Both the position numbers and the translations under genes were made by a program. Below are positions 1 to 64,000 of a DNA stretch of 64,000 nt, one piece after another. Positions within the stretch are counted from its first letter, which is position 1, and each line of letters begins with the position of its first letter. Source of the stretch: a virus. Its lineage: Duplodnaviria; Heunggongvirae; Uroviricota; Caudoviricetes. A model generated the notes under the pieces. It was not told where the DNA came from and searched no databases. It was given only the letters and a program-made list of their open reading frames with translations. The stretch lies in IMG/VR virus record IMGVR_UViG_3300033077_000655; one strand, written 5' to 3'.

Positions 1-33
1 GTCAAGAAGGATCTCACACAGTATCTGGACAAG

Positions 34-393
34 TTGGAACAAAAAGCCAAGCAAGAAATACAAGACAAGAATCCAGCCAAACCTGACAATCAAGATGACT
101 ACGAAGAAGCTGCACAAGAAGAGTCCCAAGAACCCATGCTGAGTGGTACTGCCATGATGACGCCTGTGAGTGTGGGTGAATGTGGCCCTGTGAAAATTAT
201 CACACTGGAAGATGGCACATGTTTAGAATGCTGGGGAGATCAACATCGTGGATTTGAGATACGCCATCAAGACCGTGTGTTGCCCAGCCGATTTGGTACA
301 TTAGATGAAGCCGAAATGGCAGTGGAGATGTTTAGAGCACATCGTCGTTCATTGCCGCAAGATCCCAGTGAAGATTACTTAGAAGAAGCATAA
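34..393 (+). CDS. hypothetical acidic protein
   Basis: Complete ORF; its stop overlaps the next start (TAATATG). No recognisable motifs. Confidence 0.4.
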   Translation: MEQKAKQEIQDKNPAKPDNQDDYEEAAQEESQEPMLSGTAMMTPVSVGECGPVKIITLEDGTCLECWGDQHRGFEIRHQDRVLPSRFGTLDEAEMAVEMFRAHRRSLPQDPSEDYLEEA

Positions 394-394
394 T

Positions 395-3100
395 ATGATC
401 ATAGACGATTTTTTCAAACCCAAACTCACAGTTGCCGAAGCATCTGCTGCCAATGATTATTTCACACGCCGCAAGAGTGAAGAAGATCGTATTGCTGGTG
501 TCAAGGCTCCGGCCAAGAACAAAAAGAATCCTGCCAACACTGACTACGCTAAAAAGCGTAAACAGCAAGATGTGACCGAAGCCGGGCATGATCACCGCAG
601 GCGTGCTGCTGCTTCGCACGATGATGAAGAATGTTCATCATGTGATGGAACTGGTGAAGGTCGGCATGAAGGACAAAGTTGCGGTGCTTGCGGAGGATCA
701 GGTGTGGCCCGCGGTCAATATGATCACGATGATTTTGATATTCCAGACAAAGACGATATGTATGAAGATGTTGCAAAAACTTTGCCAATGAGTGATGCTG
801 TAAAAGTATTGCGTCAGTATGGTGCAGATCATTTCAAAACAACCAGCAATGAATTGCATTTTTATAAGAACGGCCGACCATTCAGTGTTGACTTGATCTG
901 GAACGACGATGCAACTCGTAGTGTAAGTTTGAGCCAGCTGAATTCAGCCACTCGTCGATTAAAAGGGCAAGGTGTGGCGGAAGCAAAACAAGAGCAGACA
1001 TACAAAGTATACATTCAGGACACTGACGGTTCGGAAAGATTGGGTGGTACTTTTGTTGCCAAAAGCCCAGCACACACTAGAGAATTAGCCAAAAAACAAG
1101 GTGTAAAAAATATTACTAGCATTGAATTAAAGCAAGGTGTGAAGAAAGGTGTGGCGGAGGCGTTCCCTAATCCAGGCTCGGGTAACACTGGCAGCAGTAA
1201 AGAAGACAAGCGGATAGCAGCCGCTCTACGAAAAAAGCATATACCCACTACACCTAATGACAAGAAAGAGCAAGGTGTGGCGGAGGGCAAACCACAAAAA
1301 AAAGCAGACCGTTATCACATCAATAAAGATGGTAAGCCGGCGACACTAGCAAGTTACCCCGATAAAGACAGTGCTGTTAAAGACCGCGACAGCAAGTATC
1401 CTGACGCCAAAGTTCATCAAGTTGGACCAAGAGGTAAAGTCAAGGGTGAGTTTGAGGAAGGTGTGGCGGAAGGCAAGGATGAAAAGATTGCCCAACTAAA
1501 GAAAGATCACGACACCGCAGTACATTGGAGCAAGAATGAAACAAGCCCACAGAAGCGTGAGGCTGCTCGTCGAAAGGCTGAGAAGATTAAAAGTCACTTA
1601 GAGAAACAATACAAGCAAGGTGTGGCGGAAGGCAGAGTTGCCCAACTGCCAACTCACGGTGCAGATTACAGCAAGTATGACACCGACCATTTGAAAACAA
1701 TGTTGCGACCTGGTATCTTACATCGTGATGAAGCAAGATTCAAATCACTTATTCGCCAAGAATTAAAGAAGCGTGAACAGCAAAGTCAGCAAGGTGTGGC
1801 GGAGGCTGTTTGGGATCGTCCATCACAATCATATGTCCCACGTGATGGTAGAACATTTGGACAAACAAATCACCCTAGAGAAGAACATTGTGATTTCTGT
1901 GGTGCCGCAACAGGACACGCAGGTACTGGTGAAGATAGTATTGAAGATGACGAAGGTAATGTTTATTGCGATGATTGTTATGCCGATCAGCAAGGTGTGG
2001 CGGAAGGTGAGGAAGAAAATATTGATCAGTTTATTAGCGGAAATTCACCAAATTTTAATGGTGAGAGTAATAGAGTAAGTGCTGACACAGCCCAGTACAA
2101 TTTTATAAACTTTCTTGAAAAGAAAGGTTTCAATGTAGACTATATCAACGATCAAGCATATCCTGTACTTGTGGCAATATGTCAAGGCAAAATGTGTGCA
2201 TGGTATGATTTTAAAAATGCGCACGGGTATGTTTCCGAGCAAGGTGTGGCGGAAGGCTTATCCAAGCGTGATCAAAAGGATGTGGCTGCGATCAAGGCCG
2301 CGATTGAAAGATTAGAGTCACAACTTAAACAACCTAATGCTGATAAAGAATCTATTCAACAAAGTATTGCCCACGAGCGGAAGCGACTGGCATTGTATAA
2401 GCAAGGTGTGGCGGAATCCAACACACTGATGAAAAAACTGCATCAAGCCTTGTTAAAAGAAGGCCGTGTGAAAGAATTAGCCGATGATCTCAAAACTCTC
2501 AACGACACCGAGTTCATGAAGAAATACGGCAAGGCCAAAGCTGCTATCCGCAAGGACATGAAAAAATTACACGAGGCAGTATCAACATTATCTCCTGAAC
2601 AACTTGCATATAATCAACTTAGAGCACAAATAGATAGCGCAAACTTTTTGCGTGGTGGTAATACTGCAAATACAGTTGTGAATACCACTCCTGAAGTACA
2701 AGCGTCTCAGGCCAATATGAATAACAAATTAGCTCAAATGGCCGCTGCATTAAAAGCCAAAGGCATAGATGCAGCAGCTGAGTATGATGCGCCAGAACCA
2801 GGTGCTGCTCCTGCACAACCTGTTGATCTAAATCAAAAGTACAATAGCAAAAATAAAGTGCAACAACCAGTGATAGCACCAGCTCAACCAGGTGTGGCAG
2901 AAGCACGTATGAGTGCAGCACAACGATTGAGCACGGCCTGGGATCGACAACGTGCCAAGAGTGACGCCAGTTTGGCAAGAACTCCCGGCTCAATTCCCAA
3001 AAAGCAAGAACCTAAGAAAGCAGACACTAATACAAAGACCGTAAGCGAACATCGTGTGCAACGTCGGACACTAATGGCGCAGATGTTAAACGGCCATTGA
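395..3100 (+). CDS. 901-aa Lys/Glu-rich protein with at least 11 dispersed QGVAE[GAS] repeats and two Cys-rich zinc-ribbon-like segments
   Basis: Long ORF. The DNA motif caaggtgtggcggaag recurs about every 150-250 bp. The protein contains CSSCDG...CGACGG and CDFCG...CDDCY segments. Confidence 0.6.
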   Translation: MIIDDFFKPKLTVAEASAANDYFTRRKSEEDRIAGVKAPAKNKKNPANTDYAKKRKQQDVTEAGHDHRRRAAASHDDEECSSCDGTGEGRHEGQSCGACGGSGVARGQYDHDDFDIPDKDDMYEDVAKTLPMSDAVKVLRQYGADHFKTTSNELHFYKNGRPFSVDLIWNDDATRSVSLSQLNSATRRLKGQGVAEAKQEQTYKVYIQDTDGSERLGGTFVAKSPAHTRELAKKQGVKNITSIELKQGVKKGVAEAFPNPGSGNTGSSKEDKRIAAALRKKHIPTTPNDKKEQGVAEGKPQKKADRYHINKDGKPATLASYPDKDSAVKDRDSKYPDAKVHQVGPRGKVKGEFEEGVAEGKDEKIAQLKKDHDTAVHWSKNETSPQKREAARRKAEKIKSHLEKQYKQGVAEGRVAQLPTHGADYSKYDTDHLKTMLRPGILHRDEARFKSLIRQELKKREQQSQQGVAEAVWDRPSQSYVPRDGRTFGQTNHPREEHCDFCGAATGHAGTGEDSIEDDEGNVYCDDCYADQQGVAEGEEENIDQFISGNSPNFNGESNRVSADTAQYNFINFLEKKGFNVDYINDQAYPVLVAICQGKMCAWYDFKNAHGYVSEQGVAEGLSKRDQKDVAAIKAAIERLESQLKQPNADKESIQQSIAHERKRLALYKQGVAESNTLMKKLHQALLKEGRVKELADDLKTLNDTEFMKKYGKAKAAIRKDMKKLHEAVSTLSPEQLAYNQLRAQIDSANFLRGGNTANTVVNTTPEVQASQANMNNKLAQMAAALKAKGIDAAAEYDAPEPGAAPAQPVDLNQKYNSKNKVQQPVIAPAQPGVAEARMSAAQRLSTAWDRQRAKSDASLARTPGSIPKKQEPKKADTNTKTVSEHRVQRRTLMAQMLNGH

Positions 3101-3114
3101 GTTAACCAAACCAC

Positions 3115-3143
3115 TTGCATGTAGTCAACACAGTTGCTATAAT
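3115..3143 (+). promoter_or_regulatory. sigma70-like promoter TTGCAT-N17-TATAAT upstream of the 3165 ORF
   Basis: TTGCAT at 3115-3120, a 17-nt spacer, TATAAT at 3138-3143. Confidence 0.45.
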
Positions 3144-3164
3144 GTATTTTTACTGGAGAACTCT

Positions 3165-3428
3165 ATGGACAATCAAAAAACATTCAATGGCGATCAGAAA
3201 ATCAAGCTGATCCAAATCATCAACGAGGGCATGCAAGTCACCCAAGAAATTGAAACACTTACAGGCGGACTCAATGATACCATCAAGGCCATTGCTGAAG
3301 AATTGGAAATCAAACCCGGTGTGCTGAAACGAGCCATCAAGCTGGCACACAAAGCTGAATTTGGTCGAGCCAAACAAGATCACGAATTGCTAGAAACTAT
3401 CCTAGAAACTGTGGGCAAGACTCTTTGA
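3165..3428 (+). CDS. hypothetical protein
   Basis: ORF with an RBS-like sequence upstream; follows the promoter at 3115. Confidence 0.35.
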   Translation: MDNQKTFNGDQKIKLIQIINEGMQVTQEIETLTGGLNDTIKAIAEELEIKPGVLKRAIKLAHKAEFGRAKQDHELLETILETVGKTL

Positions 3429-3733
3429 CACAGACATTTGCCGATTGGCGCAGCAGCGTAGCACAATATGTGCAGGCAGATTTCCGAGCATACCCTCTTA
3501 GATTTTGCTTGGAACTGTTAGGATGGTTTATATCGTTAGGATGTAGTTTGACCTATGCTATTACTGTACCCAATGTTCCGTTTATACTGTTGTATTTTGC
3601 TTTTATCATTGGATGTTTGATCATGGCGTGGTGTGCATACACCCGTGGCAGCTTTGGCATCCTAGGCAACTACTTGATACTAAGTATAATTGACAGCGCA
3701 GGGCTGATAAAACTGTTGTTACAACACAGTTGA
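3425..3733 (+). CDS. hypothetical membrane protein
   Basis: Hydrophobic segments; start overlaps the upstream stop. Confidence 0.35.
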   Translation: MTQTFADWRSSVAQYVQADFRAYPLRFCLELLGWFISLGCSLTYAITVPNVPFILLYFAFIIGCLIMAWCAYTRGSFGILGNYLILSIIDSAGLIKLLLQHS

Positions 3734-3787
3734 GAATCGTTCACTACACGAACATGAAACACGGCCACCAGCCATAATTGGAGATAG

Positions 3788-6454
3788 ATGAGTTACATTG
3801 ATGCACTATATGATCGAGCACACGATCGAATTCACGTTGTAGAACGCCGAGATGGCCGACGGGTATATCAAGAATATCCAGCCAACTATGTGCTTTACTA
3901 TGACGACCCACGTGGCAAGTTTCGTAGCATCTACGACACGCCTGTAAGTAGATTTTCCTCACGCAACAACAAAGAATTCCGCAAGGAAGTGCGTATGCAC
4001 TCCAGTAAGAAAATCTACGAAAGTGATATCAATCCTATTTTTCGTTGTTTAGAGGACAACTACAAAGGCCAAGACGGACCAAAGTTACACACAGCATTTT
4101 ATGACATTGAAGTTGACTTTGATCCAGAACGTGGATTCTCACCGGTAACTGATCCATTCAACCCAATCACCGCTATTTCAGTATACATGGATTGGTTGGA
4201 TCAGATTGTGACCTTGGCAGTACCACCGCGACACATGAGTATGGCAACTGCTAAAGAAATTGCCGCAGAGTTCGACAACTGCTTTATGTTTGAAAAAGAA
4301 GCAGACATGTTGAACACATTTCTAGACTTGATTGAAGATGCGGATATTCTCACTGGATGGAATAGTGAAGGCTATGACATTCCTTACACTGTGAATCGTA
4401 TCACCAGAGTGCTCAGCAAAGATGACACTAGACGTATGTGTTTGTGGAATCAGTATCCCAAGCCACGTATATTTGAACGATTTGGTGCAGAGAACCAAAC
4501 TTACGATTTGGTAGGACGAGTGCATATGGACTATATGCAATTGTATCGCAAATACACTTATGAAGAACGTCACAGCTATGCACTAGATGCCATTGGTGAA
4601 TACGAAGAAATTGGCCGAAAGACTGCATTTGAAGGCACACTGGATCAGCTGTACAACCAGAACTTCAAAATCTTTATTGATTACAACCGCCAAGATACAA
4701 TGCTGATTGGCAAGCTGGACAAGAAACTGAAATTTCTTAGCTTGGCCAATACACTGGCACATGAAAATACCGTGCTGCTGCAAACCACAATGGGTGCAGT
4801 GGCTGTGACTGAGCAAGCAATTATTATTGAAGCTCACGAACGTGGTATGGTAGTTCCTAACCGTAAAGAAAGACTCTCAGATGAAGACACGCAAGCCGCA
4901 GGTGCCTATGTTGCTTATCCCAAAAAAGGAATCCACGACTGGATTGGTAGTATCGACATCAACTCGCTCTATCCCAGTGCTATTCGGGCCCTTAACATGG
5001 GTCCAGAAACCATTGTCGGCCAACTCCGTCCCATAATGACTGACCGGCTGATTCGAGACAACATGACCAAGGGAGATAGCTTTGCTGCTGCTTGGGAAGG
5101 ATTGTTTGCCAGCCTAGAATACACAGCCGTGATGGAACAACAACGCGGTACAGAAATCACAATAGATTGGCAAGATGGCAATGAAACTGTGCATTCTGCT
5201 GCTGAAATATGGAAGATGCTGTTTGATTCAAATCAACCTTGGGTACTCAGTGCTAATGGAACCATATTCACCTATGAGAAAGAAGGTATCATTCCCGGCT
5301 TGCTCAAACGTTGGTATGCTGAACGTAAAGACATGCAGAAAAAAGCCAAGGAATACGAAGGCAAAGATGATGTGCAATTTGAATACTGGGACAAGCGACA
5401 ACTGGTCAAGAAGATTAATCTAAACAGTTTGTATGGTGCTATTCTCAATGCAGGTTGTAGATTCTTTGACAAACGTATTGGACAATCAACCACCTTGGTA
5501 GGTCGCAGCATTGCTAAACATATGGATGCATACGTGAACGAATGTATCACTGGTGAATACGATCACACAGGTAAAAGCATTATCTATGGTGATACTGATT
5601 CATGTTATTTCACAGCATGGCCCATGGTCAAAACTGAAGTCGAGGACGGCAGGATGGATTGGTCTGCAGAGACTTGTATTGCACTGTACAACTCCATTGC
5701 TGATCAAGTGAATGATAGTTTTCCAGGATTCATGGAACAGGCATTCCATTGTCCACGAGAAATGGGATCAGTTATCCGTGGCGGGCGAGAAATTGTAGCA
5801 CGTACCGGACTGTTTATTACCAAGAAACGATATGCTGTATTGTACATTGACAAAGAAAACAAACGTGTGGATGTGAATGGCAAGCCAGGCAAGGTCAAGG
5901 CCATGGGGCTTGATCTCAAAAGGTCAGACACGCCTGTGGTTATTCAAGAGTTCCTTAGCGATCTTCTAAATAAGGTTCTAACAGGAACACAGAGAGAAGA
6001 TATAGTGGCACGAGTCAGAGAGTTCAAATACGTATTCACAGAGCGACCAGGGTGGGAAAAGGGTAGTCCCAAACGTGTGAATAATTTAACCAAATATGGC
6101 AAAGAAGAACAACGACTGGGCAAAGCCAACATGCCTGGGCATGTTCGTGCTGCATTAAACTGGAACAATCTGCGACGAATGAATTCTGACAATTACTCAA
6201 TGCAAATTGTTGATGGTATGAAGACCATTGTGTGCAAACTCAAAAGCAATGCACTTGGGTGGACATCAATTGGTTATCCTACCGATGAACAACATTTACC
6301 ACAGTGGTTCAAAGACTTGCCATTTGATCATGTTGAGATGGAAGCCACTGTGGTAGATCAAAAGATTGATAATCTCTTGGGTGTGTTGGGATGGGACTTA
6401 AAGTCCAGCACCAACACAGCAAATACATTTACCAGCTTGTTCTCATTTGAATGA
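3788..6454 (+). CDS. DNA polymerase, family B (T4 gp43-like)
   Basis: Motifs DINSLYPS (motif A) and YGDTDS (motif C). 888 aa, with an exonuclease-like N-terminal half. Confidence 0.9.
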   Translation: MSYIDALYDRAHDRIHVVERRDGRRVYQEYPANYVLYYDDPRGKFRSIYDTPVSRFSSRNNKEFRKEVRMHSSKKIYESDINPIFRCLEDNYKGQDGPKLHTAFYDIEVDFDPERGFSPVTDPFNPITAISVYMDWLDQIVTLAVPPRHMSMATAKEIAAEFDNCFMFEKEADMLNTFLDLIEDADILTGWNSEGYDIPYTVNRITRVLSKDDTRRMCLWNQYPKPRIFERFGAENQTYDLVGRVHMDYMQLYRKYTYEERHSYALDAIGEYEEIGRKTAFEGTLDQLYNQNFKIFIDYNRQDTMLIGKLDKKLKFLSLANTLAHENTVLLQTTMGAVAVTEQAIIIEAHERGMVVPNRKERLSDEDTQAAGAYVAYPKKGIHDWIGSIDINSLYPSAIRALNMGPETIVGQLRPIMTDRLIRDNMTKGDSFAAAWEGLFASLEYTAVMEQQRGTEITIDWQDGNETVHSAAEIWKMLFDSNQPWVLSANGTIFTYEKEGIIPGLLKRWYAERKDMQKKAKEYEGKDDVQFEYWDKRQLVKKINLNSLYGAILNAGCRFFDKRIGQSTTLVGRSIAKHMDAYVNECITGEYDHTGKSIIYGDTDSCYFTAWPMVKTEVEDGRMDWSAETCIALYNSIADQVNDSFPGFMEQAFHCPREMGSVIRGGREIVARTGLFITKKRYAVLYIDKENKRVDVNGKPGKVKAMGLDLKRSDTPVVIQEFLSDLLNKVLTGTQREDIVARVREFKYVFTERPGWEKGSPKRVNNLTKYGKEEQRLGKANMPGHVRAALNWNNLRRMNSDNYSMQIVDGMKTIVCKLKSNALGWTSIGYPTDEQHLPQWFKDLPFDHVEMEATVVDQKIDNLLGVLGWDLKSSTNTANTFTSLFSFE

Positions 6455-7617
6455 AACTCAGTAGCATAGTTGGATACCTAAATCACCTGGACAGTCTTGG
6501 GGTGGAGTCAGCTGTGACTCTGGGAGATTTAACCAACATCAGTCATGTTGTTCAAACTAGTCAGGTGCAGATCCCCGGCTTAACTGATGAATTGATTGCT
6601 GCACAAAGTCTTGTTGAACTATCTTTACAACAGTACCATCAGAAACTAAACAATATACGTCAAGCTGTGCAGAAATTGATTGAGCAGCACGAGCCAGAAT
6701 ATTTTGCCGCCAGTGAAGATCTTTATCAAAGTATGCAGACGGACACACCTGACTACATACGGAATCGAATCTTGCCCATTGATACTGATAAGAAATTGAT
6801 GTTGCTGAATAGATTGCAAGTGCATTCTAACTGGAAGTATCCTGGATTGATGATCAGACCGGCGCATGGTCTCTGGCTTGAAAATTTAGTGGCGCTGGAT
6901 CCTATGTATTTTGCAGACACACACTGGGAGTTGCTTGCTCCGGTCATTGATCAATATACTCCAGAATATCAACGTAGGATACGGCGACATGTGATTGAAG
7001 AATATACAGATCAACCAGTATTTAAAAATCTACCTCAACAGCAGTTTGGATTTGTGTATGCATTTGGTTATTTTAATTTCAAACCATTAACAATCATCAG
7101 GCAATATTTGCGTGAAGTTTTTGGATTGCTGCGCACCGGCGGCACATTTTTGTTTAGTTTCAACAATTGCGACCATCAACATGCAGTGGGACTAACTGAG
7201 CATCATTTCTGTTGCTATACTCCGGGTAGATTGGTATATGAATATGCTCTAGAGCTAGGCTATGAGATTGTGCATGAAGGATCAGTAGATGGTGCCAATA
7301 CCTGGGTAGAGTTAAAGAAGCCAGGTATCATGACCACGATTCGTGGTGGACAAGCACTGGCTGCAATTGTTAACAAACCAATACCAGTAACTGGTCCAGA
7401 AGTAGTTGACATTTCCATCAAACAAATTTATAATAGCTTAGACCTAGACAAGTTACTCGAACTGGCCAAAACACTGACCATTGACATTTCGGCTGCCACC
7501 AGCAAAGGTATGTACAGTATTAAAAAAGTTCGAACAACTATAGATAACTTTCTGGATGAACATAACTTTCCAGAAGAACAACTGCAACAATTATTTAACA
7601 AAAGGACCACAAAATGA
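6451..7617 (+). CDS. hypothetical protein
   Basis: ATGA overlap with the polymerase stop; 388 aa. Confidence 0.45.
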   Translation: MKLSSIVGYLNHLDSLGVESAVTLGDLTNISHVVQTSQVQIPGLTDELIAAQSLVELSLQQYHQKLNNIRQAVQKLIEQHEPEYFAASEDLYQSMQTDTPDYIRNRILPIDTDKKLMLLNRLQVHSNWKYPGLMIRPAHGLWLENLVALDPMYFADTHWELLAPVIDQYTPEYQRRIRRHVIEEYTDQPVFKNLPQQQFGFVYAFGYFNFKPLTIIRQYLREVFGLLRTGGTFLFSFNNCDHQHAVGLTEHHFCCYTPGRLVYEYALELGYEIVHEGSVDGANTWVELKKPGIMTTIRGGQALAAIVNKPIPVTGPEVVDISIKQIYNSLDLDKLLELAKTLTIDISAATSKGMYSIKKVRTTIDNFLDEHNFPEEQLQQLFNKRTTK

Positions 7618-8336
7618 AAGACCATCTCTTAGACCTAGTACAACACACATTTGATCTTGGATGTATTGACTTGATCAAAATCTCAGGCACCGATGCTGCC
7701 ACCGCAGTAAATGGTGTTGCTGCTGACAATTCAGTTATCTTGGAAGCACAATTTGCCAACCCTGTTGCTGAGTTTATTGGCACGTTTGGTATGCCCAATC
7801 TTGGTAAACTCAAGACCTTGCTTAACTTGCAAGAGTATCGTGAAGATGCCAAACTGGCCATCACACGCAGAACCACAGGTGAGCCTGATGGTATCAACTT
7901 TGAAAACAAAGATGGTGACTTCCGTAACAACTACAGATTCATGACCAGTGAAGTTGTGAATGACAAACTTAAAACTTTGAAATTCAAAGGTGTAAATTGG
8001 CACATCACTGTTGATCCCACAGTATCTGCTATTCAACGTTTGAAAATGCAGTTCCAGGCCAACTCCGAAGAAACAAACTTTCAAGTCAAAGTTGAAAACA
8101 AAAATCTAAAATTCTTCTTTGGAGATCATTCTACACACAGTGGTAATTTTGTGTTTCACCCTGACATTGTGGGAACACTTAAACGCACTTGGTCGTGGCC
8201 GGTGCAGCAAGTTATCAGCATATTGGGACTGGTTGGTGACAAGACCATGAAGATCAGTGATGACGGCTGTATGCAAATCACAGTGGATTCCGGCCTGGCC
8301 GTTTACAACTACATTTTACCTGCACAAACCAAGTGA
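7614..8336 (+). CDS. hypothetical protein
   Basis: ORF with overlapping start. Confidence 0.45.
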   Translation: MKDHLLDLVQHTFDLGCIDLIKISGTDAATAVNGVAADNSVILEAQFANPVAEFIGTFGMPNLGKLKTLLNLQEYREDAKLAITRRTTGEPDGINFENKDGDFRNNYRFMTSEVVNDKLKTLKFKGVNWHITVDPTVSAIQRLKMQFQANSEETNFQVKVENKNLKFFFGDHSTHSGNFVFHPDIVGTLKRTWSWPVQQVISILGLVGDKTMKISDDGCMQITVDSGLAVYNYILPAQTK

Positions 8337-9877
8337 TCAACCAAGACAATCTCACAGCCAAGCAACTGGACTATGCCGTTTTTCTTCCGGCCATCTCGGG
8401 ATTCTATGCCACGTTTGTGGGCAAGCAACGTAATGGACCTTATGTAGATCCTGCACGCATGCCAGCCGGACTGACTGACATGGAAATGATGAACTGGCTC
8501 AACAGTACCAAAGCATTGTTTCCGTACAAGTGGAGTTTGTATTCAGGTGGGCATGCCAATCTAGATCTTGCCAAGCAAGACTGGTCGGAAGACATGGTTC
8601 GCAATCGTGAACCTGGCACATTCATGCTAGGCGACTCGGGCGGATTCCAGATTGCCAAAGGCTTGTGGGAAGGTGATTGGAAAGCCAACTCAGGCTGTGC
8701 CAAAGCACAAAAGAAACGTGCTGCTGTGTTAACATGGCTGGACAGTGTGAGTGATTACGGAATGATCTTGGATATTCCTACCTGGGTTATTCATGACAAG
8801 AAAGCATCCAAGGCCTGTCAGATCACCACACTGCAAGAAGCAGTGGATGCTACCAAGTTCAACAATGAATACTTTATGGCCCATCGCCGGGGCAAAGAAA
8901 ACGGTGGTGCCAAGTTCTTGAATGTTTTGCAAGGTGACAATCATACTTCAGCAGAACAATGGTATCAGGAAATGAAAGACTTTTGCGATCCTATAAAGTA
9001 TCCCAACACACACTTTGATGGGTGGAGCATGGGTGGACAAAACATGTGCGATGTGCATCTGGTACTCAAACGACTGGTGGCTCTGCGACATGATAACTTA
9101 CTGCAACAGGGCAAGCACGATTGGATGCACTTCTTGGGCACATCAAAGCTGGAATGGGCAGTATTGCTTACGGTGATTCAGCGAGCCATTAGAAAATATG
9201 TTAACCCTGCCTTTACCATATCGTTTGATTGTGCCAGTCCATTTTTAGCCACTGCAAATGGACAAGTATATCATCACATTGATCTGGCACACAACGAAAA
9301 GTGGTGCTATAGAATGAGCCCTATTGCAGATGACAAGAAATACAGCACAGACACAAGACCTTATGGTACAGCAGTGGTAGCAGATGGCCTGGTCAATCAC
9401 TTTGATGAAAGCCCACTCAGTCGATTATTGACCATGAAGGATATATGCATCTACCGGCCCGGTGATCTAAACAAGATTGGTAAAGAAGGCAAAACAAGTT
9501 GGGATTCATTCTCGTATGCATTGTTGATGGGTCATAATGTTTGGATGCACCTGGAGGCAGTACAACGTGCCAATCGTACATTTGATTCTGGATCATGGCC
9601 TTACATGATGTGGGACGAAAAAGGTGATCACACTCACTTTGCAGACATTGTGGAGGCTATCTTTGCCACCGACGATCGTGCAGAGTCAGAAGCCATAATT
9701 GAATCCTACAACAGATACTGGATGGATATTATTGGTACTCGCGGATTCAAAGGCAAAAAGGCCATGAATGCCAATACACAGTTTTCGGCATTATTTGATG
9801 TGGTAGAGGTTGACTCAGACTCTGAAGATATGTTAAACTCTGAAGCATTACAACAACTTGAACAGGATCAAGTATGA
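8333..9877 (+). CDS. dpdA: tRNA-guanine transglycosylase-like protein, candidate DpdA-type 7-deazaguanine DNA transglycosylase
   Basis: Contains the LGDSGGFQIAKG motif matching the TGT-family catalytic DSGGFQ block. Lies in the same operon-like run as folE, queD and queE. Confidence 0.55.
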   Translation: MINQDNLTAKQLDYAVFLPAISGFYATFVGKQRNGPYVDPARMPAGLTDMEMMNWLNSTKALFPYKWSLYSGGHANLDLAKQDWSEDMVRNREPGTFMLGDSGGFQIAKGLWEGDWKANSGCAKAQKKRAAVLTWLDSVSDYGMILDIPTWVIHDKKASKACQITTLQEAVDATKFNNEYFMAHRRGKENGGAKFLNVLQGDNHTSAEQWYQEMKDFCDPIKYPNTHFDGWSMGGQNMCDVHLVLKRLVALRHDNLLQQGKHDWMHFLGTSKLEWAVLLTVIQRAIRKYVNPAFTISFDCASPFLATANGQVYHHIDLAHNEKWCYRMSPIADDKKYSTDTRPYGTAVVADGLVNHFDESPLSRLLTMKDICIYRPGDLNKIGKEGKTSWDSFSYALLMGHNVWMHLEAVQRANRTFDSGSWPYMMWDEKGDHTHFADIVEAIFATDDRAESEAIIESYNRYWMDIIGTRGFKGKKAMNANTQFSALFDVVEVDSDSEDMLNSEALQQLEQDQV

Positions 9878-10380
9878 TACGAGCAGGACACGACGATGTG
9901 GCATTCTTCACCGGCACAGAAGTAGAACACACACCCGCATTTGGTAAAAAGACATTGTTTGTAGTAGGCTTGCAGACAGCAGATGATATTGCTGCTCACA
10001 TGCAAGGTTGCGAACATATCTACTTTGGTGCCAATCACAGTTTTCCCAACATCAACACCGACGATTATGTCAAGTGGTCCCGATGGCAAGATATGATTTA
10101 TCCCTTGTTAGATCTTGGTTATCTATGTACATTGGATATCAATGTTGCTCAAGTGGAGGGAATGTTAGAAGGTTCATTCACCGAGTATCACAACTTCATC
10201 CCAATGATATCAGTCAAGCTACCATACATCAAACTGTTAGGCTATAACGCCACACTCAAGCTGGATGACAAGGATTTTGCTGCTACCAACCCAGGCGTTT
10301 GGTGTCACAGCATACATGAACTACAAAAACGAGACCACTTTACTGACTGGTCTAAATATACCAAGGATCAAGTATTATGA
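9874..10380 (+). CDS. hypothetical protein
   Basis: ORF with overlapping start, inside the deazaguanine module. Confidence 0.4.
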   Translation: MIRAGHDDVAFFTGTEVEHTPAFGKKTLFVVGLQTADDIAAHMQGCEHIYFGANHSFPNINTDDYVKWSRWQDMIYPLLDLGYLCTLDINVAQVEGMLEGSFTEYHNFIPMISVKLPYIKLLGYNATLKLDDKDFAATNPGVWCHSIHELQKRDHFTDWSKYTKDQVL

Positions 10381-10829
10381 ATGAACGCAATCAAGCCTTG
10401 GCTGACTCCCGCAAACAAATTAAAAATCATGCAACACGTACAATCTTTGTACGATTCCAAAAGGAAGGCATTCATTGCTATCCAGCAGCAGCTACAGATC
10501 CTGCACTGGCCACAGGTGATGAATACGATGTATCTTTCTTAGCAAGCCCACACCGTCACATATTTCACTTTGAAGTGACCATACAAGTATTCCACAACGA
10601 TCGTGATATTGAGTTTATTCAATTCAAACGCTGGTTAGAAAATCTCTATGCCGGTGGCACATTAGAACTCAACTACAAGAGTTGTGAAATGATCAGCGAT
10701 GATTTGTATGAACAAATTGCTGCTCGCTATCCGGAACGTGGCATCATTATCAGTGTAAGCGAAGATGGTGAAAACGGTGCAACAATCAGTTATAATCTAA
10801 CACAACCTTATCAATCAATCAAACTCTAA
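10377..10829 (+). CDS. hypothetical protein
   Basis: ORF with overlapping start. Confidence 0.4.
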   Translation: MNERNQALADSRKQIKNHATRTIFVRFQKEGIHCYPAAATDPALATGDEYDVSFLASPHRHIFHFEVTIQVFHNDRDIEFIQFKRWLENLYAGGTLELNYKSCEMISDDLYEQIAARYPERGIIISVSEDGENGATISYNLTQPYQSIKL

Positions 10830-10838
10830 GAGGAAACT

Positions 10839-11063
10839 ATGGCTAAAATTATTATCAAAAGCAATCCACGTACTGAACAAACCTGGGAGGAACTGGATCA
10901 ATATCGTGAGTTTTGCGTAGACTACGGATACAAGTTCAATGAGGCGGATCTGTATAACTTCCGCAGTTATGCATTCCAACAGTTCAACAAACATACTCAA
11001 GGCAAGCCTGCCAAGAACATGTGGGATGAAGACACTCGTCGACTGGCAGGATACCGCACATGA
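10839..11063 (+). CDS. hypothetical small protein
   Basis: RBS aggaaact precedes the ATG. Confidence 0.35.
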   Translation: MAKIIIKSNPRTEQTWEELDQYREFCVDYGYKFNEADLYNFRSYAFQQFNKHTQGKPAKNMWDEDTRRLAGYRT

Positions 11064-12229
11064 GAAAACTCTACTACATGGGACTAGAGCCCTATAAAGC
11101 ACGTTATACATTGCAATTGCAAGACTGGAATACTGCGGTGTTTGGTAAAAGAGGCATCAACTATGTTGTTGTGCCCGGTGAAACACTCAGCAACGACCAA
11201 GCAATTGTTACTGGGCAAGTGCTAGATGCCCACGGTCGAACATACTTTGGTATGAGTCAACTTATGAATCTAGTTAAGATGATGAAGGCCGGAGAACTCA
11301 ACAATGAAGATGTTATCTACTTTGAGGACATGTTTCAACCTGGCATTGAATCATTACCGTATATTCTTAAACAAATCGACCCAATTTTCAGGCCTAGGAT
11401 TTATGTTCGCTGTCTTGCTCAGTCCATTGATCCTGATGATTTTGTTCACGTTTGGGGTATGCAGCATTTTATGGCAGCATATGAGTACATGGTTGACTCG
11501 TTCGTAGATGGTATACTTGCTACCAATGAAGAAATGGTAATGCACATGAAGATTGCAGGGTGGGGTGCCCCAATCTATAATATCTCAGGATTGGCATTTG
11601 GCAAGAGTGAAGTACAAAGTCGTGTGGATAGTATCAAACCATTCAACGACCGTAAATTTCGTGTGGTATTTTCTGCACGTTGGGATCAAGAAAAGCAACC
11701 GGACTTTTACATGGATTTAGCAGAACGTGTGAAAGAAAAGAGTCCATTGATTGAGTTTTGTGTATGTAGTGGTAGTAAATTAAAATCCAATAATGATAGT
11801 TACATGGCACGTACTAGAGATTTGCAAGATCGAGGTATATTAACAATTTACGAAGATTTAGAAAAGAATGATTACTACAATATTGTTAATGACAGTCGTG
11901 TTGTGTTTAATTGTGCCCTTCAAGACTGGGTTTCAAACACGGTCTCGGAAGCAGATGCTCTTGGGTGTAATGTTCTATACCCTGCTTATCGTAGTTTCCC
12001 TGAGACTTTTAGTAATGATCATTCCAGACTTTATGTACCCTGGTCAATAGAAGACGCAGAAGCAAAATTGATTCCGTTATTGTATAATCCAAGTCCTAAC
12101 ATGGGCAAGATTAGTGACCGTAATGATAGCACTATAGACAGAATCTGTGATATACTTGAGGGCAAGGGCGAAGATATGCTGCGAATGGGCGTGGACTATC
12201 GCAAGCACACTCGAGAAAGCAAATACTAA
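11060..12229 (+). CDS. glycosyltransferase-like protein (GT-B C-terminal domain-like)
   Basis: C-terminal half has alternating beta-alpha character with acidic residues, typical of group-1 GTs. Weak. Confidence 0.4.
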   Translation: MRKLYYMGLEPYKARYTLQLQDWNTAVFGKRGINYVVVPGETLSNDQAIVTGQVLDAHGRTYFGMSQLMNLVKMMKAGELNNEDVIYFEDMFQPGIESLPYILKQIDPIFRPRIYVRCLAQSIDPDDFVHVWGMQHFMAAYEYMVDSFVDGILATNEEMVMHMKIAGWGAPIYNISGLAFGKSEVQSRVDSIKPFNDRKFRVVFSARWDQEKQPDFYMDLAERVKEKSPLIEFCVCSGSKLKSNNDSYMARTRDLQDRGILTIYEDLEKNDYYNIVNDSRVVFNCALQDWVSNTVSEADALGCNVLYPAYRSFPETFSNDHSRLYVPWSIEDAEAKLIPLLYNPSPNMGKISDRNDSTIDRICDILEGKGEDMLRMGVDYRKHTRESKY

Positions 12230-12230
12230 A

Positions 12231-13184
12231 ATGACTGTGGTAGTAACTGGTGCAGCAGGATATATTGGTGGGCAAATAGCATTGGCCTTGAAGGATTCTG
12301 GTCATGAGGTCATTGGCATTGATCGTCGACCGTGCCCCAAACACCTCGACGAAGCGTTTATTAAGTTTATTCAAGCTGACTTTGACAGTGATCAAGCCAA
12401 AACAAAAATGTTGCAAGTTGGTCCTGCCACAATCATCCACTGTGCCGGCACTAGTTTGGTAGGCCCTAGCGTTAAATATCCCGGTGACTACTATCACAAC
12501 AATGTGATTAAAACCATCCACTTGTTGGATTTTGTGGTCAATGCCTTGCCCAAGACCAGAATTATCTTTAGTTCAAGTGCATCTGTGTATGGCGAACCTA
12601 TCATGACTCCGTGTGCAGAAGTAGATCCGTGTGCGCCTATGAGTCCTTACGGTGAAAGCAAACACATGATTGAACAAGTGTTAGCTAGCTATCATCGTGC
12701 ATACCGTCTTGACTATGTGGCATTTCGTTACTTCAATGCTTGCGGTGCCGATCGACTGGGCCGACATGGACAGGAACCTGGTGCCACTCATGTGATTGCT
12801 AGAATCTTAGAAGCCACACGTGATAACAAACAGTTTTCCTTGTATGGTGATGATTACGAGACCCACGACGGAACTTGTATACGTGATTATGTGCATGTGG
12901 AAGATATTGCGCATGCTCATGTGTGTGCATTGGACGCTGCTGTGCCCTCTGGCGTTTACAATCTAGGCACAAACAATGGTACCAGTGTGAAAGAAATCTT
13001 GGCATGCGCTGCTGCAATTGCAGGCAAGGTGCCAGTATTGCTAGAGCCTCGACGTGAGGGTGATCCTGCTGTGCTTACTGCTAGTGCAGCAAAGTTTGGT
13101 ATGCTGATGCCAAATTGGCGTCAGTACACACTGGACGATATAATTCAACACGCATGGGCTTGGTATGTTCGAAAAAATCCTTGA
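12231..13184 (+). CDS. NAD-dependent epimerase, UDP-glucose 4-epimerase (GalE)-like
   Basis: Begins MTVVVTGAAGYIGG (Rossmann GxxGxxG); YFNACGA motif. Start moved to the ATG at 12231, directly after the upstream stop. Confidence 0.75.
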   Translation: MTVVVTGAAGYIGGQIALALKDSGHEVIGIDRRPCPKHLDEAFIKFIQADFDSDQAKTKMLQVGPATIIHCAGTSLVGPSVKYPGDYYHNNVIKTIHLLDFVVNALPKTRIIFSSSASVYGEPIMTPCAEVDPCAPMSPYGESKHMIEQVLASYHRAYRLDYVAFRYFNACGADRLGRHGQEPGATHVIARILEATRDNKQFSLYGDDYETHDGTCIRDYVHVEDIAHAHVCALDAAVPSGVYNLGTNNGTSVKEILACAAAIAGKVPVLLEPRREGDPAVLTASAAKFGMLMPNWRQYTLDDIIQHAWAWYVRKNP

Positions 13185-13761
13185 ATTTGAACGGGCACTA
13201 GCCCGGTTCACTGGTGCTCCTGCTGCAATCATGACCGATTGCTGCACACATGCCATTGAGATGTGTCTGCGATATGAGCAAGTGAAGGGTCTCAAGATGA
13301 CTCCTTACACTTACTTGAGTGTGCCTATGACCATGCACAAGTTAGGCATTGATTATGTGTATCTGGATGAACCTGAACAAACATGGTCGGGCGAATACAA
13401 TTTCATATACACTAGAGTTTGGGATAGTGCTAGAAGATTGGAACCTGACATGTATCGTACAGGACAGATGCAATGCTTGAGTTTTGGACATTCTAAGCCT
13501 TTACAAATAGGGCATGGTGGTGCTATACTGTTAGATAACAAGCAGGCCTACAACATGATAATAAAACAACGATATGATGGTCGTGACCTAAATATCTCAC
13601 CCTGGAACAAACAAAAAACATTCCAGGTGGGATATCACTACAAACCCTCAATCGAAGATGCTGAACGTGGACTAGAGTTACTTGAGCAGTACAAGTCTGC
13701 ACCTGAACACCCCAAGTTTGTACAGTATCCAGATTTGCGAAACATAACCATTAAGGAATAA
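13165..13761 (+). CDS. DegT/DnrJ/EryC1-like aminotransferase fragment (short)
   Basis: N-terminus FERALARFTGAPAAIMTDCCTHAIEMCL resembles sugar aminotransferases. Only 198 aa, so truncated or divergent. Confidence 0.4.
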   Translation: MFEKILEFERALARFTGAPAAIMTDCCTHAIEMCLRYEQVKGLKMTPYTYLSVPMTMHKLGIDYVYLDEPEQTWSGEYNFIYTRVWDSARRLEPDMYRTGQMQCLSFGHSKPLQIGHGGAILLDNKQAYNMIIKQRYDGRDLNISPWNKQKTFQVGYHYKPSIEDAERGLELLEQYKSAPEHPKFVQYPDLRNITIKE

Positions 13762-13762
13762 C

Positions 13763-14551
13763 ATGCCAGAATTTAAACTAGATCCAATCATACATCCAAG
13801 CACTGACGAGTTTGTTCCGCTAGAAGGACAAAACTTATATGTAAAGAAAACAGACACAGCACAAGGCCGGTATCTAAGCACAGCAATTCGCGAACGTATG
13901 CAAGCAGATGGCAAGAGATTCTGGGCCGGAGACAACATCAGCGACTACTTAACTAAATCTGATCGAGAACATTTGATCAATGAAGCTACTGTGGCATTTG
14001 AAGGTGTGTTGGACACATTGCTGATAGATAGACAAAACGATCCCAACTCAAAAGGCACAGCCAAACGATTGGCCAAAATGTATTTTACTGAAATCATGGA
14101 AGGTCGATATGAACCAGCACCGGACGCAACAGCTTTTCCAAATGATTCACAAGACCGGTATGAAGGCATGCTTGTGGTTAGAAGTGAACTACGTTCAATG
14201 TGTTCGCACCATCATCAACCTGTTAGCGGTGTTGCTTATATTGGTATTATTGCCGCCAACAAACTTATTGGTTTGTCTAAGTATACTCGTATTGCTCAAT
14301 GGTGTGCGCGACGCGGTACGCTACAAGAAGAACTGTGCAACGACATTGCAAGAGAGATTAGCAAAGCCACTGACAGTGAGAATGTTGGTGTGTACATTGA
14401 AATGACACACGGATGCGTAGAAAATAGAGGAGTAATGGCTCATAATAGTCTAACACAAACCACTGTGCTCAAAGGTGCTTTCTTAAAAGACCCAGGAACA
14501 AAGAAAGAGTTCTTTGACAATATTAAACTACAAGCAAGGAATGGCAACTAA
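13763..14551 (+). CDS. folE: GTP cyclohydrolase I (FolE)
   Basis: Motifs CSHHHQPVSGVAYIGI and IGLSKYTRI match the FolE active site. Confidence 0.85.
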   Translation: MPEFKLDPIIHPSTDEFVPLEGQNLYVKKTDTAQGRYLSTAIRERMQADGKRFWAGDNISDYLTKSDREHLINEATVAFEGVLDTLLIDRQNDPNSKGTAKRLAKMYFTEIMEGRYEPAPDATAFPNDSQDRYEGMLVVRSELRSMCSHHHQPVSGVAYIGIIAANKLIGLSKYTRIAQWCARRGTLQEELCNDIAREISKATDSENVGVYIEMTHGCVENRGVMAHNSLTQTTVLKGAFLKDPGTKKEFFDNIKLQARNGN

Positions 14552-14627
14552 CTCAAATTATGATAAAACTTAAAATTGGCTGCTGTAAAAACAGTGGTAT
14601 CAAACTACAACAAGAGTTTGCACCGCG

Positions 14628-15032
14628 ATGATCAATTACGAAACACTAGATGAAGCCCAAGCTGCCGGTGTGGCACCGTGGGACCAACAGGTACAAGAAC
14701 TGAGTGATTTTCATATCACTGTGTTTGAAGATCGCTATCCTGTCACACGTGGTCATTTGTTGTTTGTGCCCAACTACAATACTGATGCAGTGATTATTGA
14801 CTGCATGGAATCTGCCATGTTGTATGGTCGCCGCTTGGTAGAACAAGGCAACTGTGAAGGATTTAACATTGGTATCAACATGGGCACTGCTGCTGGACAA
14901 ACAGTTATGTATCCACATGTGCATTTGATTCCACGCCGGCTGGGTGACACTGCCAATCCTGTTGGCGGGGTGCGTGGAGTTATATTTGGACAAGCTGACT
15001 ATAAAGCCACAGGTTATCAACCACCGATATAA
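14628..15032 (+). CDS. HIT-like nucleotide hydrolase/transferase
   Basis: YPHVHLIPR histidine-triad-like motif. Confidence 0.4.
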   Translation: MINYETLDEAQAAGVAPWDQQVQELSDFHITVFEDRYPVTRGHLLFVPNYNTDAVIIDCMESAMLYGRRLVEQGNCEGFNIGINMGTAAGQTVMYPHVHLIPRRLGDTANPVGGVRGVIFGQADYKATGYQPPI

Positions 15033-15086
15033 ATACTCATACACCGGCCTTTGGCGTTCATCCCGGTATACAAACTCTGCTGCCTA

Positions 15087-15095
15087 TGCTATAAT
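15087..15095 (+). promoter_or_regulatory. extended -10 element TGcTATAAT upstream of queD
   Basis: TGCTATAAT at 15087-15095, about 20 nt before the queD start. Confidence 0.35.
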
Positions 15096-15112
15096 CAACA
15101 TAGGAGAAAATC

Positions 15113-15586
15113 ATGGCAAAATACATTTCCACAAAAACATACAAACAAATAGGTCCAGTGGCCTATCGTCAATGGCGGGCCGATAGTCATTGCAGACTGA
15201 TACACGGATATGCACTTTCATTCCATCTGGAGTTTGAATGTAATACACTGGATGCTCGAAATTGGTGCATGGACTTTGGAGGACTTAAACCTCTCAAAGG
15301 ATTATTGGAAGATTGGTTTGATCACACATTGCTAGTGGCACAAGATGACCCAATGCGTGAACATCTGTTAGAACTTGGTAGATTGAAACTGGCCAAGATT
15401 ACAGAAGTGGAACGCACAGGTTGCGAGGGTATTGCTGACTTTTTGTATGAATACATCAACACTATTTTTTTGCCAAACTGCGGAGAAAAAGAACGTGTTT
15501 GGTGCAGTAGGGTAGAAGTTCGAGAAACTGATGCCAATATGGCCATGCGTGTGGGGCACAGAGAAGATAACGAATTCCAAAACTAA
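15113..15586 (+). CDS. queD: 6-carboxytetrahydropterin synthase (QueD/PTPS-like)
   Basis: CRLIHGY motif of the Cx3HGH type; PTPS size; adjacent to folE and queE. Confidence 0.7.
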   Translation: MAKYISTKTYKQIGPVAYRQWRADSHCRLIHGYALSFHLEFECNTLDARNWCMDFGGLKPLKGLLEDWFDHTLLVAQDDPMREHLLELGRLKLAKITEVERTGCEGIADFLYEYINTIFLPNCGEKERVWCSRVEVRETDANMAMRVGHREDNEFQN

Positions 15587-16416
15587 TGGACATTAGTATT
15601 TTATTGCCCACCCGGGCTCGGTCTGATGCTCTCATGAGCAGCATTGAAAGTCTTTACAATCTTGCTGACAATCCAAATACCATTGAATTTTTGTTTGGTA
15701 TAGACAATGATGATGTAGCAGGCATGGAAAATATGCTGCATAATGTGATTCCCTGGATTGAAAAATACTCAGTAAATCACAAGATAGTCGTATCTGAACG
15801 ATTTGGGTATGTTAAACTACACAAGTATTTCAATGGCCTAGCAGAGCATAGTCAAGGATCTTGGTTGTTTATCTGGAATGATGATGCTGTGATGAAAACC
15901 AAATCATGGGATACCAAGATCCTTGAAAAGTCTGGACAGTTTAAACTACTAAGTGTGCATTCACACAATGACCATCCTTATAGCATATTCCCTATCATAC
16001 CAAGAGCATGGTTTGAGGTGTTAGGGCATCTAAGTCAACACAGTTTGAATGATGCTTATGTGAGTAACATTGCATATTATCTAGACATATTTGAACGTAT
16101 TGATGTACATTGTGATCACGATCGATTTGATATAACAGGTGCCAACAATGATGATACATACAATCAACGTGAAATCATGGAGGGCTATCCGGATCGGGCT
16201 GGAGACTTTAATCATCCTGATATGGTGCAACTACGTCTCAACGATTTAATAACCTTGGCAAATTGGATGCAAACTCAAGGCATGGATACTGAATTTTTCA
16301 CTGATTGTTGTAACAACACCCAGGATCCATGGGTTAAATTACGTGCCAATGATACAAACAATCAAGTCTCTATCTTTCAGGTTGGGCGGGGTCAAAACAA
16401 ATCAATCACTGAGTAA
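15586..16416 (+). CDS. GT-A-like glycosyltransferase candidate (paralog A)
   Basis: LLPTRAR...GIDNDD pattern resembles GT2 IPTYNR...DxD. Paralogous to 18471..19316. Confidence 0.4.
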   Translation: MDISILLPTRARSDALMSSIESLYNLADNPNTIEFLFGIDNDDVAGMENMLHNVIPWIEKYSVNHKIVVSERFGYVKLHKYFNGLAEHSQGSWLFIWNDDAVMKTKSWDTKILEKSGQFKLLSVHSHNDHPYSIFPIIPRAWFEVLGHLSQHSLNDAYVSNIAYYLDIFERIDVHCDHDRFDITGANNDDTYNQREIMEGYPDRAGDFNHPDMVQLRLNDLITLANWMQTQGMDTEFFTDCCNNTQDPWVKLRANDTNNQVSIFQVGRGQNKSITE

Positions 16417-16458
16417 TTAGTTTTATATAATTCAGAATCCAGATACAATAAGTATATA

Positions 16459-18465
16459 ATGAAGAACAAAATTGCCTGGGTTCAACCCAATTTCCAACAA
16501 GGGCCTGCAGAGTTTAATGCATATTACTTGCCCTACTCAGCCGGTGTGGTATGGAGTTACAGTCTAGCTGATCCTTGGATTCGAGAACGGTTTGAAGCCA
16601 CTGATTGGGTATGGCGTAGAGACGCTGTAGAACCATTGGCACAAAAACTGGCACAAAACGACATTGTGACTTTTAGTACCTATGTGTGGAATCATCGTTA
16701 CAATTATGCTGTGGCCAAACGCATCAAGGAAATCAATCCTGCTGTATTGACTGTATTTGGTGGCCCTGAAGTTGCTATAACCGACCCTGACCTGTTTGTT
16801 AAAGAATCTTTTATGGATCTTGTGATTTGCTACGAAGGCGAAATAACTTTCAAACGTGTGCTACAGCACTTTGAAACTAAAGATTGGGAAAATGTACCTG
16901 GACTGTTGATCAACAGAAATGGCCGCGCAATACAAACACAGGATTCTAAACGTATTGAGTCATTAGAGGAAGTGCCCAGCCCGTACTTGGCAGGCATCTT
17001 TGACCAGATGATTGCCGATCATCCTGACATAACATGGCAAGGCACATTAGAAACCAATCGTGGTTGTCCGTTTGCTTGTACATTCTGTGACTGGGGTAGT
17101 TTGACCTACAACAAAGTTAAAAAGTTTGAACTTGAACGTGTGTTTGAAGAACTAGAATGGATGGCCAAACGCAACTTTGATTGGATCTCAATTACCGATG
17201 CTAACTTTGGTATGTTCCCCGAACGTGATGGTATGATTGCTGACAAGATAATTGAGTGCCAAGAAAAATACGGTTCTCCACGCACGTTTAGTGTGGCCTG
17301 GGCTAAAAATCAAAAGAAAGAAGTGATCGACATTGTAAAGAAACTGTTGGATGCTCGTGGCTTCAATCAAGGATTAACACTCAGTGTACAAAGCCTTGAC
17401 CAGGATGTGTTGGAAAATATTCGCCGCAAAAATATGGAAATGAACAAACTGGAGGAAGTGTTTGAATTATGTGATCAGCGTAATATTCCTGCATACACAG
17501 AACTCATACTTGGGTTGCCTGGTGAGACATTGACCACCTGGAAGAAAAACTTTTATGCATTGTACGAGTTAAATCAGCACACTGGCATTACTGTGTTTCA
17601 AGCGCAGTTGTTGGAAAATGCCGAAATGAACTTGTTGCAAAAGAAACTGTTCAAGATCACCAGCCAACCTGTTACAGATTACTTTGCTGGCAGTTACAGC
17701 GTGGAACACATTGAAGAAAGCATTGACGTTATCACCGGCACCAAAGACATGCCCACACCAGTGATGTTGGATGCACAGATCTTTTCCTGGTTCCAGACCA
17801 CATTCCACATAAATGGATTTGCCACATTGATTGCTAGATTTATCAACAAATACACAGGTATAAGTTACAATGATTACTATGAAGAGTTGTTTGCATATTT
17901 TATGACCAATGAGTGGTTGAAGAAAGAACAAAACGAAGCAAGACAATACTTTTCTAATTGGATGACCACTGGCCGAATCAACCATCCCAAGATTGGTGTG
18001 GAAATACACGGGTGGAACATCATACACAGAACCAGCATGAACATGCATCAAGAAGATCGGGTAGATGAGTTGTATGATTTCTTGGAAATATTTTTGCAAC
18101 GATACAATCTACCCGAAGATTTATCAACCAGTCTGATGAAACTACAAAGAAGTTACTACATCAAGTACAATGATAGAAATCAATATCCTATGAATCTTAA
18201 GTTAGATTATAATATTTGGGATTACTTGAGTTTTAATCAACCCTTGACAAAGACTTCTACAACATATCGATTGGACTTTCCAGAGGATAAAACTATGAGT
18301 CTTAATCGATTCTTAGAACTGTTTTATTTTGCAAGACGCAGAAACTTTGGTAAAGCCACTGTGGATCTTGTGGGAGTCGAAAATGCCAATGGAACACAAC
18401 GTGGTGCTGGGAGTGCCAAAGCACAAGGCAGTTTTTCTGTGAAGAAAAAATTATTAACCATATAA
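16459..18465 (+). CDS. B12-binding-domain radical SAM protein
   Basis: NRGCPFACTFCDW (Cx3Cx2C) follows an N-terminal Rossmann-like B12-binding-like domain. Confidence 0.7.
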   Translation: MKNKIAWVQPNFQQGPAEFNAYYLPYSAGVVWSYSLADPWIRERFEATDWVWRRDAVEPLAQKLAQNDIVTFSTYVWNHRYNYAVAKRIKEINPAVLTVFGGPEVAITDPDLFVKESFMDLVICYEGEITFKRVLQHFETKDWENVPGLLINRNGRAIQTQDSKRIESLEEVPSPYLAGIFDQMIADHPDITWQGTLETNRGCPFACTFCDWGSLTYNKVKKFELERVFEELEWMAKRNFDWISITDANFGMFPERDGMIADKIIECQEKYGSPRTFSVAWAKNQKKEVIDIVKKLLDARGFNQGLTLSVQSLDQDVLENIRRKNMEMNKLEEVFELCDQRNIPAYTELILGLPGETLTTWKKNFYALYELNQHTGITVFQAQLLENAEMNLLQKKLFKITSQPVTDYFAGSYSVEHIEESIDVITGTKDMPTPVMLDAQIFSWFQTTFHINGFATLIARFINKYTGISYNDYYEELFAYFMTNEWLKKEQNEARQYFSNWMTTGRINHPKIGVEIHGWNIIHRTSMNMHQEDRVDELYDFLEIFLQRYNLPEDLSTSLMKLQRSYYIKYNDRNQYPMNLKLDYNIWDYLSFNQPLTKTSTTYRLDFPEDKTMSLNRFLELFYFARRRNFGKATVDLVGVENANGTQRGAGSAKAQGSFSVKKKLLTI

Positions 18466-18470
18466 AATAA

Positions 18471-19316
18471 TTGTTAAAAATTATGGATTTTAATTTCGAG
18501 TATGATATCGGGGTGTTGTTGCCTACCCGAGGAAGAACCACCGCACTAATGACCAGTGTGAAATCACTGTATGATCATGCAGCTGATCCCAAGTCAATGA
18601 GATTACTATTGGCATTTGATCAAGACGATTCAGTTGGACTGGAATATTTTAACACTGATTTAAAACCATGGTTAGATTTGATCGGTGCAGAATATTTGGC
18701 TTTGAATTTTGTTCCGTTAGGCTATATACGCCTGAATGAATATGTGAATTTCTTGGCAAAACACGTTGATGCTCGATGGTATCTAGTCTGGAACGATGAT
18801 GCAGTAATGACCACTCCCCATTGGGATAACGTGATTCGACAATACAACGATCAATTTGCATTGCTGCGAGCAGAAACCAATCATGATCATCCATATGCTA
18901 TTTTTCCTATCCTGCCAAAAAAATGGTTAGAACTTACCGGACACATATCACCACATCAACTCAATGATGCGTGGACCAGCCAGGTTGCATGGATGTTGGA
19001 CGTTGTGATTACTATACCTGTGATGATCGAACACCAACGATTTGATCTCACCGGCAAGAATGGTGACGATGTGTTTATGAATCGTCCTATGCTAGAAGGT
19101 AATCCTACACATACTAGAGATTTTAATCATATTTCATGGCGTATGCGCCGACAGGATGATGCTGCAAAGATTGCACATTATTTGGAAAAATTAGGATATG
19201 ACCTGACACATTTTAAATTGGGTATAGAAAACAAAATTGACATCTGGCATAAGATGTTGAAATTAGACACCAAGGGGCTAATGAAATCATGGAGCAGCAC
19301 TGATCTTGAAAAATGA
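18471..19316 (+). CDS. GT-A-like glycosyltransferase candidate (paralog B)
   Basis: VLLPTRGR...AFDQDD; clear paralog of 15586..16416, including shared HNDHPY, IFPI and HQRFD blocks. Confidence 0.4.
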   Translation: MLKIMDFNFEYDIGVLLPTRGRTTALMTSVKSLYDHAADPKSMRLLLAFDQDDSVGLEYFNTDLKPWLDLIGAEYLALNFVPLGYIRLNEYVNFLAKHVDARWYLVWNDDAVMTTPHWDNVIRQYNDQFALLRAETNHDHPYAIFPILPKKWLELTGHISPHQLNDAWTSQVAWMLDVVITIPVMIEHQRFDLTGKNGDDVFMNRPMLEGNPTHTRDFNHISWRMRRQDDAAKIAHYLEKLGYDLTHFKLGIENKIDIWHKMLKLDTKGLMKSWSSTDLEK

Positions 19317-20085
19317 ACTTGTAGACCGAATTAAACAGTATTGGAATACTCAGCCTTGCAACGTCAAGCACAGTCTTAGTGTTCCGGGCACAGAACAGTA
19401 TTGGAATGAAGTTTCCAAACGTAGATTCTTTGTAGAACCCCATCAATTTGACTTTGCTAGCTTTAATCTTTGGCACGGTAAACGTGTTTTAGAAATAGGA
19501 TCCGGAATCGGAACCCATGCTGTGGAGTTTGCACGTCACGGTGCTGACTATGTGGGGATCGATCTTTCAGCAGAGTCGGTGGCCATGAGTCAACAACGAT
19601 TTGAACTGTTTGGATTAACTGGCAAATTCCATGTGATGGATGGCGCCGACTCTGCTGCGGTTGCTGGTCTAGGAAAATTTGATCTAGTATACAGTTGCGG
19701 GGTATTGCACCACTATCCGGACATGACCGCTTGTTTGAATAACATCCATGCTGCATTAGTACCCAACGGAGAGTTCCGTATGTTGGTATACGCAAAGAAC
19801 TCATGGAAGTACGCCATGATCCAAAAAGGTCTAGATCAATTTGAAGCACAAGCAGATTGCCCGTATGCCAAGGCCTATAGCAAAGAAGAAATTTATGATC
19901 TCTTAAAAGGACAATTTGAGGTACAAAGCATTAGACAAGATCATTGTTTCATGTATAATGTAGTTAAGTATCGCACTGGCGAGTACGAATTGGAGCCTTG
20001 GTTTGCTGCCATGCCCGAAGACATGCGAGCAGCAGTTAAAGAATATCTAGGTTGGCATTTGTTAATTAAAGCACAAAAAATATGA
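19306..20085 (+). CDS. class I SAM-dependent methyltransferase
   Basis: VLEIGSGIGTHAVEF motif I and DLVYSCGVLHH. Confidence 0.65.
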   Translation: MKNELVDRIKQYWNTQPCNVKHSLSVPGTEQYWNEVSKRRFFVEPHQFDFASFNLWHGKRVLEIGSGIGTHAVEFARHGADYVGIDLSAESVAMSQQRFELFGLTGKFHVMDGADSAAVAGLGKFDLVYSCGVLHHYPDMTACLNNIHAALVPNGEFRMLVYAKNSWKYAMIQKGLDQFEAQADCPYAKAYSKEEIYDLLKGQFEVQSIRQDHCFMYNVVKYRTGEYELEPWFAAMPEDMRAAVKEYLGWHLLIKAQKI

Positions 20086-20945
20086 GCAAACTAAAAGTAG
20101 CAGAATTGTTTTACTCAATTCAAGGGGAAGGTAGATATATGGGGGTACCCAGCGTCTTCTTGAGAACTTTTGGCTGCAATTTTTCTTGCAAGGGCTTCGG
20201 CATGCCACGTGGCGAACTCAGCAAGGAAGCTGATGAAGTAGCAGTAATGAATGCCATGCATCGATTTGAGAAATATGAAGAACTTCCACTTGTTAGCACA
20301 GGATGTGACAGCTATGCTAGTTGGCATCCTGACTTCAAGAATCTAAGTCCCATGCTGACCAGTGATGCTATCGTAGATCGCATTATGGATATTATTCCGT
20401 ACAAAGAATGGCGTGACGAGCATCTTGTGATCACAGGTGGCGAGCCATTGCTAGGCTGGCAACGTGCATATCCTAGTTTATTAGACAATCCCAAGATGGC
20501 AAGTCTTAAAGAAATTACGTTTGAAACCAATGGTACTCAAGAACTCAGCACTGAGTTTAGAAAGTATTTGTTAAATTGGACACTAGGTAACAAGGCACGT
20601 GGCCGAGAAGCATTGACATTTAGTGTGAGTGCTAAACTGCCTTGTTCAGGTGAGAAGTGGTCGGATGCTATTTGTCCTGAGATTGTGTGTCAATATCAAG
20701 ATGTTGGGCACACATACTTGAAACTGGTAATTTCTACCAATGAAGATTTTGCAGATGCTCAACGTGCAGTGGCAGAATATCGTGCAGCTGGATTCAAGGG
20801 TCATGTGTATTTGATGCCTGTTGGTGGAGTTGAAAGTGTATATGCGTTGAACAATAAGAATGTAGCTATTTTGGCCATGAATCATGGTTGGCGTTACAGT
20901 GATCGACTTCAAGTACCATTGTTCAAGAACGAATGGGGCACCTGA
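20082..20945 (+). CDS. queE: 7-carboxy-7-deazaguanine synthase (QueE)-like radical SAM
   Basis: N-terminus AELFYSIQGEGRYMGVPSVFLRTFGCNFSC resembles QueE. Confidence 0.65.
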   Translation: MSKLKVAELFYSIQGEGRYMGVPSVFLRTFGCNFSCKGFGMPRGELSKEADEVAVMNAMHRFEKYEELPLVSTGCDSYASWHPDFKNLSPMLTSDAIVDRIMDIIPYKEWRDEHLVITGGEPLLGWQRAYPSLLDNPKMASLKEITFETNGTQELSTEFRKYLLNWTLGNKARGREALTFSVSAKLPCSGEKWSDAICPEIVCQYQDVGHTYLKLVISTNEDFADAQRAVAEYRAAGFKGHVYLMPVGGVESVYALNNKNVAILAMNHGWRYSDRLQVPLFKNEWGT

Positions 20946-21162
20946 TGCCCATGGATAGTTTTGCACCCGAACCTCGATCGAAAGATTATGGATTGAATAG
21001 AACACAGAGATGGGATTTGAAACTTTGTTGGCTTCCAAATAAATGTTTTATCAGCGGAAAATCATTATGGGGCAAGCGGGCCTATCATGGTATTAGATGG
21101 ATACATGGCCCCGGAGAGCCAGTTGAGCAAACTTATTGGGTTGATAAACATGAGTTTTTGAT

Positions 21163-21645
21163 TTGGCAATTGAAACGATGACTAAAAATTCAGCAAACGG
21201 TGTCAGCAGTTTTGACAGTGAATCAACTGGTACCCTAGTGCATTTCCTCAACAGAAATGTAACACCTTATGCTACATCCACGCTGGGTCCTAAGTTTGAT
21301 CTGGTGCCTGTTGAAAAGCAGAAGGACATCATGATCAATGTTGCCAGAATGCATTCTCAACAAGAATACAATCGCATCATGGATCTAGTTCGAGTGTTAG
21401 AATCACAAGCACAAGATATCAAACGACGACTGGAAATAACAGATGCAGTACATGCTGCCGAGTATCAGTTTCAAACACATCATGGGCAGACTTATTGGTT
21501 GGTTTTTGATAAAGACAAAAAGAAAACCATCTTGGCAAGATCGGGCCCCAATGACTGGAGCAGTAGTGCTCCTGAGCATTATGAATATATTGCCCAAGTC
21601 AAGTGGCTGGGTGATTATACCTGGATAGAAGTAAAAGAGGATTAA
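21163..21645 (+). CDS. hypothetical protein
   Basis: ORF. Confidence 0.35.
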   Translation: MAIETMTKNSANGVSSFDSESTGTLVHFLNRNVTPYATSTLGPKFDLVPVEKQKDIMINVARMHSQQEYNRIMDLVRVLESQAQDIKRRLEITDAVHAAEYQFQTHHGQTYWLVFDKDKKKTILARSGPNDWSSSAPEHYEYIAQVKWLGDYTWIEVKED

Positions 21646-21646
21646 C

Positions 21647-22069
21647 ATGGCATTTTTTGATTGGTTTCGAAAGAACCCCACACCTGTAGGACAAAAGTTA
21701 CCCGAACCCAAAGTAGCACCACCTGTGCCACGATCCAAGACTCCCAAAGAAGAATCCAAAACAGCCAAGCAATTGGCCACCGAGAACAATGCACCGTATG
21801 TGAATATTCTCAGTATGGATGTGGATTTGGACAACTTGCATCAAGGTGCATTTGAATTAGACTGGAATGAGATCTTTGTAGCACGACTGGTCAAAGCTGG
21901 CTACATGATCAAGAAAGACGATACTGATTCTGAAATAGTGGATCGTTGGTTCCAAAATGTATGCCGCCATGTTGTGATGGAAACTTGGGAACAAGAAGAA
22001 GCCATCAGCAAGAGTGGTGTATGGGTACGTAGCACAGATATTGGTGGCGGCCGTACTGAAGTATCGTGA
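21647..22069 (+). CDS. hypothetical protein
   Basis: ORF. Confidence 0.35.
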   Translation: MAFFDWFRKNPTPVGQKLPEPKVAPPVPRSKTPKEESKTAKQLATENNAPYVNILSMDVDLDNLHQGAFELDWNEIFVARLVKAGYMIKKDDTDSEIVDRWFQNVCRHVVMETWEQEEAISKSGVWVRSTDIGGGRTEVS

Positions 22070-22797
22070 GGCTGTACGTCAACGGCGATAGCCATACAGC
22101 AGGTGCAGAAGCAGTATCACCGGCAGCATTTGCCGAGGATGATGGCCATCCTGAACTGGGGCGCCGACCACATCCTGCTAATCTAGCAGTAAGCTGGGGA
22201 CAACAACTGGCTGACAAATTAGGCATTGAATTGGTATGTGATGCTGAATCTGCTGCATCTAACTACAGAATTCTTCGTACCACACGAAACTGGATGAATA
22301 GTTTACAGCCCTGGGAATCGGCGGTGGCAATCATACAGTGGAGCACTTGGGAGCGCGAAGAGTGGTTGCACAATGGTGAATACTTGCAAGTAGGCAGTTC
22401 GGGTCTGGATTTGGTTCCTGACGAACTAGCGGATCAGTACAAGCGATTTGTAGTTGGTGTAGATTGGACTTGGTGCCAACAATACTGGCACGATGAGATT
22501 TGGCAACTGCATCAGGACCTGGATGCAGCAAAGATCCCGCATGTGTTCTTTAACGGCAACAATTCATTTGATCGAATCCGTAATGGTGCCTGGCACCAAG
22601 TTGATTGGAACAACGCATACATCGCACCATATTCAGAATACACTTACGATCATATACTACGTGAAGCCAATTTTGTCACGGTGAATCCTGAGTCCTGGCA
22701 TTTCGGTAAAGATGCCCATTGCTTTTGGGCTGAATTTGTGTTACAATACTGTATAGAAAACAATATATTGGATCCCCATGCGATATCTCTTGATTGA
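22066..22797 (+). CDS. SGNH/GDSL-like hydrolase candidate
   Basis: N-terminus LYVNGDSHTAG resembles SGNH block I. Paralogous to the interrupted gene at 45596-46245. Confidence 0.45.
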   Translation: MRLYVNGDSHTAGAEAVSPAAFAEDDGHPELGRRPHPANLAVSWGQQLADKLGIELVCDAESAASNYRILRTTRNWMNSLQPWESAVAIIQWSTWEREEWLHNGEYLQVGSSGLDLVPDELADQYKRFVVGVDWTWCQQYWHDEIWQLHQDLDAAKIPHVFFNGNNSFDRIRNGAWHQVDWNNAYIAPYSEYTYDHILREANFVTVNPESWHFGKDAHCFWAEFVLQYCIENNILDPHAISLD

Positions 22798-23800
22798 TAC
22801 AGCTAACACTTTTTTCCGTGCTCGCCACTCTGTTTTCCGTGCTGCTGATGCTTGGGAAAAAGTAGGATATGCTTTACACATTGTGATGAGTAGTGTGAAC
22901 AAAGTACACAAACAGTTTCAAGCAGATCACGTGATTTTCGCACTAGAAGGGCGATCATGGCGCAAGGACTTTTATGGTCCCTACAAGAAAAACCGCGCTG
23001 TGGCTCGTGCTGCATTATCGGATACAGAACAAGAAGAGGATAAATTGTTTTGGGAAACCTATGATAGCCTCACTAAATACTTGGCTGAAGGTACTAACTG
23101 TAGCGTTATCCGACATCCTGAAGCCGAAGCAGACGACGTGATTGCTCGCTGGATAGCCTTGCATCCGCAGGACGAGCACTACGTGATTTCATCAGACACA
23201 GATTTTGTGCAATTACTAGCACCCAATGTTAGCCAATATAATGGCATTACCGATGAACTTCACACGGTAACAGGCATATTTGATGCCAAGGGCAAGCGTG
23301 TGAAAGACAAAAAGACCAAGACAGACAAAGTGATTCCTGATCCAGAATGGCTGTTGTTTGAAAAATGCATGCGTGGTGATACGTCTGATAACGTATTTTC
23401 GGCGTATCCTGGTGTGCGAACCAAAGGCACCAAAAACAAAGTTGGCTTGCAAGAAGCATTTGAAGACCGCAATAACAAAGGCTTCAATTGGAACAATCTC
23501 ATGTTACAACGTTGGTCTGACCACAATGGTGACGAACATCGTGTGAAAGACGACTACGAACGCAATCGTGTACTGATTGATCTCACTGCACAACCCAAAG
23601 AGATCAAAGACAAAGTGGATGGTGCGATACGTGAACAGATCAGCCACAAAGACATTGGCCAAGTTGGCGTGCGATTCATGAAGTTCTGCGGCAAGTACGA
23701 ACTCAACAAAATATCTGAGTCAGCGGAGCAGTATGCTCGCTGGCTTAACGAAACCTATAAAGGAACACTAGATGAGCATCATAGCCAAGCCCATAGTTAA
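22778..23800 (+). CDS. 5'-3' exonuclease / flap endonuclease (T4 RNase H-like)
   Basis: N-terminus MRYLLIDTANTFFRA (PIN-like); acidic clusters throughout. Confidence 0.6.
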   Translation: MRYLLIDTANTFFRARHSVFRAADAWEKVGYALHIVMSSVNKVHKQFQADHVIFALEGRSWRKDFYGPYKKNRAVARAALSDTEQEEDKLFWETYDSLTKYLAEGTNCSVIRHPEAEADDVIARWIALHPQDEHYVISSDTDFVQLLAPNVSQYNGITDELHTVTGIFDAKGKRVKDKKTKTDKVIPDPEWLLFEKCMRGDTSDNVFSAYPGVRTKGTKNKVGLQEAFEDRNNKGFNWNNLMLQRWSDHNGDEHRVKDDYERNRVLIDLTAQPKEIKDKVDGAIREQISHKDIGQVGVRFMKFCGKYELNKISESAEQYARWLNETYKGTLDEHHSQAHS

Positions 23801-24230
23801 AGATCAGTTTTACATCCTTACACAGGATGATAAAAAGGTCGGCAACATCGAAGCCACAGGAGATGGCTTTGCAGTCAGGATCAACAATCGGGTCATGCCA
23901 TTCAAGACCATTGCAATGATCCGCAAACAAGTTGATATTGAATTTCCAGCAGTGGGTAACAAACCCAATCGAGAACCTGCTAGTTTTCAAGTACAAGGTT
24001 ATCCATCAGGATCTCGAGTATACAATCCCATTTGGGATGTGCAACACAAACTGCCATTGTATACTAAGAATCGCAAGTCACGTTCGTGGTTTGCAGCCGG
24101 ATGGTATCAGGTCAAACAACGACGAACCTGGACTATTGTACAAAGCCCTAAACTCATTACCTTGGAACGTTATCAGTATCAAGGTCCATTTTATACCCGA
24201 GAAGAAGCCAATGTTAAATCCCTTCCGTGA
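23772..24230 (+). CDS. hypothetical protein
   Basis: ORF whose 3' end overlaps the MazG start. Confidence 0.35.
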   Translation: MSIIAKPIVKDQFYILTQDDKKVGNIEATGDGFAVRINNRVMPFKTIAMIRKQVDIEFPAVGNKPNREPASFQVQGYPSGSRVYNPIWDVQHKLPLYTKNRKSRSWFAAGWYQVKQRRTWTIVQSPKLITLERYQYQGPFYTREEANVKSLP

Positions 24231-24603
24231 TCAAGAAAAATTTATGCGAGCCTGTGACCAAAGTGTTGACGGGTTTGACGAAAAACAATTCGCGATGTAT
24301 GTTAATCTAATCAGTGAAGAATATCAAGAATTGTTAGAAGCAACACTATCAGATGATCAAGTTGAAACATTAGATGCGTTAATTGATATTCTAGTTGTGA
24401 CCATTGGCGCTATACATAGTGCAGGATGGGATGCAGAAGGCGCCTGGAAAGAAGTTATGGCCACAAACTTTGCTAAAATTGACAGTGACACTGGTAAAGT
24501 TCGCAAGCGTGAAGATGGCAAGGTACTTAAACCACAAGGTTGGGAACCGCCAAACTTGAAACCATTCTTGAAAAAGAAGGGTGCGTTTAATAAGTTCTCC
24601 TGA
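24211..24603 (+). CDS. mazG: MazG-like NTP pyrophosphohydrolase
   Basis: EEYQELLEA and DALIDIL motifs. Start set at the internal Met so the protein is 131 aa. Confidence 0.65.
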   Translation: MLNPFRDQEKFMRACDQSVDGFDEKQFAMYVNLISEEYQELLEATLSDDQVETLDALIDILVVTIGAIHSAGWDAEGAWKEVMATNFAKIDSDTGKVRKREDGKVLKPQGWEPPNLKPFLKKKGAFNKFS

Positions 24604-24854
24604 TGAGTATCCATATCAATCGATTTGTTGATTCAGTAAAGGCACATGAAGCACGTGGACAACGTGACTTCATAATGTCAATGAAGGATGCCAAAGACCT
24701 ACATGCTGACATAACCAAGATACTGTTGGCCATGATTGACATGCAAAATACCTTGCTACAGGTACAGAAAGAACAAGTTATTACGGTGGAACTGGACGGC
24801 AAAGACTTCTAAAACTACATATATTTCTGCTAAATAAATGTAGGAGTATAATGA

Positions 24855-25151
24855 ATGAGTCGTCCAAAACCGTCGGTATTAATTGAAAACACCAACAAGC
24901 AGACCTACAAAACTGAGCAAGTATTAGCCAGTGAAGGTATCTGGGCAGTGTTTTTTGATGGTCGGCCAATCAATCTCAAGACTTCTAACTTGCTCACACA
25001 GTATCCAGGTCCCAAGTATAAAAAGGTTTCGTTCTCAAACAGCGGACACGCAATCAATTTGGCACGTAAACTAAATGTTCAATTTAGAACTGACAAGTTT
25101 TCTGTAGTATTACTCAAGCAAGGGGATAAGATATATCCCAATGCGAAATAA
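24855..25151 (+). CDS. hypothetical protein
   Basis: ORF preceded by the RBS ggagtat. Confidence 0.35.
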   Translation: MSRPKPSVLIENTNKQTYKTEQVLASEGIWAVFFDGRPINLKTSNLLTQYPGPKYKKVSFSNSGHAINLARKLNVQFRTDKFSVVLLKQGDKIYPNAK

Positions 25152-25503
25152 GCAGGCCATTACTGAAGCACTGATCAGGCAGTATCCTGAATTGCAGCGC
25201 CCTGGATTAGATTGGGCCATGCAAACTTGGTGGCGTAATTCTCGTCAAGGTGCGGGCATGCGACTTAGTCCCCATGGTTATATTGTGATGCAACGAATGA
25301 ATATCGAGCATTATAATTTTGATATTCAACTGGAACAAATACGTCCTAAATTATTGATTATGTTGGATCAAAGATTACAAGATCCATATTATCTCAATCT
25401 AGATAGAAAGAATCCCAATATTAAATTCTACGGATCTAAGGAAGCATTTTTAGCAAATCTGTATGGGGATTTAGATCGTTTTCTTGAGCACTATACCCAG
25501 TAA
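25141..25503 (+). CDS. hypothetical protein
   Basis: ORF. Confidence 0.35.
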   Translation: MRNKQAITEALIRQYPELQRPGLDWAMQTWWRNSRQGAGMRLSPHGYIVMQRMNIEHYNFDIQLEQIRPKLLIMLDQRLQDPYYLNLDRKNPNIKFYGSKEAFLANLYGDLDRFLEHYTQ

Positions 25504-25533
25504 AAGTGTTGTAAAAAAGCCACAATATTTTGG

Positions 25534-25562
25534 TTGACCGGATTTGCTAGATCGGCTATAAT
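25534..25562 (+). promoter_or_regulatory. consensus-like sigma70 promoter TTGACC-N17-TATAAT
   Basis: TTGACC at 25534-25539 and TATAAT at 25557-25562, immediately upstream of the GIY-YIG gene. Confidence 0.55.
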
Positions 25563-25913
25563 ATGTGTATGGAAGCAACAAAAGCCACTCGTAAAAAGCG
25601 TGTTGATCGCACTCATATTGTGTATGCTCTGCACATTGGTACAGAGTTTTACATTGGTATCACTGCAAAGACTCAGCGCACAATCCCCATGAGCCTGCGT
25701 AGCCGTGTTAACAAACACATCTATCGTTCGCGTACTGAGGACAAATCTTGGTGCCTGTACGAAGCAATTCGCATCGCAGGTGCTGACAGCATCACTGCTG
25801 TGATTGTAGACATTGTGCGTGGCAAAGCTGCTGCACATAAACTCGAACGCGAGCTGATTGCTCAGTACACACCTGCACTGAACACTGATGTGCGTGTGAA
25901 GCAGAACGGTTGA
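25563..25913 (+). CDS. GIY-YIG domain nuclease
   Basis: [15 protein letters not shown] matches the GIY...YIG motif. Confidence 0.55.
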
Positions 25914-25938
25914 CCAGAAATTACCGTTCTGCTATAAT
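25910..25938 (+). promoter_or_regulatory. promoter TTGACC-N17-TATAAT with its -35 inside a 9-bp inverted repeat
   Basis: GCAGAACGG-ttgaccagaaatta-CCGTTCTGC followed by TATAAT at 25933-25938. Overlaps the upstream stop codon. Confidence 0.55.
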
Positions 25939-25958
25939 ACACTTATTGCAACAAGGAG

Positions 25959-26324
25959 TTGATTATGGCACGTAAGACAAAAGCAGAACTCACAGCTGAG
26001 AACGAAGCATTTATGGCTCAGCGTGAAGCAGAAGAAGTTGCTTCCTTTTTCGGCCTGTTGATGGCACAGTTGGAACGAGCAACAAATAGTCCTAACTTCT
26101 TTAGTCTCACAGTGCGTGACGCTAAGTTCCTTCTGGTTGAAGGTCGTGACACTTGGACATTGTCTCCGGTACACTCTATGCAGGCTCAAATAGACTTGGA
26201 AGGCCTAATGTGGGACCTGGATCAGCTGGATGAAGAACGGCGTGTGGTAGCGGAGCGCGAAGCAGCCAAGAAGGAAGCATTAGCCAAGTTGACTGCCTTT
26301 GAACGCGAACTGTTGGGACTGTAA
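25959..26324 (+). CDS. hypothetical protein
   Basis: ORF with the RBS aaggagt. Confidence 0.35.
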   Translation: MIMARKTKAELTAENEAFMAQREAEEVASFFGLLMAQLERATNSPNFFSLTVRDAKFLLVEGRDTWTLSPVHSMQAQIDLEGLMWDLDQLDEERRVVAEREAAKKEALAKLTAFERELLGL

Positions 26325-26704
26325 GGAATCACTATGACCAAACTAGAACAAATCCAAGCACTACTACCTACTGAGCTCTACAAAGACTCAAAGGACTGGC
26401 GTGAAGGCAGTGTAGTAGAACGTGTGGAGTGGTTGCTCTCCATGTACCAAAGTAGCCACGAGGATGTGCTACGCCTGGAACAAGATGTGGATGACCTGAA
26501 GATGGGTCGCTACTATCCAGCAGAAGAGTTTGACAAATGATCCGTAAAAAATTAATCACTGGGCATTACATCATCAAAGCCTCGGCCTACTACGGTAGAA
26601 AGAGCCCCGGATGGATTGCGGTACTGCATGGCTATCCTTGGCACCACACCGGACCCACGGGCAAGAGAGATGCCCAAACCGCAGCTGATCAAGCCAATAA
26701 AACG

Positions 26705-26734
26705 GTTGACCAGAATTGACAAATCGATTATAAT
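26705..26734 (+). promoter_or_regulatory. promoter TTGACC-N18-TATAAT
   Basis: ggTTGACCagaattgac...gatTATAAT; same family as the promoters at 25910 and 39235. Confidence 0.5.
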
Positions 26735-26960
26735 ACGCACATACACAGCAACACGCAGGAGAACGTTATGAAATTCTTTTGGAACAAAGCAAAAGGGCTC
26801 AATGCAGACGTTGAGCGCCACCGTGCAAAGGAACAAGAGTTAGAAGCAAAGATTGCCGAACTTGAAGGCAAGACAGATCCCATGAGCATTGCCTCATTGC
26901 GAGTATACCGTAGATTCCTGTACCAACTGCACTTGAGCAAGGCTAACGTAGTATCAAAGA

Positions 26961-27311
26961 TTGGAAAGAAGTAATATGACCTTGGATAGGTTGATTGCTG
27001 GTCAAGGTAACAAGTGTCATTATTGCAATTGCGAAATGAATCGTGAGAAGAAGTCACCACAATTGGCAACTGTTGAGCATCTTGTGGATAAGTGGTCGAG
27101 TCCAAAACACAGGAAAATCGAAGTTGCTTCCAATTTGGTGGCGGCTTGTTTTCAATGTAACAATAGTCGCGGTTCAACACGAAATCGTATTGCCCGCAAC
27201 TATTATAAAATAGTAGTGGCCAAGCGAGGAATCAAACTTGCGGTTGCTTCAACATCAAGTAAGGTTTTATATTCGATGTTTGGTCCAGTGCCACAACATC
27301 TCTTAACGTAA
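26961..27311 (+). CDS. HNH endonuclease
   Basis: CHYCNCEM...VEHLVDKW...CFQCNNSRG (CxxC...H...N...CxxCN). Confidence 0.55.
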   Translation: MERSNMTLDRLIAGQGNKCHYCNCEMNREKKSPQLATVEHLVDKWSSPKHRKIEVASNLVAACFQCNNSRGSTRNRIARNYYKIVVAKRGIKLAVASTSSKVLYSMFGPVPQHLLT

Positions 27312-27323
27312 AGGAAATTAAAA

Positions 27324-28337
27324 ATGCGTAAGATGGCAACTATTCGACAAATTGATGCACTGAATCCTATTGAGGGTGCAGATGCTATTGAGTGCGCTAC
27401 CATTGGTGGATGGAAGGTAGTGGTAAAGAAGGGTGAGTTTGCGGTAGGCGACCGTGCAGTGTATTGCGAGATTGACTCTTGGATTCCCACCGAGATTGCA
27501 TCATTCCTAAGCAAGGGCAAGGAGCCTCGCGAGTTTGAAGGTATCCGCGGCGAACGTCTGCGTACTGTAAAGCTACGAGGCCAACTGAGCCAAGGTCTGC
27601 TGCTGAATCTTGATGATGTTATTCCACAAACCAATTCATTCGTCGAAGGTGATGATGTATCAGAACTGCTGAACATTGTGAAGTGGGAAATGCCCATGAA
27701 TGCACAACTAGCCGGAATGGCCAAGGGTAATTTTCCTTCTGAGATTCCCAAGACTGACCAAGAACGTGCGCAGAATCTTGTTGGAGAAATCCAGGCTGCT
27801 GCCGAAACAGGCACTGAGTTCGAAGTGACTGAAAAGCTAGAAGGCTCTTCAATGACTGTGTACTTGATTGATGGCGAGTTTGGTGTTTGCTCTCGCAACC
27901 TGGACCTTAAGGAAACTGAAGGCAATACATTTTGGCAAGTGGCACGGCGTGATGACATTGAGGCAAAGATGCGTTCAGTTGTTGGTACTGATTTTGCAAT
28001 TCAAGGCGAATTGATTGGCCCTGGAATTCAAGGCAATATCTACAAACTACGTGAACCAGAGTTCCGTGTGTTTGATATTTACAGCATTACTACAGGTGCT
28101 TATCTGTCTCCTCAAAAGCGCAGAGAACTAATTCGAAATCTTGGTCTACTCCATGTTCCTTTTATCTCTGTTGACAAAGACCTTGGTGTTGGCTCTATTG
28201 ACGAAATTCTTCAATGGGCAGAGGACATATCAATTTTAAATCCTACTGTACAGCGTGAAGGCATCGTGTTCAAGGAAGTGAATGGCGGCATGAGCTTCAA
28301 GGCAATCTCTAACAAGTACCTGCTGGGAGAAAAGTAA
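27324..28337 (+). CDS. ATP-dependent RNA ligase, second type (Rnl2/DraRnl-like)
   Basis: N-terminal OB-like IRQIDALNPIEGADAIECATIGGWKVVVKKGEF; nucleotidyltransferase motif I-like KLEGSS; 337 aa. Confidence 0.5.
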   Translation: MRKMATIRQIDALNPIEGADAIECATIGGWKVVVKKGEFAVGDRAVYCEIDSWIPTEIASFLSKGKEPREFEGIRGERLRTVKLRGQLSQGLLLNLDDVIPQTNSFVEGDDVSELLNIVKWEMPMNAQLAGMAKGNFPSEIPKTDQERAQNLVGEIQAAAETGTEFEVTEKLEGSSMTVYLIDGEFGVCSRNLDLKETEGNTFWQVARRDDIEAKMRSVVGTDFAIQGELIGPGIQGNIYKLREPEFRVFDIYSITTGAYLSPQKRRELIRNLGLLHVPFISVDKDLGVGSIDEILQWAEDISILNPTVQREGIVFKEVNGGMSFKAISNKYLLGEK

Positions 28338-28609
28338 TGTCATTCTACATAAAAGATCTTGACAAGTGGATATCTTATTATCAATGGTTGATATTATTGA
28401 ATGTTGTAACTGTGGCACTGTTTGCTATAGCTGTGGCCTTGATCATTGATAGTGTATTCAATGGCAATTTAAATCAGAGTTTCAAACAACTAACTGATAC
28501 AATCGCACAGGCAATTCACAAAACTGGATCGCATGCTGAACTGATTGACACAGCTGGGTTTGTGGCTGTTTTTGCTTTGAGTGTGTATTGTTTATTTCAA
28601 ATTAAGTAA
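28337..28609 (+). CDS. small transmembrane protein
   Basis: Hydrophobic segment LILLNVVTVALFAIAVALII; ATGA overlap with the upstream stop. Confidence 0.35.
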   Translation: MSFYIKDLDKWISYYQWLILLNVVTVALFAIAVALIIDSVFNGNLNQSFKQLTDTIAQAIHKTGSHAELIDTAGFVAVFALSVYCLFQIK

Positions 28610-28614
28610 TAATT

Positions 28615-28956
28615 ATGTTAAAAAATCTTGTGTTATCTATTACAATATGTTTGGTTGCAAGCACTGCGAATGCACAGTGGAATTTTAATAATTCTGGTAG
28701 TCGTGTATTTGATATGAAAAAAAATAGCACCAACAAAACAACAGTAGAGATACAGTATGTCAAAGCGTCCGAAATTCAAGCAGCCTGTGATGCTCAAAGT
28801 CACAATTTTGGATTGGGGGGGTTTCCTAAAGGTGCATTGGCTTGTACTTGGCAATGGCCAGATCGATGCTTGATAATTTTGCCCGAAAAAGTAGATATGC
28901 GTACAGTAGGGCATGAATTTTTGCATTGTTTGCAAGGCAATTGGCATGCCGAATAA
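28615..28956 (+). CDS. secreted small HExxH zinc-metalloprotease-like protein
   Basis: Signal peptide MLKNLVLSITICLVASTANA; VGHEFLHCLQG (HExxH). Confidence 0.4.
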   Translation: MLKNLVLSITICLVASTANAQWNFNNSGSRVFDMKKNSTNKTTVEIQYVKASEIQAACDAQSHNFGLGGFPKGALACTWQWPDRCLIILPEKVDMRTVGHEFLHCLQGNWHAE

Positions 28957-30294
28957 TGGCAGGAGCAAGATTGAAACAACATTTTGGAGTTGAAGAATGA
29001 TTGAAGATGAAGATCCACAACGAGAAAAGATATTTGAACTTGAACAAGAGATTGTTCGGTTGCGTGGACAGATCACATATCTTCAAGAAGAACTGTCAAG
29101 CTCAGAGGATGAAGTGGCTCGAGTTACAAACCGTTTTGAATATCAAATTGACCGCTTGGAACAAGAACTAGGTGATGCATTGTATAGATCGGAATCCAAA
29201 TGACCGAAGAAGAATACCGAGCCAATATTAAACGACAGGCAGACAACTGCCGAGAGCAAATAGAAACATCAGAACGTTTTCGTGACGAAGCGTTTGGGTT
29301 GTTAGCATTAGCACATTTAAATTTGATGCAACACCTCAAGTATGGATTCAATCCTAAGACTGCACACAGCACCTTGATCAGTGTGGGGCAGCAGTATCCC
29401 TTGCTAAAAGCAAAGATGGACAAATTAGAATCGGAGTTGAACTATGAAACCGACATCAGCTGATGGTGTGGAAGGTGTGTTGATCCAGATAGGCGCTGGT
29501 GTTTACAAGTTCCGAGTGTATGATTCTGAACACAACTTTGTGGATTATGACTTGCATCATAGCGATTTGTGTGTTACAATAACGGATCCAGACGCATTCT
29601 TTTATTGTGAAGATGGTGTCGATCGACTGGATCACAGCCCTCAAACATTAGGACACGAAGAATGAACGAACGAATTCGAGAACTTGCTGAACAGGCTACC
29701 ACTATTGTAGAAATGGTAGGTCCACAAGGTTATGCCAGCAGTTATGCTAACTTTGATAGAGAAAAGTTCGCCGAGCTGATTGTGAAAGAATGTGCTGATA
29801 TTGCCACAAACAGATATCAGAGGCTCATGGATGGCGGAAAAGCAATCAAAGAACATTTTGAAGTTGAAGAATGAACGAACTTACTAGACCAATGCCACCA
29901 AGGGCAAGACTAAGATGTGACGCATGTGGCACTATCGGCGAGGATGGAAAGCACAATAGTATAATTTGCAGGTTCCTACATTGGGTCGACAAACATTTTG
30001 GAGTTGAAGAATGAAAAGCAACCTGGTTCACTCTTACATCACAGGATTTAAGTTTAAAAACATCTACGGTGGTGAGACTGATGACTATTCACGCAGTATC
30101 ATGCAGATAAAATATTTGGATCCTGTGACAGCACAGAAGTTTCCGATGATTAAAAATAAATGGAAACTAAGTGATCATGCTCGATCATACGGATACTTTG
30201 ACACGCTTGAAGAAGCAAAGACAGAAGCACAACGTATTTGGACAGGATGTGGATTTAAGACACCAGAAGAGTGTAGAACAGAAGAGGTTGAAGA

Positions 30295-30633
30295 ATGATT
30301 ACCTTACAACTACTTGAAAAAGATGATACTGTCCAGCCTGAAGATTGGTGTCGGCCATTGAGCATTGTATCAATGAGTGGTGGTCAATCTGACTACTACA
30401 GTTTTTCGAGCCAATACACAGGTGCTCCCGAGAACAATGTTAAATGGGTTAAAGTTAAGTATATTCTAGGCAGGCCATGGCACGGATGCACAGTTAAAGC
30501 AATTGACGACGGCCTTGGAAAGTATGTCAAATACGAGTTCGTTCGAGGGGATATTCCACAGCGTAGTAAGTTAAGTCTCAAGGACTATAAAATTACTGAC
30601 CATACTAAGAAGTTTGTAGGAGTTGAACTATGA
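30295..30633 (+). CDS. hypothetical protein
   Basis: One of a run of small ORFs at 28997-30633 that share start contexts. Confidence 0.35.
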   Translation: MITLQLLEKDDTVQPEDWCRPLSIVSMSGGQSDYYSFSSQYTGAPENNVKWVKVKYILGRPWHGCTVKAIDDGLGKYVKYEFVRGDIPQRSKLSLKDYKITDHTKKFVGVEL

Positions 30634-30742
30634 CATATATTACTAACCGTTACGAATCAGTCAAACTGCCTTGGGAGCCAGGGTTAGTCGAATGGCTGCA
30701 ACAACGTTATCCAATGAGCCTATATCGAATTGTAGAGAAATA

Positions 30743-31207
30743 ATGCCAAAAGTTTATGTATTAGTGGGAGTGCCAGGTTCAGGCAAAAGCACCTGGATAC
30801 GGGATCAAGACTGGGCCCTGGGGCTGACTATAGTTAGTACAGATGCGTTTGTGGAAGACTATGCTAGAGCACAAGGCAAAACTTACAATCAAGTGTTCAA
30901 GGAGTATATGCCTACGGCTGTCAACTTGATGACTGAACAAGTTGTATTTGCACGTGAGCACAATCACAGTATAATTTGGGATCAAACATCAACCACAATC
31001 AAAAGTCGTCTAAAGAAGTTCCGCATGTTGCCCGACTATGAACATGTTGCTGTGGTGTTTCGCACCCCCGAGGCTGAAGAATTGGCTCGTCGATTGTCCG
31101 GCCGAGCAGGAAAGAACATTCCTGATCATGTCATGCATAGCATGATTGCAGGTTGGGAAGAACCTACCGAACAAGAAGGATATGCGGAGATTTGGAATGC
31201 CAGCTGA
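30743..31207 (+). CDS. P-loop kinase (polynucleotide/nucleotide kinase-like)
   Basis: Walker A VLVGVPGSGKST directly after the Met at 30743. The longer upstream ORF start was rejected. Confidence 0.5.
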   Translation: MPKVYVLVGVPGSGKSTWIRDQDWALGLTIVSTDAFVEDYARAQGKTYNQVFKEYMPTAVNLMTEQVVFAREHNHSIIWDQTSTTIKSRLKKFRMLPDYEHVAVVFRTPEAEELARRLSGRAGKNIPDHVMHSMIAGWEEPTEQEGYAEIWNAS

Positions 31208-31610
31208 AATCATGTGGTTTTTAAAACAAAAGGAATAATATGAGCAAACTAAAACAACTAATTGAAGAGATCAGATCTCTACTTGAAGAAGGTTACCGAC
31301 CAGTGACCATTTCTGGTATGTTGGATGTGTCGGTGGACCTGGTGTATCAAGTGGCCGAGTTAACAGAAGTTGACAGCTATTCGTAATAGTGTTATAGTGT
31401 AATTTTTAACAAAGGGGTATTATGATTAAACTTTGGTTTGCGTTTGCTATCCTTGCTGTGTTAATACACGTTGGTATTAGTACATGGAGGAAAATGGACG
31501 GCAAGGAACAATTGGCCTTGACAAAAAGCATAGGTTATAGTATACTTGTATCACTGGCAGCAGTGATGTTGATGACAGTGCTTGTAATTTTATTTTAAGG
31601 AAACACGGAA

Positions 31611-32405
31611 ATGAAACGTATTTTGACTCTCTCTATTTTGGCTGCTGCTGTGTTGGCTGCAGGCTGTACTCGTATTGAAACTGGTGAAGTTGGTGTACGA
31701 GTTGGATTTGATAAACAAGTCCAATCAGGTGAACTGCTTCCCGGTTCTTTTAATCAATCACTAATTGGCGAGGTACTGACGTTCCCAATTAAAGATGTTA
31801 ATGTTCAGTTAAGTGATATGACCCCGGTTGCCAAAGACAACTCGACCATGAAGGACTTTGATGCTGTGGTTGTTTATAATATCAACCCACAACAAGTGTC
31901 TGAGCTGTACTCCACTAAGAACAAGAGTTTCCATGCCGAGTTCAAAGGCGACACATACGTGATGTACAACTACATTGTTCAAAATGCTCGTAATGCTATC
32001 TACAAAGCTGCTCGTAAGCACGAGGCTCTGGATATGGCAGACGCTCGTAGCGACATGGAAAACTTCATCAAGGAAGAAATTGTTCGCAATCTTGCCGAGG
32101 AAAAGCTGGACGGCAGCATCACTATTAGTCAAGTGTTGATTCGTAATATTGTTCCTGCAGATTCAGTTGTGGCCAGTGCCAATGAATTGGTCAAATCCAA
32201 GAACGAACTAAAGCAGAAGGAAATTGAAGTCAAAACTGCTGAAGCTGAAAGCCGTCGTATGGCAGCCCTGGCCAACAACAGCGGCAGCTCAATTGCATTT
32301 ATGCAAGCTCAGGCCATGTTGAATATCTCGGAAGGTATTAAGACAGGCAAGGTTCAGACCATTGTTGTTCCAAGTAACTTCAACGCACTAATGATGTCTA
32401 AGTAA
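31611..32405 (+). CDS. SPFH/band-7 domain lipoprotein
   Basis: Lipobox signal MKRILTLSILAAAVLAAGC; central prohibitin/stomatin-like region; coiled-coil C-terminus. Confidence 0.55.
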   Translation: MKRILTLSILAAAVLAAGCTRIETGEVGVRVGFDKQVQSGELLPGSFNQSLIGEVLTFPIKDVNVQLSDMTPVAKDNSTMKDFDAVVVYNINPQQVSELYSTKNKSFHAEFKGDTYVMYNYIVQNARNAIYKAARKHEALDMADARSDMENFIKEEIVRNLAEEKLDGSITISQVLIRNIVPADSVVASANELVKSKNELKQKEIEVKTAEAESRRMAALANNSGSSIAFMQAQAMLNISEGIKTGKVQTIVVPSNFNALMMSK

Positions 32406-32423
32406 TTACAATAGGAGTCGGAT

Positions 32424-32696
32424 ATGTTTGGATGGCGTAAACGGCAAATTGCCGACCGTGTTGATCGAGACAGCAATAATGCTGCACCATTGCCAGTTGA
32501 TGAAATCCCGGCAGTATCGACTCCTGTTGTTGAGAACAAAGATGCTTTGTACACGGTTGGAGTGAATGAAGTAGGTAACACACAGTTAGTGTTAAAGATC
32601 AATTACGGCACAACTACATTGACTATGGACCCGGGCTCGGTACGTCGATTGATTCGACAGCTGGAAGCTACGTTGGAAAAAGAAGAACAGCGGTAA
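32424..32696 (+). CDS. hypothetical protein
   Basis: ORF with the RBS aggagt. Confidence 0.35.
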   Translation: MFGWRKRQIADRVDRDSNNAAPLPVDEIPAVSTPVVENKDALYTVGVNEVGNTQLVLKINYGTTTLTMDPGSVRRLIRQLEATLEKEEQR

Positions 32697-32919
32697 CTGA
32701 TAAGTAAAAGTATGAAAGTTGACAGCGTCCACACACACAATAACGAAGTTTACAGGCTTCAAGAGATTCGCCGTGTGGATCGCCGTCACCTTGAACGTGT
32801 ACAGGATGAGGCCCGGATCAAACATCAACATGAAATTGACGAGGCTAAACATATAGAAATGAACAGGCGCATGAATCGCAATGGCCAAAACGTAGATCGT
32901 TTGGCGTAACAAATAACCA

Positions 32920-32994
32920 GGGACCTTAGCTCATGTTGGTTAGAGCAGCAGACTCATAATCTGTTGGTGCTGTGTTCGACTCACAGAGGTCCCA
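32920..32994 (+). tRNA. tRNA-Met (anticodon CAT)
   Basis: Perfect acceptor GGGACCT/AGGTCCC; D arm GCTC...GAGC; anticodon loop CTCATAA; T arm CTGTG-TTCGACT-CACAG; CCA encoded. Confidence 0.8.
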
Positions 32995-33216
32995 CCATTT
33001 TTCACAAGGATACATTATGAAAGTACAATTTGCACCTGGAGCATTTGATGATTTTGATGGCACTCAGGAAGAACTGGATGCCTTGATAGCAGAACTTGAA
33101 GAAATGTTCAAATCCATGACTTCCGAAGAACTTGCTGCACAAAGCACGGAAGTTGATTTTGCGGATCTTCCAGATCGTGTGCAAGCCGATCTCCAGGATG
33201 AACCACGTACTTTGCA

Positions 33217-33582
33217 ATGAGAGACGATCCGGACAATAATCTTGAAGAAGATATTGTTGCATGTGAATGGATGGTGAAGAAAGTAATTGACAGCGACACA
33301 TACGCCCAGAACCTCTATGCGTCCATGTGCAATAATACATTCCAAAAAAACGATGTTTGGCCCAGACTTGCAGATCTAACATGGTCATGCAGTTGGCGCT
33401 ATGCTGGTGGGATCATCGCCAATATACGCAAGCAAGGTGACTACATGGACTGGTACTGTAGCGGTATTGGTGGCGCTGTAGGCGCTTATGTGAACGAGAG
33501 TGTGGTCACAGATGAAATCCGTCAAGATTTGTTTTCTATCGGGTGGACAGTAGAACCCTATGATGAGGATATAGAATTTTAG
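33217..33582 (+). CDS. hypothetical protein
   Basis: ORF. Confidence 0.35.
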   Translation: MRDDPDNNLEEDIVACEWMVKKVIDSDTYAQNLYASMCNNTFQKNDVWPRLADLTWSCSWRYAGGIIANIRKQGDYMDWYCSGIGGAVGAYVNESVVTDEIRQDLFSIGWTVEPYDEDIEF

Positions 33583-33617
33583 AAGAATACCAAGAGCTGG
33601 CTGTGTAAGGCGTAAAT

Positions 33618-34289
33618 ATGGGTACGATGCCCATATCATCAAAACCTTTAATTGCCTTGTTCTCTCACCATCCAGAATGCAGCAATCAAAGCTGTAATGG
33701 GGTGGAGCAGAGCCTGGGCAGTCACTATCGTGTACAGAGATTCAACGAAAAAACCCTAAATTCAGACTTGTTGGCACAATCAGCAATGGTTGTGTTTCCG
33801 GGTGGGATTGGTGAGGCTGATCGCTACTACGATTTCTTCCTGCGCAAACGAGCCAACATGATAGCTGATTTTGTAGAATCGGGCGGCAGGTACTTGGGTA
33901 TTTGCATGGGAGCATACTGGGCCGGACATTGGTTTTTTGATATTCTGCAGGACGTAAAGTGCGAACAATACATCAAACGCCCAGGTGCCGATGTACGTAG
34001 AAGTTATGGCACTGTTACTCCAATCAACTGGCAAGGACAACAGCATAACATGTTCTTTTGGGACGGATGTGCCTTGATTGGTGATGAGACCAAATTTACC
34101 ACTGTGGGTCGCTATGCAAATGGTGACCCAATGGCCATAATCCAAAACAGAGTCGGAGTGATTGGTTGCCACTTGGAAAGTACCCGATTATGGTATCAAA
34201 AACCTTGGCAATATCTAGCACCACACTGGCATCACGGGCTGCATCATCAACTGTTGTTGCAATTTACCCACACACTGATGTCAACATAG
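33618..34289 (+). CDS. class-I glutamine amidotransferase-like fold protein (weak)
   Basis: VFPGGIGEAD...LGICMGAYWAG resembles the GATase1 nucleophile-elbow context. Confidence 0.3.
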   Translation: MGTMPISSKPLIALFSHHPECSNQSCNGVEQSLGSHYRVQRFNEKTLNSDLLAQSAMVVFPGGIGEADRYYDFFLRKRANMIADFVESGGRYLGICMGAYWAGHWFFDILQDVKCEQYIKRPGADVRRSYGTVTPINWQGQQHNMFFWDGCALIGDETKFTTVGRYANGDPMAIIQNRVGVIGCHLESTRLWYQKPWQYLAPHWHHGLHHQLLLQFTHTLMST

Positions 34290-34290
34290 C

Positions 34291-34319
34291 TTGACTATAA
34301 TAGTCCTATGCTATATAAT
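34291..34319 (+). promoter_or_regulatory. promoter TTGACT-N17-TATAAT
   Basis: TTGACT at 34291-34296 and TATAAT at 34314-34319, upstream of the 34308 ORF. Confidence 0.45.
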
Positions 34320-34554
34320 AGGGATATGTTTAAAATCTACTATACAGATCCGGTAACCAATTGGTCACACGCACGTGATGCTGACACATTGAACGAAGCA
34401 TTGAAGTATACCGAGGCCTTTCGCAAGTTAGGTATGATCTTTGTCACCGTGGTATCAGAAGATCCTAATCACGTGGGCAAGCCAGGTGTGGATGCAGTGG
34501 TAGATGGCCGGACTCCTGATGGAGTAGCATACACCTGGAACAAGGCCAGTCGTA

Positions 34555-35124
34555 TTGGCCAAACAAAACGGAAATAATATGAAAACTTGGGTAACATCAG
34601 ACTTACACTTTGGGCACAAAAATATCATGAGTTTTTGTCCTAACACCCGTGCGCGGTTTCGCAACGACGTTGCATACATGAACGAACAAATGGTGATCGA
34701 ATGGAATGCCATGATTGCTCCTGAAGATACTGTTTACATCCTAGGCGATGTGGCATTCTTGCCAGCGGCCAAAGCAGCAGAATACATGATGCGTTGCAAT
34801 GGCAACAAGATCCTGATTGAAGGCAATCACGATCGCAAGACCTTGCAGGATAATGGATTCCGTGCATGTTTTCGAGAAGTCCACAAGTATCTGGATGTGC
34901 AGTTCAACGAAATCAAAGTTGTGATGTTTCACTATCCTATTGCAGAATGGGATCAAATGCATCGCGGTGCTGTTCACTTGCACGGTCATTTGCACGGTGG
35001 TGTAAGTGGATTGGAGCGATATCGCGCTGTGGATGTGGGTATGGATTCCACTGGTGCAATTGCCATCTCCATGGACGAAGCAATTCGACTTGGCCTAAAG
35101 GGTGCAATCAAAGGACATCATTAA
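34555..35124 (+). CDS. calcineurin-like metallophosphoesterase
   Basis: DLHFGH, ILGDVAF and GNHD motifs. Confidence 0.7.
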   Translation: MAKQNGNNMKTWVTSDLHFGHKNIMSFCPNTRARFRNDVAYMNEQMVIEWNAMIAPEDTVYILGDVAFLPAAKAAEYMMRCNGNKILIEGNHDRKTLQDNGFRACFREVHKYLDVQFNEIKVVMFHYPIAEWDQMHRGAVHLHGHLHGGVSGLERYRAVDVGMDSTGAIAISMDEAIRLGLKGAIKGHH

Positions 35125-35971
35125 CATGATCACTGATATCATCGGCCGTGAAATTCAAGTGGATAACTTGACCGTATCAGCCTTGTCTTTTTATCAGACA
35201 CAATATGCTAATATAAAAACAGTGCGAGATTATTTTTCTTGGATGGACAACTATGAAAATCTCATAGACATTCTAGGTCCCGATGTATATAAAATTTCTA
35301 AGTTAGCAACCAGCATCACCATTAGAGAATACAAAATAGAGCATGTTGCCACAGTCACATCCCCAACTCTAATAGATCTAGCTAATAAAATCTCCAAAGA
35401 CAACAAGCATATTACTGCTTCAAATAGTTCTTTTGATACCAACTATCTAGGTGGTGAGCATGCTATGCAAAAAGCCGCAGGATTCAATTCGATAACACAC
35501 AGTATAATCAATCCTGTAGCGTATCCTGAATTATTAACCATAGCACAAGCATTTGATCTAGAGCATTGTGCCGTAGCAATACAATATCAACCAACTGCTT
35601 GTATTTTTCCAGCACATGTGGATACTATGTTGACCATGTGGCGGAACATAGCTGCTAGCGATCCTACAGTATTAGATTTGCCATTTGATGTGTCCACAAA
35701 GTCAATAAAAGGAATGACATCTATTAGGTTGTTGTTGGCACTGACTGATTATGTACCCGGGCATGTGTTAGGAGTAGATGATCAATATTGGACCAATTGG
35801 AAAATTGGAGATGCAGTGGTATTTGATAATTGTAATCGAATGCACTACACAGCAAATACTGCATGGGTTCCTAGGGTGTTTTTAAGAATCAGTGGCATGA
35901 TCAATAACTCATCAGACCATTGGATCATCAATAACATCAACCAACACTTGGTCAAGCAGATACAATTATAA
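35102..35971 (+). CDS. hypothetical protein, possible 2OG-Fe(II) oxygenase-like
   Basis: PAHVDT (HxD) and a later His. Weak. Confidence 0.3.
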   Translation: MQSKDIINMITDIIGREIQVDNLTVSALSFYQTQYANIKTVRDYFSWMDNYENLIDILGPDVYKISKLATSITIREYKIEHVATVTSPTLIDLANKISKDNKHITASNSSFDTNYLGGEHAMQKAAGFNSITHSIINPVAYPELLTIAQAFDLEHCAVAIQYQPTACIFPAHVDTMLTMWRNIAASDPTVLDLPFDVSTKSIKGMTSIRLLLALTDYVPGHVLGVDDQYWTNWKIGDAVVFDNCNRMHYTANTAWVPRVFLRISGMINNSSDHWIINNINQHLVKQIQL

Positions 35972-35977
35972 ATTGTC

Positions 35978-37282
35978 ATGGAATTTTTTATAATATTTCT
36001 TGCAATTCCAATAGGACTCTTGGTAGGAATGTTGCCAGCAATAGGAGACAGCGTGATGATGATCATGCTATATCCATTTGTAGCACATTTAGAATTCAAC
36101 ACTTTGATTGCATTTTATGCTACTATGATCACGTGTGGGCAGTTTAGCTCAAGTGTAGTTGGGCTGTGGCTTGGCCTTGCTGGTGATGTCACAGCCATTC
36201 CAGTTCTTAAAGAACGACGAGAAATCATCAACTCCAACTTGTTATGGACTGCATTGTATAGGACCGGGCAGGCTAGTGCTATTGCCACGTTAGCATCTGT
36301 AGCAATGCTGAGCTTGTTAATTCAGTTTGGTACTGAATTTCGATATTTTCTTCGCACAGATGTATTTTTTGTCATTATAGTTATGGTAGCAGTTTCTGCA
36401 CTGGCTTGGTCTGGAAATAAATTCAAAACAAATTTACTATTGTGCTTGATTGGTCTAGTAGGTAGCTTGATTGGATACAATCAGTTTTTAGGTAAATCTA
36501 TCCTGACCATGGGGGTAGAATTTTTGGTCAATGGCTTGCCTTTCCTTCCTATACTGTTAGGCATGTATGCCATCCCTATGTTGTTTGCTGCCATGGCAGA
36601 TATGTCCAATGCAAGTCCAGTGGATCACACCAAAATTGATACTAGTCAACCTATACAATTAGTACCTGCAGCAGTGATGGCCCGAGGTACTATCATTGGA
36701 TTTTTAACAGGGCTATTGCCGTTGATTGGAGTAACAGTAAGTGCTGCTACTGCACATTTTGTTGAATCCAAAATCAAATCTAGCACAGCACTGACAAGAA
36801 TAAGTTCAGCAGAAGCAGCTGACAATGCGGCTGTGATATCTGTGCTGTTTCCATTATTGGTATTTGGTGTGGCAATACAACCAAGTGAGGCCATAGTGGT
36901 CAATTTGCTGACTGATCGCGGATGGTCAATTAACCAACTCAAAGCAGACACTTATTTGAAAATGGGCGTGGGTATATCAGTTGGAGTGGTGGCATGTCTT
37001 GCATTTTGTGTGCATTATATTGTTCAGATGATCAACTGGTTTACCAGATATTACCAATATGTATTTTATTTTATTTTTGCATTGATAGCATGTGATGTTT
37101 GGTATTTGGGCATGGACTCAGACCGATCAGTCTTTTACATGATTGTTTTTGCAATTTCCACGGTGGTGGGATATTTTTTGTACAAGAAAAAAATTGATCC
37201 AGTTCCAATGATTTTTGTATGGATGCTGGGTCCGTATTTTTGGCCGACTGCATATAGACTTTTACAGCTATATGTTTTATAA
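35978..37282 (+). CDS. polytopic membrane protein, TctA-family-like transporter subunit
   Basis: At least 10 hydrophobic segments; N-terminal GLLVGMLPAIGDS resembles the TctA GxLPGxG signature. Confidence 0.5.
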   Translation: MEFFIIFLAIPIGLLVGMLPAIGDSVMMIMLYPFVAHLEFNTLIAFYATMITCGQFSSSVVGLWLGLAGDVTAIPVLKERREIINSNLLWTALYRTGQASAIATLASVAMLSLLIQFGTEFRYFLRTDVFFVIIVMVAVSALAWSGNKFKTNLLLCLIGLVGSLIGYNQFLGKSILTMGVEFLVNGLPFLPILLGMYAIPMLFAAMADMSNASPVDHTKIDTSQPIQLVPAAVMARGTIIGFLTGLLPLIGVTVSAATAHFVESKIKSSTALTRISSAEAADNAAVISVLFPLLVFGVAIQPSEAIVVNLLTDRGWSINQLKADTYLKMGVGISVGVVACLAFCVHYIVQMINWFTRYYQYVFYFIFALIACDVWYLGMDSDRSVFYMIVFAISTVVGYFLYKKKIDPVPMIFVWMLGPYFWPTAYRLLQLYVL

Positions 37283-37302
37283 TTAACTAGAAAGGATACT
37301 CT

Positions 37303-38166
37303 ATGATTAAAAAACTATTAACCGTCGTGACTGCAATGGTTATCGCTGCCGGTGCGTCCGCAGCTGACAAAACATTTACATTTTTAATTCCTTGGGGTGG
37401 CGGTTCAAATGATCAAAATATTGCCGAACTACTAACCCCCGGCCTTAAACAACTGGGATGGGATACATCGATTGTTTTGTACAATGGCAATTGTGCAGCT
37501 ATGGCACAGGATCTTAAAAATACCAAAAAACCAACAATAGCAGTGTGGTCTAATAGAGACCATTTGTTGCCTCTTGATCACGAATGCTATCTTGTGCCAC
37601 CTACTGCACAAAATATGATATCAATTTGGTATTATGCACCCGATTATCTTTGTGCTGTTGGTAAGACTGCACCTGATGCTATTTTTACCACGCCCGGTAC
37701 ATATCGTATTAGTGTACAGTCATTCCCGAGCACTTTGAATTGGGTCACTGATGCTATCAAATCTGTCAGCCCCGGCACAGTCAAAACTGTAATCTACAGC
37801 GGTAGTGGAGCGCAGATCCGTGCCGCTGCTGCACAAGAAACTGAGTATGTGTTAGGAACGTCAGGCAAGGTCATTGAACGCAATGGTCAAGCTGTATGTA
37901 CTCACAATACCGGCCCGACTGAGTCACTGGGCACACGCCCACTGGGAGAGATCAACCAAAGTGTAATGAATTATTACATGATGGTTTATGCTTCTTCCAA
38001 AAATATTCCTGCTAATCTTCAAACTGAACTACGTTCTGATATGGCTCGTTTGTTGCAAACCCAACTGCTACAAGATTATTTTAAGACCAGACAGTTTATA
38101 ACAAAAATGTCTACAGCATCAACCGACGAACAAGTTAACTTTTTGGTGAAATCAATTAAAAAATAA
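37303..38166 (+). CDS. periplasmic solute-binding protein, TctC/Bug-family-like
   Basis: Signal peptide MIKKLLTVVTAMVIAAGASA; FLIPWGGGSNDQNIAELLTPGLKQLG resembles the TctC PxxGGxxD...LG motif. Confidence 0.5.
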   Translation: MIKKLLTVVTAMVIAAGASAADKTFTFLIPWGGGSNDQNIAELLTPGLKQLGWDTSIVLYNGNCAAMAQDLKNTKKPTIAVWSNRDHLLPLDHECYLVPPTAQNMISIWYYAPDYLCAVGKTAPDAIFTTPGTYRISVQSFPSTLNWVTDAIKSVSPGTVKTVIYSGSGAQIRAAAAQETEYVLGTSGKVIERNGQAVCTHNTGPTESLGTRPLGEINQSVMNYYMMVYASSKNIPANLQTELRSDMARLLQTQLLQDYFKTRQFITKMSTASTDEQVNFLVKSIKK

Positions 38167-39218
38167 TGCACTACGTCAATGATACAAAAATTGTATATTC
38201 TCAATGGGATATCAACTACACTACTGATTATAAGTTTGTGTTAGGCAACGGGTTTGACAATTACAAATTCTCAATCAATCGGGCTATTAGTTTTGAACAT
38301 GCAGTTAGAGATCATCTGATTCAACTGAGAGATCAACATTCGTATTTGCGTTTTTGGTTTTCGGGTGGACCAGACTCGCGTATAGTTCTTGATACTGCCT
38401 ACAAATACAATATTGCGTTTGACGAAATTGTAATGATTCGATATACCCCGACTGATCCACTGGTTGTGTTTTGTAATTTGGCCGAAGTTGATCGATGTGC
38501 TATTCCAATTGCACACAACTACAAAGAAAAATTTGTGTCAACTAAGTTAACAGTAATCAATTGCGACAACAATTATTTTAATTGGTTTTACACTGCCCCT
38601 GAGTGGCACAAGAAGTTCATGCATTTTTGCTATGTAGAGCCGGGTATGATGAAAGGCATCTATGAATACAATCGATGTTATCCCATACTGGATGATGTAA
38701 ATCCGTTTGATTTATTTGGATTTCAACAGCCTACCATATGGTTTGACACAGATCAACAATGTTGGAAATTTTTATACATTGATAGAACATTTAATCAAAT
38801 CATGGATACTCCAGAATCAATTTGCACTGGTTCAGGATCTGCTGTTCTAAATGCATATCTGTCAGAACTTATACCAAAGTTTGAGTCACTGGGATACTTT
38901 CCAAAAAAATTCAAAGAGACTATCACTGGTAGAGAACAAAAAAATATGTTGTCTTTGTTTCAAAATTTAACATATCCTGCCGGGGCAATTCTTATGCCCA
39001 AGAAATCCCATCAACTACAAAAAACATATCCCACTGCTGATAAATTTTGGTATGCAACCGGTGATTTTTCTGACGAACTACACACATTGATATTTTATGG
39101 ACTAGATCAACGTCCAAGTTCTTTTGAAAACTGGGCGTTTAAATCCAACTGGGATGAAATTTTAATCAATCTCCGCAGAGGTGGAATTTTATCTCAAGAG
39201 TTTATATTTCAAACTTGA
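38166..39218 (+). CDS. PP-loop ATP pyrophosphatase-like protein (QueC/asparagine-synthase-like?)
   Basis: LRFWFSGGPDSRIVLD (SGGxDS PP-loop). Confidence 0.4.
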   Translation: MHYVNDTKIVYSQWDINYTTDYKFVLGNGFDNYKFSINRAISFEHAVRDHLIQLRDQHSYLRFWFSGGPDSRIVLDTAYKYNIAFDEIVMIRYTPTDPLVVFCNLAEVDRCAIPIAHNYKEKFVSTKLTVINCDNNYFNWFYTAPEWHKKFMHFCYVEPGMMKGIYEYNRCYPILDDVNPFDLFGFQQPTIWFDTDQQCWKFLYIDRTFNQIMDTPESICTGSGSAVLNAYLSELIPKFESLGYFPKKFKETITGREQKNMLSLFQNLTYPAGAILMPKKSHQLQKTYPTADKFWYATGDFSDELHTLIFYGLDQRPSSFENWAFKSNWDEILINLRRGGILSQEFIFQT

Positions 39219-39234
39219 TTGTAATGCAGCCCGG

Positions 39235-39263
39235 TTGACCAGAATTGCCCGTTCTGCTATAAT
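39235..39263 (+). promoter_or_regulatory. promoter TTGACC-N17-TATAAT (GTTGACCAGAATTGCCCGTTCTGCTATAAT family)
   Basis: TTGACC at 39235-39240 and TATAAT at 39258-39263. Confidence 0.55.
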
Positions 39264-39482
39264 ATACACATAAACAGAGATAGGAGCATATGATGACTGA
39301 AGACGACATCCGCAAAGTTTCCGCAGAACACGGGCTAACATCCAAGAGTTCAGCTGATGAAATCCGTCAAGTGTTTCCCAACCTGCCCGAACACGGTGCA
39401 TTTCCGGAGTTTCGTATCCTGCGATTGATCGACGGTATTCCTGGATTCCGGTTGGATCATTCGTTTCGTTAAGGAGTCAATT

Positions 39483-39986
39483 ATGACCATGGTAGAAAGA
39501 GCCCGAGTATTTGCCACCGCTGCCCACGCTGCGGTTGGACAAGTGCGTAAGTATACATTTGAGCCGTACATTATGCATCCTGCCGAAGTTGCAGGCATTG
39601 TTGCAACTGTGCCACATACAGATGTGATGTTGGCTGCTGCTTGGTTGCACGACACAGTGGAAGACACTGGTGTTAGCATTGTGGATATCCAAAAAGAATT
39701 TGGCAATGAGGTTGCATCCTTAGTCAGCTGGTTGACTGATGTCAGTGAGCCAGAACAAGGCAACAGGGCTGTTCGCAAAGCCATAGACCGTGAGCATACT
39801 GCAATGGCACCTGCCGCTGCACAAACTGTGAAGTTGGCTGACTTGATCGCCAACAGTCGCAGCATCTTGGCACACGACCCTGCATTTGCAAAAGTGTATT
39901 TGGAAGAAAAGCGCATGTTGTTGGAAGTATTAACCCGCGGTGACGCCACATTGATGGTTCAAGCCCGACAGATTGTAGGAGCATAA
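39483..39986 (+). CDS. HD-domain phosphohydrolase, SpoT/Mesh1-like (p)ppGpp hydrolase candidate
   Basis: RKYTFEPYIMHPAEVAGIV...AAWLHDTVEDT matches the SpoT N-terminal HD motif. Confidence 0.65.
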   Translation: MTMVERARVFATAAHAAVGQVRKYTFEPYIMHPAEVAGIVATVPHTDVMLAAAWLHDTVEDTGVSIVDIQKEFGNEVASLVSWLTDVSEPEQGNRAVRKAIDREHTAMAPAAAQTVKLADLIANSRSILAHDPAFAKVYLEEKRMLLEVLTRGDATLMVQARQIVGA

Positions 39987-40365
39987 AATGTCCGACAAAG
40001 AATTGTCTGTTCTGGAAAAAGCCCAGCGTGAGGTAGAGTTGTTGGAGTGGTCCATGAGCTCTGTCAAAATCGCTGGGCAGGCACACCAACGCATGTACCA
40101 CACTGCTCACATTCCGCTAAATTATCGATCTGCCATTGATGCACTAGAGACACAACTGTGCGGAGCACAGGCCTTGCTGAAACGAATTGAAACTTTAGTA
40201 CGCTAACATGAAACCTGAAAAGTTTGCTGAGTTGTTAGACGAGATTGAAGAATTCATTGGTGAACACAATCTCAGCAATCCACACTATTTATTTGATGAA
40301 GAAATTATCAAATATTTCTCACATTACAAAAAGAAGCATGTTAAACGAGCATTAGAGGAATTAAG

Positions 40366-41256
40366 ATGAACAAAGAACTATTGAAAGAGTTTGTGCTAGC
40401 CAACCCACGGTTGGTTAGTATGAAGCCTGCTGGCGATGGTATCTTTGTGCTCAAGTACAAGAAGGCTGTGTTCTACGACAACTTGTGGAATGACTTTTTG
40501 GAAGAATGTCGCGGTACAATTGTTGACATTGACTTTAATGTGGTGTCACGTCCATTCACAAAGATCTACAACTACGGTGTAGAAGCCAAGGCTCCTGTGC
40601 TGAGTGAAGATACTGTGGTAGAATGCTTTCGTAAGGTCAATGGCTTTATGGTTGCAGTGACTTGGCACGACGGTCGACTGCTGGTATCCACAACTGGATC
40701 CACATCTGGTGACTTTGTAGACATGGCCAACTCCTTCATTGACCGGCGTCGCGGCACCTTTGAACGGTATGTGAGTGGCTTCCCTGACTTGACTTTTATG
40801 TTTGAATGTGTGCATGCAAATGATCCACACATCATTGTAGAAAAGCCAGGACTGTACTTGCTGGGCTATCGTAAAAAGACTTGGGAAAGCCGTAGCGAAA
40901 ACGATGGACTCAGCCTGTATCACCAATATGCATTGTCAGACCACGTGGTAGAATGGAAGCGTTGTACTCTGGGCGAACTAGTACAGGAAGTGAAAACTGT
41001 TCGGCATGAAGGTTTTGTAGTATATGCTAACGACTATACTACATCCTTCAAGATCAAAAGCCCATACTACCTAACTGCAAAGTGGGTGGCACGTAACCCT
41101 CGCACCGACAAACTGATGACACAAGAATTCCGAGAACAATTGGATGAAGAGTATTACCCGCTGCTGGAGCACATCCGTGCTAACATAGAGGCTTATACTG
41201 TTATGGATGAACAAGCACGCCTGGCCTGGGTGCGTGAATATTTGGAGATGGTATGA
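40366..41256 (+). CDS. rnlA: RNA ligase 1 (T4 RnlA-like)
   Basis: LEECRGTIV...SRPFTKIYN aligns with T4 RnlA ALECRGIMF...SRPMEKFFN; KVNGFM matches motif I KxDG; EGFVVY matches motif IV. Confidence 0.7.
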   Translation: MNKELLKEFVLANPRLVSMKPAGDGIFVLKYKKAVFYDNLWNDFLEECRGTIVDIDFNVVSRPFTKIYNYGVEAKAPVLSEDTVVECFRKVNGFMVAVTWHDGRLLVSTTGSTSGDFVDMANSFIDRRRGTFERYVSGFPDLTFMFECVHANDPHIIVEKPGLYLLGYRKKTWESRSENDGLSLYHQYALSDHVVEWKRCTLGELVQEVKTVRHEGFVVYANDYTTSFKIKSPYYLTAKWVARNPRTDKLMTQEFREQLDEEYYPLLEHIRANIEAYTVMDEQARLAWVREYLEMV

Positions 41257-41468
41257 ACGAAGAATTTGACCGATTTGAAGAACACATGGCCAAGGACGAA
41301 AGTCACTTGCCCGTGAGTGAACAAAGTTTGATCTTTCGTTTGCGCAAGCGAGCAGAGATCCGTCGGCAGATCACTTCACGTAAAAGTGTGCAAGAAGGTG
41401 CGCCTGACCGTATTGCTGACCTCTTGGAAGAAGCTGCTGCTGCACTAGAAGCAGCCGAATCAAGATAA
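41253..41468 (+). CDS. hypothetical small protein
   Basis: ORF with overlapping start. Confidence 0.3.
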   Translation: MNEEFDRFEEHMAKDESHLPVSEQSLIFRLRKRAEIRRQITSRKSVQEGAPDRIADLLEEAAAALEAAESR

Positions 41469-41712
41469 AAATATCTTTAACTTTTTTGCCAAAATACTGT
41501 AAAAAAATCAATCTTAGAGGTTGACAAGGTATAAATAAACATATACAATACATGCTATGAGACACTCGATACATCATTTAACACTCAAATCACTGACACC
41601 AAGTCAGGGCACCTGCCCCGCCTTGTGGTTTGCGATTGAGATGAATTATGATCGCGGGGCCTGGGTCCAAGGAGACCGAGTATAACAAAATAGCATACTC
41701 AACTTCCAAGGA

Positions 41713-41747
41713 CCCTAGGACTAAAAACCCTGGGGTTTTTTGTTTTG
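41713..41747 (+). terminator. intrinsic terminator
   Basis: CCCTAGG-actaaaaac-CCTGGGG stem followed by TTTTTTGTTTTG. Confidence 0.6.
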
Positions 41748-41984
41748 TAGAGTAGGAAAATAGTGTGAAGTATCCCAGTAACGAGGACTGGGCCCTGCAC
41801 TTTAAACATGGGGCAAACGGGCGGTGACGAGGATGGCTTATCTTCTTGTAGATAAAAAAATTCGTCATATTTAAATACATTCATTGTCTTTCATGGTAGA
41901 ACATGTTTAACTTTGGGCTTTGCCGCCCGAGGGGATAGTAAATGTGTTTTAATATACGCATTCTAAAGAGTGCGTAAATAATCA

Positions 41985-42743
41985 ATGTCCGTATTCTTAG
42001 ACTCAGTGATAGAGTTCTACATCACCAATCAATGCAACCTAGCCTGCACCAACTGCAATAGGTTCAATGATCACGATTTCCGTGGTCACTACTATTGGGA
42101 GGATTCTGCACCTGCTGTCACAGCATGGAGTCAACGTATCAATGCATCAATGATAGTGATCATTGGCGGTGAACCCAGCTTGCATCCTGGGTTAGAAACT
42201 TGGGTGATGAATCTTCGCAGATTATGGCCGGACACCACAATCATGATTCAGAGTAATGGCACTAATGCAAAAATAGCAAAAGATCTCGACTCTTACAGCA
42301 AGTACCATGTGGGATGGGGTATAAGTGTACATCGTCCTGAGATGCGACCTGCATTAGAACGACAATGGGGCAACCTTATTGACAACACAGAATTTACCCC
42401 GGCTGCAATTATTCCGCAAGGTGATGCATTTGTTGTTCATCAGAGCAATCCGATAACTGCATTCAAAGCCTGCACCATGCGGCATAGTCACACTGTATTC
42501 AAAGGAAAACTGTACAAGTGTCCTGTGATGGCTGTGCTGCCAGAGTTCCGCACACAGCAATCAGTAATCATGGATACCAGGCAAGAACAGTTGTTGGCTC
42601 AGTATCAACCATTGAGTGCGGACTGTACTGAGCAACAGTTGACGGACTTTGTAGACACAAGAAATCAACCCATTGATCAATGTGAATTTTGCCCTGGTGA
42701 ATTTGATTTCCAGCCAGTGGTATTTCACAAAAGAAAAAAATAA
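41985..42743 (+). CDS. radical SAM protein (single Cx3Cx2C cluster)
   Basis: FYITNQCNLACTNCNRF...IIGGEPSLHPGL. Confidence 0.5.
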   Translation: MSVFLDSVIEFYITNQCNLACTNCNRFNDHDFRGHYYWEDSAPAVTAWSQRINASMIVIIGGEPSLHPGLETWVMNLRRLWPDTTIMIQSNGTNAKIAKDLDSYSKYHVGWGISVHRPEMRPALERQWGNLIDNTEFTPAAIIPQGDAFVVHQSNPITAFKACTMRHSHTVFKGKLYKCPVMAVLPEFRTQQSVIMDTRQEQLLAQYQPLSADCTEQQLTDFVDTRNQPIDQCEFCPGEFDFQPVVFHKRKK

Positions 42744-42744
42744 C

Positions 42745-42819
42745 GCCCTTGTGGACAAATTGGCAAAGTCGCTTCTCTCAAAAGGAAGAGTTCTCTCGGT
42801 TCGAGTCCGAGCAAGGGTA
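42745..42819 (+). tRNA. tRNA, anticodon CAA (Leu by anticodon) but without a long variable arm
   Basis: Acceptor GCCCTTG/CAAGGGT; anticodon arm CTTCT-CTCAAAA-GGAAG; T arm CTCGG-TTCGAGT-CCGAG; CCA encoded. Confidence 0.5.
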
Positions 42820-42830
42820 CCAAAATTTAT

Positions 42831-42901
42831 AGGCGTGTGGTGTAATGGTAACACAACAGACTTTGACTCTGTCGTTCTAGGTTCGAGCCCTGGCACGTCT
42901 G
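42831..42901 (+). tRNA. tRNA-Gln (TTG)
   Basis: Acceptor AGGCGTG/CACGTCT; anticodon arm ACAGA-CTTTGAC-TCTGT; T arm CTAGG-TTCGAGC-CCTGG. Confidence 0.7.
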
Positions 42902-42930
42902 CCATGTAACAAAGACCCTTCAAACAGGAA

Positions 42931-43090
42931 GGGCTTTACAAAACAAGTTGACCAGTATCGCACATGGTGTTATACTAGAGACTAGTTAGAAAGCAACAAG
43001 ATTTGCAAAGTCCTTCCAAGTTGTAGGGCTTTACAAAACAAGTTGACCAGTATCGCACATGGTGTTATACTAGAGACTAGTTAGAAAGCA
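42931..43090 (+). repeat. two copies of a 65-bp direct repeat, each carrying a TTGACC-N17-TATACT promoter
   Basis: Copy 1 at 42931-42995 and copy 2 at 43026-43090 are identical over 65 bp. Promoter hexamers at 42948-42953/42971-42976 and 43043-43048/43066-43071. Confidence 0.7.
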
Positions 43091-43406
43091 GCACAGTGCA
43101 TCGACACTGTGCAGCAAGGTTCATTAAAAATTCAATTTTGTATAGTGTACCCAGATTCAGTTCTGGGCACTATATGTAAACATATTAGGTTACCTACACC
43201 GTTAGGTAGTTTAAGAAAGGAGCAACAGGGGCACCTGACGCAATCTTAGACCACATGAAATAGGGTACTCTTGCGTAGCTGAGAGACCACCCGGAAAAGC
43301 GACGGACTATGTAGGAAGTAATGACCGCAACAGCCTGTGAGAGATGCGCTTACAAGTGGACATAGAGTTGCAATGGTTCCTTAATGTGTTTTCATATAGT
43401 GATTTT

Positions 43407-43478
43407 GCTGCATTCGTCTATCGGTTAGGACAGCGGGTTTTCAGTCCGCTAAGAGGAGTTCGACTCTCCTATGCAGTA
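43407..43478 (+). tRNA. tRNA-Glu (TTC)
   Basis: Acceptor GCTGCAT/ATGCAGT; anticodon arm GCGGG-TTTTCAG-TCCGC; T arm AGGAG-TTCGACT-CTCCT; CCA encoded. Confidence 0.7.
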
Positions 43479-43487
43479 CCAAATTTA

Positions 43488-43559
43488 GGTGCGTTCATAT
43501 AACGGTCATTATCCTGGATTGTCTATCCAGAGACGGGAGTTCGACTCTCCCACGCATCG
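43488..43559 (+). tRNA. tRNA-Asp (GTC)
   Basis: Acceptor GGTGCGT/ACGCATC; anticodon arm CTGGA-TTGTCTA-TCCAG; T arm GGGAG-TTCGACT-CTCCC. Confidence 0.7.
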
Positions 43560-43658
43560 CCAAGTTAATGGAGAAGCGGGTGCTGCGGCATCTGTTATCC
43601 ACCATACATTAACGTCCGCTTTCCTGGCGAGTGTTATAAATACTTGTAGGAGAACACT

Positions 43659-44060
43659 ATGAGTATATCGAATGAAAAGGGAGAAATAGGAGAAGCGGCA
43701 TTTGTGCTTGCTTCTGCTAAACAAGGATACTGGACTGGTAAAATGCCACAAGGGTGTCCTTATGATTATGTGTTAGATAGACATGATGGAAAACTTTTAA
43801 GAGTTCAAGTCAAATTTAGATCGTTAGAAAGTAACGGAGTAGTTACTATTAAGCTAACGCAAAACACATTCACAAACAGAGTTTCTTACAACAAAAGCAA
43901 CATTGATTATATAGCAGTTTATGTAAATGAATTAGATAAAGTATATCTTATACCTATTACAGAAATATGTGATGTGAAAGAAGTTAAACTTCGTTGTATA
44001 GAATCTATAAAAAGAAAAGATAATAACTCTCGTATAATAACAGAATACGCAGAGTGGTAA
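43659..44060 (+). CDS. small PD-(D/E)XK-like nuclease candidate
   Basis: GEIGE...PYDYVLD...LRVQVK resembles an E...PD...(E/Q)xK arrangement. Weak. Confidence 0.3.
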   Translation: MSISNEKGEIGEAAFVLASAKQGYWTGKMPQGCPYDYVLDRHDGKLLRVQVKFRSLESNGVVTIKLTQNTFTNRVSYNKSNIDYIAVYVNELDKVYLIPITEICDVKEVKLRCIESIKRKDNNSRIITEYAEW

Positions 44061-44063
44061 TTT

Positions 44064-44135
44064 GGCCGTGTAACTCAGAGGCAGAGTAATCCCTTGATAA
44101 GGGATAAGTCGACATTTCGAAATTGTCCATGGCTA
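44064..44135 (+). tRNA. tRNA-Ile (GAT)
   Basis: Anticodon arm ATCCC-TTGATAA-GGGAT; atypical T arm GACA-TTTCGAAAT-TGTC (9-nt loop, or a T·T closing pair). Confidence 0.6.
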
Positions 44136-44148
44136 CCAATTAAATAAT

Positions 44149-44232
44149 GGAGTAGACGCCTGAGAGGAAGGGCACCCGGCTGTAACCCGGAGGTCAGCAA
44201 GTTCTGTAGAGGTTCGAACCCTCTCTGCTCCA
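44149..44232 (+). tRNA. class-II tRNA, anticodon GTA (Tyr-like)
   Basis: Acceptor GGAGTAG/CTGCTCC; anticodon loop CTGTAAC on a CCGG/CCGG stem; variable-arm hairpin CAGcaagttCTG; T arm AGAGG-TTCGAAC-CCTCT. Confidence 0.6.
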
Positions 44233-44244
44233 CCAATATAATAC

Positions 44245-44315
44245 ATCCTCCTAGTGTAATGGCAGCACTACAGTCTCCAAAACTGTCAGTCAAGGTTCGA
44301 GTCCTTGGGTCGATG
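44245..44315 (+). tRNA. tRNA-Trp (CCA)-like with two acceptor-stem mismatches
   Basis: Anticodon arm ACAGT-CTCCAAA-ACTGT; T arm CAAGG-TTCGAGT-CCTTG; acceptor ATCCTCC/GGTCGAT has C·C and T·T mismatches. A better copy lies at 52169. Confidence 0.4.
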
Positions 44316-44326
44316 CCAAACAATAT

Positions 44327-44398
44327 GGGGGCAGCAGAGGGCTGCGGAGTTGCCTTGCAAGCATCTTGTCTAGAGGGGTTCGATACCCCCGGCCTCCA
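44327..44398 (+). tRNA. tRNA-Ala (TGC)
   Basis: G3·U70 wobble in the acceptor GGGGGCA/GGCCTCC; anticodon loop CTTGCAA; T loop TTCGATA. Confidence 0.65.
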
Positions 44399-44516
44399 CC
44401 AATTTTCGGAGACTGAAACTTGCTACTTGCATCCTCTTAGATCAGGGCAAAGGCAAGCGGATAAAGTGGACGGCACATGGGGCATGCCTGTGTGTAGGCT
44501 GTCTCCATCTTTTTAT

Positions 44517-44587
44517 GCGGGGTTCGTATAGTGGTAATACCTTAGCCTTCCAAGCTAAAGCGAGGAGTTCGATTCTCCTACCCCGCT
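44517..44587 (+). tRNA. tRNA-Gly (TCC)
   Basis: Perfect acceptor GCGGGGT/ACCCCGC; anticodon arm TTAGC-CTTCCAA-GCTAA; T arm GAGGAG-TTCGATT-CTCCT. Confidence 0.85.
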
Positions 44588-44598
44588 CCAAGTTTAAT

Positions 44599-44672
44599 CT
44601 GTGTTTAGCTCAGTCTGGTAGAGTTCTTGGCCTGGAACCAAGGGGTCGTAGGTTCGAATCCTACAGCGCAGA
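44599..44672 (+). tRNA. tRNA-Pro (TGG)-like
   Basis: Anticodon arm CTTGG-CCTGGAA-CCAAG (C at position 33 is unusual); T arm GTAGG-TTCGAAT-CCTAC. Confidence 0.6.
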
Positions 44673-44680
44673 CCAATTAA

Positions 44681-44767
44681 GGAACGGTCCCATAATGGCA
44701 TTGGAGAAGATTGCTAATCTTTCGATCGTAGTAATACGGTTTCTGAGTTCGAGTCTCAGTCGTTCCG
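44681..44767 (+). tRNA. tRNA-Ser (GCT), class II
   Basis: Acceptor GGAACGG/TCGTTCC; anticodon arm GAAGA-TTGCTAA-TCTTT; variable-arm hairpin CGTAgtaaTACG; T arm CTGAG-TTCGAGT-CTCAG. Confidence 0.8.
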
Positions 44768-44777
44768 CCAATACAAT

Positions 44778-44850
44778 GCCGCGGTAGCTCATCAGGTAGA
44801 GCAGCAGACTGAAAATCTGTGTGTGGCTGGTTCGAGTCCAGCTCGTGGTA
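44778..44850 (+). tRNA. tRNA-Phe (GAA)
   Basis: D arm GCTC-ATCAGGTA-GAGC; anticodon arm GCAGA-CTGAAAA-TCTGT; T arm GCTGG-TTCGAGT-CCAGC. Confidence 0.7.
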
Positions 44851-45325
44851 CCAAGTTTATCCCTGCGTGGTGTACAAGTAGCACGACGCCGTATACACGT
44901 AAGCAGTAAGCGCAATTCTTACTCGCAGGGGCCAAGTTTATGTGTGAGAGCCGGATTAGTGACGGTGCCGATGTAGTTCGGTGAAAGGGTGAGCGAACCC
45001 ACCCCCACACACCAAGTTTTGCACCTGGCGTAATGGAAGCGTTACAGGTTAGTATCGAAAGATATACCCGAGAGGCGATGCGGGGGGTGCAGGGTTCGAT
45101 TCCCTGCGGTGCATTCAAGTTTTGTAAGTGTCAGCAAGAGAAAGACTCGCTGGGAAGATTCTTCGAAGGTCAACCCAGTGTAAAAGTAGATCCGGTTCAA
45201 ATCCGGCTAGGCTACGGAGCGTCTATGTCAGAGTATCCCAAGTGACGGACCACCTACCGTCCGGACTAGTGCATTCGGTTAAAAGGTTGCGATAACAGTG
45301 GCGCAACTACTTGCAAATTCAATCT

Positions 45326-45406
45326 GGAGATGTGGCAGAGTGGCCGATTGCGACAGACTGTAAATCTGTTCTTAACAGCGCGGTGGTTCGAATCCATCCG
45401 TCTCCA
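45326..45406 (+). tRNA. tRNA-Tyr (GTA), class II
   Basis: Acceptor GGAGATG/CGTCTCC; anticodon arm ACAGA-CTGTAAA-TCTGT; 12-nt variable region; T arm GGTGG-TTCGAAT-CCATC. Confidence 0.7.
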
Positions 45407-45433
45407 CCACACAAGAGATATATAAAGTATTAT

Positions 45434-45506
45434 TCCGACGAAGCAAACACGGTGTGGGCAGAGGACTGTTAATCCTTGAAGGCTGGTTCGATTCCAGCGG
45501 TCGGAG
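45434..45506 (+). tRNA. tRNA-Asn (GTT)-like with a weak D arm and a 7:66 mismatch
   Basis: Anticodon arm GAGGA-CTGTTAA-TCCTT; T arm GCTGG-TTCGATT-CCAGC. Confidence 0.45.
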
Positions 45507-45516
45507 CCAAATTCAA

Positions 45517-45587
45517 GCCCTATTAGTATAATGGCATTATCACGGTTTTGTAATCCGTTGACGGGAGTTCGATTCTCTCATGGGGCA
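45517..45587 (+). tRNA. tRNA-Thr (TGT)
   Basis: Acceptor GCCCTAT/ATGGGGC; anticodon loop TTTGTAA; T arm GGGAG-TTCGATT-CTCTC. Confidence 0.65.
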
Positions 45588-45595
45588 CCATACAT

Positions 45596-46245
45596 ATGAA
45601 AAAAGCATTGATATTAGGATGTAGTCATTCAGTAGGAGAGGAGATGAGTAAAGAACCAGGATTGGTTTTTAATGATTTGGCTCAGGCCACAGACTACGAG
45701 ATAACCCACTGTTATCCTGCACAAATTGCCCGAAAGCTGGGATATACCGCGTCAATCGAGGTATATCCGGAGGCAGTAACGATGCCATGTTTAGATTGTT
45801 TTTAAATGGGACATTAACACCCAACGACATAGTAATTGCTTGTTGGTCCGGAGTAGATCGAAGTGAAGTCTATGATAAAACATGGTTGCAATTATGCCCG
45901 GGTGCTCCAATACCAAAAGAAATTACTTCCGACTACTTTAAACAATGGTTGTTGTATTCAGCTAATACCGAAGTAGGTATGTTAAATAAAACAAAAAACA
46001 TACTAGCACTTAATGCATTGGCTCACGCACAAGGCATACGAGTCATAAACATAGATAGTTTTTGGCCTGTTAATTTTTGGCCTATAGTAAATTACGTCTG
46101 GCCCAACACAGTAAAATGGGCTGTGGACATTGATTTTATGTCGTGGTGCCAACGACACAACTTTCCTCATACAGAAAGAGTTCATTTTTTTAAACCAGCA
46201 CATGATTCGTTTGCCGAACATGTGCTAGAGAATATCGCGGAGTAG
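45596..46245 (+). pseudogene. SGNH-like hydrolase gene split by a frameshift in a T5 run (ORFs 45596-45805 and 45787-46245)
   Basis: ILGCSHSVGEE N-terminus parallels NGDSHTAGAE of the 22066 ORF. The two frames abut at gtttttaaa (about 45798-45803). Confidence 0.4.
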
Positions 46246-46311
46246 GGGAGTCTAGCCGTCCCCGCCAGTCTCATAAGCTGGAGATCGCAGGTGCGAATCC
46301 TGCCTCCGCAA
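46236..46311 (+). tRNA. tRNA-Met (CAT) with a C1·A72 mismatch, initiator-like
   Basis: CGCGGAG...CTCCGCA-A acceptor with unpaired C1/A72; D stem GGGG/CCCC; anticodon loop CTCATAA; T arm GCAGG-TGCGAAT-CCTGC; CCA encoded. Confidence 0.65.
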
Positions 46312-46387
46312 CCAAGTCAAGTCCATGCGTCACTCACTTTGACTGAGTGTTTGTTCCGTTATTGGAGAGTCTCTGGACTGTTTTTTT

Positions 46388-46461
46388 ACCGCCTTGGCTC
46401 AATTGGATAGAGCACTGGATTACGAATCCGGGGGTTGGGAGTTCGAATCTCTCAGGTGGTA
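46388..46461 (+). tRNA. tRNA-Arg (ACG)
   Basis: D arm GCTC-AATTGGATA-GAGC; anticodon arm CTGGA-TTACGAA-TCCGG; T arm GGGAG-TTCGAAT-CTCTC. Preceded by a T7 run. Confidence 0.75.
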
Positions 46462-46474
46462 CCAAAAATAACGG

Positions 46475-46503
46475 TTGACAACTACCGCAAAAGGTTGTAT
46501 AAT
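46475..46503 (+). promoter_or_regulatory. perfect-consensus sigma70 promoter TTGACA-N17-TATAAT
   Basis: TTGACA at 46475-46480 and TATAAT at 46498-46503. Confidence 0.6.
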
Positions 46504-46617
46504 TAACACATAAACAAAAAGGAACTATATGAAGCCAACAGCTAAACTATAGTGTCAATCATAGATCCCGTATATGGTCTTGGGTTGGCACATTAAAGAC
46601 AATTTGATATGCACAAC

Positions 46618-46689
46618 CCATGCTAAACTTTAGTGGTGAAGTAACCGGCTCTTAACCGGAGGAACAGAGTTCGAGTCTCTGAGCATGGA
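46618..46689 (+). tRNA. tRNA-Lys (CTT)
   Basis: Acceptor CCATGCT/AGCATGG; anticodon loop CTCTTAA; T arm CAGAG-TTCGAGT-CTCTG. Confidence 0.65.
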
Positions 46690-46696
46690 CCATATA

Positions 46697-46768
46697 CGGG
46701 GTATAATTCAATGGTTAGAATAGCCGGCTTTTAACCGGTCTATCACGGTTCGAGTCCGTGTGCCCCGA
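46697..46768 (+). tRNA. tRNA-Lys (TTT)
   Basis: Acceptor CGGGGTA/TGCCCCG; anticodon arm GCCGG-CTTTTAA-CCGGT; T arm CACGG-TTCGAGT-CCGTG. Confidence 0.75.
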
Positions 46769-46927
46769 CCATATAAAAACATACTGTGAGGCGCTAGTTG
46801 CATGGCGAATTTAAACAGAATGCAACCCGTCATGTAATAAGTGTACATAAAGATGATGAGCAGTGTGTTTTTATATGGTAAAACAGGAGTAATTACCCTG
46901 CACCATAATCGGGAGTCATGACCCGAT

Positions 46928-47027
46928 GAACTCGTAGTGATGGAATGGTCAAACATAGGCCTCTTATCGGGCCGGTGGAGTTAAATGCCCACTTGCAGGT
47001 TTCGAAATCCTGCCTACAATGAGTTCG
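46928..47027 (+). ncRNA. 100-nt tRNA-like RNA of unclear identity
   Basis: GAACTCG...TGAGTTC-G-CCA acceptor-like pairing; T-arm-like GCAGG-TTTCGAAAT-CCTGC; internal hairpins; no canonical anticodon arm found. Confidence 0.35.
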
Positions 47028-47110
47028 CCATATAAAAACACATTTTTAACTAGGCATGCCCCTGCAAGGGTTTAACAGCAGTTTTGAGTGTGTTTCTATA
47101 TGGTTTTATG

Positions 47111-47181
47111 TTGGCCATGGTGTAATGGAAGCACCCGACTCTGTGAAAGTCGTAGCATGGGATCGTTACCCATTGGTCAAC
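47111..47181 (+). tRNA. tRNA-His (GTG)
   Basis: G-1 at 47110 and discriminator C; anticodon arm CGACT-CTGTGAA-AGTCG; T arm ATGGG-ATCGTTA-CCCAT (A at position 54). Confidence 0.7.
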
Positions 47182-47364
47182 CCAAATTAAAGATTGTTTA
47201 TAAAACGCAAAGCTAGATTCACGTTGGTAAAATAACGCAACTGAGCTTCGGCCGTAAACACATCATACACGATGATGCAGCAAACACCGATATCGCTTAG
47301 GCTTAGATGAAAATTCAAGCCCTGTGGTGTTAGGTTTTGATAGCGTCTCACACAAGTATTTATT

Positions 47365-47436
47365 GGTCATGTGGCGTAGATGGATGCGCACCGCCCTCAT
47401 AAGGCGAGGAGGTTGGATCGATACCAACCATGACCA
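47365..47436 (+). tRNA. tRNA-Met/Ile2 (CAT)
   Basis: Perfect acceptor GGTCATG/CATGACC; anticodon loop CTCATAA; T arm GTTGG-ATCGATA-CCAAC. Confidence 0.7.
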
Positions 47437-47440
47437 CCAT

Positions 47441-47513
47441 GCCCTGGTGACGGAATGGCATACGTACTGGTCTTAGAAACCAGGTTCTGTGGGTTCGAGT
47501 CCCACCTAGGGCA
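47441..47513 (+). tRNA. tRNA with anticodon TAG (Leu by anticodon) but class-I length
   Basis: Acceptor GCCCTGG/CTAGGGC; perfect anticodon arm CTGGT-CTTAGAA-ACCAG; T arm GTGGG-TTCGAGT-CCCAC. Confidence 0.6.
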
Positions 47514-47526
47514 CCATGATTAGTTT

Positions 47527-47598
47527 GGGGGATTGATATAGTTGGAAACATACTGTCATGGCATGGCAGCATCAGCAGTTCGAATCTGCTATCCTCCA
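47527..47598 (+). tRNA. tRNA-Ala (GGC)
   Basis: G3·U70 in the acceptor GGGGGAT/ATCCTCC; anticodon arm CTGTC-ATGGCAT-GGCAG; T arm AGCAG-TTCGAAT-CTGCT. Confidence 0.7.
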
Positions 47599-47668
47599 CC
47601 AACGCAGACTCTTGGTTCAATGGTAGAACGGTATTACTATAAATAGTATTCTACCATTGGAGAATAAG

Positions 47669-48055
47669 ATGCCAAAACCAAAAATCCATCCTCGCATATA
47701 TAATTGTATTCATTGTGGAACAGAGAATGAATGGACCACAAAAAAGAATAATAAGTTTTGTAACCATTCTTGTCAGCAAAATTATAGATGGATAAATGAA
47801 ACAAAACCATTGATAGAATCTGGGAAAAAAAATACAAACAATTTTAGAGCCTTACTAAAATATGTCAAAGAACGAGATGGCTATAAATGTAAAATTTGTG
47901 ATTTAACCAATTGGCAAGGAAACCCTATATCATTGGATTTAGATCACATAGATGGAAATAATAAAAACAATTTTCCAAGTAACCTACGATTGTTATGTCC
48001 TAACTGTCATAGGCAAACTCCTACTTGGGGTAATAAAACTCGTTCTGGTCTATAG
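47669..48055 (+). CDS. HNH homing endonuclease
   Basis: LDLDHIDGNNKNN...LRLLCPNCH. Start set at the ATG at 47669, which has a GGAG RBS. Confidence 0.7.
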   Translation: MPKPKIHPRIYNCIHCGTENEWTTKKNNKFCNHSCQQNYRWINETKPLIESGKKNTNNFRALLKYVKERDGYKCKICDLTNWQGNPISLDLDHIDGNNKNNFPSNLRLLCPNCHRQTPTWGNKTRSGL

Positions 48056-48117
48056 ATTAGCGGTAAATCGTTACGTTGACATCGTAAAGATCACTGGTTC
48101 GATTCCAGTTAGACCAA
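48046..48117 (+). tRNA. tRNA-Val (GAC)
   Basis: Perfect acceptor TGGTCTA/TAGACCA; anticodon arm TTACG-TTGACAT-CGTAA; T arm ACTGG-TTCGATT-CCAGT. Overlaps the HNH stop. Confidence 0.75.
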
Positions 48118-48121
48118 CCAG

Positions 48122-48150
48122 TTGACAAGTATCACAAGTGATGCTATAAT
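48122..48150 (+). promoter_or_regulatory. consensus promoter TTGACA-N17-TATAAT
   Basis: TTGACA at 48122-48127 and TATAAT at 48145-48150; the spacer contains the palindrome ATCACAAGTGAT. Confidence 0.55.
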
Positions 48151-48358
48151 TGCAGCATGTTAAGAAATTAACATACGCTCATTAAAAATTTATTGATATA
48201 AAGACTGGAAACAGTCCAAGTCTTTATATCCACATGCACAAATGCCTTGCGCAGGCAGATGTAGCGGATTACAGCTCTGGTCAATCCGGGGTAGGCAGGT
48301 TCAATTCCTGCAAGTGTATGTGGATATAGAGATTTTGATAATTCAAAATAAAAAATTT

Positions 48359-48431
48359 GCCTGGTTGCGTAGAGAGGTTATACGTCTCCTTTACACGGAG
48401 AGCGATGACAGTTCGAGTCTGTCACCAGGTA
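48359..48431 (+). tRNA. tRNA-Val (TAC)
   Basis: Acceptor GCCTGGT/ACCAGGT; anticodon arm TCTCC-TTTACAC-GGAGA; T arm GACAG-TTCGAGT-CTGTC. Confidence 0.75.
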
Positions 48432-48438
48432 CCAATAT

Positions 48439-48513
48439 GCAACGGTGGCAGAGCGGCCCAATGCAAGGGATTGCAAATCCCTAAAACCGGGGGTTCAAAT
48501 CCCTCCCGTTGCT
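48439..48513 (+). tRNA. tRNA-Cys (GCA)
   Basis: Perfect acceptor GCAACGG/CCGTTGC; anticodon arm AGGGA-TTGCAAA-TCCCT; T loop TTCAAAT. Confidence 0.8.
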
Positions 48514-48523
48514 CCACATAATC

Positions 48524-48594
48524 CTCGGTATAGTGAAATGGTATCACCCGTGCTTTGGGAGCATGAAGCGGAAGTTCGATTCTTCCTACCGAGA
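48524..48594 (+). tRNA. tRNA-Pro (TGG) with G37
   Basis: Perfect acceptor CTCGGTA/TACCGAG; anticodon arm CGTGC-TTTGGGA-GCATG; T arm GGAAG-TTCGATT-CTTCC. Confidence 0.7.
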
Positions 48595-48601
48595 CCAACA
48601 A

Positions 48602-48688
48602 GCGACTGTAGCCGAATTGGTCTAGGCATCAGATTTAAAATCTGACGATTCCGAAAGGGTCTTGTGGGTTCGAGTCCCACCAGTCGCA
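48602..48688 (+). tRNA. tRNA-Leu (TAA), class II
   Basis: Perfect acceptor GCGACTG/CAGTCGC; anticodon arm TCAGA-TTTAAAA-TCTGA; long variable arm; T arm GTGGG-TTCGAGT-CCCAC. Confidence 0.85.
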
Positions 48689-48692
48689 CCAG

Positions 48693-48767
48693 CTGGCGTT
48701 AGTATAATGGATAATACAGGGGATTTCTACTCCCTAAATGGCAGTTCGATTCCGGCCAGTTGCACCA
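48693..48767 (+). pseudogene. degenerate copy of tRNA-Arg (TCT): 5' two-thirds intact, 3' acceptor does not pair
   Basis: Identical to the 50320 tRNA through the anticodon arm (GGGGA-TTTCTAC-TCCCT), then diverges (AATGGCAGTTCGATTCCGGCCAGTTGCACCA). Confidence 0.5.
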
Positions 48768-48783
48768 CTCATAAATAAATTAC

Positions 48784-50310
48784 ATGTACAATGCTATACT
48801 TTTTACAGATCGAACCGACAACATATTTGGATCGGTCACTATTGGGGCATTTAAATGTGCTCATGTTTTAAGAAAACACGGATACTCGTGTTTGGTAGTC
48901 AATCATTATTCAGAATATACACATGAGGATCTGGTTGAACTTGTTGATTTAGCAGTGTCAGATCAAACTATCCTGATTGGGTTTAGTTCTACATATTTAA
49001 AAAATACTCAAATACAAAAACAAGTAGGAGAACCCACACCACCATATCCTGACATTGTTGATGACTCGGTATTCCCGCAAGGCAAAGATTTTGAAAATAA
49101 ATTTTTTGAATATTTGCATAAAACAAATAGCAAACTAAAAATCATAGTAGGTGGTACAAGGGTAACACAACAATATTCTAACAGGAATATTGACTATGCA
49201 TTTATTGGATATAGTGAAATATCTATAGTTAATCTAGCCAATCATCTGACCACCGGCGAACGCTTAGATAAAAGCAGTAAAAATATATACGGTGTGGTCA
49301 TCGTTGATGATCGATTTGCTCCTGCATATAATTTTAATAGTGAAGATATGAGTTGGGAAGCCACAGATATAGTGAATCATCACAGTCTTCCTATAGAAAT
49401 AGGTCGTGGATGTATTTTTAAATGCAAGTTTTGTGCCTTTCCGATGAATGGAAAACAAAATTTAGATTTTGTTAAAACTGCTGATATACTGGAAGCTGAG
49501 TTAAAAAACAACTACGATAGGTATGGTGTTCGACATTATCACATTGTGGATGATACCTTCAATGACCATATTGAAAAATTAGAATCTATACGTCGTGTGG
49601 TTGATCGTTTGAATTTTCAACCGGTATTTTGGGGGTATCACAGATTAGATCTACTGTGTACTAGACCAGAAACAGTAAAAATATTGCACGATATTGGTGT
49701 TAGATCAATGTATTTTGGCATTGAGACTTTGAATGAAAAAGCAGGAAAAATAATTGGTAAAGGATACAACAAATCACGTCAGATTGACATGATTCAAACC
49801 ATTCGCAATCAATATTCTGACATCTCAATGCACGGAAGTTTTATTCTAGGATTGCCCGAGGAGAGTATTGACAGCGTGTGGGAAACTCATAATAGTTTAA
49901 TAAGTCAACAGATTCCATTGCATAGTTGGATGTCAAATGGATTGCACATGTATAACAACGATAAATCTACATACGTCAGTGAGTTTGAAAAAAACTTTAC
50001 CAAATATGGGTATGTTGATATTGGCACTGATAATGAATCTAATTCAAGAAATTGGAAGAACAATTTTACTAACAGTGAAGAAGTCAGAGTATTGGCTGCA
50101 AAATTTACCAACGAATCTCGACGGTTACCAAATTTTATGCTGCCCGGGCATGATGCATTGGCTTTGTCAACATATGGCGTTGATTTTGATATATCACGAT
50201 TTACCCCATATCATCAATTTGATTTCCATGCTGTAGAGCACACTGTTAAACCAAATTTTGATAAAGAATATAAAAAACAATTGTTGAATCTTATTCAACA
50301 TTCTAAATAA
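48784..50310 (+). CDS. B12-binding-domain radical SAM protein (paralog 1)
   Basis: GRGCIFKCKFCAF (Cx3Cx2C); N-terminal Rossmann-like domain; paralog of 50508..52154. Confidence 0.7.
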   Translation: MYNAILFTDRTDNIFGSVTIGAFKCAHVLRKHGYSCLVVNHYSEYTHEDLVELVDLAVSDQTILIGFSSTYLKNTQIQKQVGEPTPPYPDIVDDSVFPQGKDFENKFFEYLHKTNSKLKIIVGGTRVTQQYSNRNIDYAFIGYSEISIVNLANHLTTGERLDKSSKNIYGVVIVDDRFAPAYNFNSEDMSWEATDIVNHHSLPIEIGRGCIFKCKFCAFPMNGKQNLDFVKTADILEAELKNNYDRYGVRHYHIVDDTFNDHIEKLESIRRVVDRLNFQPVFWGYHRLDLLCTRPETVKILHDIGVRSMYFGIETLNEKAGKIIGKGYNKSRQIDMIQTIRNQYSDISMHGSFILGLPEESIDSVWETHNSLISQQIPLHSWMSNGLHMYNNDKSTYVSEFEKNFTKYGYVDIGTDNESNSRNWKNNFTNSEEVRVLAAKFTNESRRLPNFMLPGHDALALSTYGVDFDISRFTPYHQFDFHAVEHTVKPNFDKEYKKQLLNLIQHSK

Positions 50311-50319
50311 CCCAAACAT

Positions 50320-50391
50320 CTGGCGTTAGTATAATGGATAATACAGGGGATTTCTACTCCCTAGATAGCAGTTCGATTCTGTTACGCCGGA
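50320..50391 (+). tRNA. tRNA-Arg (TCT)
   Basis: Acceptor CTGGCGT/ACGCCGG; D arm GTAT-AATGGAT-AATAC; anticodon arm GGGGA-TTTCTAC-TCCCT; T arm AGCAG-TTCGATT-CTGTT. Confidence 0.65.
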
Positions 50392-50401
50392 CCAGCCAAA
50401 T

Positions 50402-50490
50402 GCCAGCGAGACTTGGAAGTCAGAGAGGTCTTATACGCCTTTTAGCCCCAGATTAGGGTTCTTGAGAGAGTTCGATCCTCTCCGCTGGTA
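50402..50490 (+). tRNA. class-II-length tRNA of uncertain identity (possible anticodon TAT)
   Basis: Acceptor GCCAGCG/CGCTGGT; T arm GAGAG-TTCGATC-CTCTC; variable-arm hairpin AGCCCcagattaGGGTT; best anticodon arm GAGGT-CTTATAC-GCCTT (two G·U pairs). Confidence 0.45.
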
Positions 50491-50507
50491 CCACACATAA
50501 GTAATGA

Positions 50508-52154
50508 ATGTTTAATAATAAAAAACCTAATGTTATTTTAATTACAGATTCTACTGATATAATTTCTTTAAACATTCTACTTGGGCCATTTAAAGTAGCA
50601 CATGTTCTTAAAGAGCATGGAATAGAAGTTGCAATGATACATCATGCATCAGCATTGTCATTTAAAGAAATAACTACTATTCTCAAAGAGATAATATCTG
50701 ATCAAACTTTGTTGGTGGGTATAAACAATTTCTATTATTCTTCCATTGAACTTAATAAAGATAATGGCAGTGATGGCATGACATTAAAAGAAATTGACCC
50801 AGGTAGTTTTTTACCTCATGGAAAAAGCAAAAATATTGAGTTAAAAACACTGATTAAATCATTGAATCCCAAAACCAAAATAGTGCTTGGCGGTGTGACT
50901 GCATTAGATACCAAGTACAACAAAGATTTTGATTATCTTGTGTTAGGATACGCCGAAACTGCAATATTGGATCTGGTGGATCATCTTAGGTCATCGTCTC
51001 CTATAGAAAAAAGTTATAAAAGTATCTATGGGCCAATAGTGCTGACAGACAAGGTAGCGTCTAGATATGATTTTTCATCATCCCATATGCGGTATGATCC
51101 AGACTGGTCAATACTGCCTGGATCAACATTTCATCTAGAATTAGGTCGTGGATGCATTTTTAAATGTGCATTTTGCGCTTATCCTTTCAATGGAAAAAAG
51201 AAAACTGATTATATTAGATCAAAAGAATCTATTCAGGCTGAGATGATAGACAATTACAACAGATTTGGTGTCACACGTTATTTGATGGGTGACGATACGT
51301 TTAACGACAACGTTGATAAATGCCGAATGATTTATGAAATATCCCAAGAACTTCCATTTAAATTAGAGTACTGGGCGTATTTGAGATTAGACCTGCTGAC
51401 GGCACATCCTGAAACAATAGATTATTTGTTTGACAGCGGCTTAAAAGCGGCGTTTTTTGGTATTGAAACTCTGAACCCCAAGACTGCATCTATAATAGGC
51501 AAAGGTGGCAATCGAGATAAAATGTTTAAAACTATAGCTGATATTAAATCTAAGTGGGGTGATTTAGTTTCGTTAGCCGCTGGGTTTATTTATGGATTAC
51601 CCGAAGAAGATTTAGATAGCCTACAACGCACAACTGATTTTTTGATCAGTGACCAAAACAAACTAGATCAGTGGCTAGTTGAAGCTTTAAACATACGCCC
51701 TACCGTTGATTATGATAATAGCTTTATCAGCGATATAGAAAAAAATTATGAAAAATATGGTTATAGTAAAATAGACAACCACACTCGTCCAGGTGGGTCC
51801 AATATAGGCACTGATCGCCGACGACATGCTATAGTCTGGAAGAATAAACACACAGACTATTACTCTGTTTTAAACATTACCGAAGCACTGAATGCTAGAA
51901 TAAAACCACACTTGAAAATTCCCGGCGATGCGGCTCTCCTGTTGAGTGGGCTAGGCATAGATTTAGACCAACTATTAAACAAACAACATGACCAAGTGCC
52001 GTGGAATAAACTAGATCAACTACATTTAAAAAAAGTTTTTGAGTATAAAAAACTCTTAGCTAAGAATTTAAATTTTGATATTAATCTCATTGACATGAAA
52101 ATTTTGCATCACAAAACGTACGGTAATTATCTCAAAGCAATGTTTGAAAAATAA
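50508..52154 (+). CDS. B12-binding-domain radical SAM protein (paralog 2)
   Basis: GRGCIFKCAFCAY; domain order as in 48784..50310. Confidence 0.7.
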   Translation: MFNNKKPNVILITDSTDIISLNILLGPFKVAHVLKEHGIEVAMIHHASALSFKEITTILKEIISDQTLLVGINNFYYSSIELNKDNGSDGMTLKEIDPGSFLPHGKSKNIELKTLIKSLNPKTKIVLGGVTALDTKYNKDFDYLVLGYAETAILDLVDHLRSSSPIEKSYKSIYGPIVLTDKVASRYDFSSSHMRYDPDWSILPGSTFHLELGRGCIFKCAFCAYPFNGKKKTDYIRSKESIQAEMIDNYNRFGVTRYLMGDDTFNDNVDKCRMIYEISQELPFKLEYWAYLRLDLLTAHPETIDYLFDSGLKAAFFGIETLNPKTASIIGKGGNRDKMFKTIADIKSKWGDLVSLAAGFIYGLPEEDLDSLQRTTDFLISDQNKLDQWLVEALNIRPTVDYDNSFISDIEKNYEKYGYSKIDNHTRPGGSNIGTDRRRHAIVWKNKHTDYYSVLNITEALNARIKPHLKIPGDAALLLSGLGIDLDQLLNKQHDQVPWNKLDQLHLKKVFEYKKLLAKNLNFDINLIDMKILHHKTYGNYLKAMFEK

Positions 52155-52168
52155 CATTTTCCAAAAAT

Positions 52169-52239
52169 GTATCCATAGTGTAATGGCAGCATCGCGGTCT
52201 CCAAAACCGTCAGTCTAGGTTCGAGTCCTAGTGGGTACG
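52169..52239 (+). tRNA. tRNA-Trp (CCA)
   Basis: Acceptor GTATCCA/TGGGTAC; anticodon arm GCGGT-CTCCAAA-ACCGT; T arm CTAGG-TTCGAGT-CCTAG. Confidence 0.7.
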
Positions 52240-52259
52240 CCAATCAAAGAAAGTAAATT

Positions 52260-52742
52260 ATGAAAAAAATGGACATGACTCAGGTTAAAGAATACATTAC
52301 TGCTCAAAGTCCAGAAACTGCGGTATATCTGGGCTGCGACAGCGAACGAGTAAAGATCAATGGCGTATGGTACGCAGACTATGCTCTGGCTGTGGTTGTA
52401 CACATTGATAGCTGCCATGGTTGCAAAATCTTTGGTGAGGTACAACGTGAACGTGACTGGGATCAACGCAGCGACAAACCTGCCATGAGACTGATGAACG
52501 AAGTATACAAGGTTTCCGAACTGTTCCAAAAGATGAGTGATGTGCTGGAAGATCGTCTTGTGGAAGTACACTTGGACATCAACCCTGATCAGATGCACAA
52601 GAGCTCAGTGGTAGTAAATCAAGCCATTGGTTACATCAAAGGCACTTGCAACGTGATACCGATGGTCAAGCCTCGAGCCTTTGCTGCCAGCTATGCTGCT
52701 GACAGACTGGATTGGGTGTTGAGCAATCGCCGAGCAGCTTAA
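52260..52742 (+). CDS. hypothetical protein
   Basis: ORF with an RBS; 160 aa; no clear motif. Confidence 0.4.
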   Translation: MKKMDMTQVKEYITAQSPETAVYLGCDSERVKINGVWYADYALAVVVHIDSCHGCKIFGEVQRERDWDQRSDKPAMRLMNEVYKVSELFQKMSDVLEDRLVEVHLDINPDQMHKSSVVVNQAIGYIKGTCNVIPMVKPRAFAASYAADRLDWVLSNRRAA

Positions 52743-53048
52743 CCAAAACAGTTGATCTCTATTGCTGTTTTGCATATAATTAGTTTTTGTCAGCGAAAGC
52801 TGGCAGGCAAGAATCAAGTAGATTAGAACAGACAATAGTTGGATTATTCCGACTCAGCCTTAACAGCTGAAACTTAAAATGGCCTCCGGGGAAACCTGGA
52901 TCGTGCTTGTGTGACCCGGTCCTATTATAGACATCTGCACTTTGATAACCGGACATACGCAGGCCACTGTGGTTTGTATTTTGCATGTTGCATATTGCAC
53001 CTTGCTCAGTCTGCGACTTGACTTGGGTCTTGCCACCCTTATTGTTTA

Positions 53049-53633
53049 ATGAAAGAAATTATGAAAATTAATCTACGTAAAGCCAACGCATTGCAACTGA
53101 GTGTTCAGGAAGCAATCAAAGGTATCAAATTTGATACCGAAGTCAAGATCAACGAATTTCAAGTGGCAGAAGATGTGATTGCCAAGGCACGTGAAGACTT
53201 TGCCGTGAAGCAAGAACGGCACCGTGGGCTGCTAAACAGCCTGTACGATATCCGCAAGGCAGTGAGCCAGGCTAATAGTGCCCAAGGTGTAGATGTCAAG
53301 CTGGCCGATGTGGCCTTGATGGACAAGAAGATCCAGTACCTGGCTGATCTAGCCGGCAAAAGTACACGTGACAGCGCAGAGGTTGTGGCCGGTAAGATGG
53401 AAAAATTGCGTAATCGCAAGGAAAGCAACAGCTCTTTGTACTACGGGCACGATGCCACTGTGGACACTTCTATCTTTACTCAAGAAGATATCACAGGATT
53501 CCGTACAGCAGTGAGCCTGGGCAAGAAAGCCAAACAGAAGTTGCAAGACGAATTGTTGGAGATCAATGTTCGTACCGAGATTGAGCTTGGTGCTGATGCG
53601 GTTACTGTGTTGACTACAGAAGGTCTTCTATAG
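53049..53633 (+). CDS. hypothetical protein
   Basis: ORF; predicted helical. Confidence 0.4.
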   Translation: MKEIMKINLRKANALQLSVQEAIKGIKFDTEVKINEFQVAEDVIAKAREDFAVKQERHRGLLNSLYDIRKAVSQANSAQGVDVKLADVALMDKKIQYLADLAGKSTRDSAEVVAGKMEKLRNRKESNSSLYYGHDATVDTSIFTQEDITGFRTAVSLGKKAKQKLQDELLEINVRTEIELGADAVTVLTTEGLL

Positions 53634-53898
53634 GCCCAAGCCTGTGAAGAATGTTTGTTGCTCGAGTTCTAAGTCTCATTGAGAATTCGGCCTCGGTCAA
53701 CACACCTTTTGCTAGATTACACTTACGGCAAGTCACTTGTAGATTGTGGTAAGTGGTTGAGCCACCTTTTGATTCAGGAACCACATGATCCATATGGATC
53801 TCAGAATCAGACAGGTCCTCGTCACAGTACACACAACGCAAGCCATCGCGTTCAATGATTCTGCGACGAAGATTCAATGGGATACGTTGTTTTAGCAT
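53614..53898 (-). CDS. HNH endonuclease (McrA-like)
   Basis: CVYCDEDL...HMDHVVPESKGG...NLQVTCRKCNLAKG. Confidence 0.6.
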   Translation of the reverse strand: MLKQRIPLNLRRRIIERDGLRCVYCDEDLSDSEIHMDHVVPESKGGSTTYHNLQVTCRKCNLAKGVLTEAEFSMRLRTRATNILHRLGPIEDLL

Positions 53899-53951
53899 GA
53901 CAACTATTTATTAGTCAACAGATTACGTATTTGAATATATAGTAGCATAAG

Positions 53952-54023
53952 CGGGCATGGTGCTAGTGGTAACACATATCCTTGCCAAGGATAAGTTGCG
54001 GGTTCGATTCCCGCTGCCCGCTC
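53952..54023 (+). tRNA. tRNA-Gly (GCC)
   Basis: Perfect acceptor GCGGGCA/TGCCCGC; anticodon arm TATCC-TTGCCAA-GGATA; T arm GCGGG-TTCGATT-CCCGC. Confidence 0.85.
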
Positions 54024-54171
54024 CAAAGCAGCGGCGAAGTCTCATTCGCCAGTATGAGTCACTAAGGTAGTCAACTAATCCTTAGGGCAAGCAATAGTAC
54101 ACGAATGCAATGAGATAGGCGGTAGTGATCTACTCACCGGGACGGGCCTCAAAACCGCATCCCACTAATTT

Positions 54172-54260
54172 GGAGAGTAATGCAGCGGGGATGGTCCTGC
54201 GACTGGCCTTGAAAACCAGGTTCTCAGAAATGGGATGGGGTTCGACTCCTCTGCTCTCCG
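54172..54260 (+). tRNA. tRNA-Ser (TGA), class II
   Basis: Acceptor GGAGAGT/GCTCTCC; D stem GCAG/CTGC; anticodon loop CTTGAAA; long variable arm; T loop TTCGACT. Confidence 0.7.
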
Positions 54261-54334
54261 CCAGACAACACGGCCCTGCCCTCTGTGTAACTGCCACTCC
54301 CAGAAGTTGTTGCATACGGTAGGGTTTTTCTTTA

Positions 54335-54406
54335 GGGCTCTTAGTTCAACGGATAGAATACGAGTCTTCGAAACTCAAGATGCAAGTTCGATTCTTGCAG
54401 AGCCCA
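54335..54406 (+). tRNA. tRNA-Arg (TCG)
   Basis: Perfect acceptor GGGCTCT/AGAGCCC; anticodon loop CTTCGAA; T arm GCAAG-TTCGATT-CTTGC. Confidence 0.65.
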
Positions 54407-54409
54407 CCA

Positions 54410-55273
54410 TCAATGTTGATTCATAATGTACCACAGTGGAAGATCGGATCCGTATAACTTCCATAGTGTTGAATAATACTCGTAAGATTTCAAGTGACAA
54501 TATATCTCTTGCGGAACGTCTAAGGTTGAAGAAAAAGGTTTTTCCACCAATAACGGAATATTATAAACTGAATCAGTTAGTCTAGAGAATAGTACATTTT
54601 CAACTGTTGCAAATCTAAAAAGTTTAGGACTGGCTGGGTTGTCGTCTGGATTATCAAGTATTTCAAAATTAAAATTTAAAGAATCTATCCAGTGTCGATC
54701 TAGTATTTTTTTAACGTAGCCACGTTTAAATAATCCAGCACCACCAAAATCATCCCATCGTCTTTTTCGCAATTGCAGAGTTGGTATTTCAAATTTGCTT
54801 GGATCATGAGCCAATACAGAATTGTTGGTCAATCCTGCTGACCAATTGTTAATACGTACCAGTTGTATACATTCCCACTCTTGAGGTAAATTATCTAGTA
54901 ATTCTTGCCAGGTAAAACTCCAGTGATCAATGCTTTCAAAACTCATGTCGTCATCGCAAAATATTGCATATTCTTCATTGGTGTTGTCATACCAATGGCG
55001 CATTGCAGTCAAGTAACTGATAACTGTGCCCGGATGGCTGAATCCTTGAAACATAGCAGCATGCTGGTGTGTAATGTCAGGCCATGTAATATTAACGTTA
55101 TGTGCAAACACAGTGTACCTGTTATTCAACCATATCATGTAATATATACCATATCTAGTCAACTGCTCATTCATGAACTCCATTCGAGCCACGTTTTCGT
55201 AAAGAGTGATATAATTTACAGCAGGGAAGTTAGTTAGCTTGGTCATAATGTAAGCATATTTATTTCCGTGCAT
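54410..55273 (-). CDS. hypothetical protein (possible GT-A-like, CDDD motif)
   Basis: 287-aa ORF on the minus strand, between tRNA genes. Confidence 0.4.
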   Translation of the reverse strand: MHGNKYAYIMTKLTNFPAVNYITLYENVARMEFMNEQLTRYGIYYMIWLNNRYTVFAHNVNITWPDITHQHAAMFQGFSHPGTVISYLTAMRHWYDNTNEEYAIFCDDDMSFESIDHWSFTWQELLDNLPQEWECIQLVRINNWSAGLTNNSVLAHDPSKFEIPTLQLRKRRWDDFGGAGLFKRGYVKKILDRHWIDSLNFNFEILDNPDDNPASPKLFRFATVENVLFSRLTDSVYNIPLLVEKPFSSTLDVPQEIYCHLKSYEYYSTLWKLYGSDLPLWYIMNQH

Positions 55274-55293
55274 ATTTGATGTTTAAAATATAT

Positions 55294-55365
55294 CTCTGCA
55301 TAGTTCAATGGATAGAACAAGTCTTTCCTAAAGACAAAATATCAGTTCAATTCTGGTTGCAGAGA
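55294..55365 (+). tRNA. tRNA-Arg (CCT)
   Basis: Perfect acceptor CTCTGCA/TGCAGAG; D arm GTTC-AATGGATA-GAAC; anticodon loop TTCCTAA; T loop TTCAATT. Confidence 0.65.
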
Positions 55366-55370
55366 CCACA

Positions 55371-55441
55371 GCTCTTATAGTATAATGGCAATACACGTCC
55401 TTGGTAAGGACGAGTTACAAGTTCGATTCTTGTTAGGAGCA
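55371..55441 (+). tRNA. tRNA-Thr (GGT)
   Basis: Acceptor GCTCTTA/TAGGAGC; anticodon arm CGTCC-TTGGTAA-GGACG; T arm ACAAG-TTCGATT-CTTGT. Confidence 0.8.
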
Positions 55442-55480
55442 CCAGTGCACCACTAAGTACACACAATCAAGGAGATAGTT

Positions 55481-55585
55481 ATGCCAAGTCCACGTAGAGC
55501 AAGTCAAATCCTCAAAGGTAAAAAACCACCAAAACCCAAGACCATGAAAGCCATGGCCAAACGTGTGGTACGAAAGAAAAAGTAA
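55481..55585 (+). CDS. small basic protein (34 aa)
   Basis: RBS aaggagatagtt-ATG; sequence MPSPRRASQILKGKKPPKPKTMKAMAKRVVRKKK; its stop overlaps the next start (TAATG). Confidence 0.3.
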   Translation: MPSPRRASQILKGKKPPKPKTMKAMAKRVVRKKK

Positions 55586-56814
55586 TGAGCAAACTCCTAT
55601 TAGAAATGGGTGATCACTGCGTAAGTGATTTTATCAAGAATGATAGTGAAGGCCTAGGCCGTAAAAAATACAGTCTAGACCTATACCAAGATGATCGGTT
55701 TGGCGCTGTTCGTCTTCACGGTGTTGCACCAGCAGATACCATGTGGGGTCAATATTGGTATCGCAGCGGTATCAACGCCAGCATGACTAAAGAATTGCAA
55801 GGCATTGTTGCAGAAGTAACTTCAAGGGTAAAGACCAAAGCCGGTGATATTTGGCTGGACATTGCATGCAATGACGGTACACTATTAAAAAGTGTGCCCG
55901 ATAACATGATCAAAATTGGTATTGATCCAGCCGACGACAGCTTCCGTAGTGAAAGCACCCGGGTTGCGCATGAAGTTGTTCAAGAATATTTCAGCTATGA
56001 TGCCTGGCAGAAAACAGGGTATGGGCATGCCAAAGCCAAGATCATTACTTGCATTGCAATGTTCTATGACTTAGATGATCCAGTTCCATTCATACAGGAT
56101 TTGTACCGTGTGCTGGATGACAATGGAACGTTGGTATTACAGATGAGCCATACCCCATTGATGGTGAAGCAGCTGGCATTTGACAATATCTGCCACGAAC
56201 ACGTTTACTACTATGATCTCAAGAGTATCACTAGACTATTTGCTGAAAATGGATTCAGGGTAGTTGATTGCAGTCTCAATGACACCAACGGTGGCAGCTT
56301 CAGAGTATATCTTCAGAAGGATGTGGCAGAAGTTTCTAGCTTTGCCACAGCACCCTTGCGTGATGTATGCAACTTTAGAGTCAATAGCATTCTTGCATAT
56401 GAAAGAGTAGAGAACGATATCACTGATCCCAAAACATGGAAATTGTTCGGCGATCGACTTGTTGTGCTAAAGGAACAAGTTGTTTCTTTTGTTCATCAGG
56501 CTGTGAAACAAGGAAAAACAGTTTATGGTTATGGAGCAAGCACCAAGGGCAATACACTGCTGCAATACTTTGGGCTGGACCATAATTATATCACTGCTAT
56601 TGCAGAACGCAGCCCTTACAAATTTGGCATGAAGACCATTGGTACCAACATTCCAATCATCAGTGAAGAAGAAATGCGTGTGGCCAAGCCAGACTACATG
56701 TTGGTATTGCCTTGGCACTTTATCAACGAATTTGAACAGCGTGAACAAGATTACTTGAAATCTGGTGGTACATTCATTGTTCCTTGTCCTGCATTTAGAT
56801 TGGTCACTGCATAG
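55585..56814 (+). CDS. SAM-dependent C-methyltransferase (NDP-hexose C-methyltransferase, TylCIII-like)
   Basis: WLDIACNDGTLL (motif I), IAMFYDLDDP, and a C-terminal YGYGASTKGNTLLQYF block typical of the C-methyltransferase C-terminal domain. Confidence 0.6.
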   Translation: MSKLLLEMGDHCVSDFIKNDSEGLGRKKYSLDLYQDDRFGAVRLHGVAPADTMWGQYWYRSGINASMTKELQGIVAEVTSRVKTKAGDIWLDIACNDGTLLKSVPDNMIKIGIDPADDSFRSESTRVAHEVVQEYFSYDAWQKTGYGHAKAKIITCIAMFYDLDDPVPFIQDLYRVLDDNGTLVLQMSHTPLMVKQLAFDNICHEHVYYYDLKSITRLFAENGFRVVDCSLNDTNGGSFRVYLQKDVAEVSSFATAPLRDVCNFRVNSILAYERVENDITDPKTWKLFGDRLVVLKEQVVSFVHQAVKQGKTVYGYGASTKGNTLLQYFGLDHNYITAIAERSPYKFGMKTIGTNIPIISEEEMRVAKPDYMLVLPWHFINEFEQREQDYLKSGGTFIVPCPAFRLVTA

Positions 56815-56817
56815 TCT

Positions 56818-57771
56818 ATGAACAAGATAGTTTTTTTCAATTTCTTCCATAATGGCGATTGTTTTGTCACTAAAGAATATGTGAGAGATATAATTTCAAA
56901 GTTGCCTGAGATTGAATTTGAATATGCACACAACAATCATGACAACATAATATGTGATTTAGATTGCAAACATGTGCCAATAACCAGTATGCCAGATCGA
57001 TTTGATCTAACATATTATGGCATGCCTGATCAATCAGCGCCTATTCCGTATCACATGCCCATGTTGGTTGATACATTGACTGACACAGTTTACATCAATA
57101 CATGGGTTGGGAGTTTTCAGGATCTTCCCAAATGGGGCAGGCACGCCAATTTTACAACTTTTCCACATATGTGGAAGGAAATATATGACTACTTGAAAAT
57201 TCCAATGGTTGGTGACTATACCTGCTATCAGCCTGAGATACGATTTGACCAATGTAATATATCACATGCTCAAAAATATCTCTCGAACATAGGTCATGCA
57301 CCATTAGTTGTGTTCTGTAATAATAATGTTTTGAGCAGACAGAGTGATATGGGTGATATGGAGAAGATCATTGACAATATCTCTTCACAGTTTCCCGATC
57401 ACCAATTTTTGGTCACAGACAGAGTCAATGTACACAAATCAAATGTGAAATATTCTGAAGATGTGCTCAACGGGATTGTGGGAAACTTAAATCAAATTTC
57501 ATACATAACACATGCTGCCAAACTGATTGTTGGAAAGAACAGCGGACCATTCTCATATGCTCACACTAGATCAAATATGACCGATCCACACAAGACCTTC
57601 ATGTGTTTTAGCAAACAGATAGCTGAGTGTTTGATGGGCGGTGGCGAATACTTGGCAAATAGTTATTTTAGCAACAGTACAGATGATACAGTAGCCAGCG
57701 ATATTATCTCAAAATTAATCTCAAATCCAATCCGTAATCCTGTAGCCAAACCTACGCAATACATATCATGA
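56818..57771 (+). CDS. hypothetical protein
   Basis: ORF within the sugar-modification gene run. Confidence 0.4.
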   Translation: MNKIVFFNFFHNGDCFVTKEYVRDIISKLPEIEFEYAHNNHDNIICDLDCKHVPITSMPDRFDLTYYGMPDQSAPIPYHMPMLVDTLTDTVYINTWVGSFQDLPKWGRHANFTTFPHMWKEIYDYLKIPMVGDYTCYQPEIRFDQCNISHAQKYLSNIGHAPLVVFCNNNVLSRQSDMGDMEKIIDNISSQFPDHQFLVTDRVNVHKSNVKYSEDVLNGIVGNLNQISYITHAAKLIVGKNSGPFSYAHTRSNMTDPHKTFMCFSKQIAECLMGGGEYLANSYFSNSTDDTVASDIISKLISNPIRNPVAKPTQYIS

Positions 57772-58430
57772 AAATTATTTTGCAAAATTGTTATGCAGAC
57801 AATTATCTTTCTCTAGGAAATTTAACTTGGCACAAAAATAAAGTTGCATATGCAGCTAAACATGGATACGACACTAGATTAAACATCTACCAGAATGAAG
57901 CTGATACCCCACATCCACTATCATTTTATGGATTTAAAAAGATATATCATCTACAGAAAATTTTCATTGAGGACAATCCCGATTGGGTTTGGGTAACAGG
58001 TTGTGATTCTTTAATCACAAACTTTAATATAAAATTAGAATCAATCATTGATGAAAATTTTCATTTCATTATTGCAAAAGATGTGAATGGAATTAACATG
58101 GATAGTTTTCTAGTTAAAAATTCTCATGAGGGTAGATCTTTCATAGACCTCATTGCGTCAAGCTATGAAAAATATAAAGATCATTCTTTAGCCGAGCAAG
58201 GATGTGTGATTGATAATCTAAAAGAATTTAACAATATTATAAAAATAGTTCATCAAAAAACTTTTAATTCATATAATTATGAAATTATGTATAATCAAGG
58301 AATTATTCACCATCCTCCTCCATGGGAAGGGATGTGGGAACATGGGGATTTATTAATTCATTGGCCTGCAATGCAATTGTATAGAAGATTGCAATTGGCT
58401 GAAGAATATTCTCAACACGTCATATTATGA
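57768..58430 (+). CDS. hypothetical protein
   Basis: ORF with ATGA overlap. Confidence 0.4.
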   Translation: MKIILQNCYADNYLSLGNLTWHKNKVAYAAKHGYDTRLNIYQNEADTPHPLSFYGFKKIYHLQKIFIEDNPDWVWVTGCDSLITNFNIKLESIIDENFHFIIAKDVNGINMDSFLVKNSHEGRSFIDLIASSYEKYKDHSLAEQGCVIDNLKEFNNIIKIVHQKTFNSYNYEIMYNQGIIHHPPPWEGMWEHGDLLIHWPAMQLYRRLQLAEEYSQHVIL

Positions 58431-59251
58431 AAATCTTTATCACAGGATCAACTGGATTTATAGGCCTAAACTTAATTAGATTCTACAAAAAAACAAACAA
58501 TATCACTGAGTACAAACGTGGCGAATGTCTTTCGACTGCATTAAATAATTGTTGTCCAGATTTAATTTTTCATTGTGCAGGTGAGATTTATAAAGATGAT
58601 CTTATGATATCAACTAACGTCCTTATGACTAAAGATATTCTTGAGTACGTTAAATTAAATCCAAAAACTAAACTGATATACACAGGGTCAAGCAGTGAAT
58701 ATGGCAAAGTTCCTAGAGCAAGTGTAGAAACTGATAGGATAAATCCTGTAGATATGTATCAAGCAACCAAAGGCGCTGCTACACTATTGTGTCAAGGTTA
58801 TGCCAGACATTATGAGTTAGACATAAAGATTGCAAGACCATATAGTGTATACGGAAGATTTGAAAGAAATCACAGGCTATTTCCTACTATGTGGAGATCA
58901 TTTTTTAAAGATGAGCCGATGACACTTTGGCAAGGATATCATGATTTTATTTACATAGATGACTTTATTCGCGGCTTAGATATTATTGCTACCTCTGGAA
59001 AGAATCCTGGTGATATCATTAATTTAGGTTCAGGAATACAATCACCCAACTTTGGCGAAAACGGTGTCTATGATATCTTTAAAGAGTTGACCAATCGTCG
59101 AGGCAATGTTAAAATAATACACCATCTAAGTAAGAATTTTGAATCGGAAGTATGGCAATGCGATACTGCATATTCCAAAAGTGCATATGCGTTTGAAGCA
59201 GAATACACATTGAGAGATGGCATCAAAGAATTTTTAGAATACACAAAATAA
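58427..59251 (+). CDS. NAD-dependent epimerase/dehydratase (SDR family)
   Basis: MKIFITGSTGFIGLNL (GxxGxxG) and YQATK (YxxxK). Confidence 0.7.
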   Translation: MKIFITGSTGFIGLNLIRFYKKTNNITEYKRGECLSTALNNCCPDLIFHCAGEIYKDDLMISTNVLMTKDILEYVKLNPKTKLIYTGSSSEYGKVPRASVETDRINPVDMYQATKGAATLLCQGYARHYELDIKIARPYSVYGRFERNHRLFPTMWRSFFKDEPMTLWQGYHDFIYIDDFIRGLDIIATSGKNPGDIINLGSGIQSPNFGENGVYDIFKELTNRRGNVKIIHHLSKNFESEVWQCDTAYSKSAYAFEAEYTLRDGIKEFLEYTK

Positions 59252-59261
59252 GGAAAATAAC

Positions 59262-59834
59262 ATGACAAAATTTGGACAAAACGAAGCAGTGAAAATTGAT
59301 TGGGCACATGCAGGCCTCTTAGAGGGACTGGTATCATCTAGTAAACCTAAAAAAATTCTAGAACTCGGAGTTGGCGGTGGACGTAGTTTAGAAAGTATTC
59401 TGAAAGGGATAGAATACAATAGTCAACCTTATGAATATACATTAGTTGATAATTGGGGAGACTGGGGAGGTGTTATGCCGCCCGAGGTAACAGAGTTATA
59501 TCAAGAGAAAGTCCATAATATAATTACAAGCGACGAAAAAGATTTTGTGTTTTCTTGTCAAGAAAAATTTGATTTTATTATGAGCGATGCTGATCACTAT
59601 CGAGCAGATCAGTGGTTTGAATACGTATACAATAACTTATTAAACGATAATGGTATATTGATTTATCACGACGTGAATATGGATGACCATTGGCATGCTG
59701 GTAATTTCTTCAATTTAAGAAATATATACAAAGCTGTTAAAACTAAAAAAATTAGTCATCGGTTGTTTAATGTAAGCTCTTTACCAGAAGAACAATGCGA
59801 ACGCGGACTGTTAGTTATTTTTAAGAATAGCTGA
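59262..59834 (+). CDS. class I SAM methyltransferase (O-methyltransferase-like)
   Basis: ILELGVGGGRSL motif I; DADH. Confidence 0.5.
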   Translation: MTKFGQNEAVKIDWAHAGLLEGLVSSSKPKKILELGVGGGRSLESILKGIEYNSQPYEYTLVDNWGDWGGVMPPEVTELYQEKVHNIITSDEKDFVFSCQEKFDFIMSDADHYRADQWFEYVYNNLLNDNGILIYHDVNMDDHWHAGNFFNLRNIYKAVKTKKISHRLFNVSSLPEEQCERGLLVIFKNS

Positions 59835-59875
59835 TATGAGAAAAGTTTGTTCTTTAATGAAACAATAATGAAAGA

Positions 59876-60490
59876 TTGATCATGCATCAAATTGAAAAAA
59901 GAATCGTAGATATTACATATCAAGAGAAGTTATGTCATCTAAGTAGTTGTCTTAGTGCCTGGCCTATAATTCATGAAATTTACAATATCAAAAAAGACGA
60001 TGAAGTATTCATCCTTAGCAATGGTCATGCTGGTCTAGCACTATATTGTGAACTTGAATTTAGATATGGAATTGATCCTGTTATGCTTCTTCATAAGCAT
60101 GGAATTCACCCAGGAAAAGATTTAGAGAACAAACTATATTGCTCTACAGGAAGTTTAGGGTCCGGCCTTCCAATTGCGGTAGGCCATGCATTGGCTAATA
60201 AAGATAAATCCGTTTACTGTATAATTAGTGATGGCGAATGCGCCGAAGGCAGTATTTGGGAATCTCTTGCATTTATTAACAAACAAAAACTTAATAATAT
60301 TCATGTTTATGCAAATATCAATGGTATGGGTGCATATGAGTACATTGACGTTGAGAATCTGTCAGATAGACTTCGAGCGTTCTTGCCCACAATTACTTTA
60401 AGAATAAGTGTGCCAATTGATTTGGGATTCACAAAAGGTCTTGAATCTCATTACCACATAATTAAACCTGAAGAGTACAATACATTATGA
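59876..60490 (+). CDS. transketolase N-terminal (TPP-binding) subunit
   Basis: LSNGHAGLALY, GSLGSGLPIAVGHALA and ISDGECAEGS motifs. Confidence 0.7.
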   Translation: MIMHQIEKRIVDITYQEKLCHLSSCLSAWPIIHEIYNIKKDDEVFILSNGHAGLALYCELEFRYGIDPVMLLHKHGIHPGKDLENKLYCSTGSLGSGLPIAVGHALANKDKSVYCIISDGECAEGSIWESLAFINKQKLNNIHVYANINGMGAYEYIDVENLSDRLRAFLPTITLRISVPIDLGFTKGLESHYHIIKPEEYNTL

Positions 60491-60972
60491 GAAAAACATG
60501 CATGAATCTTCTGTCGCAAAAGATGACAGAAAACAAAGATGTGATTTTGCTTACCGCAGATTTAGGTTTTGGATTGCTAGACGTAGTGCGTGATGCACAT
60601 CCAGACAGATTCTATAATGTTGGTGCAGCAGAACAATTACTAATTGGTGCTGGTGTAGGACTTGCCGAACAAGGCAAGATTCCTGTTTGTTATAGCATGA
60701 GTAGTTTTGTTTTATATCGTCCATTTGAATTCTTACGCAACTATCTTAATGCAGAAAACATTCCAGTTAAACTTATTGGAAGTGGAAGAGATAAAGATTA
60801 CTCGCATGATGGACTATCACATTGGGCACATGATGCAGATGAAGTTCTGGCATGTTTACCAAACATTAAAATATACAAGCCACAATCTTTAGTAGAGTTA
60901 ACAGATCAATTTGACGACTTTATAAACAATAAAAGTCCATCGTTTCTAAGCCTAACTAGAAAAGTTTTTTAA
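60487..60972 (+). CDS. transketolase C-terminal (pyrimidine-binding) subunit
   Basis: GAGVGLAEQGKIPV...HDGLSHWAHDADEVLACLPNIKIYKP. Confidence 0.65.
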   Translation: MRKTCMNLLSQKMTENKDVILLTADLGFGLLDVVRDAHPDRFYNVGAAEQLLIGAGVGLAEQGKIPVCYSMSSFVLYRPFEFLRNYLNAENIPVKLIGSGRDKDYSHDGLSHWAHDADEVLACLPNIKIYKPQSLVELTDQFDDFINNKSPSFLSLTRKVF

Positions 60973-60978
60973 GAATCC

Positions 60979-61368
60979 ATGGAAAAACTATCAATTAAAA
61001 TTCCAGTCTCTCTTGGTGAACTTGTCGATAAAATCACTATTCTCAGAATCAAGCAAGCGTGTATGACCGACGCAGAAAAACTTTTCAATGTAACGCATGA
61101 GTATAATATGCTTGTTGCTATTCCAGAATACGTAGCAGTCAAAGACACAATCGCAGAACATGAAGAAGCTTTGCATAAAGTAAATCAGCGTCTTTGGTTT
61201 TACGAAGACGACATTCGAGACTTTGATAAGATGCAAAGCCCAAACACCACTTCATACATGCAAGTCGCAAGAGGCATTCATATCACAAATGATGAACGAA
61301 GCAGAATCAAAAAAGCAATCAACATTATGTGTAATTCAGAACTGGTTGAAGAAAAATCTTATGAGTAA
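60979..61368 (+). CDS. hypothetical protein
   Basis: ORF. Confidence 0.35.
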   Translation: MEKLSIKIPVSLGELVDKITILRIKQACMTDAEKLFNVTHEYNMLVAIPEYVAVKDTIAEHEEALHKVNQRLWFYEDDIRDFDKMQSPNTTSYMQVARGIHITNDERSRIKKAINIMCNSELVEEKSYE

Positions 61369-61418
61369 TGTCGACATATTATAAATATATGTAACATAAA
61401 TTAATACAAGGATTTAAA

Positions 61419-61988
61419 ATGACTTCACCCATACTTTTTACTGATCATATATTGGCATTTTTTAAAAATAATTTGCTCAATCTCAATTCAAACTATTTAG
61501 AGATTGGAGTTTACTTTGGCATAAGCATATCAGAATTGGCTAATGAATTCCCAAACAAGAAAATTTTTGCCATTGATCCTTTCATTGAAGATGGAAATAC
61601 ATCTTGGCACAGCGGGATCACACATACTGAACAATTGAACACACAACGTACACATGCCCTTAAATTAGCCGAATCTAAAACTAATCTTAAACTTTTTGAG
61701 ATGACCAGCCAAGAATTTTATAATACCTTGACTGAAGAACAAATTCAACTGATGAATGTAGGCGCTGTCTTTATTGACGGAGACCATCATTATGAACATG
61801 CTACCATTGATTACAAATTGGCTTTGGCATTAATTGGTAAAAAGCAAGGTCTTATTGTATTTGATGATGATAACATAGATTCCGTTAGAAGAGCTATGGA
61901 TGAGTTTGAACTAGCAGCTCGAGATATAATTACAGAAAAGATTCCCCTTCCTAGAACTTCTACTGCTTATAGATTAAACTCACTCTAA
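61419..61988 (+). CDS. class I SAM methyltransferase-like (CmcI/O-MT family 3-like)
   Basis: LEIGVYFGISI...IFAIDPF...FIDGDHHYEH. Confidence 0.5.
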   Translation: MTSPILFTDHILAFFKNNLLNLNSNYLEIGVYFGISISELANEFPNKKIFAIDPFIEDGNTSWHSGITHTEQLNTQRTHALKLAESKTNLKLFEMTSQEFYNTLTEEQIQLMNVGAVFIDGDHHYEHATIDYKLALALIGKKQGLIVFDDDNIDSVRRAMDEFELAARDIITEKIPLPRTSTAYRLNSL

Positions 61989-62085
61989 ACTTCCTATCTA
62001 TGGTGTGTGTTCAGATTATATAGAAACTATATTGTCTAAATAAATATATGAATAGTCGTAATCCCTTCAAAACAAAGGAATCCAA

Positions 62086-62366
62086 GACTCGGGGGCAGTG
62101 CCCGAATGGTCCACCAGAAGCATAATCGATTGGCTCAGAGCCAGTTGAGACATAAGAAACATGATTGTGCTTTTGATGGGCCATACACAGGATCGATTGG
62201 GTTAGATAGTGGCGACGGCGACTCGGTAGGCGATGACCGTTAATCAAGCGAAACCTATAAATGCCAACGACAGCGTTTATTCCTTAGCTGCCTAAACTCA
62301 GCTTAGGGTAGTTATACCTCGTAACAGAAAATAACAGAAGCCCGCTTCGGCGGGCTTTCTTTTGAC
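62086..62366 (+). ncRNA. ssrA: candidate tmRNA (ssrA)-like RNA with tag reading frame ANDSVYSLAA-stop; architecture unresolved
   Basis: Sits in a 380-bp non-coding gap. GCC AAC GAC AGC GTT TAT TCC TTA GCT GCC TAA at 62263-62295, preceded by CTATAAAT. Upstream ...GGTCCACCA at 62112-62120. Ends in a strong terminator. Confidence 0.5.
62338..62364 (+). terminator. intrinsic terminator
   Basis: AAGCCCGC-TTCG-GCGGGCTT followed by TCTTTTG. Confidence 0.8.
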
Positions 62367-62393
62367 TGTTATTTTTGATCACTATATACTAGC

Positions 62394-62636
62394 ATGGGTA
62401 AGCAAACTGAATACTTTGAACGCATTGGATATCAACCCAAATACTGGATTGGTGATCGAGTGTTCGGACACTGGAACAAGATACCATTTGTTGGCACTGT
62501 GGGCAACGACACAGTGATTGACAACACCGGGCCCAGGATCTCAATACACTTGGATCTTCCAATCAAACATGAAAACAAAATACACAACATCATCATAGTC
62601 AAGCATAAGGATATTACCAAATTGAAAGAGTTTTGA
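62394..62636 (+). CDS. hypothetical protein
   Basis: ORF after the terminator. Confidence 0.35.
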   Translation: MGKQTEYFERIGYQPKYWIGDRVFGHWNKIPFVGTVGNDTVIDNTGPRISIHLDLPIKHENKIHNIIIVKHKDITKLKEF

Positions 62637-62694
62637 CTTGACTTTGACCACATGATGCTGTATACTGTATAAATCATCAACACCGGAGAATAAC

Positions 62695-62928
62695 ATGGCA
62701 AGAATCACTAGTCAAGACGCAGCAGCAATGATTGGCAACCGTTACGAATTGGTGCTAATTGCATCACGTCGTGCTCGAGAACTATCCCGCGGGGACATGC
62801 CAAAAGTAACCAAAGTTTCTGGACATTTGGTCACTGCTTTGCGTGAAATTGAACAGGGCTTTGTGGATCGTAGTTGGCTGTACAAACCACAAGATGTGGT
62901 GTCAAAAAGCCATCACAGGAAATATTGA
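62695..62928 (+). CDS. rpoZ: RNA polymerase omega subunit (RpoZ) homologue
   Basis: MARITSQDAAAMIGNRYELVLIASRRARELS aligns with E. coli omega [31 protein letters not shown]; RBS ggagaataac-ATG. Confidence 0.7.
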   Translation: MARITSQDAAAMIGNRYELVLIASRRARELSRGDMPKVTKVSGHLVTALREIEQGFVDRSWLYKPQDVVSKSHHRKY

Positions 62929-62964
62929 TAAAGCGTGTGCTCATGAAAAAGGATAAATATCTGC

Positions 62965-64000
62965 ATGAGCACTAATCAATTCCGCCGGTACCTTGACCTC
63001 TTGAATGAGGCAGATCTAGTACCACCCAACACCAATGTGGCACTCCCGAGTTCGGGCACATTCAGCAATGATGATGCCATTGCCAACTTGAATCAGCAAA
63101 TGTCCGGAGGCACAGTGCCGCGCTGTGCAGTTTGTGGCACACCACAAAGTAAACATCAGCAGTTAAAACACCAGTTTGTGGCCGGTGGTGCAGCAGATCG
63201 ACCTGATCCAGTGCCGCAACCACAAACAGCAGGTGGTAGCGACGTTGGTCGTATCCGACAACTACAAGCAGAGCTCAAAGCTGCTGGTGCAAATTTAGGT
63301 GCAACAGGGCCAAATCATGATGGTATAGATGGTGACATAGGTCCGTTGACCCGTGCTGCCATGACTCAGTATCCAAACATTTCTGCCAAATATAAAGATC
63401 TTGGTGTTGAGCAAGGAGCCGCACCCGCAGGGACAACTGGTAATATTGCACAATTAAATACTGCACTTACTGCCATTGAAGGCATACTGGCCAAGTACAA
63501 AGTCAAACTCAGTGAAGGCCGCGAATACTCAACTCCTGCAAGTCAGATGAAACAGTGGAGTTTACTGTTGGAGGCAGGGCCAACTGCCCAACAACGTCAA
63601 GAGTATCTGGATGCTATACAACGTAATCAACTTCCAGATCCTGTAACACCCGCAGCTCAGCCAACAGCACAAAGGACAATGCCACGCTTGTCAGGAGCCA
63701 ATCCGACACCAGCGCAGCAAGCAGTACAAAGAGCAGGAATAGGGATGCCAAGGTTGGCAGGGGCTGGGCCTTATGCCGGACCGGCTGCTGCTGCTGCCAA
63801 AACAGGTGCATCAAAAGTTGCAGCTGGTGTAGCAGGTAAAACCCTAGGCAGACTAGTACCCGGAGTTGGACTGGCGTTAAGTGGGTATGATGCCATTGAT
63901 CGAACTAAACAAGGCGACTATGTAGGTGCTGGTATTTCTGGACTAGCTGGTATAGCTTCTTTGTTTCCAGGTCTGGGCACATGGATTTCAGCAGGCCTGT
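62965..64000 (+). CDS. peptidoglycan-binding-domain protein (structural or lysis-associated), partial at window end
   Basis: DGDIGPLTRAAM (PG_binding_1-like); Ala/Gly/Pro-rich C-terminal region. The ORF runs off the window. Confidence 0.5.
   Translation, partial: MSTNQFRRYLDLLNEADLVPPNTNVALPSSGTFSNDDAIANLNQQMSGGTVPRCAVCGTPQSKHQQLKHQFVAGGAADRPDPVPQPQTAGGSDVGRIRQLQAELKAAGANLGATGPNHDGIDGDIGPLTRAAMTQYPNISAKYKDLGVEQGAAPAGTTGNIAQLNTALTAIEGILAKYKVKLSEGREYSTPASQMKQWSLLLEAGPTAQQRQEYLDAIQRNQLPDPVTPAAQPTAQRTMPRLSGANPTPAQQAVQRAGIGMPRLAGAGPYAGPAAAAAKTGASKVAAGVAGKTLGRLVPGVGLALSGYDAIDRTKQGDYVGAGISGLAGIASLFPGLGTWISAGL

Follow-up and report, generated by a model that had tools for sequence, protein, structure and literature searches.

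A probable circularly permuted tmRNA gene in a large uncultured phage and in its viral relatives

Positions 62054-62360 (+) of the window, i.e., the whole stretch of 64,000 nucleotides analysed here, very probably correspond to a functional, circularly permuted ssrA gene belonging to a large uncultured phage. The sequence and structure features of a two-piece tmRNA are shown to be present, apart from a second stem for the pseudoknot ahead of the tag, where a covarying hairpin stands, and comparison with related genes shows that the helices of the predicted RNA and the peptide it would encode are under selection. Rescue of stalled ribosomes during infection is the most likely use that the phage would make of such a gene. 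The signal found at the locus is far beyond chance.

Locus and anatomy of the two-piece gene

The gene occupies a gap between credible open reading frames (ORFs) which extends from 61989 to 62393 (about 405 bp) and is flanked by a methyltransferase gene ending at 61988 and by an 80-aa ORF beginning at 62394. An earlier examination of the letters, referred to below as the sequence-only reading, had described an ORF-free region of 380 bp at this place; the gap exists, but it is larger than claimed and the mechanical ORF list places short overlapping ORFs in it (+ strand, 45 aa; - strand, 78 aa). The same reading had suggested a phage tmRNA of either permuted (two-piece) or reduced type, and had named ARAGORN and the Infernal tmRNA models as suitable checks, both of which gave a positive answer. 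With ARAGORN, positions 62024-62386 are identified as a permuted tmRNA whose tag is ANDSVYSLAA*. The best-scoring covariance model for the window gene is the Rfam family RF01850 (beta_tmRNA), matched over its full length (1-331) with 125 bits for a gathering threshold of 84 (E = 1.2e-37), and the merged family RF04321 (tmRNA_permuted) is also matched over its full length, from 62054 onwards, with 120.8 bits for a gathering threshold of 47 (E = 4.8e-23). The permuted type is supported by ARAGORN and by both Rfam models, whereas the reduced type was abandoned, the gene being full-featured. A permissive Rfam scan of the locus, even at E<=1, returned no other credible family and no glutamine riboswitch. 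The 307-nt precursor folds with an energy of -99.1 kcal/mol (z = -3.5 vs dinucleotide shuffles), and the MFE fold recovers the acceptor stem prolonged by a helix of the intervening segment, the T arm, the stop-codon hairpin P5 and the terminator. Two independent sequencing runs (SRR31615961 and SRR15557812) yielded contigs 100% identical to the window, and a third one yielded a 97% variant; since the same sequence comes from independent runs, the gene is no assembly artefact.

The gene order consists of the acceptor piece with its ACCA end (62113-62116), a 61-nt intervening segment, and the coding piece which starts with GGG at 62178, all on the + strand. The acceptor piece (62054..62116), recognized from the sequence and tentatively delimited on its 5' side by the start of the RF04321 alignment, corresponds to the 3' half of the tRNA-like domain and is encoded first. 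It successively comprises the 5' strand of P2b, AGUCG (62054-62058), the 5' strand of P2a, AAUCCAA (62079-62085), the T arm UCGGG-GGCAGUG-CCCGA made of a 5-bp stem and a 7-nt loop (62089-62105), the 3' strand of the acceptor stem, AUGGUCC (62106-62112), and the discriminator A followed by an encoded CCA (62113-62116). The tRNA-like 3' end suspected by the sequence-only reading, GAATGGTCCACCA at 62104-62116, was borne out, with acceptor stem, discriminator A plus CCA and T arm all in place. The acceptor stem, GGGCCAU/AUGGUCC, consists of 7 bp (G1-C, G2-C, G3·U, C-G, C-G, A-U and U-A), in which the G3·U70 alanine identity pair is represented by G62180·U62110; relatives display the compensatory variants GGGCCUG/CAGGUCC and GGGGAUG/CAUCUCC. 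Compensatory changes occur in the alignment for the pairs of both the T stem and the acceptor stem, two stems that were required to pair when the relatives were extracted.

The intervening segment (62117..62177, 61 nt), delineated from the sequence, the duplex energy and the MFE fold, has complementary ends (AAGCAUAAUC / GAUUGUGCUU) which prolong the acceptor stem. The energy of this terminal duplex reaches -13.6 kcal/mol in the window, and the family mean is -10.8 vs -4.0 kcal/mol for shuffles (n=85). The segment further contains an inner hairpin, UGGCU-CAG-AGCCA, and, immediately 5' of the mature GGG, the conserved leader UGAU; in two relatives (L009 and L186), this hairpin as well as the terminal helix have undergone compensatory changes. 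The 61-nt segment of the window is devoid of nested ORFs of the kind found in the segments of relatives, and is only a structured spacer.

The coding piece extends from 62178 to about 62360, according to the sequence, the RF01850 model and the comparative data. Its 5' part (62178..62262), recognized from the sequence and the Rfam models, contains the 5' strand of the acceptor stem, GGGCCAU (62178-62184), a D-loop analogue, ACACAGGAUCGA (62185-62196), and the 3' strands of P2a, UUGGGUU (62197-62203), and P2b, CGACU (62219-62223). Helix P2 joins both pieces, links the tRNA-like domain with the mRNA-like one, and is imperfect in its middle in the window copy, where non-canonical pairs are flagged in the RF alignment. 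The pre-tag hairpin P3, CGGU-AGGCGAUG-ACCG (62224-62239), identified by covariation, stands at the place of PK1 in standard tmRNA; a second PK1 stem was looked for between the loop AGGCGAUG and the downstream linker or the resume codon, and no such pairing is conserved among the relatives. The A-rich linker that follows P3 ends with CCUAUAAAU before the resume codon, and CTATAAAT was found at 62255-62262, just upstream of the tag frame, as previously claimed.

The tag frame GCC AAC GAC AGC GTT TAT TCC TTA GCT GCC TAA, pointed out by the sequence-only reading, was retrieved at 62263-62295 (+) and is also called by ARAGORN. It opens on the Ala resume codon GCC without any AUG or Shine-Dalgarno, encodes ANDSVYSLAA, a peptide with a hydrophobic degron at its end, and closes with a UAA stop codon inside the loop of helix P5. 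This helix (CCUUAGCUG / CAGCUUAGG, 62282..62307, loop CCUAAACU including the stop codon) is based on covariation and on the MFE fold; its core consists of 62286-62290 paired with 62299-62303, with the variant GGCAG/CUGCC in L009, and its outer two pairs compete with stem 1 of the following pseudoknot. The 3' pseudoknot PK2 (62306..62335), identified from covariation and duplex energy, associates stem 1, GGGU/ACCU (62306-62309 with 62316-62319), and stem 2, GUUAU/AUAAC (62311-62315 with 62331-62335), with a conserved loop, CGUAACAGAAA. Stem 2 has a duplex energy of -8.7 vs -4.8 kcal/mol for shuffles (58 genes) and widely differs from one gene to another, e.g., GGUAGGUU/AACCUACC, GAGGGUUUA/UAAACCCUC and GGUAAUUGA/UCAGUUACC. 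Both a complete tRNA-like domain and a 3' pseudoknot displaying covariation can be modelled from the locus. Finally, a terminator scan detects an intrinsic terminator, GAAGCCCGC-UUCG-GCGGGCUUU, a GC-rich hairpin of 9 bp followed by CUUUUG (62337..62358), which coincides with the last hairpin of the RF01850 model, is conserved in the relatives and probably forms the 3' end of the coding piece. The strong terminator announced downstream of the tag, with its T-rich tail, is real, at a spacing of 41 nt after the stop codon instead of the 45 nt claimed.

Viral relatives, covariation and lineage

A comparison of the locus with 50,697 phage records (INPHARED), using megablast and blastn, gave no DNA match, and relatives were therefore sought by means of a neighbouring protein and of a T-loop pattern. 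The neighbour of the gene is a 77-aa protein resembling the omega subunit of RNA polymerase (rpoZ-like), which led to 15 related viral contigs. In nine of these contigs a permuted tmRNA lies, as in the window, between the rpoZ-like gene and the tRNA array. This neighbour is represented by 720 homologue clusters in metagenomes, on contigs of up to 348 kb, and contigs of 260-350 kb are available for relatives; the best 120 RpoZ homologues all originate from the phage clade itself, and a tblastn search of phage records with RpoZ returned only bacterial-type rpoZ with about 48% identity. The T-loop pattern, searched in viral contigs, allowed at least 89 unique phage genes to be extracted. According to blastn, the nearest relatives of the window gene are all viral, L186 showing 79% identity over 307 nt. 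An exact-motif scan of viral contigs with CCTATAAATGCCAACGAC yielded one locus (L001), which was discarded as a chance match in coding-like sequence without a tmRNA.

Covariation was counted on an alignment of 11 sequences belonging to the window's own length class. As the extraction of relatives demanded pairing of the acceptor stem and of the T stem as well as G3·U70, the 100% conservation of these pairings and of G3·U70 follows from the selection criteria and is not independent evidence. Among the 11 sequences, 85.1% of the cells form standard pairs, vs 33-53% when the partners are slid by 1-3 columns, and both sides have changed in 25 of the 37 pairs; none of 500 shuffles reached the observed values. 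Helix P2a (62079-85 with 62197-203), which was not used for selection, is paired at 88% and all seven of its pairs have changed on both sides. The corresponding figures are 82% of cells paired and three of four pairs changed on both sides for P3, 77% and three of five pairs for the core of P5, and 91% and one of three pairs for stem 1 of PK2. Helix P2b (62054-58 with 62219-23) pairs in the window and is 53% paired in the alignment, partly through register shifts.

The tag peptide of L009 is identical to that of the window, even though five of the ten codons differ, with 5 synonymous and 0 nonsynonymous differences; the sequence ANDSVYSLAA itself is accordingly considered to be under purifying selection. 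Within the phage family, the tags start with AND in 68 cases out of 76 and end with LAA in 60 out of 76, and those of the relatives at the same locus include ANDSVYSLAA, ANDEQFALAA, ANDELFALAA, ANDEKFLMAA and ANDSQYLVAANA. The likeness to the SsrA degron ANDENYALAA put forward by the sequence-only reading is a fair one: AAND..Y and the C-terminal LAA are retained, the ALAA module reading SLAA here. Taking into account the first Ala carried by the tmRNA, AANDENYALAA of E. coli and A-ANDSVYSLAA of the window have in common AAND..Y, the SspB-binding module, and the C-terminal LAA, the ClpX module (PMC8512704).

The T-loop GGCAGUG, which lacks U54 and U55 and differs from the usual UUCGA and from UUCGAAU, had been considered as a phage novelty, an idea given up because many permuted tmRNAs of Alphaproteobacteria possess this loop. 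At least 120 species-representative bacterial genomes, mostly from Alphaproteobacteria (e.g., Acetobacteraceae and Rhodospirillales), contain the motif GGGGCAGTGCC-N7-TCCACCA; among the matches listed for this motif, ARAGORN identifies a permuted tmRNA in 97 of the 120 bacterial genomes, and the 40 most frequent bacterial tags listed all begin with ANDN. A covariation between T-loop and D-loop, associating GGCAGUG with GGAUCGA vs UUCGA with GUUUCGAC, was similarly rejected since L212, L215, L152 and L199 combine GGCAGUG with GUUUCGAC. Among the matches listed, 55 of the 119 viral candidates and none of the 120 bacterial ones contain CCUYGUAAC; in the sample compared, this motif, like AAGAC ahead of the T arm, is essentially confined to viruses. 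By its T-loop and its pseudoknot design, both shared with the bacterial genes, the window gene has a tRNA-like domain and a pseudoknot of alpha type, whereas its pre-tag hairpin and its 10-residue tag look closer to the beta/gamma style, and it is because of this resemblance of the hairpin and the tag that the beta model scores best. With a tag that begins with ANDS, not ANDN, the gene is filed as a phage lineage possessing an alpha-type tRNA-like domain, outside the bacterial alpha lineage. With nearest relatives that are all viral, and with motifs essentially confined to the viral side of the sample, these genes are interpreted as a lineage that has evolved inside phages rather than as one lately acquired from a host.

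In some other members of the family, the intervening segment ranges from 88 to 382 nt and contains small ORFs, regarded as real protein genes, that are absent from the 61-nt segment of the window. These nested ORFs are preceded by an AAGGA-like Shine-Dalgarno, begin 10-15 nt downstream of the CCA and stop at a conserved UGA located just before the mature 5' end. Two of them match the curated families DUF2061 (75.7 bits) and DUF6356 (39.3 bits), and others correspond to conserved small membrane peptides. A tRNA gene and a repeat element have been reported inside tmRNA intervening sequences, protein genes not being mentioned (tmRNA database paper, PMC11915505), and no description of protein genes nested in tmRNA intervening segments was found in the literature searched. 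If the segment were to serve as an expression slot, a single transcript would yield both a tmRNA and a mini-mRNA; since the window segment has no ORF, such a reading applies to the family and not to the window copy. The protein genes nested in some relatives represent a more original lead than the window gene.

Phage context, proposed function and alternatives

Besides the tmRNA, the window contains 36 tRNA genes distributed from 32.9 to 55.4 kb (ARAGORN), two RNA ligases, one Rnl1-like (phrog_562) and one of Rnl2 type, an AAA_33 kinase, several radical-SAM proteins and a sugar-modification cluster. The best matches of its family B DNA polymerase are found in Sinorhizobium phage Phosso (48.6%), Agrobacterium phage Atu_ph07 (46.4%) and Rak2-like jumbo phages (about 42%), and, as judged from this protein, the nearest cultured relatives would be the jumbo phages Phosso and Atu_ph07. 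Searching with three SmpB sequences (tblastn) revealed no smpB, either in the 64 kb of the window or in the loci fetched, and a scan of viral contigs for SmpB gave 80 smpB copies of E. coli type, mostly at prophage edges, none of them from the clade of the window. Owing to this lack of smpB in the window, the function of the RNA would depend on its fit with the SmpB of the host. No convincing sigma-70 promoter occurs upstream of the gene in the window, where the homologous position matches about 7 of the 12 consensus bases; the relatives L008 and L009 possess TTGACA-17-TACAAT upstream. Lacking a convincing promoter, the window gene may depend for its transcription on read-through or on a modified polymerase.

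The proposed mechanism begins with the transcription of a single precursor, from which the tRNA-processing enzymes of the host would excise the 61-nt segment, RNase P acting at the 5' GGG and 3' trimming proceeding up to the CCA, a step modelled on the description of permuted tmRNAs (PMC11915505). The expected products, an acceptor RNA (about 63 nt) and a coding RNA (about 180 nt), would remain joined through the acceptor stem and helix P2, and the pairing that holds both pieces is shown by covariation. The conservation of the precursor helix and of the UGAU leader supports such processing indirectly. The alanyl-tRNA synthetase of the host would charge the G3·U70 acceptor stem, and SmpB and EF-Tu, also supplied by the host, would bring the RNA to ribosomes stalled on broken or stop-less mRNAs. 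Resumption at GCC would then append A-ANDSVYSLAA to the nascent product, which AAND..Y and the C-terminal LAA are predicted, from the sequence of the tag, to route to proteolysis of the SspB/ClpXP type. As suggested by the genomic context, the phage would likely gain free ribosomes and recycled amino acids during the breakdown of host and phage mRNAs, the tmRNA acting alongside the 36 tRNAs and the RNA-repair enzymes.

Other roles have to be weighed against this rescue of stalled ribosomes. The RNA ligase of phage T4, together with polynucleotide kinase, repairs the tRNA cut by the PrrC nuclease of the host. In the window, the co-location of the gene with 36 tRNAs, an Rnl1-like ligase, an Rnl2-type ligase and an AAA_33 kinase would fit an RNA-repair/translation island, in which the tmRNA would counteract host defence by rescuing the ribosomes stalled by RNA-cleaving immune effectors such as anticodon nucleases, mRNA interferases and collateral RNases. 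This support is contextual, however, and the same neighbouring genes are equally compatible with a general maintenance of translation, so that a role in counter-defence is considered conceivable but rather unlikely. At a similar, low level of expectation, the lineage may exceed a borrowed rescue RNA, either as part of an anti-defence translation-repair island comprising tRNAs, ligases, kinase and tmRNA, or through a precursor doubling as an expression slot. A role as a decoy or competitor, whereby the RNA would titrate the SmpB of the host or replace the host tmRNA and modify trans-translation or the outcome of tagging, without adding any rescue capacity, appears improbable. The phage RNA must admittedly compete for the SmpB of the host, since no phage smpB was found in the window, and an inhibitory role, with a possible titration of SmpB, has been discussed for the tmRNA of mycobacteriophage DS6A, which is limited to the tRNA-like domain (PMC4131195; PMC11915505). 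The window gene, however, is complete instead of being cut down to its tRNA-like domain, and a tag under purifying selection, with the canonical degron kept and LAA conserved in 60 of the 76 tags of the family, fits real tagging.

It is very improbable that the gene represents a passive copy or a relic of a host ssrA, acquired by imprecise excision or by homology of attachment sites and playing no role in lytic growth. Genes for tmRNA are frequent integration sites and the ends of prophages often abut ssrA or smpB (PMC11915505), in agreement with the prophage-edge copies that predominate in the SmpB scan of viral contigs, and Buchholz et al. (2022, PMC9004378) mention imprecise excision as a way in which phages could have acquired ssrA. 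Such an origin is at variance with a full-length gene that retains every functional element, with compensatory changes spread across a diverse phage clade and with a fixed position beside the tRNA array. The exclusively viral character of the closest relatives, the distribution of CCUYGUAAC (viral vs bacterial candidates among the matches listed, as given above), the lack of any integrase family among the roughly 40 window proteins scanned, and jumbo phages such as Phosso and Atu_ph07 as nearest cultured relatives also argue against a relic. The rescue of stalled ribosomes by a functional phage tmRNA remains the preferred reading.

Comparison with known systems and significance

The alphaproteobacterial two-piece tmRNA (RF01849, alpha_tmRNA), reportedly described by Keiler, Shapiro and Williams in 2000, shares with the window gene the gene order, the T-loop GGCAGUG and the design of the 3' pseudoknot. 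In bacterial genes of alpha type the pseudoknot loop is GCAACAGAA, the loop of the alpha-type design being NCAACAGAA, and one relative, L008, scores best on RF01849. These bacterial genes differ by their tags in ANDN... and by their cellular nature, whereas the 10-residue tag ANDSVYSLAA of the window is gamma/beta-like and phage-borne. The betaproteobacterial two-piece tmRNA (RF01850), which is said to have been described by Sharkady and Williams in 2004, has in common with the window gene the pre-tag hairpin loop AGGCGAYG, UAAAUGCCAACGA around the resume codon, the 3' hairpin and the terminator. Its consensus T-loop reads UUCGAUU, in contrast to the alpha-type GGCAGUG of the window, and the window gene is borne by a phage, so that belonging to the bacterial lineage is not at issue.

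Two-piece phage tmRNAs are already known, and the window gene adds a member that is easily found by standard tools. A survey of 18,146 phage genomes had yielded 53 unique two-piece tmRNAs, 50 of which were of marine or aquatic origin (Buchholz et al. 2022, PMC9004378). Melnitz, a phage of OM43, and the pelagimyophages (PMC9004378) resemble the window by a permuted ssrA with a tag frame and alpha-type features, in large tailed phages recovered from environmental, water-type samples. Melnitz belongs, however, to a T4-like clade, in contrast to the Atu_ph07/Rak2-like jumbo lineage of the window, and a glutamine riboswitch was reported with its ssrA, whereas neither such a riboswitch nor any other Rfam family was detected in the 3' domain of the window gene.

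Huge and jumbo phages (Al-Shayeb et al. 2020, PMC7162821; AP-J-162, PMC11242549) similarly associate a tmRNA with many tRNAs and translation genes. Al-Shayeb et al. also report phage SmpB (PMC7162821), whereas none was found in the 64 kb of the window. The Sinorhizobium jumbo phage AP-J-162, a member of the same broad Atu_ph07-like group as the nearest DNA polymerase relatives of the window, possesses one tmRNA, Atu_ph07 itself being listed with 0 (PMC11242549); neither of these two papers states whether the tmRNA genes are permuted (PMC7162821, PMC11242549). Phage tmRNAs have been on record since at least 2014, in mycobacteriophages and Bacillus phage G (PMC4131195), and the 2025 tmRNA database contains 79 phage sequences (PMC11915505). 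The mycobacteriophages of the Bxz1 group and Bacillus phage G have a one-piece tmRNA, and that of DS6A is truncated (PMC4131195), whereas the gene of the window is permuted and complete.

As the phenomenon has been published and the gene is readily retrieved by standard tools, the gene itself opens no new question. It provides a delimited and comparatively validated annotation of a stable-RNA gene for an abundant, uncultured clade of jumbo phages, together with at least 89 related sequences that are usable for studying the evolution of phage-specific tmRNAs. It also adds to the picture of large aquatic and environmental phages equipped with their own ribosome-rescue RNA, near-complete sets of tRNAs and RNA-repair enzymes.

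Protein-coding frames within the tmRNA genes of relatives

Small ORFs occur inside the intervening segment of the permuted tmRNA gene, between the acceptor piece ending in CCA and the coding piece, exclusively in relatives of the window phage in which this segment measures 88-382 nt. The related viral contigs concerned are L203, L194, L251/L002, L172, L217, L197/L184, L228/L216/L227, L214, L010 and L161, and the intervening segment in L002 lies at approximately positions 3086-3454. These ORFs start 10-15 nt past the CCA, with an AAGGA-like Shine-Dalgarno sequence ahead of the start codon, and they terminate at the conserved UGA of the UGAU/GGG leader. The nested ORF encodes a 69-aa protein matching DUF2061 in L203 (75.7 bits) and a 51-aa protein matching DUF6356 in L194 (39.3 bits). 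In the other contigs its products are either hydrophobic peptides, conserved and 23-42 aa long, or proteins of 104-122 aa devoid of any assigned family. The searched literature yielded no account of a permuted tmRNA gene with protein genes inside it.

Downstream side of the tmRNA gene and the omega homologue

At window positions 62337-62390 (+), the terminator of the tmRNA gene overlaps through its T tract with a good promoter-like site (TTGACT-17-TATACT, 10/12 matches) that would serve the next gene, an overlap which is kept in the related contigs L002 and L008. In contrast to this 10/12 site of the downstream gene, no good promoter-like site occurs ahead of the tmRNA in the window. In L258, a 97%-identical variant of the window phage recovered from the Logan run SRR27639464 and aligned to window 62258-63393, a 2.7-kb insertion separates the tmRNA terminator from the gene encoding an 80-aa protein. 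The insertion holds two genes, of 455 and 382 aa, for which no Pfam match is on record.

Beyond this 80-aa ORF and about 330 bp downstream of the terminator, the window encodes a 77-aa homologue of the RNA polymerase omega subunit (Rpb6/RpoZ; 62695-62928, +). No such homologue was found in the genuine phage records of INPHARED, the INPHARED matches consisting of bacterial-type sequences with about 48% identity. The metagenomes contain 720 clusters of RpoZ homologues, the best 120 of which show 79-96% identity and reside on contigs of up to 348 kb. The homologue from the related contig L003 (protein P0029; contig of 261,673 nt) carries the label "Haliscomenobacter sp." in its NCBI record; the L003 sequence is probably a phage contig that was binned into a bacterial MAG, and the label could be a weak hint to the host. 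An omega subunit encoded by a phage seems unusual.

Sugar-related, tRNA, RNA-repair and radical-SAM genes of the window

Immediately upstream of the tmRNA lies a block of sugar and methyl-transfer genes (55585-61988, +) with a GC content of 0.33-0.39 versus about 0.42 elsewhere, which comprises a C-methyltransferase, a glycosyltransferase of family 34, a NAD epimerase/dehydratase, a split transketolase, a DUF6165 protein and two Methyltransf_24 proteins. The phage genome also carries a gene for a full-length TctA subunit of the tripartite tricarboxylate transporter (35978-37282, +; 136 bits).

The window contains 36 tRNA genes arranged in an array (32920-55444), every one of them on the + strand. 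Among them are three tRNA-Met(CAT), a tRNA-Ile(TAT) and duplicated tRNAs for several amino acids. A further weak tRNA match occurs at 48692-48764, detected with Rfam only and devoid of any ARAGORN call. In the related contig L005, an amber-reading tRNA with the anticodon CTA (2185-2261; "Pyl" is the ARAGORN label) is located just downstream of the tmRNA gene, whose Rfam match ends at 2146.

A set of RNA-repair genes adjoins the tRNA array (27324-28337, 30671-31207 and 40366-41256, all +), consisting of an Rnl2-type RNA ligase (PF09414 with the PHA02142 OB domain), a kinase-like protein of the AAA_33 family and an Rnl1-like protein (phrog_562) annotated as "RNA ligase and tail fiber attachment catalyst". 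Four radical-SAM proteins are encoded at 16459-18465, 41985-42743, 48784-50310 and 50508-52154 (all +), half of them with B12-binding domains. Since two of the four genes are placed within the tRNA array, the radical-SAM proteins might be enzymes involved in the modification of RNA or tRNA.
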